Positions 1 through 64,000 of a DNA stretch of 64,000 nt are shown here, one piece after another. Origin of the DNA: a plasmid; the sequence record NZ_KX443406.1; one strand, given 5' to 3'. The notes beneath the pieces are model-generated. The model worked only from the letters and a program-made list of their open reading frames with translations, did no database searches and was not told the DNA's origin. Both the position numbers and the translations under genes were made by a program. The number at the start of each line of letters is the position of its first letter. Within the stretch, counting starts at the first letter, position 1.

Positions 1-1400
1 TTCCCGCCACTGGTTCCTCCGGGCTGCTGACCGCCGTCACCGCCGCCACCGAAGCTGGCCGGGGCCGGTTGCGCCGCACCTGTCGTCATGCCGGAGTCGC
101 CACCAGAGGCGCTGGTAGAAGCCGTTGTCGACGAGCTGCTCGCCACCGCAGCACCGGTCGGTGCACCGCCGCCGGCCATCATCCCGGCGCCCTTCATCGC
201 GAGGGCTCCGAGTGCCGCACCGGCCGCGGCACCACTGCCACCGCCGCCGAGAGCGCCGACGTTCGGAACGATCATGCGCATCAGCGACGGCAGCACGAGA
301 GCCGCCGCGCACAGCAGAATCACGCCGGTCAGTGCCATCAGCGCGTCCCCGTTGTCGGGGTTCGAGATCGTCGGTGTCGCCTTGAGGAACAGCATCGCCG
401 AGCAGCCAATGACGAAGGCACCCACAGGCTTGACCAGGAGCCAGGCGATCGTCCAGGCGATCATCTTGTCGAAGGCCTGGGAGCCGATCTTCGTACCGCC
501 AGCCGCACCGGCGATCGGCAGGGCGGCCGCCATCAACACGAGGAAGCCGGTTCGCATCAGCATCAGGAAGGCCATCACCAGGCCGCCGAGGATGCCGAGG
601 AGTCCGATCACGAACAGCAGGGCGGTCCCGCCCGGGCCCGCGTAGACGGCGATCGAGACCATCGCCTCGACGAGGCCACGCGGGTCTTCACCGACGGTCC
701 CTTCCATGAACCAGTTCGCGATGCCGTCCGAGAGCCGGGTGCCGAGAACGACGAGGCTGGTGAACGTGCCAGCGACGAGGGTCGCCCGCGCCATCTGCCG
801 GAAGCCCTCTTCCGAGGTGTCGCGGATCGCGCCCGAGCGCGCCATCGCCAGGCGAGCACCGAGGAGAATCATCGACAGCGCGAACGCTGCGACCTGGATG
901 TAGAAGGTGTACTCACCGATCGAGGAGACGGTGTCGGTGAAGACGTCCGTGTCGATCGGGTTGAACGTGATCCACCAGCCCAGAGCGAACTTGAGGATCT
1001 CCGCTCCAGCGTTGCCGAACGAAAGCGCCGTTTTCTCGACGGCACCCTCAGCAACCGACTGGGCAGCATCACCAATCTTGCCGGTGACGCCCGACATCAC
1101 ATCGCCAGCGGTTTCCCCACACGTATTGACTTCCGCACCGACCGCGCCGGCAAGCCAGCCAGCGACTGCGCCAGCGGTGTTGCCGAGCATCTTGGCGCAG
1201 TCGAGGGCACCTGTGATCGTGCCGGTGACCGTGTCAAGGGTGCTCTTTTCGGATTCACCGTCGGTCGGAGCAGCTTCCTGGCTCGTCGGAGCCGGGGAGC
1301 TCTCCTGCGCCGCCGCCGGTTGAACTGCTATGAGCATTCCGAGAAGAGCGATAAGGGCAATCAGAAGACCCTGCAGCGTCGATCGTTTGAGCGTGCTCAC
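1..1400 (-). CDS. Polytopic membrane protein, N-terminal part in window (GTG start at 1400-1398); the gene continues past the window start. Signal-peptide-like N-terminus, >=6 predicted TM segments, Gly/Ala/Ser-rich tail. VirB6/TrbL-like in architecture only.
   Basis: Hand translation of the minus strand gives an open, strongly hydrophobic frame (VSTLKRSTLQGLLIALIALLGMLIAVQPAAAQE...LVLMAAALPIAG...) with no stop through position 1. Its GTG overlaps the upstream stop as GTGA. The large + strand ORFs here (69..1556 and others) are R/P-rich antisense artefacts. Confidence 0.5.
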   Translation of the reverse strand, partial: MSTLKRSTLQGLLIALIALLGMLIAVQPAAAQESSPAPTSQEAAPTDGESEKSTLDTVTGTITGALDCAKMLGNTAGAVAGWLAGAVGAEVNTCGETAGDVMSGVTGKIGDAAQSVAEGAVEKTALSFGNAGAEILKFALGWWITFNPIDTDVFTDTVSSIGEYTFYIQVAAFALSMILLGARLAMARSGAIRDTSEEGFRQMARATLVAGTFTSLVVLGTRLSDGIANWFMEGTVGEDPRGLVEAMVSIAVYAGPGGTALLFVIGLLGILGGLVMAFLMLMRTGFLVLMAAALPIAGAAGGTKIGSQAFDKMIAWTIAWLLVKPVGAFVIGCSAMLFLKATPTISNPDNGDALMALTGVILLCAAALVLPSLMRMIVPNVGALGGGGSGAAAGAALGALAMKGAGMMAGGGAPTGAAVASSSSTTASTSASGGDSGMTTGAAQPAPASFGGGGDGGQQPGGTSGG

Positions 1401-2236
1401 CACCAAGATGTCCACCCCTCATCGAAGGTGGGCACAGTCGTGGAACCCATTCCGTTGGAATCAACTTTGAGAATCCAGCCGGTCCCCTCGCGCCAGACCA
1501 TCGGAACCTTGGTGACGGAGTTCTTGTTCTTCCCATCCGCCGTGTCGGCGCTGTAACCGAACTCCACGAGCGCCAGATCAGGGTTGAACCGCACCTTGAC
1601 CATTGGCATTGCCGAGGCCGGGGTGTTGTTCGGAATGGCTGCCAGGTTCGCCTTCTTGACCTCACCGCCGGGATCGGACAGGAATCCTGCATCGACGAGC
1701 ATCTTCTGGCGATCCGGGCCGCCGAACAGGTAGCCCATGTAGTGGGCAGCAGCCAGTCCGGCACCCTGCGCGGTACGCGAGAACCCTGCCGCGACGCCAT
1801 TGTCGGTGAAGCGCGTCGGACCATCCGAGGTGGAAAACGGAAGATCCATGTTTCCGTGGATTCGCTCGAGCATCACGCCGCCTGGCGCCTGGTCGGCGGG
1901 ACGGTCGGTGCCGGGCTGGGACTGCGGAAGGACGGCACCCTTCTCGTCAATCGGGACGTAGATGACTCGGTTCACACGGTCGAAGACGGGCTCGGGTTCG
2001 AACAGGCTTTGCGCCACCTGGCTGTTCCCTCCAGTGGCGTTCCGATCTGCAGGAACGAGTGGTCCTGCGTCCTCACCGCGGACGAGGATCACGATGCTGA
2101 ACACGATGCCGGCGATGATGATGACCGCGAGAACGGACAGGCCGATCATCAGCTTGGTCGCGGAGTTTCCCTTGTCGTCCGTGGAGGAGTCGTCGGCCGG
2201 CGGGGCGGCCGTCGTGTTGGTGTTCTGTTCGCTCAC
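1397..2236 (-). CDS. Single-pass membrane protein (N-terminal TM, large extracytoplasmic domain)
   Basis: ORF 1397..2344 trimmed to an internal GTG (VSEQNTN...) that overlaps the upstream stop as GTGA. One hydrophobic helix LMIGLSVLAVIIIAGIVFSIVILV. Confidence 0.5.
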   Translation of the reverse strand: MSEQNTNTTAAPPADDSSTDDKGNSATKLMIGLSVLAVIIIAGIVFSIVILVRGEDAGPLVPADRNATGGNSQVAQSLFEPEPVFDRVNRVIYVPIDEKGAVLPQSQPGTDRPADQAPGGVMLERIHGNMDLPFSTSDGPTRFTDNGVAAGFSRTAQGAGLAAAHYMGYLFGGPDRQKMLVDAGFLSDPGGEVKKANLAAIPNNTPASAMPMVKVRFNPDLALVEFGYSADTADGKNKNSVTKVPMVWREGTGWILKVDSNGMGSTTVPTFDEGWTSWW

Positions 2237-2844
2237 TTGCGGGTTCCTTCCAGGTTGACCAGGTCCGAGGGCATCTCGTCGAGCGCGGTGATGCTGGTGG
2301 CGTCTTCTGCGGGGAGTTCGAGGTGCCAGTCCTCCCCGGTCCACACGACTCGGCTGTGTGATGCGGCGAGGGAGTTGTCGGGGAAGCGCTGCACGACGTC
2401 GACGCTCGCGGCGTCGTCGCTGTAGTCGGTGATCGTGTAGCCGACGATCTCCGGTACCGCCTCAGGGTCGAGTCCCGAGATGGAGACGAGGGCTCGGTTG
2501 GCGGCATACACGTCCCGGGTCTCCCCGGGTGCGGCGACAGATCCGAGGATCTTCGGCCAATCGGTGTCGGACGCTGTTGCCAGCTGGACGGACTGGGTGA
2601 TGGCCGCGAGTGCGGCACCCTGCGGAGTATGGGTGAATCCGGTGAAGGGCTCCCCACTTCCGCCCTTCGGCCCATCGTTCTTGCCGATGGGCACCCACAC
2701 GCCCTTGACCGAGGACCAGCTCGCGATCTCCGGTGCGTCGGTCAGTGATGCTGTGGGCTGGTTGTCGGGCTGTCCTGCTCCTCCGCAGCCGGCGGTGGCC
2801 AGTGCCACCGCGACGATTGCTGCCCCTGCCAGGCGCCGAATCAT
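2233..2844 (-). CDS. Lipoprotein (signal peptide + lipobox LATAGC)
   Basis: MIRRLAGAAIVAVALATAGCGG... Its ATG overlaps the upstream stop as ATGA. Confidence 0.55.
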   Translation of the reverse strand: MIRRLAGAAIVAVALATAGCGGAGQPDNQPTASLTDAPEIASWSSVKGVWVPIGKNDGPKGGSGEPFTGFTHTPQGAALAAITQSVQLATASDTDWPKILGSVAAPGETRDVYAANRALVSISGLDPEAVPEIVGYTITDYSDDAASVDVVQRFPDNSLAASHSRVVWTGEDWHLELPAEDATSITALDEMPSDLVNLEGTRK

Positions 2845-3239
2845 TCGTTCTCCTGATCCTGCTGTTCTTCTTGCTGCTCAGTCGGTTTCGTTTTGTTCTT
2901 GATTTCTTGGACGATGTCGGCCTTCTGGGGTGGTGTCGTCGACTGCGGTCCGTAGGCGCTCGAGAGCAGGATCGTGGCGATGGTGACCGAGACGCCTCCG
3001 GCCAGGAGTGCACCGATGTTCGCGGCCAGGAACTCCGCGGCCTTCGGCGACTCCATGCCTGCGCCGTGCTTGTGGTCCCACGCCATGCGTGCGCCGACGA
3101 AGATGACCTTCGCGACGCAGATGACGAAGACGATCCCGGCGGCATATCCGAGGAGCGTCTGAATATCTCCGACGACGTCACTGGGCAGTTCGACCACTGC
3201 CAGGTTCTCGGTAGGTGGGTACGAGTCAGGGAATCGCAT
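2841..3239 (-). CDS. Small 2-TM membrane protein (132 aa) with a charged Q/E-rich C-terminus; pilin/VirB2-TrbC-like in size and topology only
   Basis: Two hydrophobic helices (YAAGIVFVICVAKVIFVGA; IGALLAGGVSVTIATILL). Operon context. Confidence 0.45.
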   Translation of the reverse strand: MRFPDSYPPTENLAVVELPSDVVGDIQTLLGYAAGIVFVICVAKVIFVGARMAWDHKHGAGMESPKAAEFLAANIGALLAGGVSVTIATILLSSAYGPQSTTPPQKADIVQEIKNKTKPTEQQEEQQDQENE

Positions 3240-3257
3240 TCCGGGATCGCCTTCTGC

Positions 3258-3539
3258 CTACGCCGAGGTGACGGCGGAGAGGATCGAGTTCGCCGAGATG
3301 GCGACGATCGCACCGACGAGGCTGCCGACGAGCATCTTGACGGCGTCGGACTGGCCGTTCTGCCACTTCTCCCACGCGAACTTGCCGCCCGAGAAAACCA
3401 GTGCGGCAACGCAGGCGAGGGTGACGCCCCAGAGGAGCCAGTTCAGCAACTTGAGCAGGCCGTTCGCGCCGGGCGGCACCTCAGGATTGATGTCGAAGTT
3501 CTGCGCGAGAACCGCGGTGTCGAGGACGGTGTGGAGCAT
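3258..3539 (-). CDS. Small 2-TM membrane protein (93 aa), pilin-sized
   Basis: LLKLLNWLLWGVTLACVAALVFSG and LVGSLVGAIVAISANSILSAV hydrophobic segments. Confidence 0.45.
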   Translation of the reverse strand: MLHTVLDTAVLAQNFDINPEVPPGANGLLKLLNWLLWGVTLACVAALVFSGGKFAWEKWQNGQSDAVKMLVGSLVGAIVAISANSILSAVTSA

Positions 3540-3569
3540 GGAGATTTCCCTCCCTTTGGTGGTGATGAA

Positions 3570-4142
3570 CTACTGCGTCGACCACAGGTCGGGCAGTCGG
3601 TCCTGGATCGCCGTGACGATGCCGATGCCGGCAGCGATCACGTCCGCGGGAACCTGGATGGCGGCTCCCTTGGTCTGGATGGGCACGCCGTCGATCGCGC
3701 GCCAGGTGGGCAGGCTCGACCGGGCGGCCGAGCCGAGGAATCGGTGCCAACCGATCGACCAGTTGTCGTGCACCGCGCCAGCGACGATGGAGCGCCGCTG
3801 GCGAACGTCCTTCGGGACCGCGCCCGCTGTGTTCGCGATCGTGACCAGGCCGAGGAGTTCGGTCTGCAGGCCCCGGTTTCGGTGTTCGAGGATCAGATCG
3901 TGCGCGCTGGCGAGTCCTTCGATGGTTTCCCGGCACACCACGACGACGTACGGGGATTCGCGTTCGCGGTCGGTGCCGCACGGCCATTGCTGGCGGGCAT
4001 CACCTGCGAAGTCCCAGTAGTGCGCGAGCGTCGAGACACCGGCGCCGCCGTGCGCGCCGACAAGCCACACAGCGGGCGACGGACGAACGCCGTCCATCGG
4101 TTCCGATCGGACGTCGAGAGTGATCGAGTCACGTTGGCTCAT
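3570..4142 (-). CDS. MinD/ParA-like (SIMIBI-fold) protein with degenerate Walker A, no Lys (VGAHGGAGVSTLA); probable pseudo-ATPase
   Basis: ORF 3570..4220 trimmed to MSQRDS..., whose ATG overlaps the upstream stop as ATGA. The P-loop-like segment lacks the conserved lysine. Confidence 0.45.
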   Translation of the reverse strand: MSQRDSITLDVRSEPMDGVRPSPAVWLVGAHGGAGVSTLAHYWDFAGDARQQWPCGTDRERESPYVVVVCRETIEGLASAHDLILEHRNRGLQTELLGLVTIANTAGAVPKDVRQRRSIVAGAVHDNWSIGWHRFLGSAARSSLPTWRAIDGVPIQTKGAAIQVPADVIAAGIGIVTAIQDRLPDLWSTQ

Positions 4143-4906
4143 GCCAGCTCTCCTGTCGTGTCGGCGTTGTGGTCTTGGACGGCAGTCAACTGTCCGAGCG
4201 CGTCGAGGGCGTCGGTCCACGCGTCGAGAGCTCCGCTCGACAGGCGCCGGTGGTCGAGGCGTCCCGGCAGCGCGAGCGCAGCGTCGAACGGGACCTCGAC
4301 GAACCCGGCGGTGCGGGGCGCGAGTGCGTCCCGGATCGGCGCGAGGTCGATCAGGGTCTCCGGCATCTGGTGGGAGATGGTCACGATCGTGCGTGCCAGG
4401 GTGTCGGCGCCGTAGGTCTTCATCAGCCAGCCGAGGGCATCGCGCATTCGACTCAGCGGCTCGGACCGCGCCGGGGCCACGATCACGATCCCTGCCCCGG
4501 CTTCGATGAGCGGGCCGAGGCGACGCGAGCGCAACGCCGGACCGACGTCGTGGAAGCGAGCCAGGCTGCGGTCTGCGAGTAGACCGTCGACGAGGGCCGG
4601 GTCGGTGGTGTCGCCGTGCCCGACGACGACCACACCTGCGCTGCTGACGGCCATGCGGGATCCGAGCTGGCGAATCGCGCGGGCACTGTCGATGGCGTCG
4701 ATGCCGGTGCGTTCGAGCAGGTTCCCGCCGTCGGAGGTTCCGTCGATCGCGGCGACGTCCGAACCCGTGCCGAGCCGCAGTGCGGTCGCCAACCCGTAGG
4801 TCGTTGTGGTCGACGCGGCTCCACCGGAGCCGGCAACGACGATGGCCGACACCTGCTCCGGATCCGTCACCTTCGGTGTCCTGCGCAGGGGGTAAACGTT
4901 CGTCAT
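4139..4906 (-). CDS. MinD/ParA-like protein with degenerate Walker A (AGSGGAASTTTT, no Lys); second tandem pseudo-ATPase
   Basis: VVAGSGGAASTTTTYGLATAL resembles a KGGxGKTT deviant Walker A but has no lysine. Adjacent paralog-like gene. Confidence 0.45.
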   Translation of the reverse strand: MTNVYPLRRTPKVTDPEQVSAIVVAGSGGAASTTTTYGLATALRLGTGSDVAAIDGTSDGGNLLERTGIDAIDSARAIRQLGSRMAVSSAGVVVVGHGDTTDPALVDGLLADRSLARFHDVGPALRSRRLGPLIEAGAGIVIVAPARSEPLSRMRDALGWLMKTYGADTLARTIVTISHQMPETLIDLAPIRDALAPRTAGFVEVPFDAALALPGRLDHRRLSSGALDAWTDALDALGQLTAVQDHNADTTGELA

Positions 4907-6063
4907 TTGCGGTCCTCCACTGTCGCGATCTTCATTCCGCCGTCACCGGGTGCCGTGGTGATCCACTGCCGGTGAATGCCTTCGCTGCCAACGGGCGGGA
5001 TCCTCAGCAGCACGTCGACTGACCAGCGGTTCGGGTCCGGGGTCGGGAGCACGGTCACGCAGTGGTCGGTGCCGACGGGGACGGCGTCGATGAACGACTG
5101 GACCTCCGCTACCGGGGACGGCATCACCATCAGTGACGCGACGGCGTCTCCACTGCGCTTGACGTAGTAGGCGTGCTCGAACGCCTGGATGACGGCCGGA
5201 CCGGAGTCGCGTCCACCAGCGCCGTTGCCGACGATGCGGTCCGGCTCGTTGACTGTCTCGCACCAGGCCGGGGCTGCGGCCGTTGTTTCCGCGGACGTTT
5301 CCGCTGACGACGTCGACTCAGGCAGGGGCGGCACCGGGGTCTCACCGCTGTCGCCGGTGAAGGCGAGGACCGCGCCGGCGGTGACTACCGAAAGCGCCGC
5401 CACACCTGCGCCGACCAGCATGAAGGTCTTGCCGCCCGAACGCCCTCCCCCACCGTCGCCGTCACCGGCAACGGCCACAGGTTCGGTCGGATCCGCGGGC
5501 GGAACGTCGGCTGCGGGCAGCGCCGTCGCCGCTGCGGGCCTCTGGACACGCAGTCGGCCGACGACGGACTTGAAGCCGCCACGCGTGCGTTCGATGGCGA
5601 CGAGGGGCTCGCGGGGAATGTGGGCGCGCACCCAGTCCGGTGCGTCGGCGTAGGGGTCGAGGGGTAGCAGTTCGTGCTCGTCGACGAAAGCGCCGTCCGA
5701 GTATGCCTGGGGCGAAGCCGATTCGGGGGCCCACTCGCTGTACGCCTGGGGCGCGACTGCGGCGAACTGCTCCGTCTCGGCGTCAGCGGCCGCCGTGGGC
5801 GCGTCGATCGGCTGGAGGTCGGTCTGGATGATCGACTCCGTGTCGATCGGTTCAAGGTCTGTCTGCACGACCGAGTCCTGCTCGACGTCGAGCGGCTCGA
5901 GGTCATGCTCGAAGACGGCGGCGTCCGCCTCTGCGAACGTCTCCGCCGGGATGGGGAAGTCCAGTCCGTCCGAGACTGGGGTGTCGTCGGCTGGGGTCTG
6001 GTCGGTCCCGTAGTGCTCGATCACGTCGGGGAACAGCTGCTGCTCCCGATTGTCCGTCGACAT
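4903..6063 (-). CDS. Bitopic membrane protein: highly acidic ~200-aa N-terminal region, one TM, C-terminal domain with 2 Cys
   Basis: D/E-rich N-terminus, TM FMLVGAGVAALSVVTAGAVLAF, then a C-terminal domain containing AWCETV...DHCVTV. Confidence 0.45.
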   Translation of the reverse strand: MSTDNREQQLFPDVIEHYGTDQTPADDTPVSDGLDFPIPAETFAEADAAVFEHDLEPLDVEQDSVVQTDLEPIDTESIIQTDLQPIDAPTAAADAETEQFAAVAPQAYSEWAPESASPQAYSDGAFVDEHELLPLDPYADAPDWVRAHIPREPLVAIERTRGGFKSVVGRLRVQRPAAATALPAADVPPADPTEPVAVAGDGDGGGGRSGGKTFMLVGAGVAALSVVTAGAVLAFTGDSGETPVPPLPESTSSAETSAETTAAAPAWCETVNEPDRIVGNGAGGRDSGPAVIQAFEHAYYVKRSGDAVASLMVMPSPVAEVQSFIDAVPVGTDHCVTVLPTPDPNRWSVDVLLRIPPVGSEGIHRQWITTAPGDGGMKIATVEDRK

Positions 6064-6128
6064 TTATCCTCCGTGTGAATGGGTGGGGGCAGGTTTCCCT
6101 GCCCCCACCTGGGGCTTCACGAGTTCGA

Positions 6129-7280
6129 TCAGGCTTGCGTGACGCCGGCGCCAACGGCACCCGAGACCAGCTGTGCAGCAACACCCGCCGACCCGCGGCC
6201 GAACTGCGCGAGAGCGCCGTCGATCGCGTCGACGACCTGCTGGCCGCCAGGCTGGGCGGTGGCCCAGTCGCGGGCCTGCTGGTCGATGCCGGGGGCCGCC
6301 TCGACGACGTCCCGCACGGCGGTTGCGGCGGCCTGGCCGACCGGACCCGACTCTTCCCACTGGGTCAGCGTGGTGTCGGTCTGCTCGGTGATCGCGGCCT
6401 CGTCGATGCTGGGCAGGTCGACCTCGATCCGCTGGCCCTCGTCGTCGCCCGCACCGAATGCCGTACCAGCGACGAAACCGGCTGCGCCGCCAGCGATCGC
6501 ACCGGGGATGGCAGTGACCGCGCCGCCGATCGCTGCACCGGCAGCGGTGCCGGCGACTGTGGTCGGGACGACGACCACTGCGGGCAGCCCCGGGACGGGA
6601 GCGAGCGGGATCGACACATAGCCGCCGATCCCCAGGCCGATGTTGCCGCCGATGGTGCCGCCGATCAGCGCACCCGGGACCGCACCGATTCCAGCACCGG
6701 CCAGTGCGCCGCCGACGGTTCCCGCGATCTGGCCGGCCGCGACCCGATCCGCCCTCTCGGCGTTGACACCGATGGAGCGGTAGAACGTCGAGACCTGCGA
6801 GCGGACGAGCTCACTGGTGTTGTTGGTTCGCTCCATGTCCTCGGTCGTGACCCAGTTGGGGCGCTTCATGTGGATGTCACCGAGCATGATGATTTCCGGC
6901 GGCGCGATGTACATCGGTGCGGCCTCGACCGCGACAGGTGCGTGCAGCGCGGAGTAGTCGATCGGCGCAACGTAGTTCGAGTAGCCGGTGTACTGGTTCG
7001 TCTCGTAGTCGTAGTTCGGCTTCGGGACGTAGGTCGGCTGAACCGCCGGGGCTTCGACCCAGTAGATCGGCTCGCTCGGAGCCTCCGGGACGTATGCCGG
7101 CTGCGGGGCCGTCGTCGTACCGCCCTGCGTCGAGGGAGCCGGGGTCGTCACTCCGCCCTGCGACGGCAACTCGACCGGATCGGCGTTCGCCACGCCTGCC
7201 CCGGCGACGACGATCGCCGCTGCCGTTGCCGGGACCAGGCCCGCCTTCGCGGCCCGCGAGACCTTGCGGTGCTTACCCAT
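6129..7280 (-). CDS. Secreted protein: signal peptide, Pro/Thr-rich spacer, ~90-aa Gly-zipper hydrophobic segment (GxxxG repeats), acidic C-terminus
   Basis: MGKHRKVSRAAKAGLVPATAAAIVVAGAGVANA signal peptide. AGQIAGTVGGALAGAGIGAVPGALIGGTIGGNIGLGIGG... glycine zipper. Confidence 0.5.
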   Translation of the reverse strand: MGKHRKVSRAAKAGLVPATAAAIVVAGAGVANADPVELPSQGGVTTPAPSTQGGTTTAPQPAYVPEAPSEPIYWVEAPAVQPTYVPKPNYDYETNQYTGYSNYVAPIDYSALHAPVAVEAAPMYIAPPEIIMLGDIHMKRPNWVTTEDMERTNNTSELVRSQVSTFYRSIGVNAERADRVAAGQIAGTVGGALAGAGIGAVPGALIGGTIGGNIGLGIGGYVSIPLAPVPGLPAVVVVPTTVAGTAAGAAIGGAVTAIPGAIAGGAAGFVAGTAFGAGDDEGQRIEVDLPSIDEAAITEQTDTTLTQWEESGPVGQAAATAVRDVVEAAPGIDQQARDWATAQPGGQQVVDAIDGALAQFGRGSAGVAAQLVSGAVGAGVTQA

Positions 7281-7306
7281 TCGTTTCTCTTCTTTCTTCG
7301 AGGGTT

Positions 7307-8968
7307 TCAGGAGTTCGAGTCGGAGTTCGCGATGCCGACGCCGCCTTGTTCGATCAGCGCCGGTTCCGACTCGTCACGGCTGGTCGTCGTGGTCGCAGAC
7401 GTGGTGGACGTCGTCGTGGTGGGAGCGGTACTGATCGTCGTGCTCGTGGTCGTGGTCGGCTTCGGTGACGTCGTCACGGTGGTCGGCCGAGCCGCGCTGG
7501 TGGCCTTTGTGGTGGACGTCGAGGAGGTCTTCGAGGACGAACCCAGATCCGCGGCCGCCGCAGCGAGCCAGGAGGCGACGAACTTCGTCGGAGCCTGTCC
7601 GGTAGGGGTGGCCGGGATGGAGCCGTAGGAGCCGTGCTCGACCGCGGTGTTGCGGTACGAGGACAGCGCCACCAGGTCGAACGTGTCGCGGTTGGCCTTG
7701 AGCTCGCTCTGGACGATCTTGAACGTCTGGCTCACGAGGCGCTGCGTCGTCGCCGGCGGAATCAGCTCAGGCAGAACACTGACCGCCTTGGCAGCCAGAA
7801 TCGCCATCGCCGCAGGCGGATTCGCCAGCCCCACGGTCGCAACCGCCGCGATGGTCTCCGGCGTCAGAACCTTCTTCGCGACCGTCACAGCGGCGTTGAG
7901 GCCAATCAGACCGACCTTCACCAGCGCCGAGGTGACTTCCTGCCCCGTCGGCGGCTTCGCTCGCGGATCCGATGCCTCAGCCAGACGCTGCGAAATCGTC
8001 TTCTTCGGCTGGATCGAGATGTTCTCGAGTGCGTTCTTCGGAGCCTGAATGTCCTTGTTGATGACGTCGACGGCGGTCTTGAACGTCGTCGATGCCAGCG
8101 CGCGCCCGATCGTGGTGACTGCAACGAACGGATCCCCACCGATCTCGGCCTGTCCCGCCACGTTGACAACCGCACGAGCGATCGGCGCATTCGGCGGAGC
8201 GTCGCACGCGAGATCGCCGGTCTGGCACCACGACGAGACACGCCCGGACAGAGATCCGTAGTCCTTCGCGACGTCAGATACCGGGCCGATGCCCGCACCC
8301 TTGGGCGAGGCGAATGAGACGGGCGCCAGCGCCCCGACTTCCTCGCCACGGGTGCCCGGGACCGGAGTCGGCGTCTGCTGCGACGTACCGGGGAACAGGC
8401 CCGCACCTTCGCTGCGGGTGGGCGCGCCGAACAGAGCGCCCGCCGCAATTGCCGAGGCAGGAACCGCGCCGCTCCCCTTCCCCACCGACCGGAGGAAGTT
8501 GCTCGCTGCGTGCGCGCCCTGAGAGAAACCGACCACCGCGAGCTTGGTCTTCGGGCACTTCGCCAGCACCGTCGTCGCAGCCTGTGTGAGGTTCTCCTCC
8601 CCCTTCGCGACCGAGACCGCGTAGGAATCGGTTCCGCCGGGCGTGATTCCGCCGAACGACCCGGGGTAGGGCACATACGCGCGATCGACGCTCGCACCGA
8701 GCTCACGCGCCTGGCTGAGCATCGGCGACATGACCGTGCCGAGCATCCCCGTGTCCGCCTTCACCGGTGCATCGGGCGACGTCTCCGTCGTGCCCTGCAG
8801 ACCGAGCGCGAACAGGTCTGGGCAATCACCCACCAGATCATCGAGCCATGCGGCCTCCGCGGGCGGCGGCGGCGACTGCGCATACGCCGGCGCGGTACCG
8901 AGGCCGGCGACGGCGACAACAGCCGTCGAAACCGCTACGGCAGCAACACGTCTGGACCAGTTCTCCAT
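7307..8968 (-). CDS. Secreted alpha/beta hydrolase, cutinase-like (GFSQGA serine motif), with long C-terminal Thr/Ser-rich linker
   Basis: Signal peptide. VVGFSQGAHAA matches the cutinase G-[YF]-S-Q-G nucleophile elbow. C-terminal TTTTSTT... low-complexity tail. First gene of the operon, with divergent regulatory region 8969-9121. Confidence 0.5.
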   Translation of the reverse strand: MENWSRRVAAVAVSTAVVAVAGLGTAPAYAQSPPPPAEAAWLDDLVGDCPDLFALGLQGTTETSPDAPVKADTGMLGTVMSPMLSQARELGASVDRAYVPYPGSFGGITPGGTDSYAVSVAKGEENLTQAATTVLAKCPKTKLAVVGFSQGAHAASNFLRSVGKGSGAVPASAIAAGALFGAPTRSEGAGLFPGTSQQTPTPVPGTRGEEVGALAPVSFASPKGAGIGPVSDVAKDYGSLSGRVSSWCQTGDLACDAPPNAPIARAVVNVAGQAEIGGDPFVAVTTIGRALASTTFKTAVDVINKDIQAPKNALENISIQPKKTISQRLAEASDPRAKPPTGQEVTSALVKVGLIGLNAAVTVAKKVLTPETIAAVATVGLANPPAAMAILAAKAVSVLPELIPPATTQRLVSQTFKIVQSELKANRDTFDLVALSSYRNTAVEHGSYGSIPATPTGQAPTKFVASWLAAAAADLGSSSKTSSTSTTKATSAARPTTVTTSPKPTTTTSTTISTAPTTTTSTTSATTTTSRDESEPALIEQGGVGIANSDSNS

Positions 8969-9121
8969 ACTCCCCTCCTTCTAGACATGAGCTTACGCCG
9001 AAACAACACTATTTCCCACCATTAAATCCCACCAAATATCGGCGGAGATTTCCGCCTACCTCGGCAGATGCGGCAAGGTTGTCGATCTAGATGCACGACA
9101 GTCGGCGTCAGTGCGACAGTG

Positions 9122-9580
9122 ATGGAGGTGAGAGTGTCCCGCCGTGCCCTTCACGGGTTCGATCCAGCCCGCCTCAAGGAGCTTCGCGGCGAAAAAGGGC
9201 TCTCTCGCTCCGATCTCGGACGTCTTTCCGGGGTTCCGTACAACACGATCCGCAGATGGGAAACGGGAAACTCGGCCCCGGCTCCAGACCTTCTCGCCCG
9301 AGTCGCCGAGGTGCTCGGCGTCGACGTCGACGCCCTGGCGGTGATTCAAGACGCCGCGGTGTCGCTTGCGAGCTGGCGCACCAAGAAGGGCTTCACACAG
9401 GAGGAAGTGGCGGCCGCGCTCGACATGTCGCCCTCGACCTACTCGCGACTCGAACGGGGCGAACGCCCGGTCACCAACGGTGACACCGCCACCCTGGCAA
9501 GCCTTTTCGGGATCGAGCCGGAGCAAGTCCGATCCTCGTGGATGCGCGCGCACCAACGCCCCGGCGGCACGCGCCGCTAA
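9122..9580 (+). CDS. Transcriptional regulator with two tandem XRE-type HTH domains
   Basis: LKELRGEKGLSRSDLGRLSGVPYNTIRRWETG and SWRTKKGFTQEEVAAALDMSPSTYSRLERG motifs. Divergent from the minus-strand operon. Confidence 0.6.
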   Translation: MEVRVSRRALHGFDPARLKELRGEKGLSRSDLGRLSGVPYNTIRRWETGNSAPAPDLLARVAEVLGVDVDALAVIQDAAVSLASWRTKKGFTQEEVAAALDMSPSTYSRLERGERPVTNGDTATLASLFGIEPEQVRSSWMRAHQRPGGTRR

Positions 9581-9909
9581 ACCTGATAACACAACCCCTC
9601 CGACCTGACATCCGACCCACCCCCGTCAGGCGGCCCGCGGTCTCCCTCCCCGGAGACCACATAGGGATCGTATGGAAACCGACCGGTTTGTGAAAGCGAC
9701 CACTTCGTCAATTCGCCGAAATGTACTGAACGTCACATTGACTGATCGTTGAATATGCAACAGACTGCGCCGATCTGCGCCGATGCCGTTCACGTGCCAA
9801 CGCCCTCGGGCGCACAGCCAATAATCGACCGCCGACAAACCCCTCGCCGGCAGGCCGCGGGCCGATGGCGACGCGCCCGCCCCACTCTGCGCCGCGCTTC
9901 CCTGCCGCT

Positions 9910-10090
9910 GAGGCGTTGCACTGTTGCAGTGTTGCACTGTTGCAACGCTTAATCGTTGAACCGTTTCAACGTACAGCCGTTACGTAGTTGCACATTTCTA
10001 CAGTTACAACGACTAGCGGTTTCAAGACTGTCGCGGTCGCGTGGTCGTTTCAAAGGCACAACTCGTCCACTTGTGCCGTTACAACTGCTA
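9910..10090. repeat. Array of GTTGCA / GTTACAAC / GTTTCAAC (CGTTRCAAC-type) direct and inverted repeats upstream of parA; candidate centromere or operator
   Basis: Reads gcgttgcactgttgcagtgttgcactgttgcaacg ... cgttgaaccgtttcaacg ... ccgttacgtagttgcac ... cagttacaacg ... ccgttacaactg. Confidence 0.5.
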
Positions 10091-10100
10091 CCGTGACCGG

Positions 10101-10817
10101 GTGACGAAAATCGTGGTCTGCCATTCACGCAAGGGCGGCGTCGGCAAGTCGACGATCGCCTACGAACTCGCCTGGTTGCTCGATGCGCCGCTGGTCGACC
10201 TCGAGAACGACGGTGGCGGCGTGACCCGAAAGTGGGGTTACCGGCCGGAGGAACGCACTCGATCCATCCTGCTGGACGCGCTGCGAACGGGCCGCACACC
10301 CAAGCCGCTCAAGGGCCACATGAAGGCCCGCCTGGTGCCCGGACATCCCGACCTGGCGGACTTCCCTCCCAGCGAGAACGAGATGGCCGAGGCACTGCTC
10401 AAGTGGGGCGCGGAATGGGATACCGACTGGATCGTCGTCGACACCCATCCTGGCGCAGGCCCCCATACTCACGGCGCGCTCTCAGTCGCCAACGTCGTCA
10501 TCGCACCGTGCCCGCTGCGCACGCTCGACCTCGACGCGACCGAGCAGCTCGTCCACGAGATGCCCGACTATCCGGTCGTGATCGTCCCGAACATGGTGCC
10601 CCGTATCCCCTCGGCGGCTGAGATCAACCGACTCTCACGGATCGTTGAGGGAACTCCCGTGCAGGTCGGGCCCCTGATCCCTGAGGTGCGAGCAGTCGGA
10701 ACCCGCAAGAAGCGGGTGGCGATCACCGCCGAGCCCAAGCCCGCCAAGGCCCTTCAACCGGTCGCCGACGCGATGGAAGCCCTCGCCGAGTACGTGAAGG
10801 AGTACGTCAATGACTGA
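10101..10817 (+). CDS. parA: ParA/Soj-family partition ATPase
   Basis: Deviant Walker A KGGVGKST at the N-terminus after trimming to GTG 10101 (ORF 10041..10817). Confidence 0.8.
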   Translation: MTKIVVCHSRKGGVGKSTIAYELAWLLDAPLVDLENDGGGVTRKWGYRPEERTRSILLDALRTGRTPKPLKGHMKARLVPGHPDLADFPPSENEMAEALLKWGAEWDTDWIVVDTHPGAGPHTHGALSVANVVIAPCPLRTLDLDATEQLVHEMPDYPVVIVPNMVPRIPSAAEINRLSRIVEGTPVQVGPLIPEVRAVGTRKKRVAITAEPKPAKALQPVADAMEALAEYVKEYVND

Positions 10818-11292
10818 CGGACTTAGCCAGCTCAATAGCCGGCGACAGGCGGGACGGCGAGTGCCGCCGTCGCAGAACCCTGTCCGTGTGAACCCCGCCG
10901 CAGCGACCAACCCCGACGCCGCCGCGACCGCTCCGGGTCCCACGCCACAGCCAGCGCCGACACCGCAGGCCGCCGCGGTGCCGCAGCCCGCCCCAGCACC
11001 TGTCCAGGCGAAAAGGGCTGCTCCCAAGCCCTCTGCAACCACACCGGCTCCGCCGGCCGAAGATCCGCTCGTCTCCGCGACCGTCTACCTGTCGACTTCA
11101 AACGATGAGTTCCTCGAGGACGTCAAGCGAGCCGGCCGCCGCAATCAGCCCAAGATCGACGCGAACCGTTCCGCCGTAGTGCGCCTGGCGCTCACCCGCC
11201 TCGCGGAGCAGATGTCGCCCGAGCAGGTCGCCCAGGAGCTCTCCGCACGAGCGGGCCGCCTTCCCGGTACGACCGGCCGCACACGGCTCTAG
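10810..11292 (+). CDS. Partition partner: Pro/Ala-rich disordered N-terminus + C-terminal ribbon-helix-helix (ParG/CopG-like) DNA-binding domain
   Basis: Overlaps the parA 3' end by 8 nt. C-terminus ATVYLSTSNDEFLEDVKRAGRR...NRSAVVRLALTRLAEQ fits a beta-alpha-alpha RHH fold. Confidence 0.5.
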   Translation: MTDGLSQLNSRRQAGRRVPPSQNPVRVNPAAATNPDAAATAPGPTPQPAPTPQAAAVPQPAPAPVQAKRAAPKPSATTPAPPAEDPLVSATVYLSTSNDEFLEDVKRAGRRNQPKIDANRSAVVRLALTRLAEQMSPEQVAQELSARAGRLPGTTGRTRL

Positions 11293-11419
11293 CCCCACCC
11301 GCATAAGAGGCCCCGGAAGCAGCCCCACCGCTTCCGGGGCCTTTTGGCGTTTCCAGACCCCCACCTGGCCGTCTCGCTGGACGGCAGGCCGCTCGACGGC
11401 CAAGCCTGCACAACCGCTG

Positions 11420-11610
11420 GCCGTTGTGCAGGCGGAAGTCCTTGCATTCTCGCCATTGCAACGGCAAGACGCCTTGCCTCCCTGCCGTTGCAACAGTTTG
11501 CCTTTCCAACGCGAAACGTTCTTACTGTTGCAATGTTTAACCGTTGTAGCGTTACAACATTTCAAGCGTTAGCATGTGAACCGTTACACGGTTTTGACGT
11601 TACGCAGTCT
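11420..11610. repeat. Second array of CGTTRCAAC-type repeats downstream of the par operon
   Basis: Reads ccgttgtgca ... cattgcaacgg ... gccgttgcaacag ... ctgttgcaatg ... ccgttgtagcgttacaac ... ccgttacacgg ... gacgttacgc. Confidence 0.45.
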
Positions 11611-11934
11611 CGGCGGCCTCTCGGTTACGATCACCGAGAACCATCGCAGGCCTCGAAGCTTCACGGCGCGAGGACCGTGACGGCGAGTTGCAGCAGATGT
11701 GCGACAGCAGGACGCCTCGAAACGGGCCACCACCAGCGTCTTCTCGCAAGAGGGGCCGCGAAAACGGTGGGACGACTCGATCGACCCCATGCGACCGCGC
11801 ACCGATGCAGGCGGACTCCAGGGCAGCCAGCACGAACGGCCCAGGATTCTTGCTCGCCTCTCACATGCGAAGCGTCACCTGAGAATTCGCAACGCCTCCA
11901 CGACGACGAGACACCACGACAGCGAGGATTCCCG

Positions 11935-12915
11935 ATGCTCCGAAAAGGACCACGATCCGATTCGCATCAGCCCACACGCAACGCGAAAGCCGCGAACCCG
12001 GACCAGAAGCAAAGCCCCGCATTCTGGGCCGCCCTGACGCTGACGTCGATGATCTGCCTCGCATCGTTCATCCTGTCGTTCGTGGCTCTGGCCGACTTGC
12101 TGCACATGACAGGCCAGCCGCGAGAGCTGTCCTACCTGTTCCCCGTCATCATCGACGGCACAATCCTGCAGGCCACCATCTCGATCCTGTGGCTCGCCGG
12201 GAACGACGATCGCGGGAAGGAGCGGAGGTTCTTCTGGACCGTCCTGGCCGTCGCCGCCGGCGTCAGCATCGCAGGCAACGCCCTCCATGCATGGGTCTCT
12301 CACGCGCCCGATTTCGACCCACTGCTCGCCGCGGCGATCTCGACCATTCCGCCGATCTCGCTGCTCGCAGCCAGCCACGGCCTGACCATCCTGGCTCGAA
12401 CGCCGAAGAGGGCGCCAGCGGGGGAGGGGAGTAGTGGCACCTCTTCGCCCCTTACGACCATCTCTGACGAATCCGTTCGTGACGCCCCCGAGGCTGAGCT
12501 CGTAGTCGCAGGAATGGATCCCAAGCCCCAGCGTCTCGCCACCCCCGCGGTTATGGCGGACGCACAGGACCAGGCCGCTGCACCGCGCATCGAAAAGGCG
12601 AGCGCCAGTGAAGGGCACGGCGTAGAGACCGTCGGCATGGAAGACGAAGCAGGTTTCTTCGCGAGTCGTCCCGACGCACACCCACTGCCGCAAGAGATCC
12701 CGACAGTCACGTCCACCACCCCGCCCCGCGACCCTGTCGCAGTCGACCTCAGCACAGCGACAACCGATCAGCTACGCGACTACGCACTCCGCAGGAAGGC
12801 GCTGGGTATCAAACCCAAGGAGATCGCGGTCGAAGTCAACCGGAACATCAGCACCGTCTACCGGTGGATCGACGACGCCGCGAAGTCCGCCGGCGACCCG
12901 CAACTCGTCCGGTAG
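11935..12915 (+). CDS. Membrane protein (4 predicted TM) with C-terminal HTH (DUF2637-like architecture)
   Basis: Real start taken as ATG 11935 inside ORF 11344..12915. TM segments FWAALTLTSMICLASFILSFVALA and others. C-terminal IAVEVNRNISTVYRWIDDAAKS. Confidence 0.45.
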   Translation: MLRKGPRSDSHQPTRNAKAANPDQKQSPAFWAALTLTSMICLASFILSFVALADLLHMTGQPRELSYLFPVIIDGTILQATISILWLAGNDDRGKERRFFWTVLAVAAGVSIAGNALHAWVSHAPDFDPLLAAAISTIPPISLLAASHGLTILARTPKRAPAGEGSSGTSSPLTTISDESVRDAPEAELVVAGMDPKPQRLATPAVMADAQDQAAAPRIEKASASEGHGVETVGMEDEAGFFASRPDAHPLPQEIPTVTSTTPPRDPVAVDLSTATTDQLRDYALRRKALGIKPKEIAVEVNRNISTVYRWIDDAAKSAGDPQLVR

Positions 12916-13029
12916 AAAACTCGAGGACTCGAGCGACACGCCCGGCGGCCACCGAATGTCAGACACTCAGTATCGCTGGCCGTAAGGTCGTCCCGGAACA
13001 AGGACCGAACCTGGTCGGAAGGGAGTGGA

Positions 13030-13239
13030 ATGACCTCGGCAACGCGCGAAGAGCGACCGTACCGTCGACTTAATCCCCACAGCAACGCGCCTACCTCTCC
13101 CCGGCGGACAGTCCGGTTCCCGGACGTCATCGACCAGGAACTCGAGGCGCTCTCGGACGAGACGGGCCGCTCCGTCTCCAAACTGATCCGCGAGGCCGTG
13201 ACCTCGTTCATCGCAGACGCGAAGAAGGAAGCGAGCTAA
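13030..13239 (+). CDS. Ribbon-helix-helix (CopG family) DNA-binding protein
   Basis: RTVRFPDVIDQELEALSDETGRSVSKLIREAVTSFI is an RHH signature. Confidence 0.5.
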   Translation: MTSATREERPYRRLNPHSNAPTSPRRTVRFPDVIDQELEALSDETGRSVSKLIREAVTSFIADAKKEAS

Positions 13240-13449
13240 CAAGCCCCAGAAATGCCAAACCCCCCGGCTGCCACCGAGGGGTCCGACAATTGAAGATCAG
13301 ATACACGCTCGAGCAGGCGACCCACCAAGCGGCATCCAGATTGTCCATCGCCGATATTACAGGGTCGCCGGTAGCTCGACTAGTCATACGTGCCTGCCAG
13401 CATCGGCGTGTCTCCGGTCTTCTTCTCACAACGAGAGGAATTACCCACC

Positions 13450-14367
13450 GTGGTGACGACCCACAGCTCCAATGAGCCGATCCTGACCTGGCTATCCGCT
13501 GTACGCAGCAAGGCCAGCGACCTCCCGCACAGCGCACGGTCCGTCGCGCTCGCAATCCTCACGCACGTCCACCCTGAAACGGGAATGACACCGCCGCTCA
13601 GCTACGCGGCCCTGCAGCAGGAGGCCGGTTGCTCTCGCGGCACCCTGGTCGCCGCCCTGCGCCGCCTCGACGACGCCGGGATGATCCGTCGATTCGGCGC
13701 CCACCAGCAACTGAACGTCTACTCGTTGGCTGTGGATAACTCGCTGGCCAGCGCTGTCGAACCCGGTACAGAATTCGCACCGACCCCGGTACAGCCGCTG
13801 ACCGCTGCGGACCACGTCGGCAGCGATTCCGCACCGACCCCGGTCCAAATTTTGCACCACGAGAAAGAGCTTTTCTCTTCCTCTTCTCCTTCTCTCTCCT
13901 CGGTTGACCCCGATGCCCTGGGGACCGCTGCCCCGATCCCGCTGCCGCGGGACTGGGCACCGAATCCCCAGCATCTGCGCCGCGTCGCCGCACGAGGCCT
14001 CGACCTCGCGGCCGTGGTCGAAGCGTTCCGCCAGTACGCGGACGGGAAGACTCGCACGGGCGTCGACAAGTGGGACAAGGCGTTCGGCTGGTGGCTCAAG
14101 CCCGGCGAGGGCTGGGACAAGCACGTCGCCACACGGGCCGCAGCCGCCACTGCGCCATCGGAGCAGGCCTCTGCCAGCGAGGAGACGCCCGTCAAGCGCA
14201 CGAACCACCGTGGGATCAGCACCGTAATGCGCACACTGCAAGCCCAGGGCATCTCTGGCGCACGTGTTAGGGATCGGGTGGTCGAACTCCTCGACCAGGG
14301 CACCCCGGTCTACGAGATCGCGGGCATGATCGAGAACGAACTCTTCGCGCTACCTGTGGGGGCCTAA
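13450..14367 (+). CDS. Winged-HTH DNA-binding protein, candidate plasmid replication initiator (Rep-like)
   Basis: GTG 13450 preceded by GAGAGGAA. wHTH SARSVALAILTHV...LSYAALQQEAGCSRGTLVAALRRLDDAGMI. Sits with par genes and repeat arrays. Confidence 0.4.
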   Translation: MVTTHSSNEPILTWLSAVRSKASDLPHSARSVALAILTHVHPETGMTPPLSYAALQQEAGCSRGTLVAALRRLDDAGMIRRFGAHQQLNVYSLAVDNSLASAVEPGTEFAPTPVQPLTAADHVGSDSAPTPVQILHHEKELFSSSSPSLSSVDPDALGTAAPIPLPRDWAPNPQHLRRVAARGLDLAAVVEAFRQYADGKTRTGVDKWDKAFGWWLKPGEGWDKHVATRAAAATAPSEQASASEETPVKRTNHRGISTVMRTLQAQGISGARVRDRVVELLDQGTPVYEIAGMIENELFALPVGA

Positions 14368-14425
14368 CACCCGCGACGAAGGAGGGGGCTCGCGTGAGGT
14401 ACTCGGCGATCGACGCCGCCAGAGT

Positions 14426-14893
14426 GTGGGTGGGGGAGCAGCTGCGTTACCCGCAGCGGATCCCGCGGACGACCACGGTCCTCATTGGAGTGCGATTCCG
14501 TGGACGCTGCAACGGCGTCTCGAGGACGTCGCCCGCGCCAGTGGGACCATCGACTTCGGGTCATTGCCCCGGCGGCGATGGTTCTCGACCCGGTCGGCGC
14601 TGTCCGCGAGTGACCACACGACAGTCGCCAGCGCGAGCACGATGCTCCATTGGCCGACGCACGCCGATACCGACGAGACCCGGATCGTCACTCTCGCCGA
14701 AGGTGTCGTGGACCGAACCGCATCTCACCCCGCATGGACGATCCCCGCGGTGGGTGGCCGCCGATCGGTGATCGGGCTCCACATGGAGCTGCACGCGATC
14801 GCAGCCGCCGCGAACGAGTTGCTGACCCTTCGCAGCTCGACCCCGGATCTGCCGACTGCGGCCGGCGTTGCGACGCAGTCCCGAGAGGAATAG
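14426..14893 (+). CDS. Hypothetical protein
   Basis: ORF with protein-like C-terminal half. Overlapped by alternative-frame ORFs, so frame choice is uncertain. Confidence 0.2.
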   Translation: MGGGAAALPAADPADDHGPHWSAIPWTLQRRLEDVARASGTIDFGSLPRRRWFSTRSALSASDHTTVASASTMLHWPTHADTDETRIVTLAEGVVDRTASHPAWTIPAVGGRRSVIGLHMELHAIAAAANELLTLRSSTPDLPTAAGVATQSREE

Positions 14894-15537
14894 AACCGTC
14901 GTCAGGTCCTCTTCGCGCAGAGCCGTTCGGCACTCAGCGATCGCGTCGCAGCACTCCGTGTCGTCGAGGACGCCCTCGACCGCGTCCACTCCGTTGCCGA
15001 GGAGCTGAGAACTGTCCAGCGCCTCTCCGCCGACACACACCTCGCCGAACAGCTCCACCAGCAGATGGCAGGCGCGGAGCTCGCGGCCGCCGATGCGCGC
15101 ACCGCCGGCGAACAGCTCGAAGAGGTCGAACAGAACCTTCGAGCGCAGGTGGACTACCTCGACACCCTCGTCTCGCGAACGCCGCGCCCCTGAGACCCGT
15201 AGAACGGCAAGAAGAAAGCCCCAGCCAGGGGGGATCGGCTGAGGCTTTCGTGCGAGTCCGCAGGACTCACTGGCTGAATCGGGGGGGATTCAAACTGCCG
15301 CCCGCAGTCTACCGTCACCACCCGACAAGACCGAGGCGCGTGACCAAGATCGCCAACCCGATGCCACGCGTTCGAACGACAGTGCTGCCGCGGCACCGCT
15401 ACGCGCCGCCTTGCCATCTATCACTCCCTGGTCACCAGAGCGCGGAGGCCGCGACGGCGCAGTGCCGGCGGGTAGAGTCACCTCGATCAATCCGCTGGGG
15501 CAGCCAGGCCCAAGCACGAACCCGGAAGGGAACTTTC

Positions 15538-15909
15538 ATGGCCGACACGGACCGCCGCTCCGGCGCAGAACTGCGCGCTCGACGGGAGCTGCTCGGCCTC
15601 AACGCGCAGGAGACCGCCGCACTACTCGGTGTCGACGAACGCGTGATCCGAAGATGGGAACAAGGCAAGCCCATCCCCGAAGGAGTCGTCGCCGAACTCG
15701 CGCAACTCGAACAGGTCCAGGACGACGTGATCCGGGAACTCGAAGACGCCGGCAAAGACAGTGGCGTCATCACCACCTACAAGGGCGACGGCGTCGTACC
15801 CGACCGCCCCGAACTGCCTGCCCGCTGGCACCGCGTCGCGGCCGCAACCGCGGTCCGCAACCTCGCAGCCGAGGGAGTCGACACCCGAATCATCTACGCC
15901 GAAAGCTGA
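15538..15909 (+). CDS. XRE-type HTH protein (123 aa)
   Basis: LGLNAQETAALLGVDERVIRRWEQGK. ATG 15538 lies in frame within the spurious long ORF 14650..15909. Confidence 0.55.
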   Translation: MADTDRRSGAELRARRELLGLNAQETAALLGVDERVIRRWEQGKPIPEGVVAELAQLEQVQDDVIRELEDAGKDSGVITTYKGDGVVPDRPELPARWHRVAAATAVRNLAAEGVDTRIIYAES

Positions 15910-15953
15910 CTACCAGGCGATACGTGCGGATCCGGTCCGTTCTGGCATTGTGC

Positions 15954-15987
15954 CGTTACAACGATTGAACGGCTAAACGTTGTAACG
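15954..15987. promoter_or_regulatory. Perfect inverted repeat CGTTACAACG-N14-CGTTGTAACG abutting a TAGAAT -10 box; candidate operator of the same repeat family
   Basis: Reads ccgttacaacgattgaacggctaaacgttgtaacg immediately 5' of tagaat (15988-15993). Confidence 0.45.
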
Positions 15988-16050
15988 TAGAATGGTTGTA
16001 GCGAGCAGGGCATCAGGCCCAGCTCACGATCCCCGGGAAGGGGACTCCTC
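15988..16050 (+). promoter_or_regulatory. Conserved leader copy 1: -10 TAGAAT, 5'UTR hairpin GGGCATCAGGCCC(AGC) at 16008-16023, SD GGGAAGGGGA, ATG 16051
   Basis: Same module found at 19234-19291 and 24617-24657. Confidence 0.5.
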
Positions 16051-16242
16051 ATGCACGACTATGTCGTGGCGATCAGCCATCGCGACGGTGACCACGTCGG
16101 CTCCGTCAAAGTCTCAGCAGCGTCAGCGCCCGATGCGGCGGACGCCGGAATCTTGACCATGCTCGACGGGCGGCCGTTGCCGTCGAGCGACTACCGGGCG
16201 ATCGCCGTTCCGCTGCGCCAGCTCGCACCGGCCTCCCACTGA
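16051..16242 (+). CDS. Small hypothetical protein (63 aa)
   Basis: ATG is 27 nt after the conserved leader hairpin, with a strong SD. Confidence 0.45.
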   Translation: MHDYVVAISHRDGDHVGSVKVSAASAPDAADAGILTMLDGRPLPSSDYRAIAVPLRQLAPASH

Positions 16243-16319
16243 CCTTCGGATCGGCGGGGCGCCCGACGGCAAGCCCCGCCGATCCCTCTCCTTGACCAGC
16301 CCTGGAAAGGGACACGGCA

Positions 16320-17318
16320 ATGAATCTTGCAATCGAATCATCCGGCACCCCAACGGACGAGCTGTTCAACAACCTCTCGAACATCCTCAGCACCGTCGCG
16401 TGGGCCGGCATGGCTCTCGGGGTCATCATCATGGTCGTCAGCATGGGTCGGTTGGCTTTCGCCTACGACTCCTACGCCTGGTCCAGTGCCCTTCGCGGAA
16501 TCATCGGGGGAGTGGGAGCCATCGTCGGCTTCGGACTCGCCGCACTACTCGGTGCGGCCGGCTCCGCCTCCGACGCTCCCGCCGAGCCAGCAGAATCAGA
16601 ACCGTCCCCGGCTCCGCAGCCGGTTCCGATCCCGACCCCGGCCCCTGATCCGACCCCGACTGACGTCGGCGACTCCACCCCCGCTGGTTTCGACATCAAT
16701 CCCATGATCCTGCTCGCTGCCTTCGGCGCGATCGGGTTCGTCGTCGTCACCTGGTTCGCCGTGTCCAACTTGCGAGCCCGCCGCGCCGAGCGCCGCGAGG
16801 AGCGAGAAGCCCGCGAGCGCGACTGGGCGACCGGTCAGGCCGTGTACAAGGGCGTCCTCGACGACTACAGCGCCTATCTGCTCGATCCCTTCGCGTGGCT
16901 CCAACGGCCCATCCTCGAAGACGTCGACGAGCCGCTGACGGCCGCGTTCCTCGAAGCGCTCGCCCACGCCCAGGCGCTCGACCTCGACGTCGTCCCCGCC
17001 GACCAGAACCGAATCGACCAGTTCCGCACCGCGGCCCACGAACTCCGGGCAGCCTGGGACAAGGCCGACGAGAACGCCCGCCGCATCGGCACCAGCATCT
17101 ACGAGCGGTCCAGCCGCAACAAGCTCCGCAAGGCCGCCTACGCGCTCCGCACCGCACTCGACACCTCCGCCACCGCAGCAGAGCGTCAAGCCGCCACCGA
17201 GACCGTCAAGCGACTGACAGACGGCCTGGTCAAAGCGCCCGAACGCGTCCTCAGTGCCGTCACCGCGGCCATCGACACAGCACGTCGCAAGGAACTCCCT
17301 GTCGGACTCAACCAGTAG
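16320..17318 (+). CDS. Membrane protein (3 TM N-terminal, Pro-rich linker, alpha-helical C-terminal domain)
   Basis: TM segments VAWAGMALGVIIMVVSMG, GIIGGVGAIVGFGLAALLGAAG, PMILLAAFGAIGFVVVTWFAV. Confidence 0.5.
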   Translation: MNLAIESSGTPTDELFNNLSNILSTVAWAGMALGVIIMVVSMGRLAFAYDSYAWSSALRGIIGGVGAIVGFGLAALLGAAGSASDAPAEPAESEPSPAPQPVPIPTPAPDPTPTDVGDSTPAGFDINPMILLAAFGAIGFVVVTWFAVSNLRARRAERREEREARERDWATGQAVYKGVLDDYSAYLLDPFAWLQRPILEDVDEPLTAAFLEALAHAQALDLDVVPADQNRIDQFRTAAHELRAAWDKADENARRIGTSIYERSSRNKLRKAAYALRTALDTSATAAERQAATETVKRLTDGLVKAPERVLSAVTAAIDTARRKELPVGLNQ

Positions 17319-17357
17319 CTTGTAGACCGAGCCCCCACCAGACGCAGAACGGACTCC

Positions 17358-17669
17358 ATGGATCAGATGAACGCATTCACATGGATCGGCCTCGCCCTCC
17401 TCATCGTCGGCGGCGGCATCGTGATCTGGGTGTCGCCGATGGTGCTCGCCCTACAAGCCAAGGGGCTTCCCGGAGGGAAGTACCGCACCCGGCACGGCAT
17501 CGGGCTCGGGCTCGCCGCATTTGGCGCCATCCTGATGAACATCGGCACGCTGAGCTCGAGCGCCGGCGTCGCGATGAAGATCGCCGCCCTCGCGGCCGCA
17601 GTGATCCTGCTGGGAACACTGGTATGGGCCACTGTGCGGATGCGCGACCAGAGCGGAGCAGCTGAGTAA
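17358..17669 (+). CDS. Small membrane protein (103 aa, 3 TM)
   Basis: Hydrophobic throughout. Followed by a terminator hairpin. Confidence 0.5.
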   Translation: MDQMNAFTWIGLALLIVGGGIVIWVSPMVLALQAKGLPGGKYRTRHGIGLGLAAFGAILMNIGTLSSSAGVAMKIAALAAAVILLGTLVWATVRMRDQSGAAE

Positions 17670-17683
17670 CCACCGGGACCGAC

Positions 17684-17714
17684 AAGAAGGCGGGGCACAT
17701 GCCCCGCCTTCTTT
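17684..17714. terminator. Bidirectional intrinsic terminator hairpin AAGAAGGCGGGGCACATGCCCCGCCTTCTTT
   Basis: Perfect 13-bp GC-rich inverted repeat between convergent genes, followed by TTTGTGT. Confidence 0.5.
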
Positions 17715-17734
17715 GTGTCTATATGGCTCCCGAT

Positions 17735-18310
17735 CTACTCCGGTGCGGGCGGCGGGGGCCCGATCACGGGGGGAGGGGGAGCCTTCGGCAGCGGCGGCAG
17801 CGGTTTGCCTCCCAGATATTCCAGGGCGTTTCGAACCAGTCCGGGTTCGGCCTCTGCGACGACGCGGCGGCGCTCCTTGATTCGCCGCCAGGTGCGTATG
17901 CGTCCGATCCTTGGGTGCCAGACCACGCTTTGAAGGTCCCACGCGGCCTCGCGCGATAACCGGGTTAGCTCCGGACCAATTTTGCCTGCGTCGTAGTCGA
18001 GAGGTTGATCTTCCGCATCTTGCAGGCTCTTCCACCACGCTACATATGCGAGCAGTTTGTAGTGCTCGACAACGTTTCTCGGGGTTGCGGCAACGATCGC
18101 CGCCTTCTCCAACTCAGCGATCGCCTGCTGAAAGGGCGGGGCGTCCGGGAGGTCGCTGGGGCCGGCCCACCGAGCGGCCTCGCAGTCGGCCAATCGACGC
18201 AGGACCTCGCTGCGCACCTGCCGTCGCCCTTGGGCGCCGATCAAATACTGACCGACGAATGACCCGATACCGAGCGCGCCAAGGATGGATGCGAAAGCGG
18301 AGAGGTCCAC
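17735..18310 (-). CDS. Hypothetical protein with N-terminal TM and Pro-rich C-terminus
   Basis: MDLSAFASILGALGIGSFVGQYLIGA...PPLPKAPPPPVIGPPPPAPE. Confidence 0.4.
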   Translation of the reverse strand: MDLSAFASILGALGIGSFVGQYLIGAQGRRQVRSEVLRRLADCEAARWAGPSDLPDAPPFQQAIAELEKAAIVAATPRNVVEHYKLLAYVAWWKSLQDAEDQPLDYDAGKIGPELTRLSREAAWDLQSVVWHPRIGRIRTWRRIKERRRVVAEAEPGLVRNALEYLGGKPLPPLPKAPPPPVIGPPPPAPE

Positions 18311-18354
18311 CAGCGCAGACTAGCCCGCGCCGCGGCACAACTAGTGTCCTCGAG

Positions 18355-19005
18355 ATGACGACAGGTCGAGATGAAGGATCACGCTCGAAGTGGACGCGCG
18401 GTACTCGAATGTGGGGGGCCGCGACTGTCTTCGCGGTACTCGTCCTTTGGGGAGGCACGCAGCTGGCCATTGCACGGGGGCAAGATGTGGCCTGGTACAC
18501 GGGATTCGGCCAGTGGCTCGGTGCGCTGGGTAGCCTGATCGCAGCCGCCGTAGCGTTGGGAATCGCCACCACGGACCGGCGCCAGGCCGCGAAGCTGCGG
18601 ACGGCTGAGCAAGACGACCGCGACGCAGACCTAGCCCGCGAAGCAGGGCTGGTACGGATTCAAATCGAACACGTGCAGGATGGTGTTCCGCCGATGCCCG
18701 TGAAGGCCATCACCGTGAGGAACTGGAGGCAGTCCCGACTGTTCGAAGTGGAACTGGTGAGGATCGCGGTGACCAGCGCGCAAACGAAGGCTGAGATCGG
18801 AAGTGTCCGGATGCACTTCCCCAACGGTCGGAGCTGGGGGGTAAACAAGCATGACGTGAAGCTGACACCGATCGACCACGGGATGACTTTGTGGGTCTTC
18901 CCAATGAACGGTGCTGTGCCGAAATACGGGGCGCTCCAATACACCGATGAAGCCGGGCGGCGGTGGGAGGTCGACACCAAGGGGATCATCGCGCGGAAGC
19001 TGTAG
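18355..19005 (+). CDS. Hypothetical membrane protein (2 TM + C-terminal domain)
   Basis: Trimmed from spurious ORF 17911..19005 to ATG 18355. TM WGAATVFAVLVLWGG and WLGALGSLIAAAVALGIA. Confidence 0.4.
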   Translation: MTTGRDEGSRSKWTRGTRMWGAATVFAVLVLWGGTQLAIARGQDVAWYTGFGQWLGALGSLIAAAVALGIATTDRRQAAKLRTAEQDDRDADLAREAGLVRIQIEHVQDGVPPMPVKAITVRNWRQSRLFEVELVRIAVTSAQTKAEIGSVRMHFPNGRSWGVNKHDVKLTPIDHGMTLWVFPMNGAVPKYGALQYTDEAGRRWEVDTKGIIARKL

Positions 19006-19233
19006 GGACTGAGGTTCCTGCCCCGCCGGGTCGTCATTATCGCGGCGGCTCGTCGCTGCGTACCCCTGGCCCGCTCCGCTCTACCAGGGGCAATGCCTAC
19101 CTGCGGCAGGTACTGCACTCCTCGTCCACCGCACCATTCGTCTCTTGCCGGCGGGGCCGGGGAACGGTTGAAACAACACCGAAAAACAGGCCGCCATCAG
19201 GCATTACGTATTGCAAACAGCTATATTGTTGGA

Positions 19234-19291
19234 TAGAATGAGAGGGCGGTAGGGCATCAGGCCCAGCCGCCGACACCCGGGAGGGAAACTC
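19234..19291 (+). promoter_or_regulatory. Conserved leader copy 2: TAGAAT (19234-19239), hairpin GGGCATCAGGCCCAGC (19252-19267), SD GGGAGGGAAA, ATG 19292
   Basis: Spacing of -10, hairpin and ATG is near-identical to copy 1. Confidence 0.5.
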
Positions 19292-19585
19292 ATGGACACC
19301 GATCTGATCGAGCAGACCGTCATCGTCACCGCAACCATCGCCCAGGAGGCGGACGGCCACACCAACACGGTCGACCTCGAGGCGCACCTGGACGGCGCAG
19401 GCTGCGTCCTCCCGCCCGTCTGGGCGCAGAGTCTCGTTGCCGCGCAGGCCGACCCGGGGGAGTGGAGCACTGACATCGCCGACCGGGTCCTCGCGGGCCA
19501 CGGATACCGCCGCACCGACGAGTGGCTCGATGACGACAGCGGATGCTGGACCGCGACCGTCGAGCACATCGCCAGCGCATCCTGA
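19292..19585 (+). CDS. Small acidic hypothetical protein (97 aa)
   Basis: Downstream of conserved leader copy 2. Confidence 0.45.
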   Translation: MDTDLIEQTVIVTATIAQEADGHTNTVDLEAHLDGAGCVLPPVWAQSLVAAQADPGEWSTDIADRVLAGHGYRRTDEWLDDDSGCWTATVEHIASAS

Positions 19586-19658
19586 CACCATCGGATACCG
19601 GCAGCAGTTGGGCCGGGCCACTGGGTTCCGGCCCAACGCATACGAGGGGGAGAGCCAC

Positions 19659-20228
19659 ATGCAGGACGTCGAGCACGACGAGACGAACGCGTTCGTCGAC
19701 GAGCCGACCGACGACCCGGGCAGCGAGTACACCGAGCCCGAACTCGACCCCAAGGCTCACATGCTCTGCGCCGCCGTGTGGACCCGAGACGACACCACCT
19801 TGAGGTTCGTCGTCGAGCGGATGACCGAGGCCGACTTCGCGAACCCCTTCCACCGCCCTGTTTTCGCGGCGATCCGGGATGCGGTGCTGGCCGGCCACCC
19901 GCACGACCCGGCTAGCGTCAGCATGGCGCTCGGTCGCGCAGGCAGCCAGGCCGTACCGGCCGCCGTCCACAACCACTTCCGCGCGGCGCTCACCCTGGGG
20001 TCGTCCGCGGGCGCGCTGCGCTACTACGCCGCTGACGTCGTCGCTGTTGCGTACCGACGGAGCTTCCATGAGCTGGCGGCCACGATGGCGCACGCGGCAG
20101 CCGGGGCCGCGGAAGATCAACTGTTCCCGATCCTGGTCGACCTGGGCACCCGGCAGCGCAGCGAGATGAATCGACTCCGGTCCCTCCGCGACGACCCACT
20201 GCCCACGACGGCGACCGACCAGGCGTGA
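19659..20228 (+). CDS. DnaB helicase N-terminal-domain-only protein (189 aa)
   Basis: HMLCAAVWTRDDTTLRFVVERMTEADFANPFHRPVFAAIRDAVLAGHPHDPASVSMALGR...GALRYYAADVVAVAYRRSFHEL matches the DnaB N-terminal domain pattern. SD GAGGGGGAGAG. Confidence 0.5.
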   Translation: MQDVEHDETNAFVDEPTDDPGSEYTEPELDPKAHMLCAAVWTRDDTTLRFVVERMTEADFANPFHRPVFAAIRDAVLAGHPHDPASVSMALGRAGSQAVPAAVHNHFRAALTLGSSAGALRYYAADVVAVAYRRSFHELAATMAHAAAGAAEDQLFPILVDLGTRQRSEMNRLRSLRDDPLPTTATDQA

Positions 20229-20274
20229 CGCGGGGTCCAGGCTGCAATATTCCCGTTCGCAATAGGATGGGCGC

Positions 20275-20859
20275 ATGATGATCGGATACGCGCGGGCCGA
20301 GGAAGGCCACGACGAGGACCAGCAACGCTCGTCGCTCGTCGCGCTGGGAGTCCAGCCCGATCACATCCATATCGACCGCGGTCTACGCGGGACCAGGAAC
20401 GACCTGCCCGCCCGCACGGCCATGCTCGCACGCCTCACCGCCGGCGACGTCATCGCGGTCACCGGACTCGAGCGACTGGCCCGCTCCGCTGCCGAGCTGG
20501 GCGAAGTCGCTGGCGTGATCGAGCAGCGCGGCGCATCACTTCGCGTCGGATCGACCGTTTACGACCCGGACACCGAGACCGGCCGCACCGCGTTCGCCAT
20601 GCTCACCCAGACCTTCCCCGACTTCCAAGCCGGAATCTTCCAACTTCGGCTGTCCGGGCCGCGCGCGAAAGCCAAAGCTGCAGGACGGTATCCGGGCGGC
20701 AAGGCGAAGCTCACACCAGAGCAGAGCCGTGCAATGTTCGAGCAGTACCAGTCCGGCGAGAAGACAGTCGCCGACCTGCAGAAGGAACACGGGCTGAGCA
20801 AGTCCGGTGTGTACGTGTACCTGCGGCAGGAACGCGACGCCCGCAACAACACTGCCTAG
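20275..20859 (+). CDS. Serine-recombinase (resolvase/invertase) family protein with Glu at the expected catalytic Ser position; C-terminal HTH
   Basis: MMIGYARAEEG...DQQRSSL...GDVIAVTGLERLARS matches the resolvase N-terminal fold, but YARVS(T) reads YARAE(E). C-terminal TVADLQKEHGLSKSGVYVYL HTH. Confidence 0.55.
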   Translation: MMIGYARAEEGHDEDQQRSSLVALGVQPDHIHIDRGLRGTRNDLPARTAMLARLTAGDVIAVTGLERLARSAAELGEVAGVIEQRGASLRVGSTVYDPDTETGRTAFAMLTQTFPDFQAGIFQLRLSGPRAKAKAAGRYPGGKAKLTPEQSRAMFEQYQSGEKTVADLQKEHGLSKSGVYVYLRQERDARNNTA

Positions 20860-21042
20860 ACCACGCAATCGGAATTGCCCTCGCTCCTGCCGATACCTGT
20901 TCGGGCCGCACCTCGACTGAGCCGGAGATTGCCGCTGGGTATCAAAGGAGACGAACGTGCCCTACCCCCAGTGGGTGGTGGCGGACGATGGACTCGCCCC
21001 CGACGCAAACCCAGGCAGAGCACGCCCACTGAGGAGGCTGCG

Positions 21043-21126
21043 ATGTTCGATCTTCCGTTCTGGGGGCCGCTCACGCCCGTGGTGATCGCAGTGGCCAACG
21101 CGCTCGACTGGCTGGGGGTGTGGTGA
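21043..21126 (+). CDS. Tiny ORF 1 of array (27 aa, MFDLPFWGPLTPVVIAVANALDWLGVW)
   Basis: SD GAGGAGG is 5 nt upstream. Hydrophobic and aromatic-rich. Confidence 0.3.
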   Translation: MFDLPFWGPLTPVVIAVANALDWLGVW

Positions 21127-21212
21127 TGGCACCGCTCGGCGGCGTCCTCGTCCCGGAGTGGCTGTACGACGTGCTCTACCAACTCTGGCTATGGGGCATT
21201 CCGCCGCACTAG
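21126..21212 (+). CDS. Tiny ORF 2 of array (28 aa, MAPLGGVLVPEWLYDVLYQLWLWGIPPH)
   Basis: ATG overlaps the stop of ORF 1 (TGATG). Trp/Tyr-rich. Confidence 0.3.
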   Translation: MAPLGGVLVPEWLYDVLYQLWLWGIPPH

Positions 21213-21226
21213 CAGGAGAGAAGCTC

Positions 21227-21331
21227 ATGGGTGACACGTTCTGGTTTCTGCCGTTGCCATTCGAGACGCTCCGATGGCTGGCTGCGACGTACCCATGCCT
21301 GGTCGACTTCCGCCAGGCGTGTGGGCGATAA
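21227..21331 (+). CDS. Tiny ORF 3 of array (34 aa, MGDTFWFLPLPFETLRWLAATYPCLVDFRQACGR)
   Basis: SD AGGAGAG is 6 nt upstream. Confidence 0.3.
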   Translation: MGDTFWFLPLPFETLRWLAATYPCLVDFRQACGR

Positions 21332-21341
21332 GGAGACGGTC

Positions 21342-21449
21342 ATGCTCGACTACGGATTCTTCGGCCGCACCCTCGGCCCTCTCGGCGAGGCGATGGACAT
21401 TGTCATCTACTGGATCGCCACAGGCGTGCGGCTGATGCCGCACGCATAG
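21342..21449 (+). CDS. Tiny ORF 4 of array (35 aa, MLDYGFFGRTLGPLGEAMDIVIYWIATGVRLMPHA)
   Basis: SD AAGGAGA is 6 nt upstream. Confidence 0.3.
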   Translation: MLDYGFFGRTLGPLGEAMDIVIYWIATGVRLMPHA

Positions 21450-21793
21450 CGCGCGAATCACCGAGGCCCTTCTCGACAATTTCCCCGGGGTGCGTTGCAC
21501 CGTTGTGCGCCTGTGGCGCACCCCGAAACGAGCTCCGCTGCGCTCCGCCCCTGGAAAAGACTTCTTCCTTTTTCCCTTCTGGCTTCCGATTTTGACCGGC
21601 GGTGACCTCCGCGCAACCCCTTGGCGCTGCGCGGCCTGACGGCTCCGAAAATTCTCTCCCCCGCTGCGCTCCTCCAAGATTTTTCGACCCCAGGGGTTGC
21701 ACTCCGGCCCCCTCATACCGGTCCAAATACTCCATGCCAGAAGGGCAAAAGAACGGGCGGGGGAGAGACCCGTCCCCGAGTGAGGAGGGCGTC

Positions 21794-21877
21794 ATGCGTC
21801 GCGTTGAGGCGGAAGTCGATTCGAAGGACGAGATCGCCGAGATCGTCGAGTTGCTCGACGGAAACCCCTGGAACTAG
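21794..21877 (+). CDS. Tiny acidic ORF (27 aa, MRRVEAEVDSKDEIAEIVELLDGNPWN)
   Basis: SD GAGGAGGG upstream. Followed by a hairpin at 21899-21929. Confidence 0.3.
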   Translation: MRRVEAEVDSKDEIAEIVELLDGNPWN

Positions 21878-21898
21878 ATCAGCGCCCGAGAAATGAGT

Positions 21899-21929
21899 GA
21901 GTCGGGACAGAAGGTAGCTGCCCCGACTC
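21899..21929. terminator. Hairpin GAGTCGGG-N15-CCCCGACTC
   Basis: Inverted repeat between the tiny ORF and the SD (AGGAGAGAGG) of the ParB-like gene. Confidence 0.3.
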
Positions 21930-21959
21930 GCTCTCCCGAACTGTAGGAGAGAGGCCATC

Positions 21960-23510
21960 ATGACCGCAACGACCACCCCCGAACTGCTCACCGTCGATCC
22001 CGCCACCCTCGAGATCGGTGACAACGTCCGCGACGAGGTCGACCTCGACGCGACACCCGAGTTCGTCGAGTCCATCGCAGAACACGGTGTGCTGCACCCG
22101 ATCCTGGCAGAGCGCCGGAATGACGGCACCATCTTGGTCACCGATGGCCAGCGCCGACTTCTCGCCGCCCGCGTCGCGAACCGGACCAGCGTGCCCGTCA
22201 TCATCCGGCCCCAGGGGAATGGAACCGACAACGCTCGCAAGGCCGCTCGCATCGGCCAGCAGATCGTCTCCAATGACCAGCGCGAAGCCCTCACCGATGG
22301 CCAGCGCGCCGCCGGCATCGCCGCCATGCTCGACCTGGTCCTGTCCCAGACCGCCGTCGCCAAGGCAGCCAGCGTCTCCCGCGACAGGGTCAAGACCCTC
22401 GCGACGGTCGGCGCATCGAAGGCCGCTCGCGCCAGCGTGGACGAGCATCAGTTCACCATCGAACAGGCCGCGACCATCGCCGAGTTCGAGGAAGCCGGCG
22501 ACACCGAGGGCATCAACCGCCTGCTCTCCTCTGGCAGCCACTACCAGTTCGACTACATGGCCGAGCGTCTGCGTTGTGACCGGGCGGAACGCATCGCACA
22601 CGCCGAGGCAGCCGCGCCGTACGAGGCCAAGGGCTTCACCATCCTCGACGGCTACAACTACCACCCGGTCACGTTCGAGCACGTCCTCACCGAGACCGGC
22701 GAACCGATCACCCTCGAGACGGTCGAAGCTGACGCCTCCCGCTGGGGCGTCCGGCTGAGCTGGACCGAGGCGTGGTTCGACCGCCAGAGCGGGGCAGAGG
22801 TCGCCGAGGACGAAATCGACTGGGACACCCACGAGAACCCCGACCTCGAAGCCGAGGACGGCCTGATCCACATGAACAACATCGAGACCCGCCGCGTGTG
22901 GGACCGCGAGTTCCACCTGCTCGACCCCGGCAACCTCGAGGGCAGCGGCCTCCAGCTGAGCGATGTCGCCAAGGTCATGGTCGCGCGCAGGACCGGACGC
23001 GCTGCCGCAGTGCCGGCGACCGCCGAAGAAGCAGCCGCCCAGATCGAGGCGGAGCGCGAGGAACGCCGCCGCGTCCGAGAGCTGAATAAGCGCGCCGAGG
23101 CGGCGAACACCGTCCGACGCACCTTCCTGCGTACCCTGCTCGGACGCACCAAGCTCCCCGCGAACGCCTCCGTGTGGATCGCGGTCACCCTCGCGAGCGA
23201 TCCTCACCTGCTGGCCGAGTACCACGCGAGCGACTGCTTCGGAGAGCTACTCGGGATCAAGGACTACCGACTCTCGAACAACGCCGTCCGGGACCTGGCC
23301 GTCGCAGCCAGCGACGCCCGCGCCCAGGTCATCACCTTCGCCCTGGTGATCGCCGCGATGGAGGCCCGCATGGTCAAGGACGCCTGGCGGACCCGGCCCC
23401 GAGGCGCAACCGCCTACCTCGAACTCCTCGCCGCGAACGGCTACGAACTGTCGGACGTCGAGAAGGCGATCGCCGCGCACATCAAGCCCGAGACCATCAG
23501 CCTCGACTAG
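21960..23510 (+). CDS. ParB/Srx N-terminal-domain protein (516 aa)
   Basis: GVLHPILAERRNDGTILVTDGQRRLLAARVANRTSVPVII matches the ParB N-terminal (nuclease/CTPase-fold) motif region. Long acidic middle. C-terminal helical domain. Confidence 0.6.
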   Translation: MTATTTPELLTVDPATLEIGDNVRDEVDLDATPEFVESIAEHGVLHPILAERRNDGTILVTDGQRRLLAARVANRTSVPVIIRPQGNGTDNARKAARIGQQIVSNDQREALTDGQRAAGIAAMLDLVLSQTAVAKAASVSRDRVKTLATVGASKAARASVDEHQFTIEQAATIAEFEEAGDTEGINRLLSSGSHYQFDYMAERLRCDRAERIAHAEAAAPYEAKGFTILDGYNYHPVTFEHVLTETGEPITLETVEADASRWGVRLSWTEAWFDRQSGAEVAEDEIDWDTHENPDLEAEDGLIHMNNIETRRVWDREFHLLDPGNLEGSGLQLSDVAKVMVARRTGRAAAVPATAEEAAAQIEAEREERRRVRELNKRAEAANTVRRTFLRTLLGRTKLPANASVWIAVTLASDPHLLAEYHASDCFGELLGIKDYRLSNNAVRDLAVAASDARAQVITFALVIAAMEARMVKDAWRTRPRGATAYLELLAANGYELSDVEKAIAAHIKPETISLD

Positions 23511-23526
23511 ACCCGCACGCGAAGGA

Positions 23527-23550
23527 GGCCCGCACCGCACGGTGCGGGCC
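23527..23550. terminator. Hairpin GGCCCGCACCGCACGGTGCGGGCC
   Basis: 9-bp GC stem 3' of the ParB-like gene. Confidence 0.4.
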
Positions 23551-23592
23551 TTCGCCCCGTCTGCTGCACACTTGAACGAACGAGGAGGGGAC

Positions 23593-23832
23593 ATGACCGG
23601 CGAGCAGCACTTCGATCAGGATCCAGGCCCAGACGCCTGGGCCGACGACACGCTCGGCGCAGCCGAAGCGATGAGTGACGACGAGCTCGACGCAGCAATC
23701 GACGCCCTGGCCGCTCGCGAGCGACGGTGCCTCATCAGGGGGAACGTCGAGTACGCCAAGTCCCTCGCGCACGACAAGTGGGTCTGCATCACCGTTCGGA
23801 CGAACAGAAACCGGCCGTGGCCTGGTAGTTGA
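23593..23832 (+). CDS. Small acidic hypothetical protein (79 aa)
   Basis: SD GGAGGGG + ATG 23593. Confidence 0.35.
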   Translation: MTGEQHFDQDPGPDAWADDTLGAAEAMSDDELDAAIDALAARERRCLIRGNVEYAKSLAHDKWVCITVRTNRNRPWPGS

Positions 23833-23926
23833 CGTTCCGAACCGGCCTTCGCGCCAGCGCGGACCGCCCCACCGGAATCCCTATTTTGTAGTACACAAAT
23901 AGCCAATTTTGTAGTACAGTATTAGC

Positions 23927-24193
23927 ATGGCAATCAAGTGGACCGGCAGCGCCGACAAGCATGGAATCGACCATGCCGACGCGACCCATGCAATCGCGCA
24001 CGCGATGTACGTCGAGGAGGAGTTCGATGATCCTCGACCGCCGTCGACGATTCGGCCCACCCTGTTCATTGGTCCGCCGCGAAAGCTGGGCGGCCCCTTG
24101 CTCGAAGTGATGGTGGAGATCGGCCCTCGCGACATCACGGTCTTTCACGTGATGGAGGCCCGCCAGAAGCATCTCGACCGGATGGAGGACTGA
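23927..24193 (+). CDS. brnT: BrnT-like (RelE-superfamily) toxin
   Basis: 88 aa. AIKWTGSADKHGIDHADATHAIAHAM...RPTLFIGPPRKLGGPLLEVMVEIGPRDITVFHVMEARQKHLDRM fits the BrnT pattern (W..K.KH...E...R..G...L.VV...I.SAR.A). The stop overlaps the start of the next gene. Confidence 0.5.
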   Translation: MAIKWTGSADKHGIDHADATHAIAHAMYVEEEFDDPRPPSTIRPTLFIGPPRKLGGPLLEVMVEIGPRDITVFHVMEARQKHLDRMED

Positions 24194-24558
24194 TGACGAC
24201 CATGAAGACGGGGGTGGCGGCACAGATGGAGGAAGCCATGACCAGCAAGAAGAAGAGCTACGACGAGGCAGCCGACTGGGCCGAACACGAGATGACCCTG
24301 CCGGAGAACTCGAAGACGGCCCGCAGGGGAGCCGCCGCCGCCGAGGCGGGGCGAGCGCTCCTCGCGCGCGCCCATGCCGGGCGGCCGAGTCTGGATCCGC
24401 AGGCCAAGCCGGGGGAGGAATCTCCCCGGCGACAGGTGCGACTGCCCCTCGCGGTGAGCGAGCAGGTGGACGCGCTGGCGGCCGCCCAGGGTCGGCGCGC
24501 CGCCGAGGTCATGCGCGACGCGATCACGATGTACGTCAACGAGCACGCAAGCCGCTGA
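24193..24558 (+). CDS. brnA: BrnA-like antitoxin (C-terminal RHH)
   Basis: ATGA overlap with brnT. C-terminal RQVRLPLAVSEQVDALAAAQGRRAAEVMRDAITMYV RHH motif. Confidence 0.5.
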   Translation: MTTMKTGVAAQMEEAMTSKKKSYDEAADWAEHEMTLPENSKTARRGAAAAEAGRALLARAHAGRPSLDPQAKPGEESPRRQVRLPLAVSEQVDALAAAQGRRAAEVMRDAITMYVNEHASR

Positions 24559-24616
24559 CGTGCCGTCCCGTCGGCGCGACGCCAGCGCCGGCGGGTAACG
24601 GAGCTTGAACAGGGCA

Positions 24617-24657
24617 GGGCATCAGGCCCAGCCCATCCGCCCAGGGAAGGGAACCTC
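24617..24657 (+). promoter_or_regulatory. Conserved leader copy 3: hairpin GGGCATCAGGCCCAGC (24617-24632), SD GGGAAGGGAA, ATG 24658
   Basis: Third copy. The downstream ORF runs antisense into the SRAP remnant, so its gene is doubtful. Confidence 0.4.
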
Positions 24658-25129
24658 ATGGAACCGATGAGCACCGCACTGCTGCCGGACTCTGCACGCG
24701 TGCCGGCGCCCGAATCGATCCGTGCCGCGCTGCAACGGCCGACTATGGCGGACGGTGTTGACCGCGGTGCTCACTTCGTAGGGCTGCAGATGCGGTTCGG
24801 GGATGGAGTTCACCATCGCCTGCACTTCGTCGCGGTCGGTGATCGAGGGGTCGAGCCAGTGCTCCCAGAACGACGCGGGCAGGATGACAGGGGAGCGGTC
24901 ATGGATGTGTCCGGTCGCGTCCGTCGCCTGTGTGGTGAGCACGGTGGTGGTCCACAGCCAGCCGACCCGGGTCGTCCTCGGTCTTGGACGGGTCCGGCCA
25001 CAGCTCGTAGAGGCCGGCCATCGCGAGGACCGGGTCGTCGCCGTGGAGGAGGTACGGATTTCCTCCGTACCTTTTATCCATGGACCTGATTCCTGAGGCG
25101 TAGTCACTCCCGTCGCGCCCACCGCACAA
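24622..25129 (-). pseudogene. SOS-response-associated peptidase (SRAP/YedK family) remnant with internal deletion and frameshift
   Basis: N-terminal frame: MCGG...SGIRSMDKRYGGNPYLLHGDDPVLAMAGLYELWPDP. A second frame carries WLWTTTVLTTQATDATGHIHDRSPVILPASFWEHWLDP...PYEVSTAVN. About 90 aa between the catalytic Cys2 and the GFYEW-like block are missing. Confidence 0.5.
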
Positions 25130-25622
25130 TCATCGGGATCCCCAATAACCCCGCGCCGATCTCGGCGACCGCGAGATTCGCAGCCGGTGAGGTGGAGGTT
25201 GCCGGTGTATGGGGTGGTATCCCACGCCGACGTGCGGCCCCGCCGCTGAAGGTCTTCCACGGGCCGCTCATCTACTCCGCGTATGCCCGCGTCTGGTGAC
25301 GATCCAACAAAACCAGAGCCGATCGCAATACGCTTCACAGGATGAAGTCCACTTGGCTTCTCAAGGAGAGCCGACACAGGCGGCGAACGGTGAGCCTACG
25401 GCCCTCCTACTGGCAGTTCGGGCCGTATCGGGCCCGTCCACTCATCAGACTTTTCAGGCGGGGATGGTCAGGCCATGCGAACTAAGGTATCCGTCTACCT
25501 ATCTAAACTTCAACTGAGGTCTTTGGCTTCATAACACTTGGCGCTCCTGCGTCGCATCGGTTGGAGTCAGCGCGTCGGGTTCCTGTATAAAGGGGAAAAT
25601 GCTTACCCGAGGGAGGTGTAGA

Positions 25623-25982
25623 ATGGCAAGAAAAGTAGTCACACTCACAGAGTTCTTCGACGACTTCGATGGTGAGAAGATCGACGACGGCCTGTCCGAG
25701 ACCATCGAGTTCACCGTTCAAGGGACTAGTTATAGGATGGACCTCCGTCCGAAGAACGCCGAGAGGTTCCGCAAAGACCTTGAAAAGTGGATTGCAGCCG
25801 CAGTAAAGGTGGGCGGGCGTGCCAGTCGTTCTAAGCGGTCGGGGGTCGTGCCCGGGGGCTCTAGGAGATCCAAGGAAGGGCTAGCGGCGATTCGGAACTG
25901 GGCCGCCCGCAACGGCTACCAAGTCTCCACCCGGGGGCGCATCGCCCGGGAAGTAGTTGAAGCCTACGACGCGGCACACTAG
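25623..25982 (+). CDS. lsr2: Lsr2 nucleoid-associated protein (xenogeneic silencer)
   Basis: MARKVVTLTEFFDDFDGEK...MDLRPKNAERFRKDLEKWIAAAVKVGGR...AIRNWAARNGYQVSTRGRIAREVVEAYDAAH aligns along its length with mycobacterial Lsr2. SD GGAGG. Sits at the start of the lower-GC island. Confidence 0.8.
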   Translation: MARKVVTLTEFFDDFDGEKIDDGLSETIEFTVQGTSYRMDLRPKNAERFRKDLEKWIAAAVKVGGRASRSKRSGVVPGGSRRSKEGLAAIRNWAARNGYQVSTRGRIAREVVEAYDAAH

Positions 25983-26663
25983 CCTCCATGTTCTTTCCTA
26001 CCTCCGTGCACGCCCGGACTTCGGACCGCAGCTACCTCGCCAGCGGTTTCCCGGGCCTAATCCCACCGTGGCCCCTGGAAACTGGATGTGCGCGGAATGC
26101 TTACGAAAGAAGGATGACGTCTGCTGCAACAGAGGGAGGAGTCCGGCTATCTTTCAGTGAATCGATTGGCCTCACACCAAAAGGATCCTTCAGTGCCCGG
26201 TATTCCGGGCAAAGCACCTAGTCGACGATCGCCTCCGTCACATATTTCGAGTTTCTTACGCTTCAAAGAGGTGATCGGCTCCGGCGCAGAGGGGGCGCTA
26301 GTATCGATTCTGGTGCGGACGTACTCCGTACAATCCGCACTGGCTGGTCGGCAGCAGCCCCCGACCGCGCCGGCCAGCCCTTGTGGTGGGGAGGGGGTAG
26401 GAGGCGGCCCCCGGTGACGTGCTTGGTGCTGGGGGCCGTTTTAGTGCCGGGCGGAGTTCAATTGAGGCGGCGAGCATGAGTGACCAGCAGCCATACCTCG
26501 CAACCGGCGTTCTGGCTTCGATGTACAAAGATATTCCCGGCGCCGGGATGGGGGGCACTGGTACCCCTAGTGCGATGCGAGAACATCTCTTTCGGCTGGA
26601 TCCCAATCGCGGACAACCGGTAGGTCGCTGGAGCCTCATCTGGATGTGCCGGACATTCCTCTC

Positions 26664-27488
26664 CTACCCGTTAAGGCATGCGTCCGCAAGCGTGCTGATC
26701 GCGCAGGTAGCTCCGGCGGCGCTGCGCACCTCAGCGCCTGCCTGGAGGCCGTTTTGACTAGGAACAACGCTGAAGGTTTGTGGCATCGTCATCGGGGAAG
26801 TAAATCGATAATCGAAGACCTTATCGACGATAGAAATGTCATTTCGGCGCATGTGCTCGCCCATCATGATGGCCAGCAGCGGACCATGGATTACAAGGCC
26901 GACGTAGCCCTCTCTATGACACCAATCGAGATCGTAGTGGATCCGATGGGCATTATATGTGAGGGCAGAAAACCGGAAAAGTAATCGTTCGTCAACAGCA
27001 ACATCCAGGGTGGGGCCTTGTAGCGGCGTGGGTGATGTTGCGGGACGGGGAATCGGGTCTGAACCCGCGGCTCGATAGAGGATGTCTTGCTCTTCATGAA
27101 TGATGAGGACGCGGTCCTGAAAAATATCCTGTTGGACCGTGGTAATGGTTAGCGGACCGGTTCGCCCCTCTTTGGTAACGGTCTTTTTGACGGACATGAC
27201 CTTAGTCGCAGGCTTACCAATCTCAAGAAGTTGATGGGTTGTCACTCGACCGCCAGCGAACATGCGGCGTAGACCTGGCCCTGGTGGTACAGGTATACCG
27301 ACAACTGGGTGGCCGTCTTCGCCCAGGTGTCGCTCTGGAGTACGTTCAAGGAGGTAGATCCAATGCCAGAGTGGCGGGACCCTGTCGCCCGGGGCGCAAG
27401 GTATTGTGAGGTCGAGCATTGCAGCGAGGGATTCAGCCGGCTCGCTAGCGATGATTTCGGTCCGTTCGATTTTGTCAGGCTGGGACAC
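26664..27488 (-). CDS. MaoC-like (hotdog-fold) enoyl-CoA hydratase, double hotdog
   Basis: FSALTYNAHRIHYDLDW...GYVGLVIHGPLLAIMM matches the MaoC dehydratase signature region. N-terminal WHWIYLL segment. Confidence 0.5.
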   Translation of the reverse strand: MSQPDKIERTEIIASEPAESLAAMLDLTIPCAPGDRVPPLWHWIYLLERTPERHLGEDGHPVVGIPVPPGPGLRRMFAGGRVTTHQLLEIGKPATKVMSVKKTVTKEGRTGPLTITTVQQDIFQDRVLIIHEEQDILYRAAGSDPIPRPATSPTPLQGPTLDVAVDERLLFRFSALTYNAHRIHYDLDWCHREGYVGLVIHGPLLAIMMGEHMRRNDISIVDKVFDYRFTSPMTMPQTFSVVPSQNGLQAGAEVRSAAGATCAISTLADACLNG

Positions 27489-27597
27489 GATTTCGTCTCC
27501 TCGCAGCTTGAGGTTCCTGTCTTGTTGAGGGCGGCTGCTCGGCGTCGTCGTGGTGGATAGAACTCAGTAGAAAGAAACGCGAGAAGAAGCCGACCAA

Positions 27598-28359
27598 TCA
27601 GAGCTGGCCGGGACAAACCAGAAGATCGCTGCCTTCCGGTTGTGGAAGAGCATGGGGAGACTCGTCTGACTCACTGCGTGGTCTTCTGGCGATGAACTTG
27701 GCTACGGACCCTTCTACAACGACATTTACTCTCTCAAAGAAGGCCTCAAGGACGTCGACCAGACCATCCTTATCGTCCTTACTATTGTGAAAGCCACCCA
27801 ATCGGCTGTTAAAGACGCCACGCAGGGTTCGTCCAAGGAGGTTGTGACGAACGCCGACTCCAAGGATGGTTGCTCCAAAGAACACCCCATTCTCTTTGAG
27901 AGCGTCGGAGATGTAGCGGATTGCGAGGCTCTTCTCGGACCAGGTTCCGGGAATGCGGTGGAAAACAAGATTGGCTGCGATCGAATCAAAACAGCCCACC
28001 GACGGCGCGATGGGCGCCATCACGCTGCTGATATAGACCCGTGTAAGTAGACCCTGATCGGTTAGGCGCTTTTTGGCCGCAATTGTCTCCCGCGTCTTGG
28101 GGCCTAGTATGTATGTTTCTGCCATGGTCGTCGGGGGATTCGCTTGTTCCAGAAACCAAGCTGACCGCGCGCCGACTTCGAGGTGACGAGTGCCAATGTT
28201 GTCGTCGTAGTACTGAAGAAGACTAGCAGTGGGACACTTCCAAACTAGCGAGTTGCTCCACGCTGAAACACGGCTGTTGTACTTTGCAAGCATGTGCTGT
28301 CCGTAATTCAAGGCGCCGTCGGGCTCGGCGCAGATGGGGTCGTTATCTCTCATGCTCAT
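27598..28359 (-). CDS. Hypothetical protein, possibly class I SAM-dependent methyltransferase
   Basis: Weak motif-I-like TRHLEVGARSAWFL and post-I blocks. Low confidence. Confidence 0.3.
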   Translation of the reverse strand: MSMRDNDPICAEPDGALNYGQHMLAKYNSRVSAWSNSLVWKCPTASLLQYYDDNIGTRHLEVGARSAWFLEQANPPTTMAETYILGPKTRETIAAKKRLTDQGLLTRVYISSVMAPIAPSVGCFDSIAANLVFHRIPGTWSEKSLAIRYISDALKENGVFFGATILGVGVRHNLLGRTLRGVFNSRLGGFHNSKDDKDGLVDVLEAFFERVNVVVEGSVAKFIARRPRSESDESPHALPQPEGSDLLVCPGQL

Positions 28360-28605
28360 CAGTAGTTAGTGCTCCTCTCCTGCTTCTGCGCAAAAGAGCG
28401 CAGAAGAACTAGGAGGCGACTGGTCTGGCGGCGGGGGGCGAGGAGGAGCCGGGGATGAACGCTTGCGTGCGAAATCCTGGTGCCTGGCAACGAGGTGCGC
28501 CCTAGGCTTCAGAGCTTTGGAATGTAACTGTCTTGATTGTTAGCATAGGTTGGTGTCGCGGTCAAGAGATTGCCTATCGCCGCTTCGTTCGAGATGCTTC
28601 CGTAG

Positions 28606-29493
28606 GTGAATGTTGACGAACTCCGCTGGTTTGTGGCGTTAGCGGAATCGGGGCACATGCGCGATGCGGCTGACGACCTACACATATCTCAACCGACCCT
28701 CTCGCGGGCGCTTGCTCGGATCGAACGTCAGGTTGGCGTACCCCTCTTCGACCGGGTGAACCACCGCCTGCAGCTCAACGACTACGGCCGTATCATGCTT
28801 GAGCATACTCGTCGGAGTCTGACTGAACTTCACTCAGCCAGTGAGCGGATTGCTGCGCTCCGTAACCCTGAGTCTGGCACTGTTCGGCTAGGCTTTCTTC
28901 ACTCCCTTGCGAGTTGGTTTGTGCCCGAGATCATCCGGGTGTTCCGCGAGAGCGCGCCGCAGGTGAACTTCGCACTGGATCAGGCCCCGAGCGGGGACAT
29001 CGAAGCCATGCTGGCTCGGGGGGAGATTGATGTCGCAGTGATTGGGCCACGACCCGCCGCAGACGAGTTCGACTGGTATGAGCTGTATGTAGAACGCCTT
29101 TGCCTTGCTGTTCCTGAATCTCACCCACTAGCGGGGCACGCGACTATCCGCGTAGCAGACGCCCTAGATGATGCATTCGTTATGCTACGAAAGCCCTTTG
29201 GGCTTCGCAGGTTGACCGATGAGCTGTTCGCGGCTGCTGGCGTCGTGCCCCGCATCGTCTTCGAGACGATTGAGATCCCCACCATCGAGGGCCTGGTGGC
29301 TGCGGGTTTCGGTGTCGCTGTGGTTCCTTCGCCCCGCCCCACTAAAGAAACCGAGGGTGTCAGGTACGTACCCCTGGACGATGTAGGAGCCTTTCGTCCG
29401 ATTGGCCTGGCCTGGCCAGTAGGACGAGAACCCTCGCCAGTTGTCGCGCGATTCATCGCTTTCCTAGTAAGCCGCGGGCAAGGGGGCAATTAG
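28606..29493 (+). CDS. LysR-family transcriptional regulator (virR-like position in vap-island layout)
   Basis: N-terminal HTH MNVDELRWFVALAESGHMRDAADDLHISQPTLSRALARIE. LysR substrate-binding domain. Confidence 0.8.
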   Translation: MNVDELRWFVALAESGHMRDAADDLHISQPTLSRALARIERQVGVPLFDRVNHRLQLNDYGRIMLEHTRRSLTELHSASERIAALRNPESGTVRLGFLHSLASWFVPEIIRVFRESAPQVNFALDQAPSGDIEAMLARGEIDVAVIGPRPAADEFDWYELYVERLCLAVPESHPLAGHATIRVADALDDAFVMLRKPFGLRRLTDELFAAAGVVPRIVFETIEIPTIEGLVAAGFGVAVVPSPRPTKETEGVRYVPLDDVGAFRPIGLAWPVGREPSPVVARFIAFLVSRGQGGN

Positions 29494-29634
29494 ACGTGCC
29501 GACCAAGGGTGTGACGACCACTACGGGCCCTCGCTCAGGAGTGGAACGCAAACAGGCTTGATGCGATCTGCGCATCACGGGGGCTGTGAAGCGAATTGGA
29601 CACTAGGCCCTAATCCCTCCTAGCGTCGGACACC

Positions 29635-30936
29635 GTGGATGATCGGTCGAAAAATCAAGCGCGCCGGGAGCATTCGCTGAACGCAGACACGCGATCTGTG
29701 ATGAGGCGCACGTCTGCGGCGCTCTTCCTGGTCGGAGTTGCGACCTTCGCTCCGCTCAATGCACCACAGCCAATACTGTGCCTGATTGGGCAGGACTTAG
29801 GTATTAACCCGGCGAGGGCGGCGCTTGTCACCACTGCATCGACCGCGGGACTCGCTGTAGGCGTATTGCCCTGGATCTACACATCCGACCGGGTGGACCG
29901 CTACTGGGCGCTTATCTCGTCTGCGACGTTATCTGCTGCGACGGGCATGGTTGTTCGCGCGCTTCCCACGTTCGAGGCCATCTTGGTGGGACGAGTTGCA
30001 GAGGGGATGATGCTCGCAGGCGTACCCGTAACGGCTATCACTTACGCCAGTGAACGGTTACCGGGGAAGTGTACGGCTAAGCCTGCAGGGTTCTTCGTCG
30101 GGGGCGCAACCGTCGGAGGGCTGGCGGGACGTCTCATCTCCAGTACAACCGCTGACCTATCTGGCTGGCGCGCAGGCCTATTCGCATCATCAGCCTTCTC
30201 GACCGCTGTGGTTATTCTGTTCCTTTTCGTCGCACCCCGTAGGGCGTACGGAACGCATCCCCCGCGCGCGAGCGATCGGGGGAGGTGGAAGCCTCTCGCA
30301 ACGCCACGGCAGGCGGCAATGTATGCGCAGGGGTTTTTACTTACGGGAGCGTTCTTTGCGTTATATAATTATATCGGATTCAGGTTGGGCCGTGACCCAT
30401 TCAATCTGTCCCAGCAGCAGATCGGACTGACATATGGTGCCTATCTGGCAGGAACATGCGCGGCCCTGGCTGCCGGTTCCATTGTGGGTGTCGTCGGTCG
30501 TCGTCCAGTACTGCTAGTCGGGACAGGAGCGATATTTCTAGGCGGGGCGGCGACGCTCGCTAGCAGCCTATGGATTTTCGTCTGCGGCTTAGCGCTCGCA
30601 ACCGCCGGTTTCTTCGGTGCACATTCAGTTGTAGCGGGATGGGTCGGATCTGAAGTGTCCGCTGGCACACGGGCGTCATCTCTTTACACGCTTGCGTACT
30701 ATGGGGGCGCGAGCCTATTCGGCTGGCTCGGCGGGGAGGCGTACCAATCCTATAGTTGGCCGGGCCTCGTGGGTGGCATCATGCTCCTAACAATCATCGC
30801 AGCAATACTTTCCCTCATCCTGCTGCCAGGAGGGGGGCAGCAAGCGGACATTGTCCGAAAGCCGGAGAGGACCCTTGACGCCGGCACATCGGCTCCACGG
30901 GAGGAGAGAGGCGAGAATAAATCTATGACGAACTGA
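29635..30936 (+). CDS. MFS transporter (icgA-like position)
   Basis: About 12 TM segments and MFS motifs. Immediately downstream of the LysR gene. Confidence 0.7.
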   Translation: MDDRSKNQARREHSLNADTRSVMRRTSAALFLVGVATFAPLNAPQPILCLIGQDLGINPARAALVTTASTAGLAVGVLPWIYTSDRVDRYWALISSATLSAATGMVVRALPTFEAILVGRVAEGMMLAGVPVTAITYASERLPGKCTAKPAGFFVGGATVGGLAGRLISSTTADLSGWRAGLFASSAFSTAVVILFLFVAPRRAYGTHPPRASDRGRWKPLATPRQAAMYAQGFLLTGAFFALYNYIGFRLGRDPFNLSQQQIGLTYGAYLAGTCAALAAGSIVGVVGRRPVLLVGTGAIFLGGAATLASSLWIFVCGLALATAGFFGAHSVVAGWVGSEVSAGTRASSLYTLAYYGGASLFGWLGGEAYQSYSWPGLVGGIMLLTIIAAILSLILLPGGGQQADIVRKPERTLDAGTSAPREERGENKSMTN

Positions 30937-30996
30937 CAAACATGACGAACTGACAAACGTGTTGTGCGGATCGAATAAGCCGAGCCGACGAGAGGA

Positions 30997-31554
30997 ATGC
31001 AAATGAATCTGGCGCACGTAACTCGAAAGTTCCTGGTAAGTACAGCTGTTCCTGTCACCCTCGTAATAGCCTTCGCTGCCCCATTCCAGTTTTCCGCACC
31101 GCTCGCGAGCGCGGCCACAAGCGATCTGTCTATTCGGCGCGACGGCTCGGCACATTATAGCGACAGTACGCTATCTTTGCGTGCTTCTTCTGATTCTCCT
31201 GAGCCCACGACTCATGGTGCGCAGCAGCAGTGGGCAGTGCACGGCGTGTTGGCGAGCGCGCTCGTGTACCAACTGCTCACGCTCACGGTTGATGGAGGCG
31301 AGCAATTTCAGGGCTATGCCGGCGGTGTTTCCTTTCCAGGTGGAGCAGCGGTCTGGGGCACGCTTTTCACAGACGACATACAGCGGTTATACGACCAGAC
31401 CGCATCGTTCCAGTTCAACGCGGTCGGGCCATATCTCAACGTCAACTTCTTCGACCGCCACGGCACATTACTCGGCCACGCACAATTAGGCGGAGTGAGC
31501 TCGGTAATCGGTATTGGAGGGGGCTCGGGGACTTGGACCGGCGACGTCGCGTAG
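30997..31554 (+). CDS. Secreted Vap-family paralog (conserved C-terminal domain)
   Basis: Signal peptide. C-terminal ALVYQ...GGVSFPGGAAVWGTLFTDDIQRLYDQTASFQFNAVGPYLNVNFFD...LLGH...GIGGGSGTW is shared with the five other paralogs. Confidence 0.65.
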   Translation: MQMNLAHVTRKFLVSTAVPVTLVIAFAAPFQFSAPLASAATSDLSIRRDGSAHYSDSTLSLRASSDSPEPTTHGAQQQWAVHGVLASALVYQLLTLTVDGGEQFQGYAGGVSFPGGAAVWGTLFTDDIQRLYDQTASFQFNAVGPYLNVNFFDRHGTLLGHAQLGGVSSVIGIGGGSGTWTGDVA

Positions 31555-31596
31555 TCCAAAAAATCAACTCAGAACGTTCGGACAGTAAACGATTCA

Positions 31597-32064
31597 GTGA
31601 GGTTTAGCGTGCACTCCCTGAAAACTATCGGACTTCCTCTGGACCTGCTTTCGAATCCCAATCAAATCCAACATAGCCCAGCCTTCCCTCCAGAACACCG
31701 TGTCGAGCTGACGCTAGTGGGAATAATCGACTCAAGGCGACGCAAGACGACTCAGGTGATACCGATCTCTGACGAATTGCGCATAAATCCAGCCCACCCC
31801 GGTGCGCCTGCCGTAGCACTTGAAGTCGGGGCAGTTCTCGGCGATTGCTTTGTGTTTCTCGTCCCAGTCGTGTGGGACTCGGCCGAAAATCAGTGGAAGA
31901 AGGTTGCAGATCACGTCGTCGCAGGCGGGAAGTTCGCGGCAGGGGGGCCGAAGTTTGAAGACCTCGTAGAAGAGCTTACGGGCTCCTGCTTTTACGGCGC
32001 GGTTGCCGTCCACGACAGAATTTCCCCCTTTGCGCATGAAGCGCCGGGACTATTCAGGAAATAG
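31597..32064 (+). CDS. Hypothetical protein (ambiguous; antisense ORF 31732..32037 is equally plausible)
   Basis: Same strand as the flanking LysR-MFS-Vap-RR genes. No clear SD. Confidence 0.2.
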   Translation: MRFSVHSLKTIGLPLDLLSNPNQIQHSPAFPPEHRVELTLVGIIDSRRRKTTQVIPISDELRINPAHPGAPAVALEVGAVLGDCFVFLVPVVWDSAENQWKKVADHVVAGGKFAAGGPKFEDLVEELTGSCFYGAVAVHDRISPFAHEAPGLFRK

Positions 32065-32115
32065 AAATGTCAGTATTGCTTGAACTGGGCAGGGTGTAAG
32101 TTAGGTGGGTTTAGC

Positions 32116-32874
32116 ATGGAGTCAATTCGCGGTGTTTCTGTCCTTCTAGCCGACCATGATCCAGCGCTACGAACCGCGACTCGACGCGCCTTTGAACAAC
32201 TAGGAATAGTCGTTAATGAGGCTGGAAATGGTGATGAAGTGCTCAGCTTGGCGCGTGTTCGAAAATTTGACCTGATCGTTCTGGATGTCGATCTACCGGG
32301 GATGAGTGGGGATGAAATCTGTCAATATCGTGACGAACAGAGATTCCCCGATATTCCCATTGTATTACTATCGTCCAGGAACGGCGAGCGGGAGCGGATT
32401 GCCGGCCTTGAGTCGGGCGCTGACGACTATATACTTAAGCCAGTCAACCCGCGTGAGTTAGCATTGCGCATCGGCCGCATACTCGACCGCTTGAGGATTA
32501 GGGACGGGGGGGATCGAATGCCTCAGCGCCTTCCGCTATCTGACGAGATAATTCAATTATACCCGGCGGCGCGCTGCATCTACGTAAACGGATCGATGGT
32601 TACTCTCACTTCTCGGGAGTTTGACCTACTAGCTTATTTCATGAAAAATCCTTTCGTCATTCACTCGCGCCAGGATCTTCTGGAGCGTGTATGGAAATGG
32701 TCATACGGTGATCTGTCCACGGTGACCGTGCACGTCAGAAGGTTGCGCAAAAGGCTGGGGCACTACTCCAGAATCGAAACGGTCTGGGGGCGCGGATATC
32801 GCTGGATCCCCCGACCGCCAGTCCAGCATTTCAGTACCTCTGGCGACGAGCGTCTGGCTGGGCCTGGTCGATAA
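32116..32874 (+). CDS. OmpR/PhoB-family response regulator, orphan (virS-like position)
   Basis: Receiver domain with phosphoacceptor context DLIVLDVDLPGMSGDE. C-terminal winged helix (RGYRWIP). No histidine kinase adjacent. Confidence 0.8.
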   Translation: MESIRGVSVLLADHDPALRTATRRAFEQLGIVVNEAGNGDEVLSLARVRKFDLIVLDVDLPGMSGDEICQYRDEQRFPDIPIVLLSSRNGERERIAGLESGADDYILKPVNPRELALRIGRILDRLRIRDGGDRMPQRLPLSDEIIQLYPAARCIYVNGSMVTLTSREFDLLAYFMKNPFVIHSRQDLLERVWKWSYGDLSTVTVHVRRLRKRLGHYSRIETVWGRGYRWIPRPPVQHFSTSGDERLAGPGR

Positions 32875-32992
32875 CTGCTTATATTGCGCACCCGGAAACT
32901 CCGGGCAGCGATCAGGTGGAAGCATTCTTCTTGGCTGAGCCTGTATCCTCCCGCCCTGCTCGCGGAGGGTCGGGAAGGTTGGGCGAGGGAGC

Positions 32993-33853
32993 ATCTGTTT
33001 TACTGCGTCTCCAGGACGTCACAAAACGGTCATAATTTGTCACGATTAGGGGAAGGTTGAAGAGTTAGTATGAATCTGCCCGCGTTGCTCGCTCGAAGCA
33101 GCGAGCGCTTTTATTAGGGCTCCAAAATACCCCGGAAGGAGAATGGTAATGGGGAACGCGCGCAGGTCCTGGGTGAAGGCCGCCGCGGCGGCGACTCTGA
33201 CAGCGGCCGCAGTCATGGTTCCTGCCGGCTTGGCGAACGCTCAACCGCTGGACGTTGGGGGTAGCAGCACGGTCGTAGCGAATGACGCTTTCGGCTCTGT
33301 CTCGCTGGGGGGCCACGGCAGCAGCGATTACGGCAGCAGCAGCGATTACGGCAGCAGCAGCGATTACGACGGTAGCGGCTCAGGGTTCGGAACTGCGCCA
33401 GATGTGCGGAGTCAGGTGGCGGCGTCGCTCGACGAGGAACAGCAGTACGACGTCAAGGGCGATGTCTGGAGCGCGCTGGTTTACCAGCAGTTCCACGTGG
33501 AAGGACCGCAGGGCAAGGTATTTGATGGTCAGGCGGGCGGGTTGACGATCCCAGGCGCAGGAGCGTTCTGGGGGACCCTGTTCACGAGTGACTTGAACCG
33601 CCTCTACGCCGACACTAGCTCGTTTCAGTACAACGCAGTGGGCCCGTACCTGAACATCAATTTCTTTGATGGGAACGGCGTACTGCTTGGTCACATCCAG
33701 GCCGGCGCAGTAAGCACTGTTACTGGCGTTGGTGGCGGAACCGGCAGCTGGTCATAAGCTGTTCGAGGGCGAACATAACGTTCGCGAGACCCGGCAAAAG
33801 GTGGGACCAGTTGTGGTGCGGGGCAGATAGCGGCTGCCCCGCACCACAACTGT
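32993..33853. repeat. Direct duplication copy 1 (861 bp, identical to 36313-37173 as read), containing a Vap paralog with its upstream region
   Basis: Identical sequence read across both copies, including promoter region, CDS and downstream hairpin. Confidence 0.8.
33143..33757 (+). CDS. Secreted Vap-family paralog, duplicate copy 1 (vapK1-like)
   Basis: Signal peptide. GSSDYGSSSDYGSSSDY repeat. Conserved C-terminal domain VWSALVYQQFHVEGPQGKVFDGQAGGLTIPGAGAFWGTLFTSDLNRLYADTSSFQYNAVGPYLNINFFDGNGVLLGHIQAGAVSTVTGVGGGTGSW. Confidence 0.7.
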   Translation: MVMGNARRSWVKAAAAATLTAAAVMVPAGLANAQPLDVGGSSTVVANDAFGSVSLGGHGSSDYGSSSDYGSSSDYDGSGSGFGTAPDVRSQVAASLDEEQQYDVKGDVWSALVYQQFHVEGPQGKVFDGQAGGLTIPGAGAFWGTLFTSDLNRLYADTSSFQYNAVGPYLNINFFDGNGVLLGHIQAGAVSTVTGVGGGTGSWS

Positions 33854-35308
33854 GGGTCGCGCTGAGTCTGGCTTAGAAATTATAGCTGCTTAACGAGCGA
33901 GACTGTTTAAAGAAAGTGCGTTGGGAATGGGGGACGGCGACTTGCCCGCCTGTTTGCTGCGGGCAAGTCGCCGAGGATGGCGCATTGGCCGCGGGGTTCC
34001 TGCACCATCGCACGCAACCGACATTCTGCCGTCTGTCAGCTGCTTGGAGTGAGTGACTGCGGGGAAGGGACCGCTCACTCCCGTATTCGAGATTACTGGA
34101 TACCAAAAGGTGCCGCGCGGAATTGGAAGCCCGTAATAGACATGTAAGCAAGGGGAGTAACGGATACGATCTGCCGTGCCGGAGATACGCGCGGTCTCTG
34201 TGCGCCAGCTCGCTAGGGATTGACGCGGCGCCTGGGAAGTCTAGAGATTATAGGGAGGCGAGGGTTCAGATAAGTAACGATGCGAATTCCTAACCTAGTT
34301 CGGTGTTTCTTCGGTACCTCAACCTCGGTTCGGTTCTTGGGGCAGTGCCCTGCCGTAGCTTTATCCCGCTGTGTGGCCGGCATGTTCATTCGCCGAATGC
34401 CAGTGCGATAGCTTAAGATATTCGTAGGGTCGCGCCCTGGTTTCATGTCACAAGGATGATCCGGCAATATGAAGTTACTAAACTCATGTACCTGCACCAT
34501 CACCGTGTCCAATCTGATCGGTATGTGTTGCCGATCAGCGCGAGCGTTTTGGGCGCGTCATCATCTCACACCTGAGGAGCGCGCCAATCTGAGCGCCGGA
34601 TACACGCCGCCAGCGGTAATCTCCGCGTCGCTGGGCGGAGGAACACACTTCCTCTAGATCTTATCTGAGAGAGCAACTCTTAGAGTTTCCCGCGGTGCTC
34701 GCTGCTGAAAGGGATTCCGGCCCGGGGTGGTGGCGCCGCGGATGCATGAGGTTCTCAAGGCGGACGAAAATGCCCGGAACGTCAGAAGTTCTGCGATACC
34801 TTTCGCCAATTCGGCTTCGGCTCCGGTGTCGTAGCTTCCGAAGATCGACTGAGAGCCCAGGATGATGACGGGCGACACGTCGGGATCGGCGCCGCCGACC
34901 GTTGTCATGGAAGACCCGCTCCTGTTGAACCAGGTAGCGGGTTATCAGCGGGCTGGGGCAGACGTGCAAGCGGATCGTGGCGAGGATGCGCCGCGCCTTG
35001 TCCGCGCTCGACCTCGGTACGTGCATGGTCGGTCGGCACCCGGGAGCAGGATGGTGAGAAGATCGACGACGGCCCTGCTCCGGAGTTCTTCGGGCATTCA
35101 CTCATCCGCTGGAATCGAAAGACGTCGGCGGTGCCCCTTTGAGCACCGCCGACGTCAGACGCACGCACGCGTTAACGGAAGCGTTACCGGAAGGTCCTAT
35201 CACCTCCTTCCTGTCTTTTTACTTTACGCCCCGAGGTGGGTACTTGGGCCCCGAGGCGAGTCTCTATTACCAGAACTATTTCTGGCATGAACTAGCTCAT
35301 CTGCGCCG

Positions 35309-36013
35309 CTAGCGCCACCCGCCGGTTCCGCCACCGATTCCGGTGAGTGTGCCGATGGACCCGGACTGCACATGACCAAGGAGAGTGCTATGGCTGTCAA
35401 AGAAGTTGATGTTCATGTACGGGCCTACGGCGTTGTACTGAAAAGAGACGGTGTCGTTATACAGGCGCTGTAAATCTTCGGTGAAGAGCGTCCCTTTAAG
35501 TACTGCAACCCCGGGAACTGAAATCCCGCCAGAATCACCTGTAAAAGTCTTCCCGTCGTCTTCGACGGTCAGTGAAAAGTGCTGGTATACGGCGAGGCTG
35601 GTGACAAGACCGTGGACTGAATAGGTGTACCCTTGTTCTGCGGTTGCCTCAGTAGCGAAAGATAGCTGCCCGTTCGTCTCTGCGGAGCTGTGGTCATTTT
35701 CAGAAAGATTCGAGTCACATGTTTTTGCGACACGATGGACAGTCGAAGTTGCCGCGTTGGATGCCATTGATGTTTCCGCGTTCACGACTCCAGTAGCCCC
35801 CAGGATTGATATCCCAGCAACTAAGGCGGCTGCAAAAATGGCCCGAACATAGGGGCGATATGAAGACTGGGGGCGCAAAGCCGATGCAATAGTGGCCGTG
35901 GCTAGCGTCGGGCAAAAGCCTTTAAGGGCGTGGTCATTATCTAATGATCCGCGCATGATAACAGCCTCCGAGAGGGGGTGGCGCCAATTTGTTTGAAATG
36001 GCAGGGCTTGCAT
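35309..36013 (-). CDS. Secreted Vap-family paralog, opposite orientation, between the duplicates
   Basis: Conserved C-terminus ...SLAVYQHFSLTVEDDGKTFTGDSGGISVPGVAVLKGTLFTEDLQRLYNDTVSFQYNAVGPYMNINFFDSHSTLLGHVQSGSIGTLTGIGGGTGGW. Confidence 0.65.
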   Translation of the reverse strand: MQALPFQTNWRHPLSEAVIMRGSLDNDHALKGFCPTLATATIASALRPQSSYRPYVRAIFAAALVAGISILGATGVVNAETSMASNAATSTVHRVAKTCDSNLSENDHSSAETNGQLSFATEATAEQGYTYSVHGLVTSLAVYQHFSLTVEDDGKTFTGDSGGISVPGVAVLKGTLFTEDLQRLYNDTVSFQYNAVGPYMNINFFDSHSTLLGHVQSGSIGTLTGIGGGTGGWR

Positions 36014-36312
36014 TCCGTTGCGGTGAAGGTGGTGGGTGTTCTATGAGCATCCTCCGTAGATCATCACGACAAGGTGAGGCGCTCCCTGAGCTATTCGACG
36101 GGAGCAGCGATTCATAAGGCCCTTCCTTACTCTGTGTACTGGCAGGCGTCGGGCCGAGTCGCCGCGCTTACGCGCCTTAAATCCGATATCTCACAATAGT
36201 CCATGAGAAGGCGTGCGCGCGTGAAAAAGTCTTACGGAAGGATGACCTAGTAGAAGGCCTCCACTGGTAACTCCCGGCAGCCATCGGGGGTGTGAACACT
36301 TGTATGAGTGCG

Positions 36313-37173
36313 ATCTGTTTTACTGCGTCTCCAGGACGTCACAAAACGGTCATAATTTGTCACGATTAGGGGAAGGTTGAAGAGTTAGTATGAATCTGCC
36401 CGCGTTGCTCGCTCGAAGCAGCGAGCGCTTTTATTAGGGCTCCAAAATACCCCGGAAGGAGAATGGTAATGGGGAACGCGCGCAGGTCCTGGGTGAAGGC
36501 CGCCGCGGCGGCGACTCTGACAGCGGCCGCAGTCATGGTTCCTGCCGGCTTGGCGAACGCTCAACCGCTGGACGTTGGGGGTAGCAGCACGGTCGTAGCG
36601 AATGACGCTTTCGGCTCTGTCTCGCTGGGGGGCCACGGCAGCAGCGATTACGGCAGCAGCAGCGATTACGGCAGCAGCAGCGATTACGACGGTAGCGGCT
36701 CAGGGTTCGGAACTGCGCCAGATGTGCGGAGTCAGGTGGCGGCGTCGCTCGACGAGGAACAGCAGTACGACGTCAAGGGCGATGTCTGGAGCGCGCTGGT
36801 TTACCAGCAGTTCCACGTGGAAGGACCGCAGGGCAAGGTATTTGATGGTCAGGCGGGCGGGTTGACGATCCCAGGCGCAGGAGCGTTCTGGGGGACCCTG
36901 TTCACGAGTGACTTGAACCGCCTCTACGCCGACACTAGCTCGTTTCAGTACAACGCAGTGGGCCCGTACCTGAACATCAATTTCTTTGATGGGAACGGCG
37001 TACTGCTTGGTCACATCCAGGCCGGCGCAGTAAGCACTGTTACTGGCGTTGGTGGCGGAACCGGCAGCTGGTCATAAGCTGTTCGAGGGCGAACATAACG
37101 TTCGCGAGACCCGGCAAAAGGTGGGACCAGTTGTGGTGCGGGGCAGATAGCGGCTGCCCCGCACCACAACTGT
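36313..37173. repeat. Direct duplication copy 2 (861 bp)
   Basis: See copy 1. Offset 3320 bp. Confidence 0.8.
36463..37077 (+). CDS. Secreted Vap-family paralog, duplicate copy 2 (vapK2-like)
   Basis: Translation identical to 33143..33757. Confidence 0.7.
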   Translation: MVMGNARRSWVKAAAAATLTAAAVMVPAGLANAQPLDVGGSSTVVANDAFGSVSLGGHGSSDYGSSSDYGSSSDYDGSGSGFGTAPDVRSQVAASLDEEQQYDVKGDVWSALVYQQFHVEGPQGKVFDGQAGGLTIPGAGAFWGTLFTSDLNRLYADTSSFQYNAVGPYLNINFFDGNGVLLGHIQAGAVSTVTGVGGGTGSWS

Positions 37174-37230
37174 AGTACGTCACAGGCTCGATTAGCGGGT
37201 GAGCGGCTGAAGCTGCTGAGGGGCATATCT

Positions 37231-46155: not shown

Positions 46156-47063
46156 GCATGGACGAGCCAGAGGACCTGACCCATCTGGTCGACAGTGCAC
46201 GGAGCGTCGCGCGGCTGCCTGCGGCCGAACGGATCCGGCACATCCGCGCCGACCGGTGGATCGGCTACCCACGTGCGATGCAAGCTATCGAGCGCCTCGA
46301 AACCCTCTACACCTGGCCACAGCGGCAGCGGATGCCGAACCTGCTGCTGGTTGGGCCGACGAACAACGGCAAGTCGATGATCATCGAGAAGTTCCGGCGC
46401 CGGCACGCCCCGGTCGCCGCCGACGACCACGAGACGATCCCGGTGCTGTGCGTGCAGATACCCTCAGACCCGTCGGTGTCCCGGTTCTACGTCGCCCTAC
46501 ACGCTGCCCTCGGGGCCCCGATCCGGCCCGGGCGACGGGTCGCGGAACTCGAGCAGCTCACGCTGAGGCTGTTGCGGGCCACCGGGGTCCGAATGCTGGT
46601 GATCGACGAACTACACAACGTGCTCGCCGGCCGCGACAGCGCGCGCCGCGAATTCCTGAACGTGCTGCGCTATCTCGGCAATGAGCTGCAGATCCCGCTG
46701 GTCGGCGTCGGCACCCGGGAGGCGTATCTGGCGATCCGCAGCGACGACCAGCTCGAGAACCGGTTCGCCCCGATGGTGTTGCCGCCGTGGGAAGCCGGGG
46801 ACGACACCCGGTCCCTGCTGGCCAGCTTTGCTGCCTCGTTCCCGCTGCGGCGGCCCTCCCACCTGGCCGGAGAAGACATGGCCGGCTATCTCCTTGCCCG
46901 CAGCGAGGGCACGATCGGGGAACTGGCGCTGTTGCTGACCGAGGCTGCGGTGGCCGCGGTCGAATCCGGCGAGGAGGCAATCAACCGGCGCACTCTGACG
47001 ATGGCCGGCTACACCGGCCCCACCGAACGGCGCCGCCAGTTCGAACGCGAGATCGCCGGGTGA
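46149..47063 (+). CDS. tniB: TniB/TnsC-like AAA+ ATPase
   Basis: Walker A GPTNNGKS and Walker B LVIDELH. Start overlaps the tniA stop (ATGGTGA); alternative ATG at 46158. Confidence 0.75.
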   Translation: MVSMDEPEDLTHLVDSARSVARLPAAERIRHIRADRWIGYPRAMQAIERLETLYTWPQRQRMPNLLLVGPTNNGKSMIIEKFRRRHAPVAADDHETIPVLCVQIPSDPSVSRFYVALHAALGAPIRPGRRVAELEQLTLRLLRATGVRMLVIDELHNVLAGRDSARREFLNVLRYLGNELQIPLVGVGTREAYLAIRSDDQLENRFAPMVLPPWEAGDDTRSLLASFAASFPLRRPSHLAGEDMAGYLLARSEGTIGELALLLTEAAVAAVESGEEAINRRTLTMAGYTGPTERRRQFEREIAG

Positions 47064-48289
47064 GACCGGTCCTCCGGTGGCCGATCCACCCGCCGCCACG
47101 GCACGGGGAGAGCCTGTCGTCGTGGCTGTACCGGATCGCCGCTGTCTACCAGCTCACCGTGGGTGAGCTGCTCGAACACGACCTCGGCCACCCACCGGTC
47201 GATGCAGATGTGCTCGACCTGGAGCCAGCCGCGGGCCTGCTTGCCGACCTTTCTCGCCGCAGCGGCTTTGACCATGACCGGCTGCATCGGATGAGCGTAT
47301 CCGGGCACGTTCCGTGGTTGCTGGACTCACTCGACCCGAACGCCAACGACTTCGACACCTACATACGACAGTTGTCGATCCTGATGCCAACACATCGTCG
47401 CGGCCGCGGCGGCCGGCGACGTCCCGGGCCCGGGTGGCGGCCCTGGCTGCCTACCGAGTCCGGCGTGCGGCGAGCCTGTCCACAGTGTGCTGACGACTCC
47501 CATCATCAGCGCTGGATACTCGCGGCCCGTCTACCACTGCAAGTCAGCTGCCCTACACACCGCTGCCTCTTCGAACCCTGTTTCGGGTACCCAGATCATC
47601 TTTACTGGGATACCGACGAGCCGCTGCCCCGACCTGTCCCCCCTGCGGTGGTCACCCTCGACCGCTACACCGACCAAGCGTTGACGTCCGGCGTGGTGGC
47701 GTTACCCCGCCGAACCATCCACAGCGGGATGTGGTTTCGGCTGCTCCGCACGCTGATCGACGAGTTGTGCGCACCGATTCACCGCGCGGGCCCGGCGGTC
47801 CAGCAGGTGTGGGCTCGCCGCGGCGGGCGGCCACCGCAGCTGATCTGTCGGCCCTTCGAAGCACTGCCCTGGCCCGCACAGTCCGAACTCCTCACCGTCG
47901 CCGCAGACACCATCGCCCTGCTGGGGGCGGGCGAGATCATCCCGGACGGGGGCGACGGACACCTGTTTACCCCCGATCGCGTCGGCGATGACTTCCCGTC
48001 CGGACGGGCCCGCCGGAACCAGCACCCCGATCCGAACCACGCTCTGGCACGTCGCATCGACGTCGACCGCGATCGACGTCGAACCGCCCGCGCGCGGATG
48101 GACTCCGCGCTCGGCGACGCGATCGACGAAGCCCGCCGCGACCCGCAGGCTGCCCGCTCCCTGTTCTCCCTCATGCGGCACGGCTGCCGCACCGACCGGG
48201 AGATCGAACGACTGCTGGCCGTTTTCGACGAACTCGAAATCCCCACCAGCGGTTTTCGAGACGACCTGCCACCCGATCCCTATCTCTGA
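47060..48289 (+). CDS. tniQ: TniQ-family protein
   Basis: GTGA overlap with tniB. N-terminal PRHGESLSSWLYRIAAVYQLTVGEL resembles the TniQ N-terminal domain. CxxC pair CPQC...CPTHRC. Confidence 0.55.
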   Translation: MRPVLRWPIHPPPRHGESLSSWLYRIAAVYQLTVGELLEHDLGHPPVDADVLDLEPAAGLLADLSRRSGFDHDRLHRMSVSGHVPWLLDSLDPNANDFDTYIRQLSILMPTHRRGRGGRRRPGPGWRPWLPTESGVRRACPQCADDSHHQRWILAARLPLQVSCPTHRCLFEPCFGYPDHLYWDTDEPLPRPVPPAVVTLDRYTDQALTSGVVALPRRTIHSGMWFRLLRTLIDELCAPIHRAGPAVQQVWARRGGRPPQLICRPFEALPWPAQSELLTVAADTIALLGAGEIIPDGGDGHLFTPDRVGDDFPSGRARRNQHPDPNHALARRIDVDRDRRRTARARMDSALGDAIDEARRDPQAARSLFSLMRHGCRTDREIERLLAVFDELEIPTSGFRDDLPPDPYL

Positions 48290-48582
48290 CCGGCGGCTAC
48301 GACCTAGCCTGCATCGGCTTTGACGAGACCCGCACTGGCCGCCGCGGACCAGCGCACACTGAGTTCGCGAGCCGGAACTCGGGACGCGGTACCAGTCACT
48401 CGTAGGTTTGTGTGGGTGCGCGTCGATAAGTGTAGTTATCGCACCGAGTGGCAACAATTTGCCTGCTCCAGGCGTCTTCTGATGAATCTCGGTTCGTCCA
48501 GGTCTCCCTTGGCAGCTACGCATGAACCGGCGGGTGACCTTGCCCCGAATCTGCAGCCCGCACTGTCCCGAATGAGCACCGT

Positions 48583-48858
48583 TCACGGATCGATGGACAC
48601 TGCGCCGTGCAGTTTCTCGAGTACGACGTCGAGTGCATCGGAGAGCCACTCACTTTCGGCCCTGGCCAGTAACTCGTCCCCGCCTGAAGTACGCGCGCGA
48701 AGCTGCACCGACCATCCGCCCGCGGCATCGGGGTCTTCGTGGCGGACTTTCGAAACCTGCGTTGCTAGAAGGTATCGATTGCACTCGAACTCCACACAGA
48801 TTGCCGACGAGTCACCCCAATCGACAACGTTCGCCGGATGATGCGTTGCTGCGGTCAA
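48583..48858 (-). CDS. Hypothetical small protein
   Basis: ORF with protein-like composition, immediately next to the IS fragment. Confidence 0.2.
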   Translation of the reverse strand: MTAATHHPANVVDWGDSSAICVEFECNRYLLATQVSKVRHEDPDAAGGWSVQLRARTSGGDELLARAESEWLSDALDVVLEKLHGAVSIDP

Positions 48859-49108
48859 GCCCCTGGTAGTGGTGTAACTGTTTTGTGATCCTTCGTTGGT
48901 GGTCAGGCGGGTAGTTGCATCAGGTCATCGGTGCTCACCTCCGTCGCCTGGCTCGGGTCGGTGTCGGTGGTCAGGGTGAGTCGGCAGCGGCCCAGGACTT
49001 CCAGGCCGAGGTATCGGCGGCCTTGAAGCCCATTCGTCGCTCTGCTCGGCCAGCACGGCGCCGATCAGGCGCACGATGGCGTCCCGGTTGGGGAAGATCC
49101 CGACGACA
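48852..49108. mobile_element. 257-bp partial copy of the IS256-family element (IS end + last 61 codons of the transposase), identical to 55066-55322, direct orientation
   Basis: Base-by-base identity with the left end of the complete element. Similarity stops abruptly at 49108. Confidence 0.7.
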
Positions 49109-49590
49109 GAACTGCGCCGCCGGGCATCTCGCTACGGGGCATAGCGGATTGCTTGTCCTGGGGGCCGGACCATTCGTTCTGGAAAGAGAACATGATCTCC
49201 AAGTATTCTTTGCCGCTATAACTGGAAAGGATCATCTCTTCGGTCCAATCTCCTCGGTGAGAGATCCGGCGGTAATGTCAATTCTCAGAGATTAAATGTG
49301 CTCGATAATTTGATCTAGTAAACGAATTCAGAATAACTATTGCTCGCCCCTTCCCTGAGTGGCTGCGGCCGTGCTACCTTCCTGTGGCCGGCGACAACGG
49401 CGCATGTCACGGGTATGGAGATGTAGGTGGGGGCAGAAAGTGAAGCTATTCAATAAGCACAGTTCGGGCAATGTCAGGATCGGCACGAATGTGCCTCCGG
49501 GGGAATGCGCTAACGGGACGTGGATAAAAGCAGATGATGCTACTCGGGGCCCGAGGGTGACTCTGATTGGCCCCAGAAAGGCGGCCTGAA

Positions 49591-50394
49591 ATGACCACCA
49601 ACTTTGACATCACCTGTGACGCGGATAACGTGGCTGACAAGCTCGAGTCGTCGGCAGCACTGCTGGAATGGCTCAGCGGGGAGCTCGGACGGCGATCGCG
49701 CGCCTGCCGCTCCAGTGGGTCGGCCGAAGGTGGTCCTCGTGACCAGGCTGTGTGGGCAGAAGCGGCCCGGAGGCGCGGGCGGATCGCTGGCCAGGTGGCG
49801 CAGGTGGCAGGACTGGTAGGCCTGGCTATCCGGCAGGTCAACGTGCACGGAGACCTCGGCATCGCATGGATCCTGCTCGAGCAGTCGCGGCAACAGCTGG
49901 GGCACGCCTGGGTCACGGCCGGAGCTTCCGGAGAAACCATTGCGGGTGACGACCCCGATGTTGACCCAGAAGTGCAGTCGCACGCTCTGCTGACGTTCTT
50001 CTTGCAGCGCGATCTGATGCCGTGGCCCGGAGATGCTCCTCAGGTGGTCGACTTCGGGGTCGGGAACGGTGTCATTCCGGACTTCCGCCCCGACGCCCCG
50101 GTGGAGATGGTGTCTCTTCAGCTACTCGCCGACGCGGCGATGACCTTCCGTGCCGGACACGTTGTCGATGACATCTCGGACCGCGTGATGTCGATGGCTT
50201 TCGGGGAACACGTGTGGGCCATCCTGGACCTGGCTATGGACCTGCTCGAGTTCACCGCGGACGACGACGACGATGCCTGCCGGCCAGATGCGCTCGTCGA
50301 CACAGGGCGGGAAGCGGCGCACCTGACGAGTGGGGCTTTTCGGCCGGCATGGCGGGTGTTCACCGGGCCCGCCGGCTTCCCGGACGCTGCCTGA
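49591..50394 (+). CDS. Hypothetical acidic protein (267 aa)
   Basis: ATG 49591 within ORF 49567..50394. Confidence 0.4.
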   Translation: MTTNFDITCDADNVADKLESSAALLEWLSGELGRRSRACRSSGSAEGGPRDQAVWAEAARRRGRIAGQVAQVAGLVGLAIRQVNVHGDLGIAWILLEQSRQQLGHAWVTAGASGETIAGDDPDVDPEVQSHALLTFFLQRDLMPWPGDAPQVVDFGVGNGVIPDFRPDAPVEMVSLQLLADAAMTFRAGHVVDDISDRVMSMAFGEHVWAILDLAMDLLEFTADDDDDACRPDALVDTGREAAHLTSGAFRPAWRVFTGPAGFPDAA

Positions 50395-50544
50395 GTCGCT
50401 TCTTGTGGGCCGATGAACGCAGCAAGGACTCCTGGGGTCCGGCAGCGTCCTCGGCGTCCCGGACCCGCTTTCACCACGGTATCCGGTCGTCGTCCGACAT
50501 CTGGGCGCATGGCCCGCGGCCGTCGCCGGTGGAGCCGAGGCGGC

Positions 50545-51258
50545 TCAGGCTGCCGGCCCCACGGATCGAACACTGGATATTTCGGGCAGGGGCAGCCGGC
50601 AGAGGCGATGGGCTTCCTCCGCCGGAACGCCGAACGCGCGGAGGACGTCCTCGGCCATCCCGTCGGTCGCCTCCGCGTCGTCACGTTCGGGTTGATCGTG
50701 CAGTAGCTGGCCGAGACCGATCGTCGCTCCGGCGGCGAGCGCGAGGGCGACCTGCGGGTCACGGATGGTGAAACGTCCTGAGGCGGCGGCCGCTTCGATG
50801 TCCCGCAGCGCACGCGGCGCCAGTCCACGGTCCGCCATGACCAGCGATGATCTGTGGGCGAGTAGGACACGGCAGAGTTCGGGCTCGATCCGGTGCAATC
50901 TGCCCGTGACCCGGAACGAGAACGCGAAGACCTCGGCAGGATCTTCAATGGCCCCGGTGAGCTCATCGAGCAGGTTGCCATGGGCTTCCAACGCGTCGTC
51001 GACCGCTGCTCGGAACAGTTGTTCCTTGCTGTCGAAATGGTTGTAGAAGGACCCCATCCCCACGTCCGCAGCCTGGGTGATCTCGAGGACGGGGACGTTC
51101 AGCTTGCCTTGGGCGATCAGTGACTGGGCCGCACGGATCAGCGCCGCGCGTGTACGCGCCTTGCGCAGTTCGAGACGACTCGCTTTGTCTCCGTCGCTGC
51201 TGGTCACCACACGTCTCCGTCCTCCGTCACGCAACCTCCTCAACGTAGCACTCGCCAC
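50545..51258 (-). CDS. TetR-family transcriptional regulator
   Basis: RKARTRAALIRAAQSLIAQGKLNVPVLEITQAADVGMGSFYNHFDSKEQL HTH. Divergent from the catabolic genes. Confidence 0.7.
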   Translation of the reverse strand: MASATLRRLRDGGRRRVVTSSDGDKASRLELRKARTRAALIRAAQSLIAQGKLNVPVLEITQAADVGMGSFYNHFDSKEQLFRAAVDDALEAHGNLLDELTGAIEDPAEVFAFSFRVTGRLHRIEPELCRVLLAHRSSLVMADRGLAPRALRDIEAAAASGRFTIRDPQVALALAAGATIGLGQLLHDQPERDDAEATDGMAEDVLRAFGVPAEEAHRLCRLPLPEISSVRSVGPAA

Positions 51259-51342
51259 TCAGTTCTGACGATTTCGTCAAAACACTTGACTGACGAACCG
51301 TTCGCAAGTGACGATAACGTCAGAACGTGAGGAGTAGCACAG

Positions 51343-52476
51343 ATGAGTGAAGGCGCCGGCACGCATGCCGGATTGCACAGCGAGCAGGGCGGTCTCCGAG
51401 GCGAACACCCTGGACGTGCGACAAATCCGGTCATCAAGGTCCGCGATCTCGCCTGGCTGGAATTCGAGAAGCCCGATCTCGTCGCCGCCGAGGCGTTCTC
51501 CGCGGCATTCGGTTTCTCGACCGCTGTCCGCACAGAAGACGAGCTGTACCTGCGCGGCACCGATGGCGGGGCGCCGTGTGTGATCATCAGAAAAGGGACG
51601 CGGTCGGCCTTTGTCGGTGCCGCGCTTCTCGCTGCCGATACCGCGGACGTACTCCGCCTGGCGGAGGCGACGGGACGCGCGATCCGGCCGCTGCCGGACG
51701 TCGTGGGCGGCGTCGGGGTTGATCTCACCGACCCGAGCGGCACATCAGTGCGAGTCGTCGCGGATATGCACACGCTGCCGGAACTGGAAGGCCAACAACC
51801 ACACTCGTTCAACTTCGGGCACACCGTCGAGCGCGTCAACCGCACACAGCGACCACCCCGGGGGCCAGCCCGGGTCCAACGCCTCGGTCATCTGGTTCTG
51901 CAGAGCACCAAGTACCTCGAGACGCTGAACTGGTACCTCCGGCATCTGGGACTGATCGTCAGCGACTTTCTGTACTACCCCGGCCAGCGTGATCGCGGCC
52001 CCGTCATGAGCTTCATGCGCTGCGACCGCGGCGCAGAACCGACCGACCACCACACTCTCGCCCTGGTGCTCGGCCCCTCCGATCGATACGTGCATTCCGC
52101 GTACCAGGTCAGCGACCTCGACGCCTTGGCCGCAGGTGGTGAGCACCTCCTCGATCTCGGATACCGCCGATCCTGGGGGATCGGCCGACACATCCAGGGC
52201 AGCCAGATCTTCGACTACTGGCGCGACCCCGACGGCTTCCTCGTCGAACATTTCAGTGACGGTGACCTGTTCGACAGCACACTCGAACCGGGCTGGGCCC
52301 CGATGAGCGCGTCAGGGCTCGTCCAGTGGGGCCCGCCGGCGACGAGGGATTTCCTCGGCGTCGCTCCCGGTCGGGATTCGCTCCACGAGCTCCGCGCGAT
52401 GATCCACGCGCTCCGCACCGACAACGAATTCGACGCCCACCGCCTTCGCGGCCTACTGAAAGTCCCGACCACATGA
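51343..52476 (+). CDS. Extradiol ring-cleavage dioxygenase (VOC/glyoxalase-fold, type I)
   Basis: Two VOC modules: VRDLAWLEFEKPDL... and VQRLGHLVLQSTKYLETLNWYLRHLGL...HHTLALV. Context includes a FAH hydratase and an FAD hydroxylase. Confidence 0.6.
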   Translation: MSEGAGTHAGLHSEQGGLRGEHPGRATNPVIKVRDLAWLEFEKPDLVAAEAFSAAFGFSTAVRTEDELYLRGTDGGAPCVIIRKGTRSAFVGAALLAADTADVLRLAEATGRAIRPLPDVVGGVGVDLTDPSGTSVRVVADMHTLPELEGQQPHSFNFGHTVERVNRTQRPPRGPARVQRLGHLVLQSTKYLETLNWYLRHLGLIVSDFLYYPGQRDRGPVMSFMRCDRGAEPTDHHTLALVLGPSDRYVHSAYQVSDLDALAAGGEHLLDLGYRRSWGIGRHIQGSQIFDYWRDPDGFLVEHFSDGDLFDSTLEPGWAPMSASGLVQWGPPATRDFLGVAPGRDSLHELRAMIHALRTDNEFDAHRLRGLLKVPTT

Positions 52477-53411
52477 GCATCTCCGTCCTCCGCACCGCCG
52501 ACAACTGGTGGGTCAAGACCCCCTCCGGTGCCGCCAGAGTGGACACCGCGGCCACCACCACTGCCGAACTCGTCCGTGACCGTGCCGCGATCGACGCCGC
52601 GGCCAGCACCGGTGAGGTCGTTCCGGTCGAGAGTCTCGACCTGGTCGCCCCCGTGACCGCTCCCTGCCGGGTGGTTGCGCAGATGACGAACTTCGCATCC
52701 CATGTGAAGGACTCGGGACTGAACCCCGAGACCATCCCACTCACGTTCTTCCGGAAGGCCTCCGGGTCCATCAACGGGCCGTTCGACGACGTGGTCAAAC
52801 CCGCACACGTCAGACTTCTCGACTACGAGATCGAGATCGGACTCGTCCTCGGCGAGACGGTGCCGGTCGGCACGGTCATCACTGACGAGAACGTCGCCGA
52901 CGTCGTCGCCGGGCTGGTCATCGTCAACGATGTCTCCGCGCGTGACGTACAACTGCCGAAAACCCAGTTCTACGAGGCCAAGTCCTATCCCACATTCACC
53001 CCCGTGGGCCCTGAGCTCGTCCTGCTCGACGAGGGAGACTTCGCACGTTTCACCGACCTTCGCCTGGTCCTGCGGGTCAACGGCGAGGTCCGCCAGGACA
53101 TGACGATCGGGTCGGACATGATCTACCGTCCCGCGAAGGCACTGCAGGCCTTGTCGACGTTCCAGCGACTCGACGCCGGCGACCTGGTCTTGACCGGCAC
53201 CCCCGGCGGTACCGCACTGACCGCCCCGCCCAAGCCCATCGAGATGATCGGCTCTCTGCTGCCGCCCGCGCTGAAGTGGAAGAGCTTCTTCAGAGCCCAG
53301 GCCAGGAATCCGAAGTACTTGAACGACGGCGACCTTCTCGAGTTGTCGGCCGCCACCGGGGACGGGACGCTCGACCTCGGGATCCAGCGCACGAAAGTGC
53401 GGTATTCCTGA
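52473..53411 (+). CDS. Fumarylacetoacetate-hydrolase (FAH) family hydratase/isomerase
   Basis: ATGA overlap with the dioxygenase. FAH-fold motifs DYEIEIGLVLGE...VAGLVIVNDVSARD...PGDLVLTGTPGG. Confidence 0.65.
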   Translation: MSISVLRTADNWWVKTPSGAARVDTAATTTAELVRDRAAIDAAASTGEVVPVESLDLVAPVTAPCRVVAQMTNFASHVKDSGLNPETIPLTFFRKASGSINGPFDDVVKPAHVRLLDYEIEIGLVLGETVPVGTVITDENVADVVAGLVIVNDVSARDVQLPKTQFYEAKSYPTFTPVGPELVLLDEGDFARFTDLRLVLRVNGEVRQDMTIGSDMIYRPAKALQALSTFQRLDAGDLVLTGTPGGTALTAPPKPIEMIGSLLPPALKWKSFFRAQARNPKYLNDGDLLELSAATGDGTLDLGIQRTKVRYS

Positions 53412-53441
53412 TGGCCACCGCAGCGCGATGCCGGTGATCGC

Positions 53442-54977
53442 ATGACCCGGACGCACTACCCGGTCGTCGTCGTGGGAGCCGGCCCGACAGGCATGACCGT
53501 GGGAACCCTGCTGGCCCGCTACGGGATCGACACCCTGATCCTCGACCGGTGGGACGGCATCTACCCGCTGCCACGCGCGGTCCACCTCGACGACGAGGTG
53601 TACCGGATCATCGCCCGCCTCGGTCTGGCTGACGAGTTCGCCGGAATCGCGCGCCCGGCGTCGGGCCTGCGCCTGGTCAACCGCGACCTGACGACGCTGC
53701 GGGAGTTCCGGCGCGAAGCCGCGAACAGTCCGCACGGGTTCCCCCAGGCCAACTTGTTCGACCAACCGGAATTCGAGCACATACTCCGTACGGGCCTGGC
53801 ACGGCACGAGTCCGTCACGATCGCAGGCGGCAGGCAGGTGACGGGCGTCGCGCACACCCGCGGCGGCGCCCGGGTCGACTACATCGACCGCGTCTCCGGC
53901 ACGCGAGGATTCGTCCATGCCGACTACGTCCTGGGGTGCGACGGCGCGAACAGCATCATCCGGTCCGCCATCGGCTCACAGATGCAGGACCTGGGATTCG
54001 AGCAACGGTGGCTCGTGGTCGACATCGCCACCGACAGGGAACTCGGGCACTGGGAAGGAGTGCACCAGGTCTGCGATCCGGTTCGGGCCGCGACGTACAT
54101 GAGGATCGGTGACAGCCGCCACCGCTGGGAGTTCCGACTGCACGACGGCGAGACCGCCGGCAGTTTCCCCACGCTCGAGAGCCTGCACTCGCTGCTGTCG
54201 CCGTGGATCGAGAACGTCGACACAGGGGATCTCGAGCTCATCCGTGTCGCCGACTACACGTTCCGCGCCCAGATCGCCGACCGGTGGCGAGACCGGCGGG
54301 TGTTTCTCCTCGGCGATGCCGCCCACTTGACGCCACCGTTCATCGGCCAGGGAATGGGCGCCGGAATCCGGGACGGCGCGAATCTGGCCTGGAAACTGGC
54401 CGGCGTTCTCGATGGCACCCTGCCTGAATCGAGCCTGGACAGCTACCAGCTCGAGCGAAAGCCCCACGCTGCATTCATGGTCCGACTCGCCCTGGCACTC
54501 GGATGGGCCATGACCGCCGGCGGCGAACTCGGCCATATGGCGCGGCGGCAACTCGTCCCCCTGGCGGTGAAGGTCCCCTCGATCGGCGCGAAGATCACCA
54601 CAGGTGTCACCCCGGCCCTGCGGAGCTCACCCTTCGTCCACCGCCGCGCACTGCGCCGGGGGCTTTCCGGGACCCTGTGCCCTAACCCGGTTCTCGCCGA
54701 CGGGCTGAGCGTGGACGACATCGCGCCCGATCGATTCCTGGTCGTGACATCCGTCGACCCCACCGACGACCAACGCTTCGAGATCGAGCGCCGCGGAGCA
54801 TGTGTCGTGCACGCGCCGCCCGGATCGGCCCTCGGCCACTGGCTCGACCGTGGGCACGCCACCGCCGCGATCGTCCGCCCCGACCGCACGGTCATGGCCG
54901 CCACCCGCTCGTTGGCGGGCCTGTACACAGCGCTACCGACGTTCACCCCCGATGCACTGCCAGGAGGCACCAGATGA
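53442..54977 (+). CDS. FAD-dependent aromatic-ring hydroxylase (MhpA/PheA-like flavin monooxygenase)
   Basis: N-terminal VVVVGAGPTGMTVGTLLARYG GxGxxG. GD motif LLGDAAHLTPPFIGQGMGAGIRDGANLAWKL. Confidence 0.7.
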   Translation: MTRTHYPVVVVGAGPTGMTVGTLLARYGIDTLILDRWDGIYPLPRAVHLDDEVYRIIARLGLADEFAGIARPASGLRLVNRDLTTLREFRREAANSPHGFPQANLFDQPEFEHILRTGLARHESVTIAGGRQVTGVAHTRGGARVDYIDRVSGTRGFVHADYVLGCDGANSIIRSAIGSQMQDLGFEQRWLVVDIATDRELGHWEGVHQVCDPVRAATYMRIGDSRHRWEFRLHDGETAGSFPTLESLHSLLSPWIENVDTGDLELIRVADYTFRAQIADRWRDRRVFLLGDAAHLTPPFIGQGMGAGIRDGANLAWKLAGVLDGTLPESSLDSYQLERKPHAAFMVRLALALGWAMTAGGELGHMARRQLVPLAVKVPSIGAKITTGVTPALRSSPFVHRRALRRGLSGTLCPNPVLADGLSVDDIAPDRFLVVTSVDPTDDQRFEIERRGACVVHAPPGSALGHWLDRGHATAAIVRPDRTVMAATRSLAGLYTALPTFTPDALPGGTR

Positions 54978-55065
54978 CGCGCTCGACACCGGCCCGCTCG
55001 CCCCGCTACCTCGTCCTCGGTCTCGGTCTCGCTGCAGCGCTACCGATATCCCTCGCCCCGGCCGC

Positions 55066-64000: not shown

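Follow-up and report, generated by a model that had tools for sequence, protein, structure and literature searches.

A repeated leader before unrelated plasmid operons

What is a 16-nt sequence that stands, in exact copies and at almost the same distance, before unrelated genes of a virulence plasmid? The window (the whole 64,000-nt stretch analysed, NZ_KX443406.1) belongs to a Prescottella (Rhodococcus) equi virulence plasmid of pVAPB type, and GGGCATCAGGCCCAGC occurs in it three times, always on the + strand (16008-16023, 19252-19267 and 24617-24632; copies 1 to 3), 43, 40 and 41 nt before the ATG codons at 16051, 19292 and 24658. With no mismatches allowed, it was matched in 0 of 100 dinucleotide-preserving shuffles. 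The initial annotation had read these copies, placed 40-43 nt before an ATG, as a shared promoter, 5'-UTR hairpin and Shine-Dalgarno (SD) leader of unrelated plasmid-backbone genes. That reading was borne out, the purine-rich SD strings it quoted were correct, TAGAAT is present upstream of copies 1 and 2 (14 and 12 nt before the 16-mer), and the 63-aa and 97-aa products that follow these copies are indeed unrelated.

The count of three, however, was too low. A hairpin scan and a covariance model revealed a fourth, diverged leader in the window (copy 0; 15491-15535), and the suggested search beyond the window and in related plasmids yielded a fifth, with one mismatch to the 16-mer, 5' of a topoisomerase gene elsewhere on the same plasmid, as well as a Rhodococcus/Mycobacterium family. 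Nor is the module confined to small genes, as had been proposed, since an Aca2-like HTH gene, the gene for the 808-aa topoisomerase and multi-gene operons follow it as well. An IS remnant or longer repeat had been considered as the source of the 16-mer, but the repeat unit around it is only about 50 nt long (68-78% identity) and no longer dispersed repeat containing this unit was found. Several unrelated plasmid operons share a conserved mRNA leader with two hairpins, and the 16-mer is its core.

Architecture of the leader and its copies

The module consists, in order, of a sigma-A-type promoter in most cases (TTGnnn-17-TAGAAT/TAGAGT), a first hairpin (HP1), a linker of 5-8 nt, a second hairpin (HP2) and, 5-10 nt further on, the start codon. 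HP1 starts approximately 6-10 nt after the -10 box and in the P. equi copies spans 23-25 nt, with an outer stem of 3-5 bp that covaries between copies, a 1x1 A.A or A.G mismatch, a 4-bp inner stem (GGGC/GCCC) and a loop of 4-6 nt, ranging from 3 to 7 nt across the family, whose first base is usually A. The GGGC-N5-GCCC hairpin described initially was thus real as the inner stem but too short, the covarying outer stem lying beyond it, and a leader with a single hairpin described only half of the module. HP2 has a 5' arm YCCC, a loop GGAA or GGGA and a 3' arm GGGG(A), so that the SD purines are partly paired.

Copy 0 has a predicted promoter with the -10-like box TAGAGT (15473..15478, +), in the GGTAGnnT form also seen in the -10 boxes of mycobacterial copies. 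Its HP1, (C)GCU-G-GGGC-AGCCAG-GCCC-A-AGC(A) (15493..15516, +; hairpin scan; covariance model E = 9.4e-6), is followed by HP2/SD CCC-GGAA-GGG in the minimum-free-energy fold (15520..15532, +) and by an ATG at 15538. Copy 1 follows promoter 1 (TTGAAC-17-TAGAAT; 15965..15993, +), with TAGAAT at 15988-15993. HP1 of this copy folds as GAGC-A-GGGC-AUCAG-GCCC-A-GCUC (16003..16025, +; 53.5 bits, E = 1.8e-9 in the covariance model) and contains the 16-mer, and HP2/SD folds as UCCCC-GGGAA-GGGGA (16030..16044, +). The operon behind it (16051..17669, +) encodes proteins of 63 aa (16051-16242), 332 aa (16320-17318) and 103 aa (17358-17669), none with a significant Pfam family or a PHROG family; the 332-aa protein gave one sub-threshold match to Pfam TAN. 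A perfect 10-bp inverted repeat, CGTTACAACG-N14-CGTTGTAACG (15954..15987, +), encloses the -35 hexamer of promoter 1 in its spacer. The repeat is a candidate DNA operator with no conserved counterpart at the other copies, so any operator role is putative.

Promoter 2 (TTGCAA-17-TAGAAT; 19211..19239, +), with TAGAAT at 19234-19239, carries the near-palindrome ACAGCTATATTGT within its spacer, and related spacer palindromes are present in homologous promoters of locus L249. In the promoter scan, promoters 1 and 2 were two of the three sigma-70-like sites of the form TTGAAC/TTGCAA-17-TAGAAT between 15000 and 25500, where 0.9 were expected. HP1 of copy 2 folds as GCGGU-A-GGGC-AUCAG-GCCC-A-GCCGC (19246..19270, +; covariance model E = 4.2e-8), and its pVAPA counterpart has the 3' arm GUCGC, which preserves pairing via G.U. 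HP2/SD was read from the sequence as CCC-GGGA-GGG (19276..19285, +), although minimum-free-energy folds pair these bases otherwise, making HP2 weak in copy 2. The operon (19292..20859, +; annotation and Pfam) encodes the 97-aa protein (19292-19585), a DnaB-N-like protein (19659-20228) and a resolvase-type recombinase (20275-20859).

A ribbon-helix-helix (RHH) protein gene (24193..24558, +; Pfam RHH_1, 3.4e-4) lies directly 5' of copy 3. Neither the sequence nor the promoter scan gave a -10 box between 24558 and 24612, and copy 3 is probably read through from the RHH-gene operon. Its HP1 is GGGC-A-GGGC-AUCAG-GCCC-A-GCCC (24612..24634, +; fold; covariance model E = 1.3e-7) and its HP2/SD is CCC-AGGGAA-GGG (24640..24651, +; fold). 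What had been taken for a gene of 40 or more codons after copy 3 is a truncated remnant (24658..24737, +) at which no gene is annotated. Judged from sequence comparison, the gene was truncated by the vap pathogenicity island or variable region: the same leader stands before an intact 116-aa gene on the Rhodococcus sp. SGAir0479 plasmid (CP039433.1), and homology past copy 3 stops near 24737 with CP039433.1 and near 24666 with pVAPA.

Conservation and covariation

The outer stems of HP1 differ between paralogues and remain complementary (GAGC/GCUC, GCGGU/GCCGC, GGGC/GCCC, UGGC/GCCA). The same two-hairpin architecture with other stem sequences was found on plasmids of M. vanbaalenii, M. adipatum, Mycobacterium sp. 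JS623 and M. intracellulare, with further examples in Rhodococcus contigs and weaker matches in M. aubagnense and M. abscessus. Covariance model R1 made 60 matches in 376 kb, and all those inspected lay on the sense strand immediately 5' of a start codon; 15 further covariance-model matches came from soil metagenome contigs. One 40-kb plasmid segment carries at least 12 copies, compared to five in P. equi. No Rfam family matches the leader, whose relatives make up a large family on plasmids of Mycobacteriales.

On a model-made alignment, 93.9% of HP1 cells were paired compared to 79.7 ± 1.0 in shuffles (reached by 0/500) and 26-59% at slid control positions, and 45 double-change cells were counted compared to 11.1 in shuffles. 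Compensatory changes occurred at six of the eight HP1 pairs and RNAalifold recovered HP1 independently, in agreement with the hairpin conservation claimed initially, for which a covariation check had been proposed. G.U and U.G together were found 23 times and A.C and C.A once, an excess which, with the compensatory changes, identifies HP1 as an RNA structure. The mismatch carries A on its 5' side in 43 of 52 copies. HP1 is a real, conserved RNA structure on the sense strand. Minimum-free-energy folding gives HP2 in nearly every copy, but its covariation support is modest: the mean stack was 4.94 compared to 4.68 ± 0.12 in the chimera control (matched by 45 of 2000 chimeras), and in P. equi copies 0, 2 and 3 its stem is just 3 bp long.

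An Aca2/DUF1870-family gene and the proposed regulon

The gene behind copy 0 (15538..15909, +) encodes a 123-aa HTH protein, annotated by PGAP as a DUF1870 family protein, which we propose as the trans-acting regulator. It scored marginally above the cut-off for Pfam PF08965 (Aca2_YdiL; 24.3 bits, cut-off 23.8), matched HTH_31 (1.7e-8) and gave a phmmer match to Aca2 among PDB sequences (E ~0.03). The best PDB fold match to its AF2 model (pLDDT 85) was phage ZF40 Aca2 (TM 0.62-0.70 over 116-121 aligned columns of 123 residues), in the order 7VJP, 7B5J, 7VJO, 7VJQ and 7EZY, followed by DUF1870 structures 2OX6 and 1S4K. By the Pfam threshold and the full-length predicted fold, the protein is assigned to the Aca2/DUF1870 family. 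HP1 precedes the regulator gene in P. equi pVAPB and pVAPA, SGAir0479, R. marinonascens, contig L249 and three Mycobacterium plasmids, and a homologue of the HTH protein (E = 2.7e-8) is encoded on 5/5 plasmids that gave module BLAST matches. Because the mycobacterial leader precedes at least a dozen genes, its presence before the HTH gene is a weak specific linkage, and a shared plasmid backbone could be the simple cause of the co-occurrence.

Published work on Aca2 shows that it binds a pair of hairpins in the 5' UTR and occludes the ribosome-binding site (RBS) (PMC13551039). Because of this published mechanism and the linked Aca2/DUF1870 regulator, the function of the leader, first described as an 'RNA-stability or regulatory element', can be narrowed: the analogy points to translational repression at the RBS. 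We consider it rather probable that the leaders form a plasmid Aca2-type post-transcriptional regulon, in which one RNA-binding regulator would switch off all led genes together. The promoters would fire constitutively, for example directly after plasmid entry into a cell, and the HTH protein would be produced from a gene under the same leader. As it accumulated, it would bind HP1 and HP2 on each mRNA and block ribosome access to the SD, to which DNA-level repression may add. Against this reading, the promoters have no conserved inverted-repeat DNA operator in common. The outcome would be autoregulation of the regulator and co-repression of the aca2-like gene, the 63-aa operon, the 97-aa/DnaB-like/resolvase operon, the truncated junction gene and the topoisomerase gene. 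By analogy, a leading-region, zygotic-induction or anti-restriction role of the led genes is plausible; no cargo gene matched a known anti-defence family in Pfam or PHROG, and the mycobacterial cargo includes PAPS reductase, polyvalent-protein domains and DUF4192.

Alternative explanations

The leader might instead act in cis only, with HP1 at the extreme 5' end guarding the transcript against RNase E- or RNase J-mediated decay that depends on this end, no dedicated binding protein, a translation rate fixed by the SD and HP2, and a cassette spread by duplication with its good promoter. The SD block is strong and conserved among copies, and the distance from the -10 box puts HP1 a few nt from the predicted 5' end. 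Stable 5'-terminal stem-loops in a similar position are well established as stabilisers in ompA, ermC and aprE, but each of these belongs to one gene, conserves no internal-loop or loop sequence and has no partner RBS hairpin, whereas the plasmid leaders precede multiple genes, conserve the mismatch and loop and have HP2 at the RBS. A generic stabiliser needs neither the purine-purine mismatch nor the fixed inner stem or A-initial loop, pairing of the SD in HP2 lowers rather than raises translation, copy 3 and several mycobacterial copies are intra-operon and promoterless and hence not at a 5' end, and an RNA-binding regulator family is encoded alongside. We regard an explanation in cis only as unlikely. 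It is quite improbable that HP1 is a double-stranded DNA operator for an HTH, RHH or Lrp-like plasmid repressor with the RNA hairpin as a by-product, even though its inverted repeat at about +3 to +27 is in a classic operator position, the copies are flanked by HTH and RHH repressor genes and Aca2 also binds promoter DNA (PMC13551039). The 23 to 1 asymmetry of G.U over A.C fits a sense-strand RNA and not a symmetric DNA site, variable positions covary with complementarity kept, a 3-7 nt loop leaves the half-site spacing unfixed, and copy 3 is promoterless.

As a short G-C stem over the SD, HP2 might be a thermometer that opens at 37 C, and expression of the P. equi vap genes is temperature-dependent; however, 3-5 G-C pairs are atypical for this and the same leader occurs on environmental Mycolicibacterium and soil-metagenome plasmids. 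Another binder (the RHH protein, a host RNA-binding protein or RNase III) might act in place of the HTH protein, and RHH-type Aca proteins such as Aca14 are known (PMC13551039), but nothing ties the RHH gene to the remaining copies; for a thermometer or another binder we see a very slim chance. That the 16-mer is a chance repeat, an IS/MITE fragment or a terminator of the upstream gene is scarcely credible. The sequence is GC-rich and a look-alike pattern did match an unrelated GC-rich repeat in peat metagenomes, but the shuffles, the covariation and the roughly 50-nt unit with its fixed orientation and distance to the start codon contradict such an origin. No U-run follows the hairpin, no terminator-like site was called there, and in copies 1 and 2 the stop codon of the upstream gene is separated from the hairpin by a promoter.

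Relation to known systems

The proposed Aca2-type regulon most closely resembles the acr-aca2 operons controlled by Aca2 (DUF1870 HTH) through RNA motifs of 'actino-' and 'proteo-' types (Birkholz et al., Nature 2024; Feussner et al., NAR 2026, PMC13551039). These motifs occur in 'up to three' copies, also 5' of neighbouring operons and between genes within operons, and PAPS reductase is among the Aca-regulated genes (PMC13551039). The plasmid regulator is of the same family by Pfam and full-length fold, and here too there are two 5'-UTR hairpins, the second involving the RBS, on the regulator's own transcript, before adjacent operons and in some cases between genes within an operon. Both systems are carried by mobile elements with cargo of mostly small proteins of unknown function, and PAPS reductase recurs in the mycobacterial plasmid cargo; the likeness to the actino-motif is by published description, not by consensus sequence. 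The plasmid leaders differ in their carriage by conjugative or large Mycobacteriales plasmids rather than phages or prophages, in their higher copy numbers and in having no known acr gene and no conserved promoter inverted repeat, while a topoisomerase and a DnaB-like/resolvase operon are among the cargo and the mycobacterial regulator has an N-terminal extension of about 150 aa.

Start-associated sequences (SAS) and extended SAS were reportedly described by Pope et al. in 2011 in Cluster K mycobacteriophages. They share with the leader a conserved SD block that stands, in many unrelated genes of an actinobacterial mobile element, a few nt 5' of the start codon, and an imperfect inverted repeat precedes SAS in a subset. 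The SAS GGGATAGGAGCCC is absent here and phage collections gave no match to the leader, which unlike SAS lies on plasmids and has a hairpin with covariation support and a candidate regulator. KorA/KorB (IncP) and ArdK (IncN) govern global plasmid regulons through shared double-stranded DNA operators. As in those regulons, one plasmid-encoded repressor gene accompanies a repeated cis element before several backbone operons, presumably so that expression surges when the plasmid enters a cell and is then shut down, whereas an RNA target is indicated here by the G.U bias, the covariation and the RBS hairpin. In the leading regions of plasmids, single-strand promoters of the Frpo type (Samuel et al., Nature 2024, cited in PMC13551039) are likewise repeated structured elements before early or anti-defence genes of conjugative plasmids; they are long hairpins with the -35 and -10 in the stem, whereas in the leader described here both hexamers lie upstream, outside the 23-25 nt hairpin.

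Leader Copies in the Window and on the Source Plasmid

The repeated element described by the initial annotation is real and wider than described: it is a conserved cassette of promoter and leader that precedes five operons, including that of an Aca2-family gene. The leader holds an RNA hairpin that is well supported (HP1, which has the repeated 16-mer as its core) and a second small hairpin containing the Shine-Dalgarno (SD) sequence (HP2). The 16-mer GGGCATCAGGCCCAGC has exact matches at 16008, 19252 and 24617 (copies 1, 2 and 3), all on the + strand, as first reported, and was absent from all 100 dinucleotide-preserving shuffles. It lies 43, 40 and 41 nt from the ATG in copies 1, 2 and 3, respectively; the SD strings originally quoted were correct and the downstream 63-aa and 97-aa products are indeed unrelated. 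TAGAAT stands 14 nt (copy 1) and 12 nt (copy 2) ahead of the 16-mer, and a sigma-70-like scan placed promoters on the + strand at 15965-15993 (TTGAAC-17-TAGAAT) and 19211-19239 (TTGCAA-17-TAGAAT), which are two of the three such sites found in 10.5 kb compared to 0.9 expected. Copy 3 has no -10 box and is preceded by an RHH gene (24193-24558); it would act within an operon, by analogy with what is described for some Aca2 motifs. The unit common to the copies spans only about 50 nt in a repeat search (identity 68-78%), so the 16-mer is not a piece of the longer dispersed repeat or IS remnant that had been raised as an objection. Directly before an 88-aa ORF at 23927 we also observed a tandem pair of AT-rich 23-nt repeats (CCTATTTTGTAGTACACAAATAG, CCAATTTTGTAGTACAGTATTAG; 23880-23925). 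A promoter-like minus-strand site overlaps the pair, which looks like an operator or iteron.

The GGGC-N5-GCCC hairpin of the initial annotation exists, but it is only the core of a longer HP1 with an outer stem. Folding gave GAGC-A-GGGC-AUCAG-GCCC-A-GCUC for copy 1, GCGGU-A-GGGC-AUCAG-GCCC-A-GCCGC for copy 2 and GGGC-A-GGGC-AUCAG-GCCC-A-GCCC for copy 3. The proposed search of the replicon and related plasmids yielded further copies, including copy 4 on the plasmid beyond the window (UGGC-A-GGGC-ACCAG-GCCC-A-GCCA), 5' of the plasmid topoisomerase gene. A scan for an SD block plus a hairpin of HP1 design detected a diverged copy 0 at 15493-15532, with a TAGAGT -10 box, the hairpin GCU-G-GGGC-AGCCAG-GCCC-A-AGC, CCCGGAAGGG and an ATG at 15538, bringing the total to four copies in the window and five on the plasmid. 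The sequence of the outer stem varies among copies 1-4 while its complementarity is kept. HP2 follows HP1 after a 5-8 nt linker as CCC(C)-GGGA(A)-GGG(G), with the SD purines forming its loop and 3' arm.

Window positions 1-44347 are 99.9% identical to pVAPB1593 (NC_011150.1), a virulence plasmid of Prescottella (Rhodococcus) equi, and the leader copies belong to its backbone, 5' of the vap pathogenicity island. Copies 0-3 are also carried by pVAPA1037.

HP1 Is Conserved as an RNA Structure

The covariation check that had been suggested for the hairpin came out in favor of HP1. Across 52 distinct rows of a model-made alignment, in which model fitting itself favors structure, 93.9% of HP1 cells were in standard pairs compared to 79.7 ± 1.0% in shuffles (0 of 500 reached the observed value), and 45 cells were changed on both sides compared to 11.1 in shuffles. 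Compensatory changes were found in six of the eight HP1 pairs, and compensation is visible by eye among the paralogous P. equi copies. When the 3' partner was slid by 1-3 columns, pairing fell to 26-59%, and RNAalifold by itself recovered seven of the HP1 pairs.

G.U and U.G pairs together numbered 23 with a single A.C or C.A, and the loop ranged from 3 to 7 nt. This asymmetry and variable spacing argue for a hairpin of the sense-strand RNA over a symmetric double-stranded DNA operator. Relative to pVAPB, pVAPA carries C-to-U substitutions in copies 2 and 3, with the pairing retained as G.U. The internal loop is a purine-purine mismatch (A.G in 31 copies, A.A in 12) with an A on its 5' side in 43 of 52 copies, and the hairpin loop starts with A in 41 of 52. 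This constraint on unpaired bases suggests a specific recognition partner.

HP2 and the Ribosome-Binding Site

Minimum-free-energy folding placed HP2 (YCCC-GGAA-GGGGA), with the SD inside it, in almost every copy. Variants that preserve its pairing include UUCCC/GGGGA, CUCCC/GGGAG, UCUCC/GGAGA, GUUUC/GGAAC, AGCCC/GGGCU and ACCC/GGGU. An initial comparison of matched and swapped arms (0 of 5000) was discarded as biased because the register had been picked to maximise pairing. A chimera test with re-optimised registers gave a mean stack of 4.94 compared to 4.68 ± 0.12, a value that 45 chimeras out of 2000 attained. HP2 is accordingly rated as plausible, with modest support. It is weak in P. equi copies 0, 2 and 3, where it has only 3 bp.

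A Candidate Aca2-Like Regulator Gene Carries the Leader

The gene behind copy 0 (15538-15909; 123 aa) is annotated by PGAP as a DUF1870 family protein. The protein scored 24.3 bits against Pfam PF08965 (Aca2_YdiL; cut-off 23.8), and its sequence match to Aca2 is marginal (phmmer E about 0.03). An AlphaFold (AF2) model had a pLDDT of 85, and its best Foldseek matches in the PDB were full-length structures of Aca2 from phage ZF40 (7VJP, 7B5J, 7VJO, 7VJQ, 7EZY), at TM 0.62-0.70 and with alignments of 116-121 columns for a model of 123 residues, followed by the DUF1870 proteins SO3848 and YdiL (2OX6, 1S4K). By Pfam score, annotation and fold, the protein is a DUF1870 (Aca2/YdiL) HTH protein with the C-terminal dimerisation domain of that family.

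In pVAPB (15473-15538), pVAPA, SGAir0479 (Rhodococcus sp.) and R. marinonascens, the stretch from a -10-like box to the ATG of this gene contains both HP1 and HP2; at the regulator gene of a metagenome contig (L249), HP1 alone is present. HP1 covaries in the R. marinonascens (GCC-A-GGGC-GCAG-GCCC-A-GGC) and L249 (GCC-A-GGGA-ACCG-UCCC-A-GGC) homologues. The leader also precedes the regulator gene in JS623, M. aubagnense and M. intracellulare. From its position and a predicted transcription start, the leader would lie in the 5' UTR of the regulator's own transcript. The C-terminal half of a 281-aa protein of mycobacterial plasmids is homologous to the aca2-like protein (tblastn E 2.7e-8). The gene for this protein is also leader-bearing; it was present in all five plasmids with BLAST matches to the module and is carried by only 12 of 72,556 plasmid records.

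The Leader Family in Other Plasmids

A BLAST search with copy 1 identified a leader before a DUF4192 gene on a Mycolicibacterium vanbaalenii plasmid, consisting of a TAGGAT box, GGGC-A-GGUC-AUUCG-GACC-G-GCCC and CCCGGGAAGGGGA-N5-ATG, in which both sides of the inner stem are altered. Many copies in related plasmids share the consensus TTGTCGGTGG-N5-6-GGTAGnnT-N8-10-GGGC-A-GGYC-ANNNG-GRNC-G-GCCC-N6-7-(U)UCCCGGAAGGGGA-N5-AUG/GUG. A covariance model made from 27 copies and run on 376 kb of plasmid sequence gave 60 matches (E<1), and every match inspected was co-oriented with the downstream gene, directly 5' of its start codon. Twelve matches (E<0.01) came from a single 40-kb stretch of pMYCSM03 (Mycobacterium sp. 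JS623), and soil-metagenome contigs gave 15 further model matches on eight contigs.

A metagenome scan with the mycobacterial pattern returned 42 loci, with true leaders in only eight. About 30 of the 42 were rejected as an unrelated GC-rich repeat (GGGCAGGCCGGCGGGACCGGCCCGCCCGGCCCGGGACCGCTCACCC) that occurs near the ends of many peat/bog contigs (L261-L301) and matches the pattern coincidentally; the prior estimate of chance matches for this pattern took no account of GC-rich repeats. Exact GGGCAYCAGGCCCAGC scans of genome-contig and viral-contig collections were uninformative: only single matches were among those listed, and the 12 of these that passed an SD-context screen all fell within coding-like sequence, without leader context. 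No copy was found in the phage collections searched, no Rfam 15 family matched the whole window at gathering thresholds, and at E up to 10 the region 15900-24750 gave only weak chance matches, e.g., SorX antisense to copy 3.

Within the window, the stretch 59270-59335 resembles a leader, having TAGAGT, a G.A-mismatched hairpin, CCCCCGGAGGAG and an ATG. It precedes a DUF1275 gene in chromosome-like DNA, and the likeness was treated as chance because the covariance model gives no match there. Weak model matches at 33115 and 36435, upstream of vapK copies, were rejected since E was 0.36 and HP1 was missing.

Genes Behind the Leaders

The P. equi leaders stand in front of the aca2-like gene, an operon encoding 63-, 332- and 103-aa proteins, an operon encoding a 97-aa protein, a DnaB-N-like protein and a resolvase, a truncated gene at the island junction, and a TopA-like topoisomerase gene. 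Neither Pfam, at significance, nor PHROG assigned a family to the unnamed proteins among these. The topoisomerase gene probably starts 19 codons upstream of the annotated GTG, as an in-frame ATG occurs at 22965, 10 nt past the leader SD (NC_011150.1, 22908-22965, minus strand). Behind mycobacterial leaders we found genes for DUF4192, a methyltransferase of the 1,500-aa class, MoxR-AAA/VWA, DUF4262, MPTase-PolyVal, DUF3846, DUF3560 and a clamp-like protein, with a PAPS reductase gene adjoining leaders. Such families are characteristic of early-entry/conflict gene sets and are suggestive of a putative role in anti-defence, and they lend the leading-region idea of the initial annotation some indirect support.

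The intergenic region that separates the 97-aa gene (stop at 19585) from the DnaB-like gene (start at 19659) contains a long perfect hairpin (UUGGGCCGG-(loop)-CCGGCCCAA; 19603-19637), which may be an intra-operon attenuator or processing site. Its counterpart before the DnaB-like gene in pVAPA1037 gave a weak covariance-model match (E 0.19).

A Leader-Bearing Gene at the Pathogenicity Island Junction

On the SGAir0479 plasmid (CP039433.1), where the vap island is absent, the copy 3 leader precedes an intact 116-aa gene. Homology of pVAPB to this plasmid stops about 80 nt into the copy 3 ORF, and homology to pVAPA stops 9 nt into it. As these breaks fall inside the ORF, the copy 3 gene has been cut by the vap island or a variable region, and the island is inserted a few codons into a leader-bearing gene. 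The ORF at 24658-25089 does not represent a real gene.

Plasmids of the pVAPN type differ in overall structure (a plasmid of ~120 kb, circular according to its record), although in PLSDB they share a replicon cluster and MOBF relaxase type with pVAPB. At about 5041-5079 of pVAPN1571 (L246), a degenerate leader 3 (GGGCAGCAGGTCCAGC-CCAGGGAAGG) is located just before lsr2 at the island edge, which suggests that the island moved along with a piece of the pVAPA/B-type junction.

Comparison With Known Systems and Proposed Mechanism

Feussner et al. (NAR 2026, PMC13551039), who summarise Birkholz et al. (Nature 2024) on Aca2, describe a protein with the HTH domain DUF1870 that represses the acr-aca2 operon via a promoter inverted repeat; Aca2 is also reported to bind a pair of hairpins in the 5' UTR and so to block the ribosome-binding site. 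Their account includes two classes of RNA motif ('actino-' and 'proteo-'), up to three sites on neighbouring operons, further sites between genes within operons, and regulated genes that include PAPS reductases and helicases (PMC13551039). The plasmid leader follows the same logic with a regulator of the same family, but it precedes five operons in P. equi compared to the up to three sites reported. Identity of the leader with the published actino-motif is a lead rather than a result. For now, the leader is most reasonably classed with the Aca2-type RNA-leader regulatory system, as a plasmid-borne, multi-operon member, subject to comparison with the actino-motif and to binding work.

No inverted-repeat operator common to all leader promoters was found, although some promoters contain palindromes. 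At 15954-15987, CGTTACAACG-N14-CGTTGTAACG forms a perfect 10-bp inverted repeat whose arms flank the promoter 1 -35 box. The homologous L249 promoters have other palindromes (AGCTATATAGCT and CAATATTG) in the spacer. Single promoters may thus carry DNA operators of their own besides the common RNA leader.

The reading we consider probable is an Aca2-type post-transcriptional switch, in which the regulator represses its own gene together with the other leader operons after an initial burst. Transcription would start a few nt before HP1, and a dimer of the Aca2-like protein would bind HP1 and HP2 and occlude the SD, so that autoregulation and co-repression would follow the initial expression burst. 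If so, an RNA-binding HTH repressor of Aca2 type partly runs the backbone of pVAPA/pVAPB and of large Mycobacterium plasmids, and a mechanism from phage anti-CRISPR operons extends to plasmid establishment. The leader would then offer a simple handle for listing co-regulated early genes and would nominate many small unnamed proteins as candidate anti-defence or establishment factors. The stronger proposal of a single Aca2-family HTH protein as master post-transcriptional timer of five P. equi operons, and of more than a dozen in some Mycobacterium plasmids, is tentative and somewhat short of an even chance. Were it true, the regulon would be far larger than the up to three reported Aca2 sites and of another kind, serving plasmid establishment rather than phage anti-CRISPR and taking in a topoisomerase and a replication/recombination operon, and the small leader genes would be marked as early-entry and probably anti-defence.

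A leader that acts in cis only, stabilising the transcript and setting its translation, is an unlikely account of the same two hairpins. That HP1 is purely a DNA operator is considerably more doubtful, given the excess of G.U pairs over A.C and the variable loop spacing, and a different binding factor or an RNA thermometer is marginally less credible again. Chance, an IS remnant or a terminator can hardly explain the leader: the shuffles lacked the 16-mer, the shared unit is short, and inspected copies are gene-oriented and directly before a start codon, unlike an IS/MITE remnant or dispersed repeat. No intrinsic terminator was called at any copy, and the bases 3' of HP1 are not U-rich. A single-strand promoter of the Frpo type, in which the stem of a long hairpin carries the -35 and -10 boxes, was also rejected, as the hexamers (15965-15993 and 19211-19239) lie upstream of a hairpin of 23-25 nt.

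The SAS of Cluster K phages is a 13-bp element (GGGATAGGAGCCC) located 3-8 bp ahead of start codons. It was absent at every leader copy, and with up to two mismatches it had three window matches elsewhere compared to 2.1 expected. The Cluster K SAS/ESAS is a phage element, whereas the leader had no SAS and no match in the phage collections searched.

Other Features of the Plasmid and Window

An intergenic segment of 276 bp is duplicated at 98.5% identity (window 21486-21761 and NC_011150.1 12073-12348). One copy lies 5' of a small ORF ahead of parB and the other 5' of a DUF4192 gene, each ending in its own GC-rich inverted-repeat-like sequence and SD; this duplication is a second shared promoter-leader cassette of another type.

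The window departs from pVAPB1593 at 44347 (record 76437), near a recombinase gene. The remainder (44348-64000), for which that record gives no match, contains Tn7-like tniA/B/Q homologues followed by a thiolase gene, a DUF1275 gene and a GTP-dependent PEP carboxykinase gene, the last three chromosomal-looking. Integration of the plasmid, another variant of it or a join made in assembly could each account for this arrangement.

What the first reader, a model, noticed from the sequence alone, without database searches (positions are those of the whole stretch)
20957..21449. Tight array of four 27-35-aa ORFs, each with a strong Shine-Dalgarno, encoding Trp/Phe/Tyr-rich hydrophobic peptides
Four back-to-back micro-ORFs (21043-21126, 21126-21212 with TGATG overlap, 21227-21331, 21342-21449) are each preceded by GAGGAGG / AGGAGAG / AAGGAGA at optimal spacing. 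The peptides are hydrophobic and unusually aromatic (for example MAPLGGVLVPEWLYDVLYQLWLWGIPPH). A possible 42-codon upstream ORF (GTG 20957, SD AAAGGAGA) overlaps ORF 1. The array could encode small membrane proteins, type-I-toxin-like peptides or a peptide precursor set; none are annotated by length-based ORF finders.
Basis: seen in the sequence. Interest (0 to 1): 0.6.

Follow-up and report, generated by a model that had tools for sequence, protein, structure and literature searches.

The report
Unannotated micro-protein gene array on plasmid
Four back-to-back genes for 27-35-residue, tryptophan-rich hydrophobic peptides sit unannotated in the backbone of a Rhodococcus (Prescottella) equi virulence plasmid. 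They belong to a previously undescribed, shuffling cassette of tiny genes shared by Rhodococcus plasmids, a temperate phage and two chromosomal contigs, and its function is unknown.

Summary
The window is 99.9% identical to the P. equi virulence plasmid pVAPB1593. The four micro-ORFs (21043-21126, 21126-21212, 21227-21331, 21342-21449) lie between the resolvase gene and a parB-like gene. They are real protein-coding genes. Their codon-position GC matches neighbouring genes. The frames, starts, stops and Shine-Dalgarno sites are kept in diverged copies. Pooled substitutions are 51.5 synonymous to 10.5 non-synonymous (pN/pS 0.06) in the proposed frame only. The region holds four ATG ORFs with a Shine-Dalgarno site, three of them in the array, against 0.22 in shuffles.

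The peptides fall into three unrelated sequence classes: A (ORF1, ORF4), B (ORF3) and C (ORF2). Arrays of 2 to 9 such genes, in varying combinations, occur on pVAPA, pVAPB and pVAPN, on other Rhodococcus plasmids, in temperate phage Madraxi (antisense to a mis-called gene), in two Prescottella chromosomal contigs and on metagenome contigs. No conserved partner gene accompanies them.

The 42-codon upstream ORF is a frameshifted remnant of a fifth member. No Pfam, NCBIfam, PHROG, PADLOC or PDB match exists.

Function is unresolved. The best reading is a set of membrane-embedded micro-proteins carried as an accessory cassette of mobile elements. Bacteriocin-like, PSM-like, type I toxin and peptide-precursor readings are weaker but not excluded.

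The parts
20944..21032 (+). Decayed leader ORF ('o0' remnant): SD AAAGGAGA (20944-20951), GTG 20957, then sequence homologous to the start of an intact class-B micro-gene on metagenome contig L019. In the window it is frameshifted by +1 nt and truncated. As read from GTG 20957 it runs to 21085, overlapping o1.
   Evidence: The leader GGTATC(A/G)AAGGAGACGA(A/T)CGTG is shared with L019, where the ORF encodes VLNLQLWWWTMDWPPAWREGLRAITPCQLWGLATCPYDWPV. The window ORF has GC1/2/3 of 0.67/0.67/0.70. SGAir0479 and pVAPA have 21- and 24-codon versions in another frame relation.
21031..21126 (+). o1: SD GAGGAGG (21031-21037) plus a 27-codon gene at 21043-21126, MFDLPFWGPLTPVVIAVANALDWLGVW (class A).
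   Evidence: GC1/2/3 is 0.64/0.46/0.86. Intact copies with an ATG and an SD core occur in pVAPN1572, p1-WH99, SGAir0479, phage Madraxi and P. defluvii. Window vs pVAPN1572 gives 7 synonymous to 2 non-synonymous changes; pVAPN1572 vs the phage gives 10 to 4.
21126..21212 (+). o2: 28-codon gene, MAPLGGVLVPEWLYDVLYQLWLWGIPPH (class C). Its start overlaps the o1 stop by one base (TGATG). It has no SD of its own, so translational coupling is inferred.
   Evidence: GC1/2/3 is 0.72/0.38/0.86. Homologues occur in pVAPN1572, p1-WH99, SGAir0479 and metagenome L019 (VIGVVSVPPWLYDVLHQLWLWGIPPR). For the C-terminal 21 codons, window vs L019, pS is 0.43 and pN 0.135 in frame, and the relation reverses in shifted frames.
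21214..21331 (+). o3: SD AGGAGAG (21214-21220) plus a 34-codon gene at 21227-21331, MGDTFWFLPLPFETLRWLAATYPCLVDFRQACGR (class B, with two Cys near the C-terminus).
   Evidence: GC1/2/3 is 0.57/0.51/0.74. Window vs metagenome copies gives 14 to 1 (L020) and 14.5 to 2.5 (L019) synonymous to non-synonymous changes, with pS about 0.6 and pN 0.013-0.033. It is linked to the o5 type (MDFPPIWWLMP...DNAPCWLGGYCP) through intermediates, z 6.6 and 8.6 against shuffles. The AF2 model has an extended N-terminus and helices at 12-21 and 23-33, pLDDT 82.
21330..21449 (+). o4: SD AAGGAGA (21330-21336, overlapping the o3 stop) plus a 35-codon gene at 21342-21449, MLDYGFFGRTLGPLGEAMDIVIYWIATGVRLMPHA (class A).
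   Evidence: GC1/2/3 is 0.61/0.42/0.86. Copies occur in pVAPA, pVAPN1572, pVAPN2012, SGAir0479, Madraxi, P. equi AcN21-7 and P. defluvii. Window vs pVAPN1572 gives 7.5 to 2.5. It is linked to o1 through the intermediate MLDYFMFFGPLSPLYVAAITWLVSIGVL, z 4.6 and 6.4. The AF2 model has helices at 4-11 and 13-31, pLDDT 81. A 1.84-billion-protein search found only three true relatives, of 35, 55 and 36 aa.

Best explanation
The region is a polycistronic array of four real micro-protein genes.

**Shown.**
- The peptides are under purifying selection and belong to three unrelated families: A (o1, o4), B (o3) and C (o2).
- These families occur only as unidirectional tandem arrays of 2 to 9 tiny genes. 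In most, each gene has its own strong ribosome-binding site or a one-base stop/start overlap.
- The arrays recombine at gene junctions.
- They sit in unrelated contexts on Prescottella and Rhodococcus mobile DNA: all three R. equi virulence-plasmid types, large linear plasmids, a temperate phage, and two chromosomal contigs.
- No conserved partner gene accompanies them.

**Inferred mechanism.**
- The peptides are made without a signal peptide or leader.
- Each has an acidic N-terminus (M-x-D), a cluster of aromatic residues, a Gly/Pro kink and a hydrophobic or amphipathic helix. Some end in Arg.
- This fits small peptides that insert into, or lie on, the cytoplasmic membrane with the N-terminus out and the C-terminus in. 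There they probably act together as a small-protein set.
- The cassette is self-contained, is carried by competing mobile elements, and in a temperate phage sits in reverse orientation upstream of a strong hairpin. I therefore think it most likely acts as a moron-type accessory module that changes the host envelope to the element's benefit, for example by excluding or aborting rival phages or plasmids.

**Graded confidence.** Real coding genes, about 0.95. Autonomous mobile cassette, about 0.85. Membrane-associated peptides, about 0.6. Exclusion or defence-type role specifically, about 0.25.
For: **Coding.**
- Codon-position GC is like that of the neighbouring genes: GC3 0.74-0.86 and GC2 0.38-0.51, against 0.81-0.88 and 0.47-0.48 for resolvase and ParB.
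- Pooled over five diverged pairs there are 51.5 synonymous to 10.5 non-synonymous changes (pN/pS 0.06) with no stops in the proposed frame. The other five frames give pN/pS of 0.2-11.6, and four of them contain stops.
- o2 and o3 are supported individually.
- SD cores are kept while the flanking bases differ.
- The count of SD-plus-ORF combinations exceeds all 2000 shuffles.
- The mRNA is not unusually structured, z -1.08.

**Cassette.**
- Homology with pVAPN1572, p1-WH99 and the phage starts at the SD of o1.
- Array composition differs between elements: A-C-B-A here, A-C-A-B-A in pVAPN1572, a hybrid-B-A in pVAPA, A-A in P. defluvii and 9 genes in L019.
- No neighbour gene is shared across contexts.
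- In Madraxi the genes run antisense to a mis-called gene 4, whose GC1/2/3 is 0.70/0.59/0.64. A strong hairpin follows them. Together with gene 3 they form a 1.08-kb insertion relative to phage Jflix2. Madraxi has an integrase and a repressor.

**Membrane.**
- There is no Lys, net charge is -2 to 0, and aromatic content is 14-25%.
- The best 19-residue Wimley-White octanol free energy is below 0 for all peptides except o4.
- Helix-kink-helix models have pLDDT of about 81-82.

**Background.** Lysogenically expressed membrane proteins of actinobacteriophages are known to mediate defence, for example Sbash gp30/31 (PMC6426596).
Against: - No expression, localisation or phenotype data exist.
- No promoter was identified, and the sigma-70-type scan found none.
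- o4 and the class-B peptides carry Asp, Glu or many Pro inside the hydrophobic stretch, so a classical transmembrane helix is not assured.
- The peptides have no homology to any known exclusion, defence or membrane protein.
- The exclusion role rests only on context: carriage by mobile elements and the moron-like position in one phage.
- Copies in pVAPA (CTG start, o1/o6 hybrid) and p1-WH99 (Trp-to-Arg changes; 0 to 3 and 0 to 4 synonymous to non-synonymous) look as if they are decaying, so the function is dispensable in some hosts.
Confidence: 0.6

Rival explanations
1. Secreted, leaderless multi-peptide antimicrobial or surfactant peptides, comparable to the four-peptide bacteriocin aureocin A70 or the staphylococcal PSM-alpha operon. 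The peptides would be exported as made and would damage the membranes of competitors or host cells.
For: The gene architecture is the same: a tandem operon of 3-4 related peptides of about 30 aa, without leaders, on a mobile plasmid and missed by annotation. Trp-rich membrane-active peptides are typical of leaderless bacteriocins (PMC6131525). Interfacial hydrophobicity is strongly favourable, at -0.9 to -7.2 kcal/mol on the Wimley-White interface scale. The arrays are polymorphic and shuffled, as bacteriocin loci are.
Against: Leaderless bacteriocins are strongly cationic (+4 to +7, pI about 10.7-11; PMC6131525), whereas these peptides carry net -2 to 0 and no Lys. No ABC exporter or immunity gene is adjacent in any of the contexts with annotated or predicted neighbours examined. 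PSM export and self-protection need PmtCD (PMC12623860). There is no match to any Pfam or NCBIfam bacteriocin model.
Confidence: 0.15
2. Type I toxin-like peptides that stabilise the plasmid or prophage by post-segregational killing. Small hydrophobic toxins would depolarise the membrane unless an unstable antisense RNA represses them.
For: The peptides are small and hydrophobic, and they lie between the multimer-resolution gene (resolvase) and a parB-like gene. They are carried by plasmids and a prophage.
Against: The genes have exposed, strong SD sites and coupled starts rather than sequestered ones. The region is not unusually structured, z -1.08. The gaps between genes are only 10-14 nt, which leaves no room for a separate antitoxin locus. 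No promoter or terminator signals for an antisense RNA were found. Synonymous sites diverge freely, pS 0.35-0.6, which argues against a conserved overlapping antisense RNA. Four to nine different peptides per locus is unlike known type I systems. The peptides lack the charged C-terminal tail usual for such toxins.
Confidence: 0.1
3. Precursor peptides of a ribosomally synthesised, post-translationally modified product. The conserved N-terminal part would act as a leader and the C-terminal Cys- or Trp-containing part as the core.
For: Multiple paralogous precursor-like genes occur in tandem. Class B has a conserved C-terminal P-C-x5-C (P-C-x7-C in o3) and many Trp and Pro, which are typical substrates for cross-linking enzymes.
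Against: No modifying enzyme, protease or transporter is adjacent or shared between contexts. The flanking genes are resolvase and ParB, phage tail genes, or unrelated hypothetical proteins. Purifying selection covers the whole peptide length rather than following a leader/core pattern.
Confidence: 0.05
4. Regulatory upstream ORFs whose translation, rather than their products, controls the downstream parB-like operon. Alternatively, the ORFs are chance ORFs in GC-rich DNA.
For: The ORFs lie in the same orientation between the resolvase and parB-like genes, followed by a conserved structured non-coding element.
Against: The amino-acid sequences are conserved under pN/pS of about 0.06. The same genes occur where no parB or hairpin element follows: pVAPN1572, pVAPN2012, the phage and the chromosomal contigs. 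The number of SD-plus-ORF combinations is never reached in 2000 shuffles.
Confidence: 0.03

Closest known systems
Aureocin A70 (aurABCD) and other multi-peptide leaderless bacteriocins (garvicin KS, cereucins)
   Same: A tandem operon of three to four peptide genes of about 30 codons without leader sequences, on a mobile plasmid and often missed by annotation. The peptides are hydrophobic with functionally important Trp (PMC6131525).
   Different: Those peptides are strongly cationic (+4/+5, pI about 10.7-11), are homologous to each other, and come with dedicated ABC-transporter and immunity genes. Here net charge is -2 to 0 with no Lys, three unrelated sequence classes are mixed, and no transporter or immunity gene is nearby. 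There is no sequence similarity.
Phenol-soluble modulin alpha operon of Staphylococcus aureus
   Same: Four tandem micro-genes, each with its own ribosome-binding site. They encode signal-less helical peptides of about 20 residues that act on membranes, and genome annotation long overlooked them (the operon layout is from my own knowledge; PSM properties and PmtCD are from PMC12623860).
   Different: PSMs are chromosomal core-genome amphipathic helices, regulated by Agr and exported by PmtCD. The peptides here are Pro/Gly-kinked, far richer in aromatic residues, and carried by plasmids and a phage of Rhodococcus. No exporter is known for them.
Type I toxin peptides (Hok, Fst, Ibs, Ldr, TisB)
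   Same: Hydrophobic peptides of 20-50 aa on plasmids and prophages, often unannotated and sometimes in repeated loci. They act on the cytoplasmic membrane (my own knowledge).
   Different: Type I systems are defined by an antisense RNA antitoxin and tightly repressed translation, with one toxin per module. Here 2 to 9 different, coupled, strongly SD-driven genes form one array, with no sign of an antisense RNA.
Prophage-expressed membrane defence or exclusion genes of actinobacteriophages (for example Sbash gp30/gp31) and tail-region 'moron' exclusion genes (HK97 gp15, phi80 cor)
   Same: Accessory genes carried by temperate phages, set apart from the flanking structural genes, that encode membrane proteins benefiting the lysogen (PMC6426596; HK97 and phi80 from my own knowledge). 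In Madraxi the micro-genes are reverse-oriented with a strong hairpin just downstream.
   Different: The known examples are single proteins of 60-400 aa with several transmembrane segments or lipoprotein signals. There is no homology, and no phenotype has been shown for the micro-gene array.

Membership tests
Multi-peptide leaderless bacteriocins (aureocin A70 type) | Tandem structural genes for 30-44-aa peptides made without a leader | tested here: met
   There are four tandem genes of 27-35 codons with an SD or coupled starts. No double-glycine or signal-peptide-like leader is visible by inspection.
Multi-peptide leaderless bacteriocins (aureocin A70 type) | Strongly cationic peptides (net +4 to +7, pI above 10) | tested here: not met
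   Net charge is -2, -2, 0 and -1, with no Lys. Reference values are from PMC6131525.
Multi-peptide leaderless bacteriocins (aureocin A70 type) | Adjacent dedicated ABC transporter and immunity genes | tested here: not met
   The neighbours are resolvase and a ParB-like gene, phage tail genes, or unrelated hypothetical proteins. No neighbour is conserved between contexts.
Multi-peptide leaderless bacteriocins (aureocin A70 type) | Antimicrobial activity of the peptide mixture | not testable with these tools
   This needs synthetic peptides or producer-indicator assays.
Type I toxin-antitoxin systems | Small hydrophobic membrane peptide that is toxic when expressed | tested here: inconclusive
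   Hydrophobicity is met: the best 19-residue octanol free energy is below 0 for o1-o3. Toxicity cannot be tested here.
Type I toxin-antitoxin systems | Cis- or divergently encoded antisense RNA antitoxin, and a structured mRNA that limits translation | tested here: not met
   No promoter or terminator signals were found on the opposite strand. The mRNA fold has z -1.08. Synonymous sites diverge freely. Strand-specific RNA-seq would be decisive.
RiPP precursor peptide sets | Co-located modifying enzyme, protease or transporter genes | tested here: not met
   None is adjacent in any of the contexts with annotated or predicted neighbours examined, and no neighbour is shared.
RiPP precursor peptide sets | Conserved leader with a variable core | tested here: inconclusive
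   N-terminal motifs (M-x-D-aromatic) and C-terminal motifs (P-C-x5-C-type) are both conserved within the classes.
Phenol-soluble modulins | Amphipathic alpha-helix over the whole peptide, exported by Pmt | tested here: inconclusive
   The models are helix-kink-helix. The maximum hydrophobic moment is 0.16-0.44. No Pmt-like gene is nearby. Secretion cannot be tested here.
Any curated protein family (Pfam, NCBIfam, PHROGs, PADLOC, PDB) | Significant profile or sequence match | tested here: not met
   The four window peptides have no match at E up to 1. The only matches below E = 1 are sub-threshold PHROG hits to o2 (E 0.46) and to the phage peptide ph0 (E 0.075). No PDB sequence matches o4 at E up to 10.

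The most novel reading that the evidence does not exclude
The arrays are a new kind of modular system built only from micro-proteins. It would comprise three peptide families, mixed and matched in tandem sets of 2 to 9 genes, exchanged among Rhodococcus and Prescottella plasmids, phages and chromosomes. The peptides would assemble in the membrane to decide which other mobile elements can enter or replicate (phage or plasmid exclusion or abortive infection). The backbones of all three host-adapted R. equi virulence-plasmid types would carry it.
Probability: 0.2. Interest if true: 0.75.

Novelty: new variant of a known kind. Interest (0 to 1): 0.6.

Why it matters
**Missed genes on well-studied plasmids.** The R. 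equi virulence plasmids have been sequenced and compared many times. Even so, their backbone carries two to five conserved genes that only one or two of the records seen annotate in part. One phage record has an artefactual gene called on the wrong strand across them.

**Blindness of protein-level resources.** A word-index search of 5.8 billion proteins returned nothing. Only three clusters for o4 exist among 1.84 billion representative proteins.

**A tractable test case.** The family is compact and can be manipulated genetically. Its peptides can be synthesised, and the host, plasmids and a carrier phage are all in culture. That makes it a good system for asking what tandem micro-protein arrays do on mobile elements.

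**If it affects competition or the envelope.** A role in phage or plasmid exclusion, or in the cell envelope, would bear on the ecology of the virulence plasmids and on phage-based approaches against R. equi.

Tried and rejected
1. **Large protein databases.** A concatenated 216-aa query found nothing at E up to 0.01 among 5.8 billion proteins. Absence there reflects how genes are called, not true absence.
2. **IMG/VR scans.** Scans with class A (o4, o1), ph0 and class B profiles gave no confirmed hits.
3. **GTDB species representatives with o4.** Only two Prescottella loci were found. The patterns the tool used were narrow, so the true range may be wider.
4. **Exhaustive HMMER search with o4.** Two long-protein hits turned up. 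P0002 is a 911-aa low-complexity repeat protein. P0003 is a 351-aa secreted repeat protein with an LGPLG[DE]A[IV]D motif. I judge both to be compositional or convergent, because summing many repeats inflates the score. They were not used as evidence.
5. **RNA-element reading.** There is no Rfam family and no excess structure.
6. **Antisense-gene reading.** This was prompted by Madraxi gene 4 and a minus-strand CDS in pVAPA. The antisense ORFs lack a coding GC pattern. The one antisense frame that shares third codon positions has in-frame stops in o3, o4 and o5 and a worse synonymous to non-synonymous ratio in o1. The pVAPA minus-strand CDS lies in an unrelated insertion upstream of the array.
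7. **Conserved partner gene.** All-against-all BLASTP of flanking genes from the plasmid and phage contexts found only the closely related pVAPN1572/p1-WH99 pair.
8. **One superfamily for all four peptides.** This was rejected. o1-o3, o2-o1, o2-o3 and o2-o4 score no better than shuffles. Only o1-o4 and o3-o5 are linked, and only through intermediates.
9. **Phage peptide ph0 as a class A member.** This remains weak: HMM E-values are 0.006-0.04 in a small database, and pairwise z is 1.1-1.4.
10. **Literature.** Searches found no description of these ORFs.
Full report
**Where the finding lies.** The segment searched (window 20200-22000) is 99.9% identical to Prescottella (Rhodococcus) equi plasmid pVAPB1593, the porcine-type virulence plasmid (NC_011150.1). 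The finding sits in a 1.1-kb stretch between a serine recombinase (resolvase) gene (20275-20859) and a 516-aa gene with a ParB N-terminal domain (21960-23510). Both genes are on the + strand. In the RefSeq annotation this stretch holds only two small 'hypothetical protein' calls. One is a 42-aa version of ORF 4 starting at GTG 21321. The other is a 47-aa ORF at 21734-21877.

**Checking the observation.**
- o1, o3 and o4 are preceded by GAGGAGG (21031-21037), AGGAGAG (21214-21220) and AAGGAGA (21330-21336), 5-6 nt upstream of the ATG.
- The o3 stop codon lies inside the Shine-Dalgarno (SD) site of o4.
- o2 has no SD of its own. It starts on the last base of the o1 stop codon (GTGGTGATGG), which is the usual arrangement for translational coupling.
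- The four peptides together are 17.7% Trp+Phe+Tyr and 7.3% Trp. Four neighbouring annotated genes are 6.0% and 1.1%. The peptides contain no Lys.
- Counting ATG ORFs of at least 25 codons with an SD core at the right distance gives 4 in the 1.1-kb region (o1, o3, o4 and the 27-aa ORF at 21794). The mean over 2000 dinucleotide-preserving shuffles is 0.22, and no shuffle exceeds 3.

**Are they coding?** Three independent lines say yes.
- *Codon-position GC.* In this 64% G+C replicon, real genes show a strong gradient: resolvase 0.71/0.48/0.81 and ParB 0.70/0.47/0.88. The four ORFs show the same pattern: 0.64/0.46/0.86, 0.72/0.38/0.86, 0.57/0.51/0.74 and 0.61/0.42/0.86. The overlapping minus-strand ORFs and the upstream 42-codon ORF are flat.
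- *Conservation of gene structure.* Diverged copies keep the frame, the stop and an SD core, while the bases around the SD differ. The start codon is kept too, except in the pVAPA o1/o6 hybrid, which has CTG.
- *Substitution pattern.* Nei-Gojobori counts over five diverged pairs (o1, o3, o4 and the related o5 type) give 51.5 synonymous to 10.5 non-synonymous changes in the proposed frame (pS 0.47, pN 0.03, pN/pS 0.06), with no stops. The two shifted frames and two of the antisense frames give pN/pS of 2.9-11.6. The antisense frame that shares third codon positions gives 0.20 but has six in-frame stops.
- *Individual ORFs.* o3 shows 14 synonymous to 1 non-synonymous change against a metagenome copy. 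The conserved C-terminal 21 codons of o2 give pS 0.43 against pN 0.135.
- *RNA structure.* As RNA the region is not unusually structured, z -1.08, and it matches no Rfam family.

**What the family looks like.** Pairwise scores against shuffles, and small HMMs, show three classes rather than one.
- *Class A.* Contains o1 and o4. The motif is M-x-D-x-x-F-[WF]-G-(x)-P-L, followed by a hydrophobic helix that usually contains Trp. The two are joined through intermediates such as MLDYFMFFGPLSPLYVAAITWLVSIGVL, with z 6.4 to o1 and 4.6 to o4. A direct profile comparison is only suggestive, E 0.005.
- *Class B.* Contains o3 and an 'o5' type absent from this window (MDFPPIWWLMPYGFVPDPIRYWVLENAPCWLGGYCP). 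These have an acidic, Trp/Pro-rich N-terminal half and a C-terminal P-C-x5-C motif (P-C-x7-C in o3).
- *Class C.* Contains o2 (…VP-x-WLYDVL-x-QLWLWGIPP[HR]).
- Scanning all six frames of the window and of every fetched locus with the three HMMs found members only in the arrays, and always on the array strand. No other copy exists in the 64-kb window.

**Arrays elsewhere.** Composition varies between elements.
- pVAPB and the Rhodococcus sp. SGAir0479 plasmid: o1-o2-o3-o4.
- pVAPN1572: o1-o2-o6-o5-o4.
- The equine pVAPA plasmids (21 records): an o1/o6 hybrid whose ATG has become CTG, followed by o5-o4.
- The 431-kb plasmid p1-WH99: o1-o2-o6, with several Trp-to-Arg changes.
- The linear pVAPN2012-type plasmids: an o5-o4 pair 1.3 kb from one end of the record.
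- Large R. erythropolis and R. qingshengii plasmids: one or two class B genes, with or without a class A gene.
- P. defluvii (236-kb genomic contig; flanking genes look chromosomal): o1-o4.
- P. equi AcN21-7 (273-kb genomic contig): a five-gene array.
- Metagenome contigs: up to nine in a row.
- Homology with the unrelated contexts begins at the SD of o1.
- Recombination joints coincide with gene boundaries. For example, the GGGGTGTGGTGATG junction is followed by o2 here but by o4 in P. defluvii and in the phage.
- Flanking genes are unrelated from context to context.

**The upstream ORF.** The SD and GTG at 20944-20959 are shared with metagenome contig L019. There they start an intact 41-aa class B peptide. 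In the window the homologous sequence carries a +1 frameshift and is truncated. In SGAir0479 and pVAPA it is a 21- or 24-codon stub.

**The phage copy.**
- Rhodococcus phage Madraxi is temperate, with a serine integrase and an immunity repressor.
- It carries an o1 copy (85% amino-acid identity) and an o4-like gene, coupled by the same one-base overlap. A third small gene, ph0, lies upstream, and a strong 14-bp-stem hairpin follows.
- These genes lie antisense to annotated gene 4 (137 aa). That gene has a non-coding GC pattern (0.70/0.59/0.64, against 0.58/0.55/0.92 for its neighbours) and an Arg/Pro/Ser-rich product, so it is an annotation artefact.
- The related phage Jflix2 has only ph0, unannotated, in a 136-bp 'gap'. 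In Madraxi, o1, o4-like, the hairpin and gene 3 therefore form a 1.08-kb insertion.
- A reverse-oriented block followed by a strong hairpin, inside a temperate phage, is the classic layout of an accessory 'moron'.

**Distribution and database status.**
- None of the peptides matches Pfam, NCBIfam, PHROGs, PADLOC or PDB at meaningful thresholds.
- The 5.8-billion-protein index returned nothing.
- An exhaustive HMMER search of 1.84 billion cluster representatives with o4 found three true relatives (35, 55 and 36 aa) and two repeat-protein hits that I regard as spurious.
- IMG/VR gave nothing.
- GTDB species representatives gave two Prescottella loci.
- JGI metagenomes gave five contigs with 59-66% G+C.
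- All named hosts are Prescottella or Rhodococcus.
- Literature searches found no mention of these ORFs in the comparative plasmid papers.

**What the peptides are likely to do.** What follows is inference.
- The peptides have no signal peptide, no Lys, a net charge of -2 to 0, an Asp at position 2-5 and a cluster of aromatic residues. A Gly/Pro kink follows, then an 18-20-residue hydrophobic or amphipathic helix. o3, o4 and most class B members carry Arg near the C-terminus.
- Wimley-White octanol free energies for the best 19-residue window are negative for every peptide except o4, and interfacial free energies are strongly negative.
- Single-sequence AlphaFold models give helix-kink-helix for o4, and an extended N-terminus plus two helices for o3, at pLDDT of about 81-82.
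- An acidic N-terminus with a basic C-terminus fits an N-out, C-in orientation under the positive-inside rule (established knowledge).
- I therefore read them as membrane-inserted or interfacial micro-proteins made from one polycistronic message. The regular co-occurrence of classes suggests that they act together.
- The cassette is autonomous and is carried by elements that compete for the same hosts. On that basis I favour a role that benefits the element at the cell envelope, such as exclusion or abortive defence against rival phages or plasmids. Membrane proteins with such roles are known in prophages of related hosts (Sbash gp30/31, PMC6426596). This last step rests on context only, and I put it at about 0.25.

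**Rivals.**
- *Leaderless multi-peptide bacteriocins or PSM-like secreted peptides.* This is the closest match in gene architecture (PMC6131525, PMC12623860). The peptides fail on charge: they are acidic or neutral, against +4 to +7. There is also no transporter or immunity gene nearby.
- *Type I toxins.* This fits the size, the hydrophobicity and the position near plasmid maintenance genes. It does not fit the strong exposed SD sites, the multi-gene coupling, the lack of room or signals for an antisense RNA, or the freely diverging synonymous sites.
- *RiPP precursor set.* No associated enzyme gene is present in any context.
- *Regulatory upstream ORFs or chance ORFs.* The selection data and the context independence exclude these.

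**Verdict.** The feature is a previously undescribed family set of micro-protein genes arranged as a mobile array. It is a new variant of a known kind of feature, namely tandem small-peptide operons on mobile elements. Its function is unknown but can be tested.

Noticed in passing
window 21566-21752: A long imperfect hairpin of about 190 nt (for example CTTTTTCCCTTCTGG / CCAGAAGGGCAAAAG, ATTTTGACCGG / CCGGTCcAAAT, GCAACCCC / GGGGTTGC) lies between o4 and the parB-like gene. It is conserved at 78-87% in unannotated intergenic DNA of otherwise unrelated Rhodococcus plasmids (pRDE02, R. fascians PBTS2). RNAalifold predicts 77 pairs, mostly invariant, with 7 showing compensatory changes. It has no Rfam match. 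It could be a single-stranded-DNA element (ssi, single-strand promoter or oriT-like) or a non-coding RNA. It does not travel with the micro-gene cassette.
   Followed up: partly
window 21794-21877 (RefSeq calls 21734-21877): A fifth small ORF has a perfect GAGGAGG SD and encodes an acidic, hydrophilic 27-aa peptide, MRRVEAEVDSKDEIAEIVELLDGNPWN (GC1/2/3 0.64/0.29/0.82). It lies directly upstream of the parB-like gene and is conserved in pVAPA and SGAir0479. It is unrelated to the hydrophobic peptides. The annotated 47-aa start is probably too far upstream.
   Followed up: partly
L003 2317-2730 (phage Madraxi PP978820.1, gene 4): Annotated gene 4 (XEN16909.1, 137 aa) looks like an antisense artefact. 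It has a non-coding GC pattern and an Arg/Pro/Ser-rich product, and its start lies inside a strong hairpin. The opposite strand carries three micro-genes: ph0, o1 and o4-like.
   Followed up: yes
L003 2761-3552 (Madraxi gene 3) and L014 2647-2739 (Jflix2): Madraxi gene 3 is annotated 'minor tail protein'. It has a signal-peptide-like N-terminus and a GDSGGP motif typical of S1 serine proteases, and it is part of the 1.08-kb insertion that also brought in o1 and o4-like. Jflix2 carries an unannotated 30-codon gene (MTEWLNNPIGAAAYAVLAFFSLLGGLSGFW) in a 136-bp gap on the strand opposite its neighbours.
   Followed up: partly
L002 about 3697-4224 (pVAPA1037): Compared with pVAPB, the equine plasmid has an insertion of about 480 bp upstream of the array. 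It is flanked by a direct duplication of about 45 bp (ctgctcgggcaggcg.ctcg.c.gtgccggagattgccgctggg) and carries a minus-strand 92-aa gene. In the same plasmid type the o1 start is CTG, and the gene is an o1/o6 hybrid lacking o2.
   Followed up: partly
L019 800-1784 (metagenome contig Ga0131853_10035246): This is the largest array seen: nine consecutive micro-genes of classes A, B and C on one strand, preceded by the same leader and SD as window 20939-20959. It includes a 94%-identical o3 and an o2 homologue.
   Followed up: partly
L007 2207-2758 (Rhodococcus sp. SGAir0479 plasmid): A gene of the dihydrofolate reductase family is inserted on the opposite strand between the resolvase gene and the micro-gene array. 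This shows that the spacer is a hot spot for insertions.
   Followed up: no
P0003 (351-aa protein from the representative library): A secreted-looking protein has five repeats of ...LLKVLGPLG[DE]A[IV]D..., separated by KR-type dibasic sites. It resembles a Kex2-processed repeat protein and matches the LGPLGEAMD segment of o4, E 2.5e-7 summed over the repeats. I judge this convergent or compositional, but the shared motif is curious.
   Followed up: no
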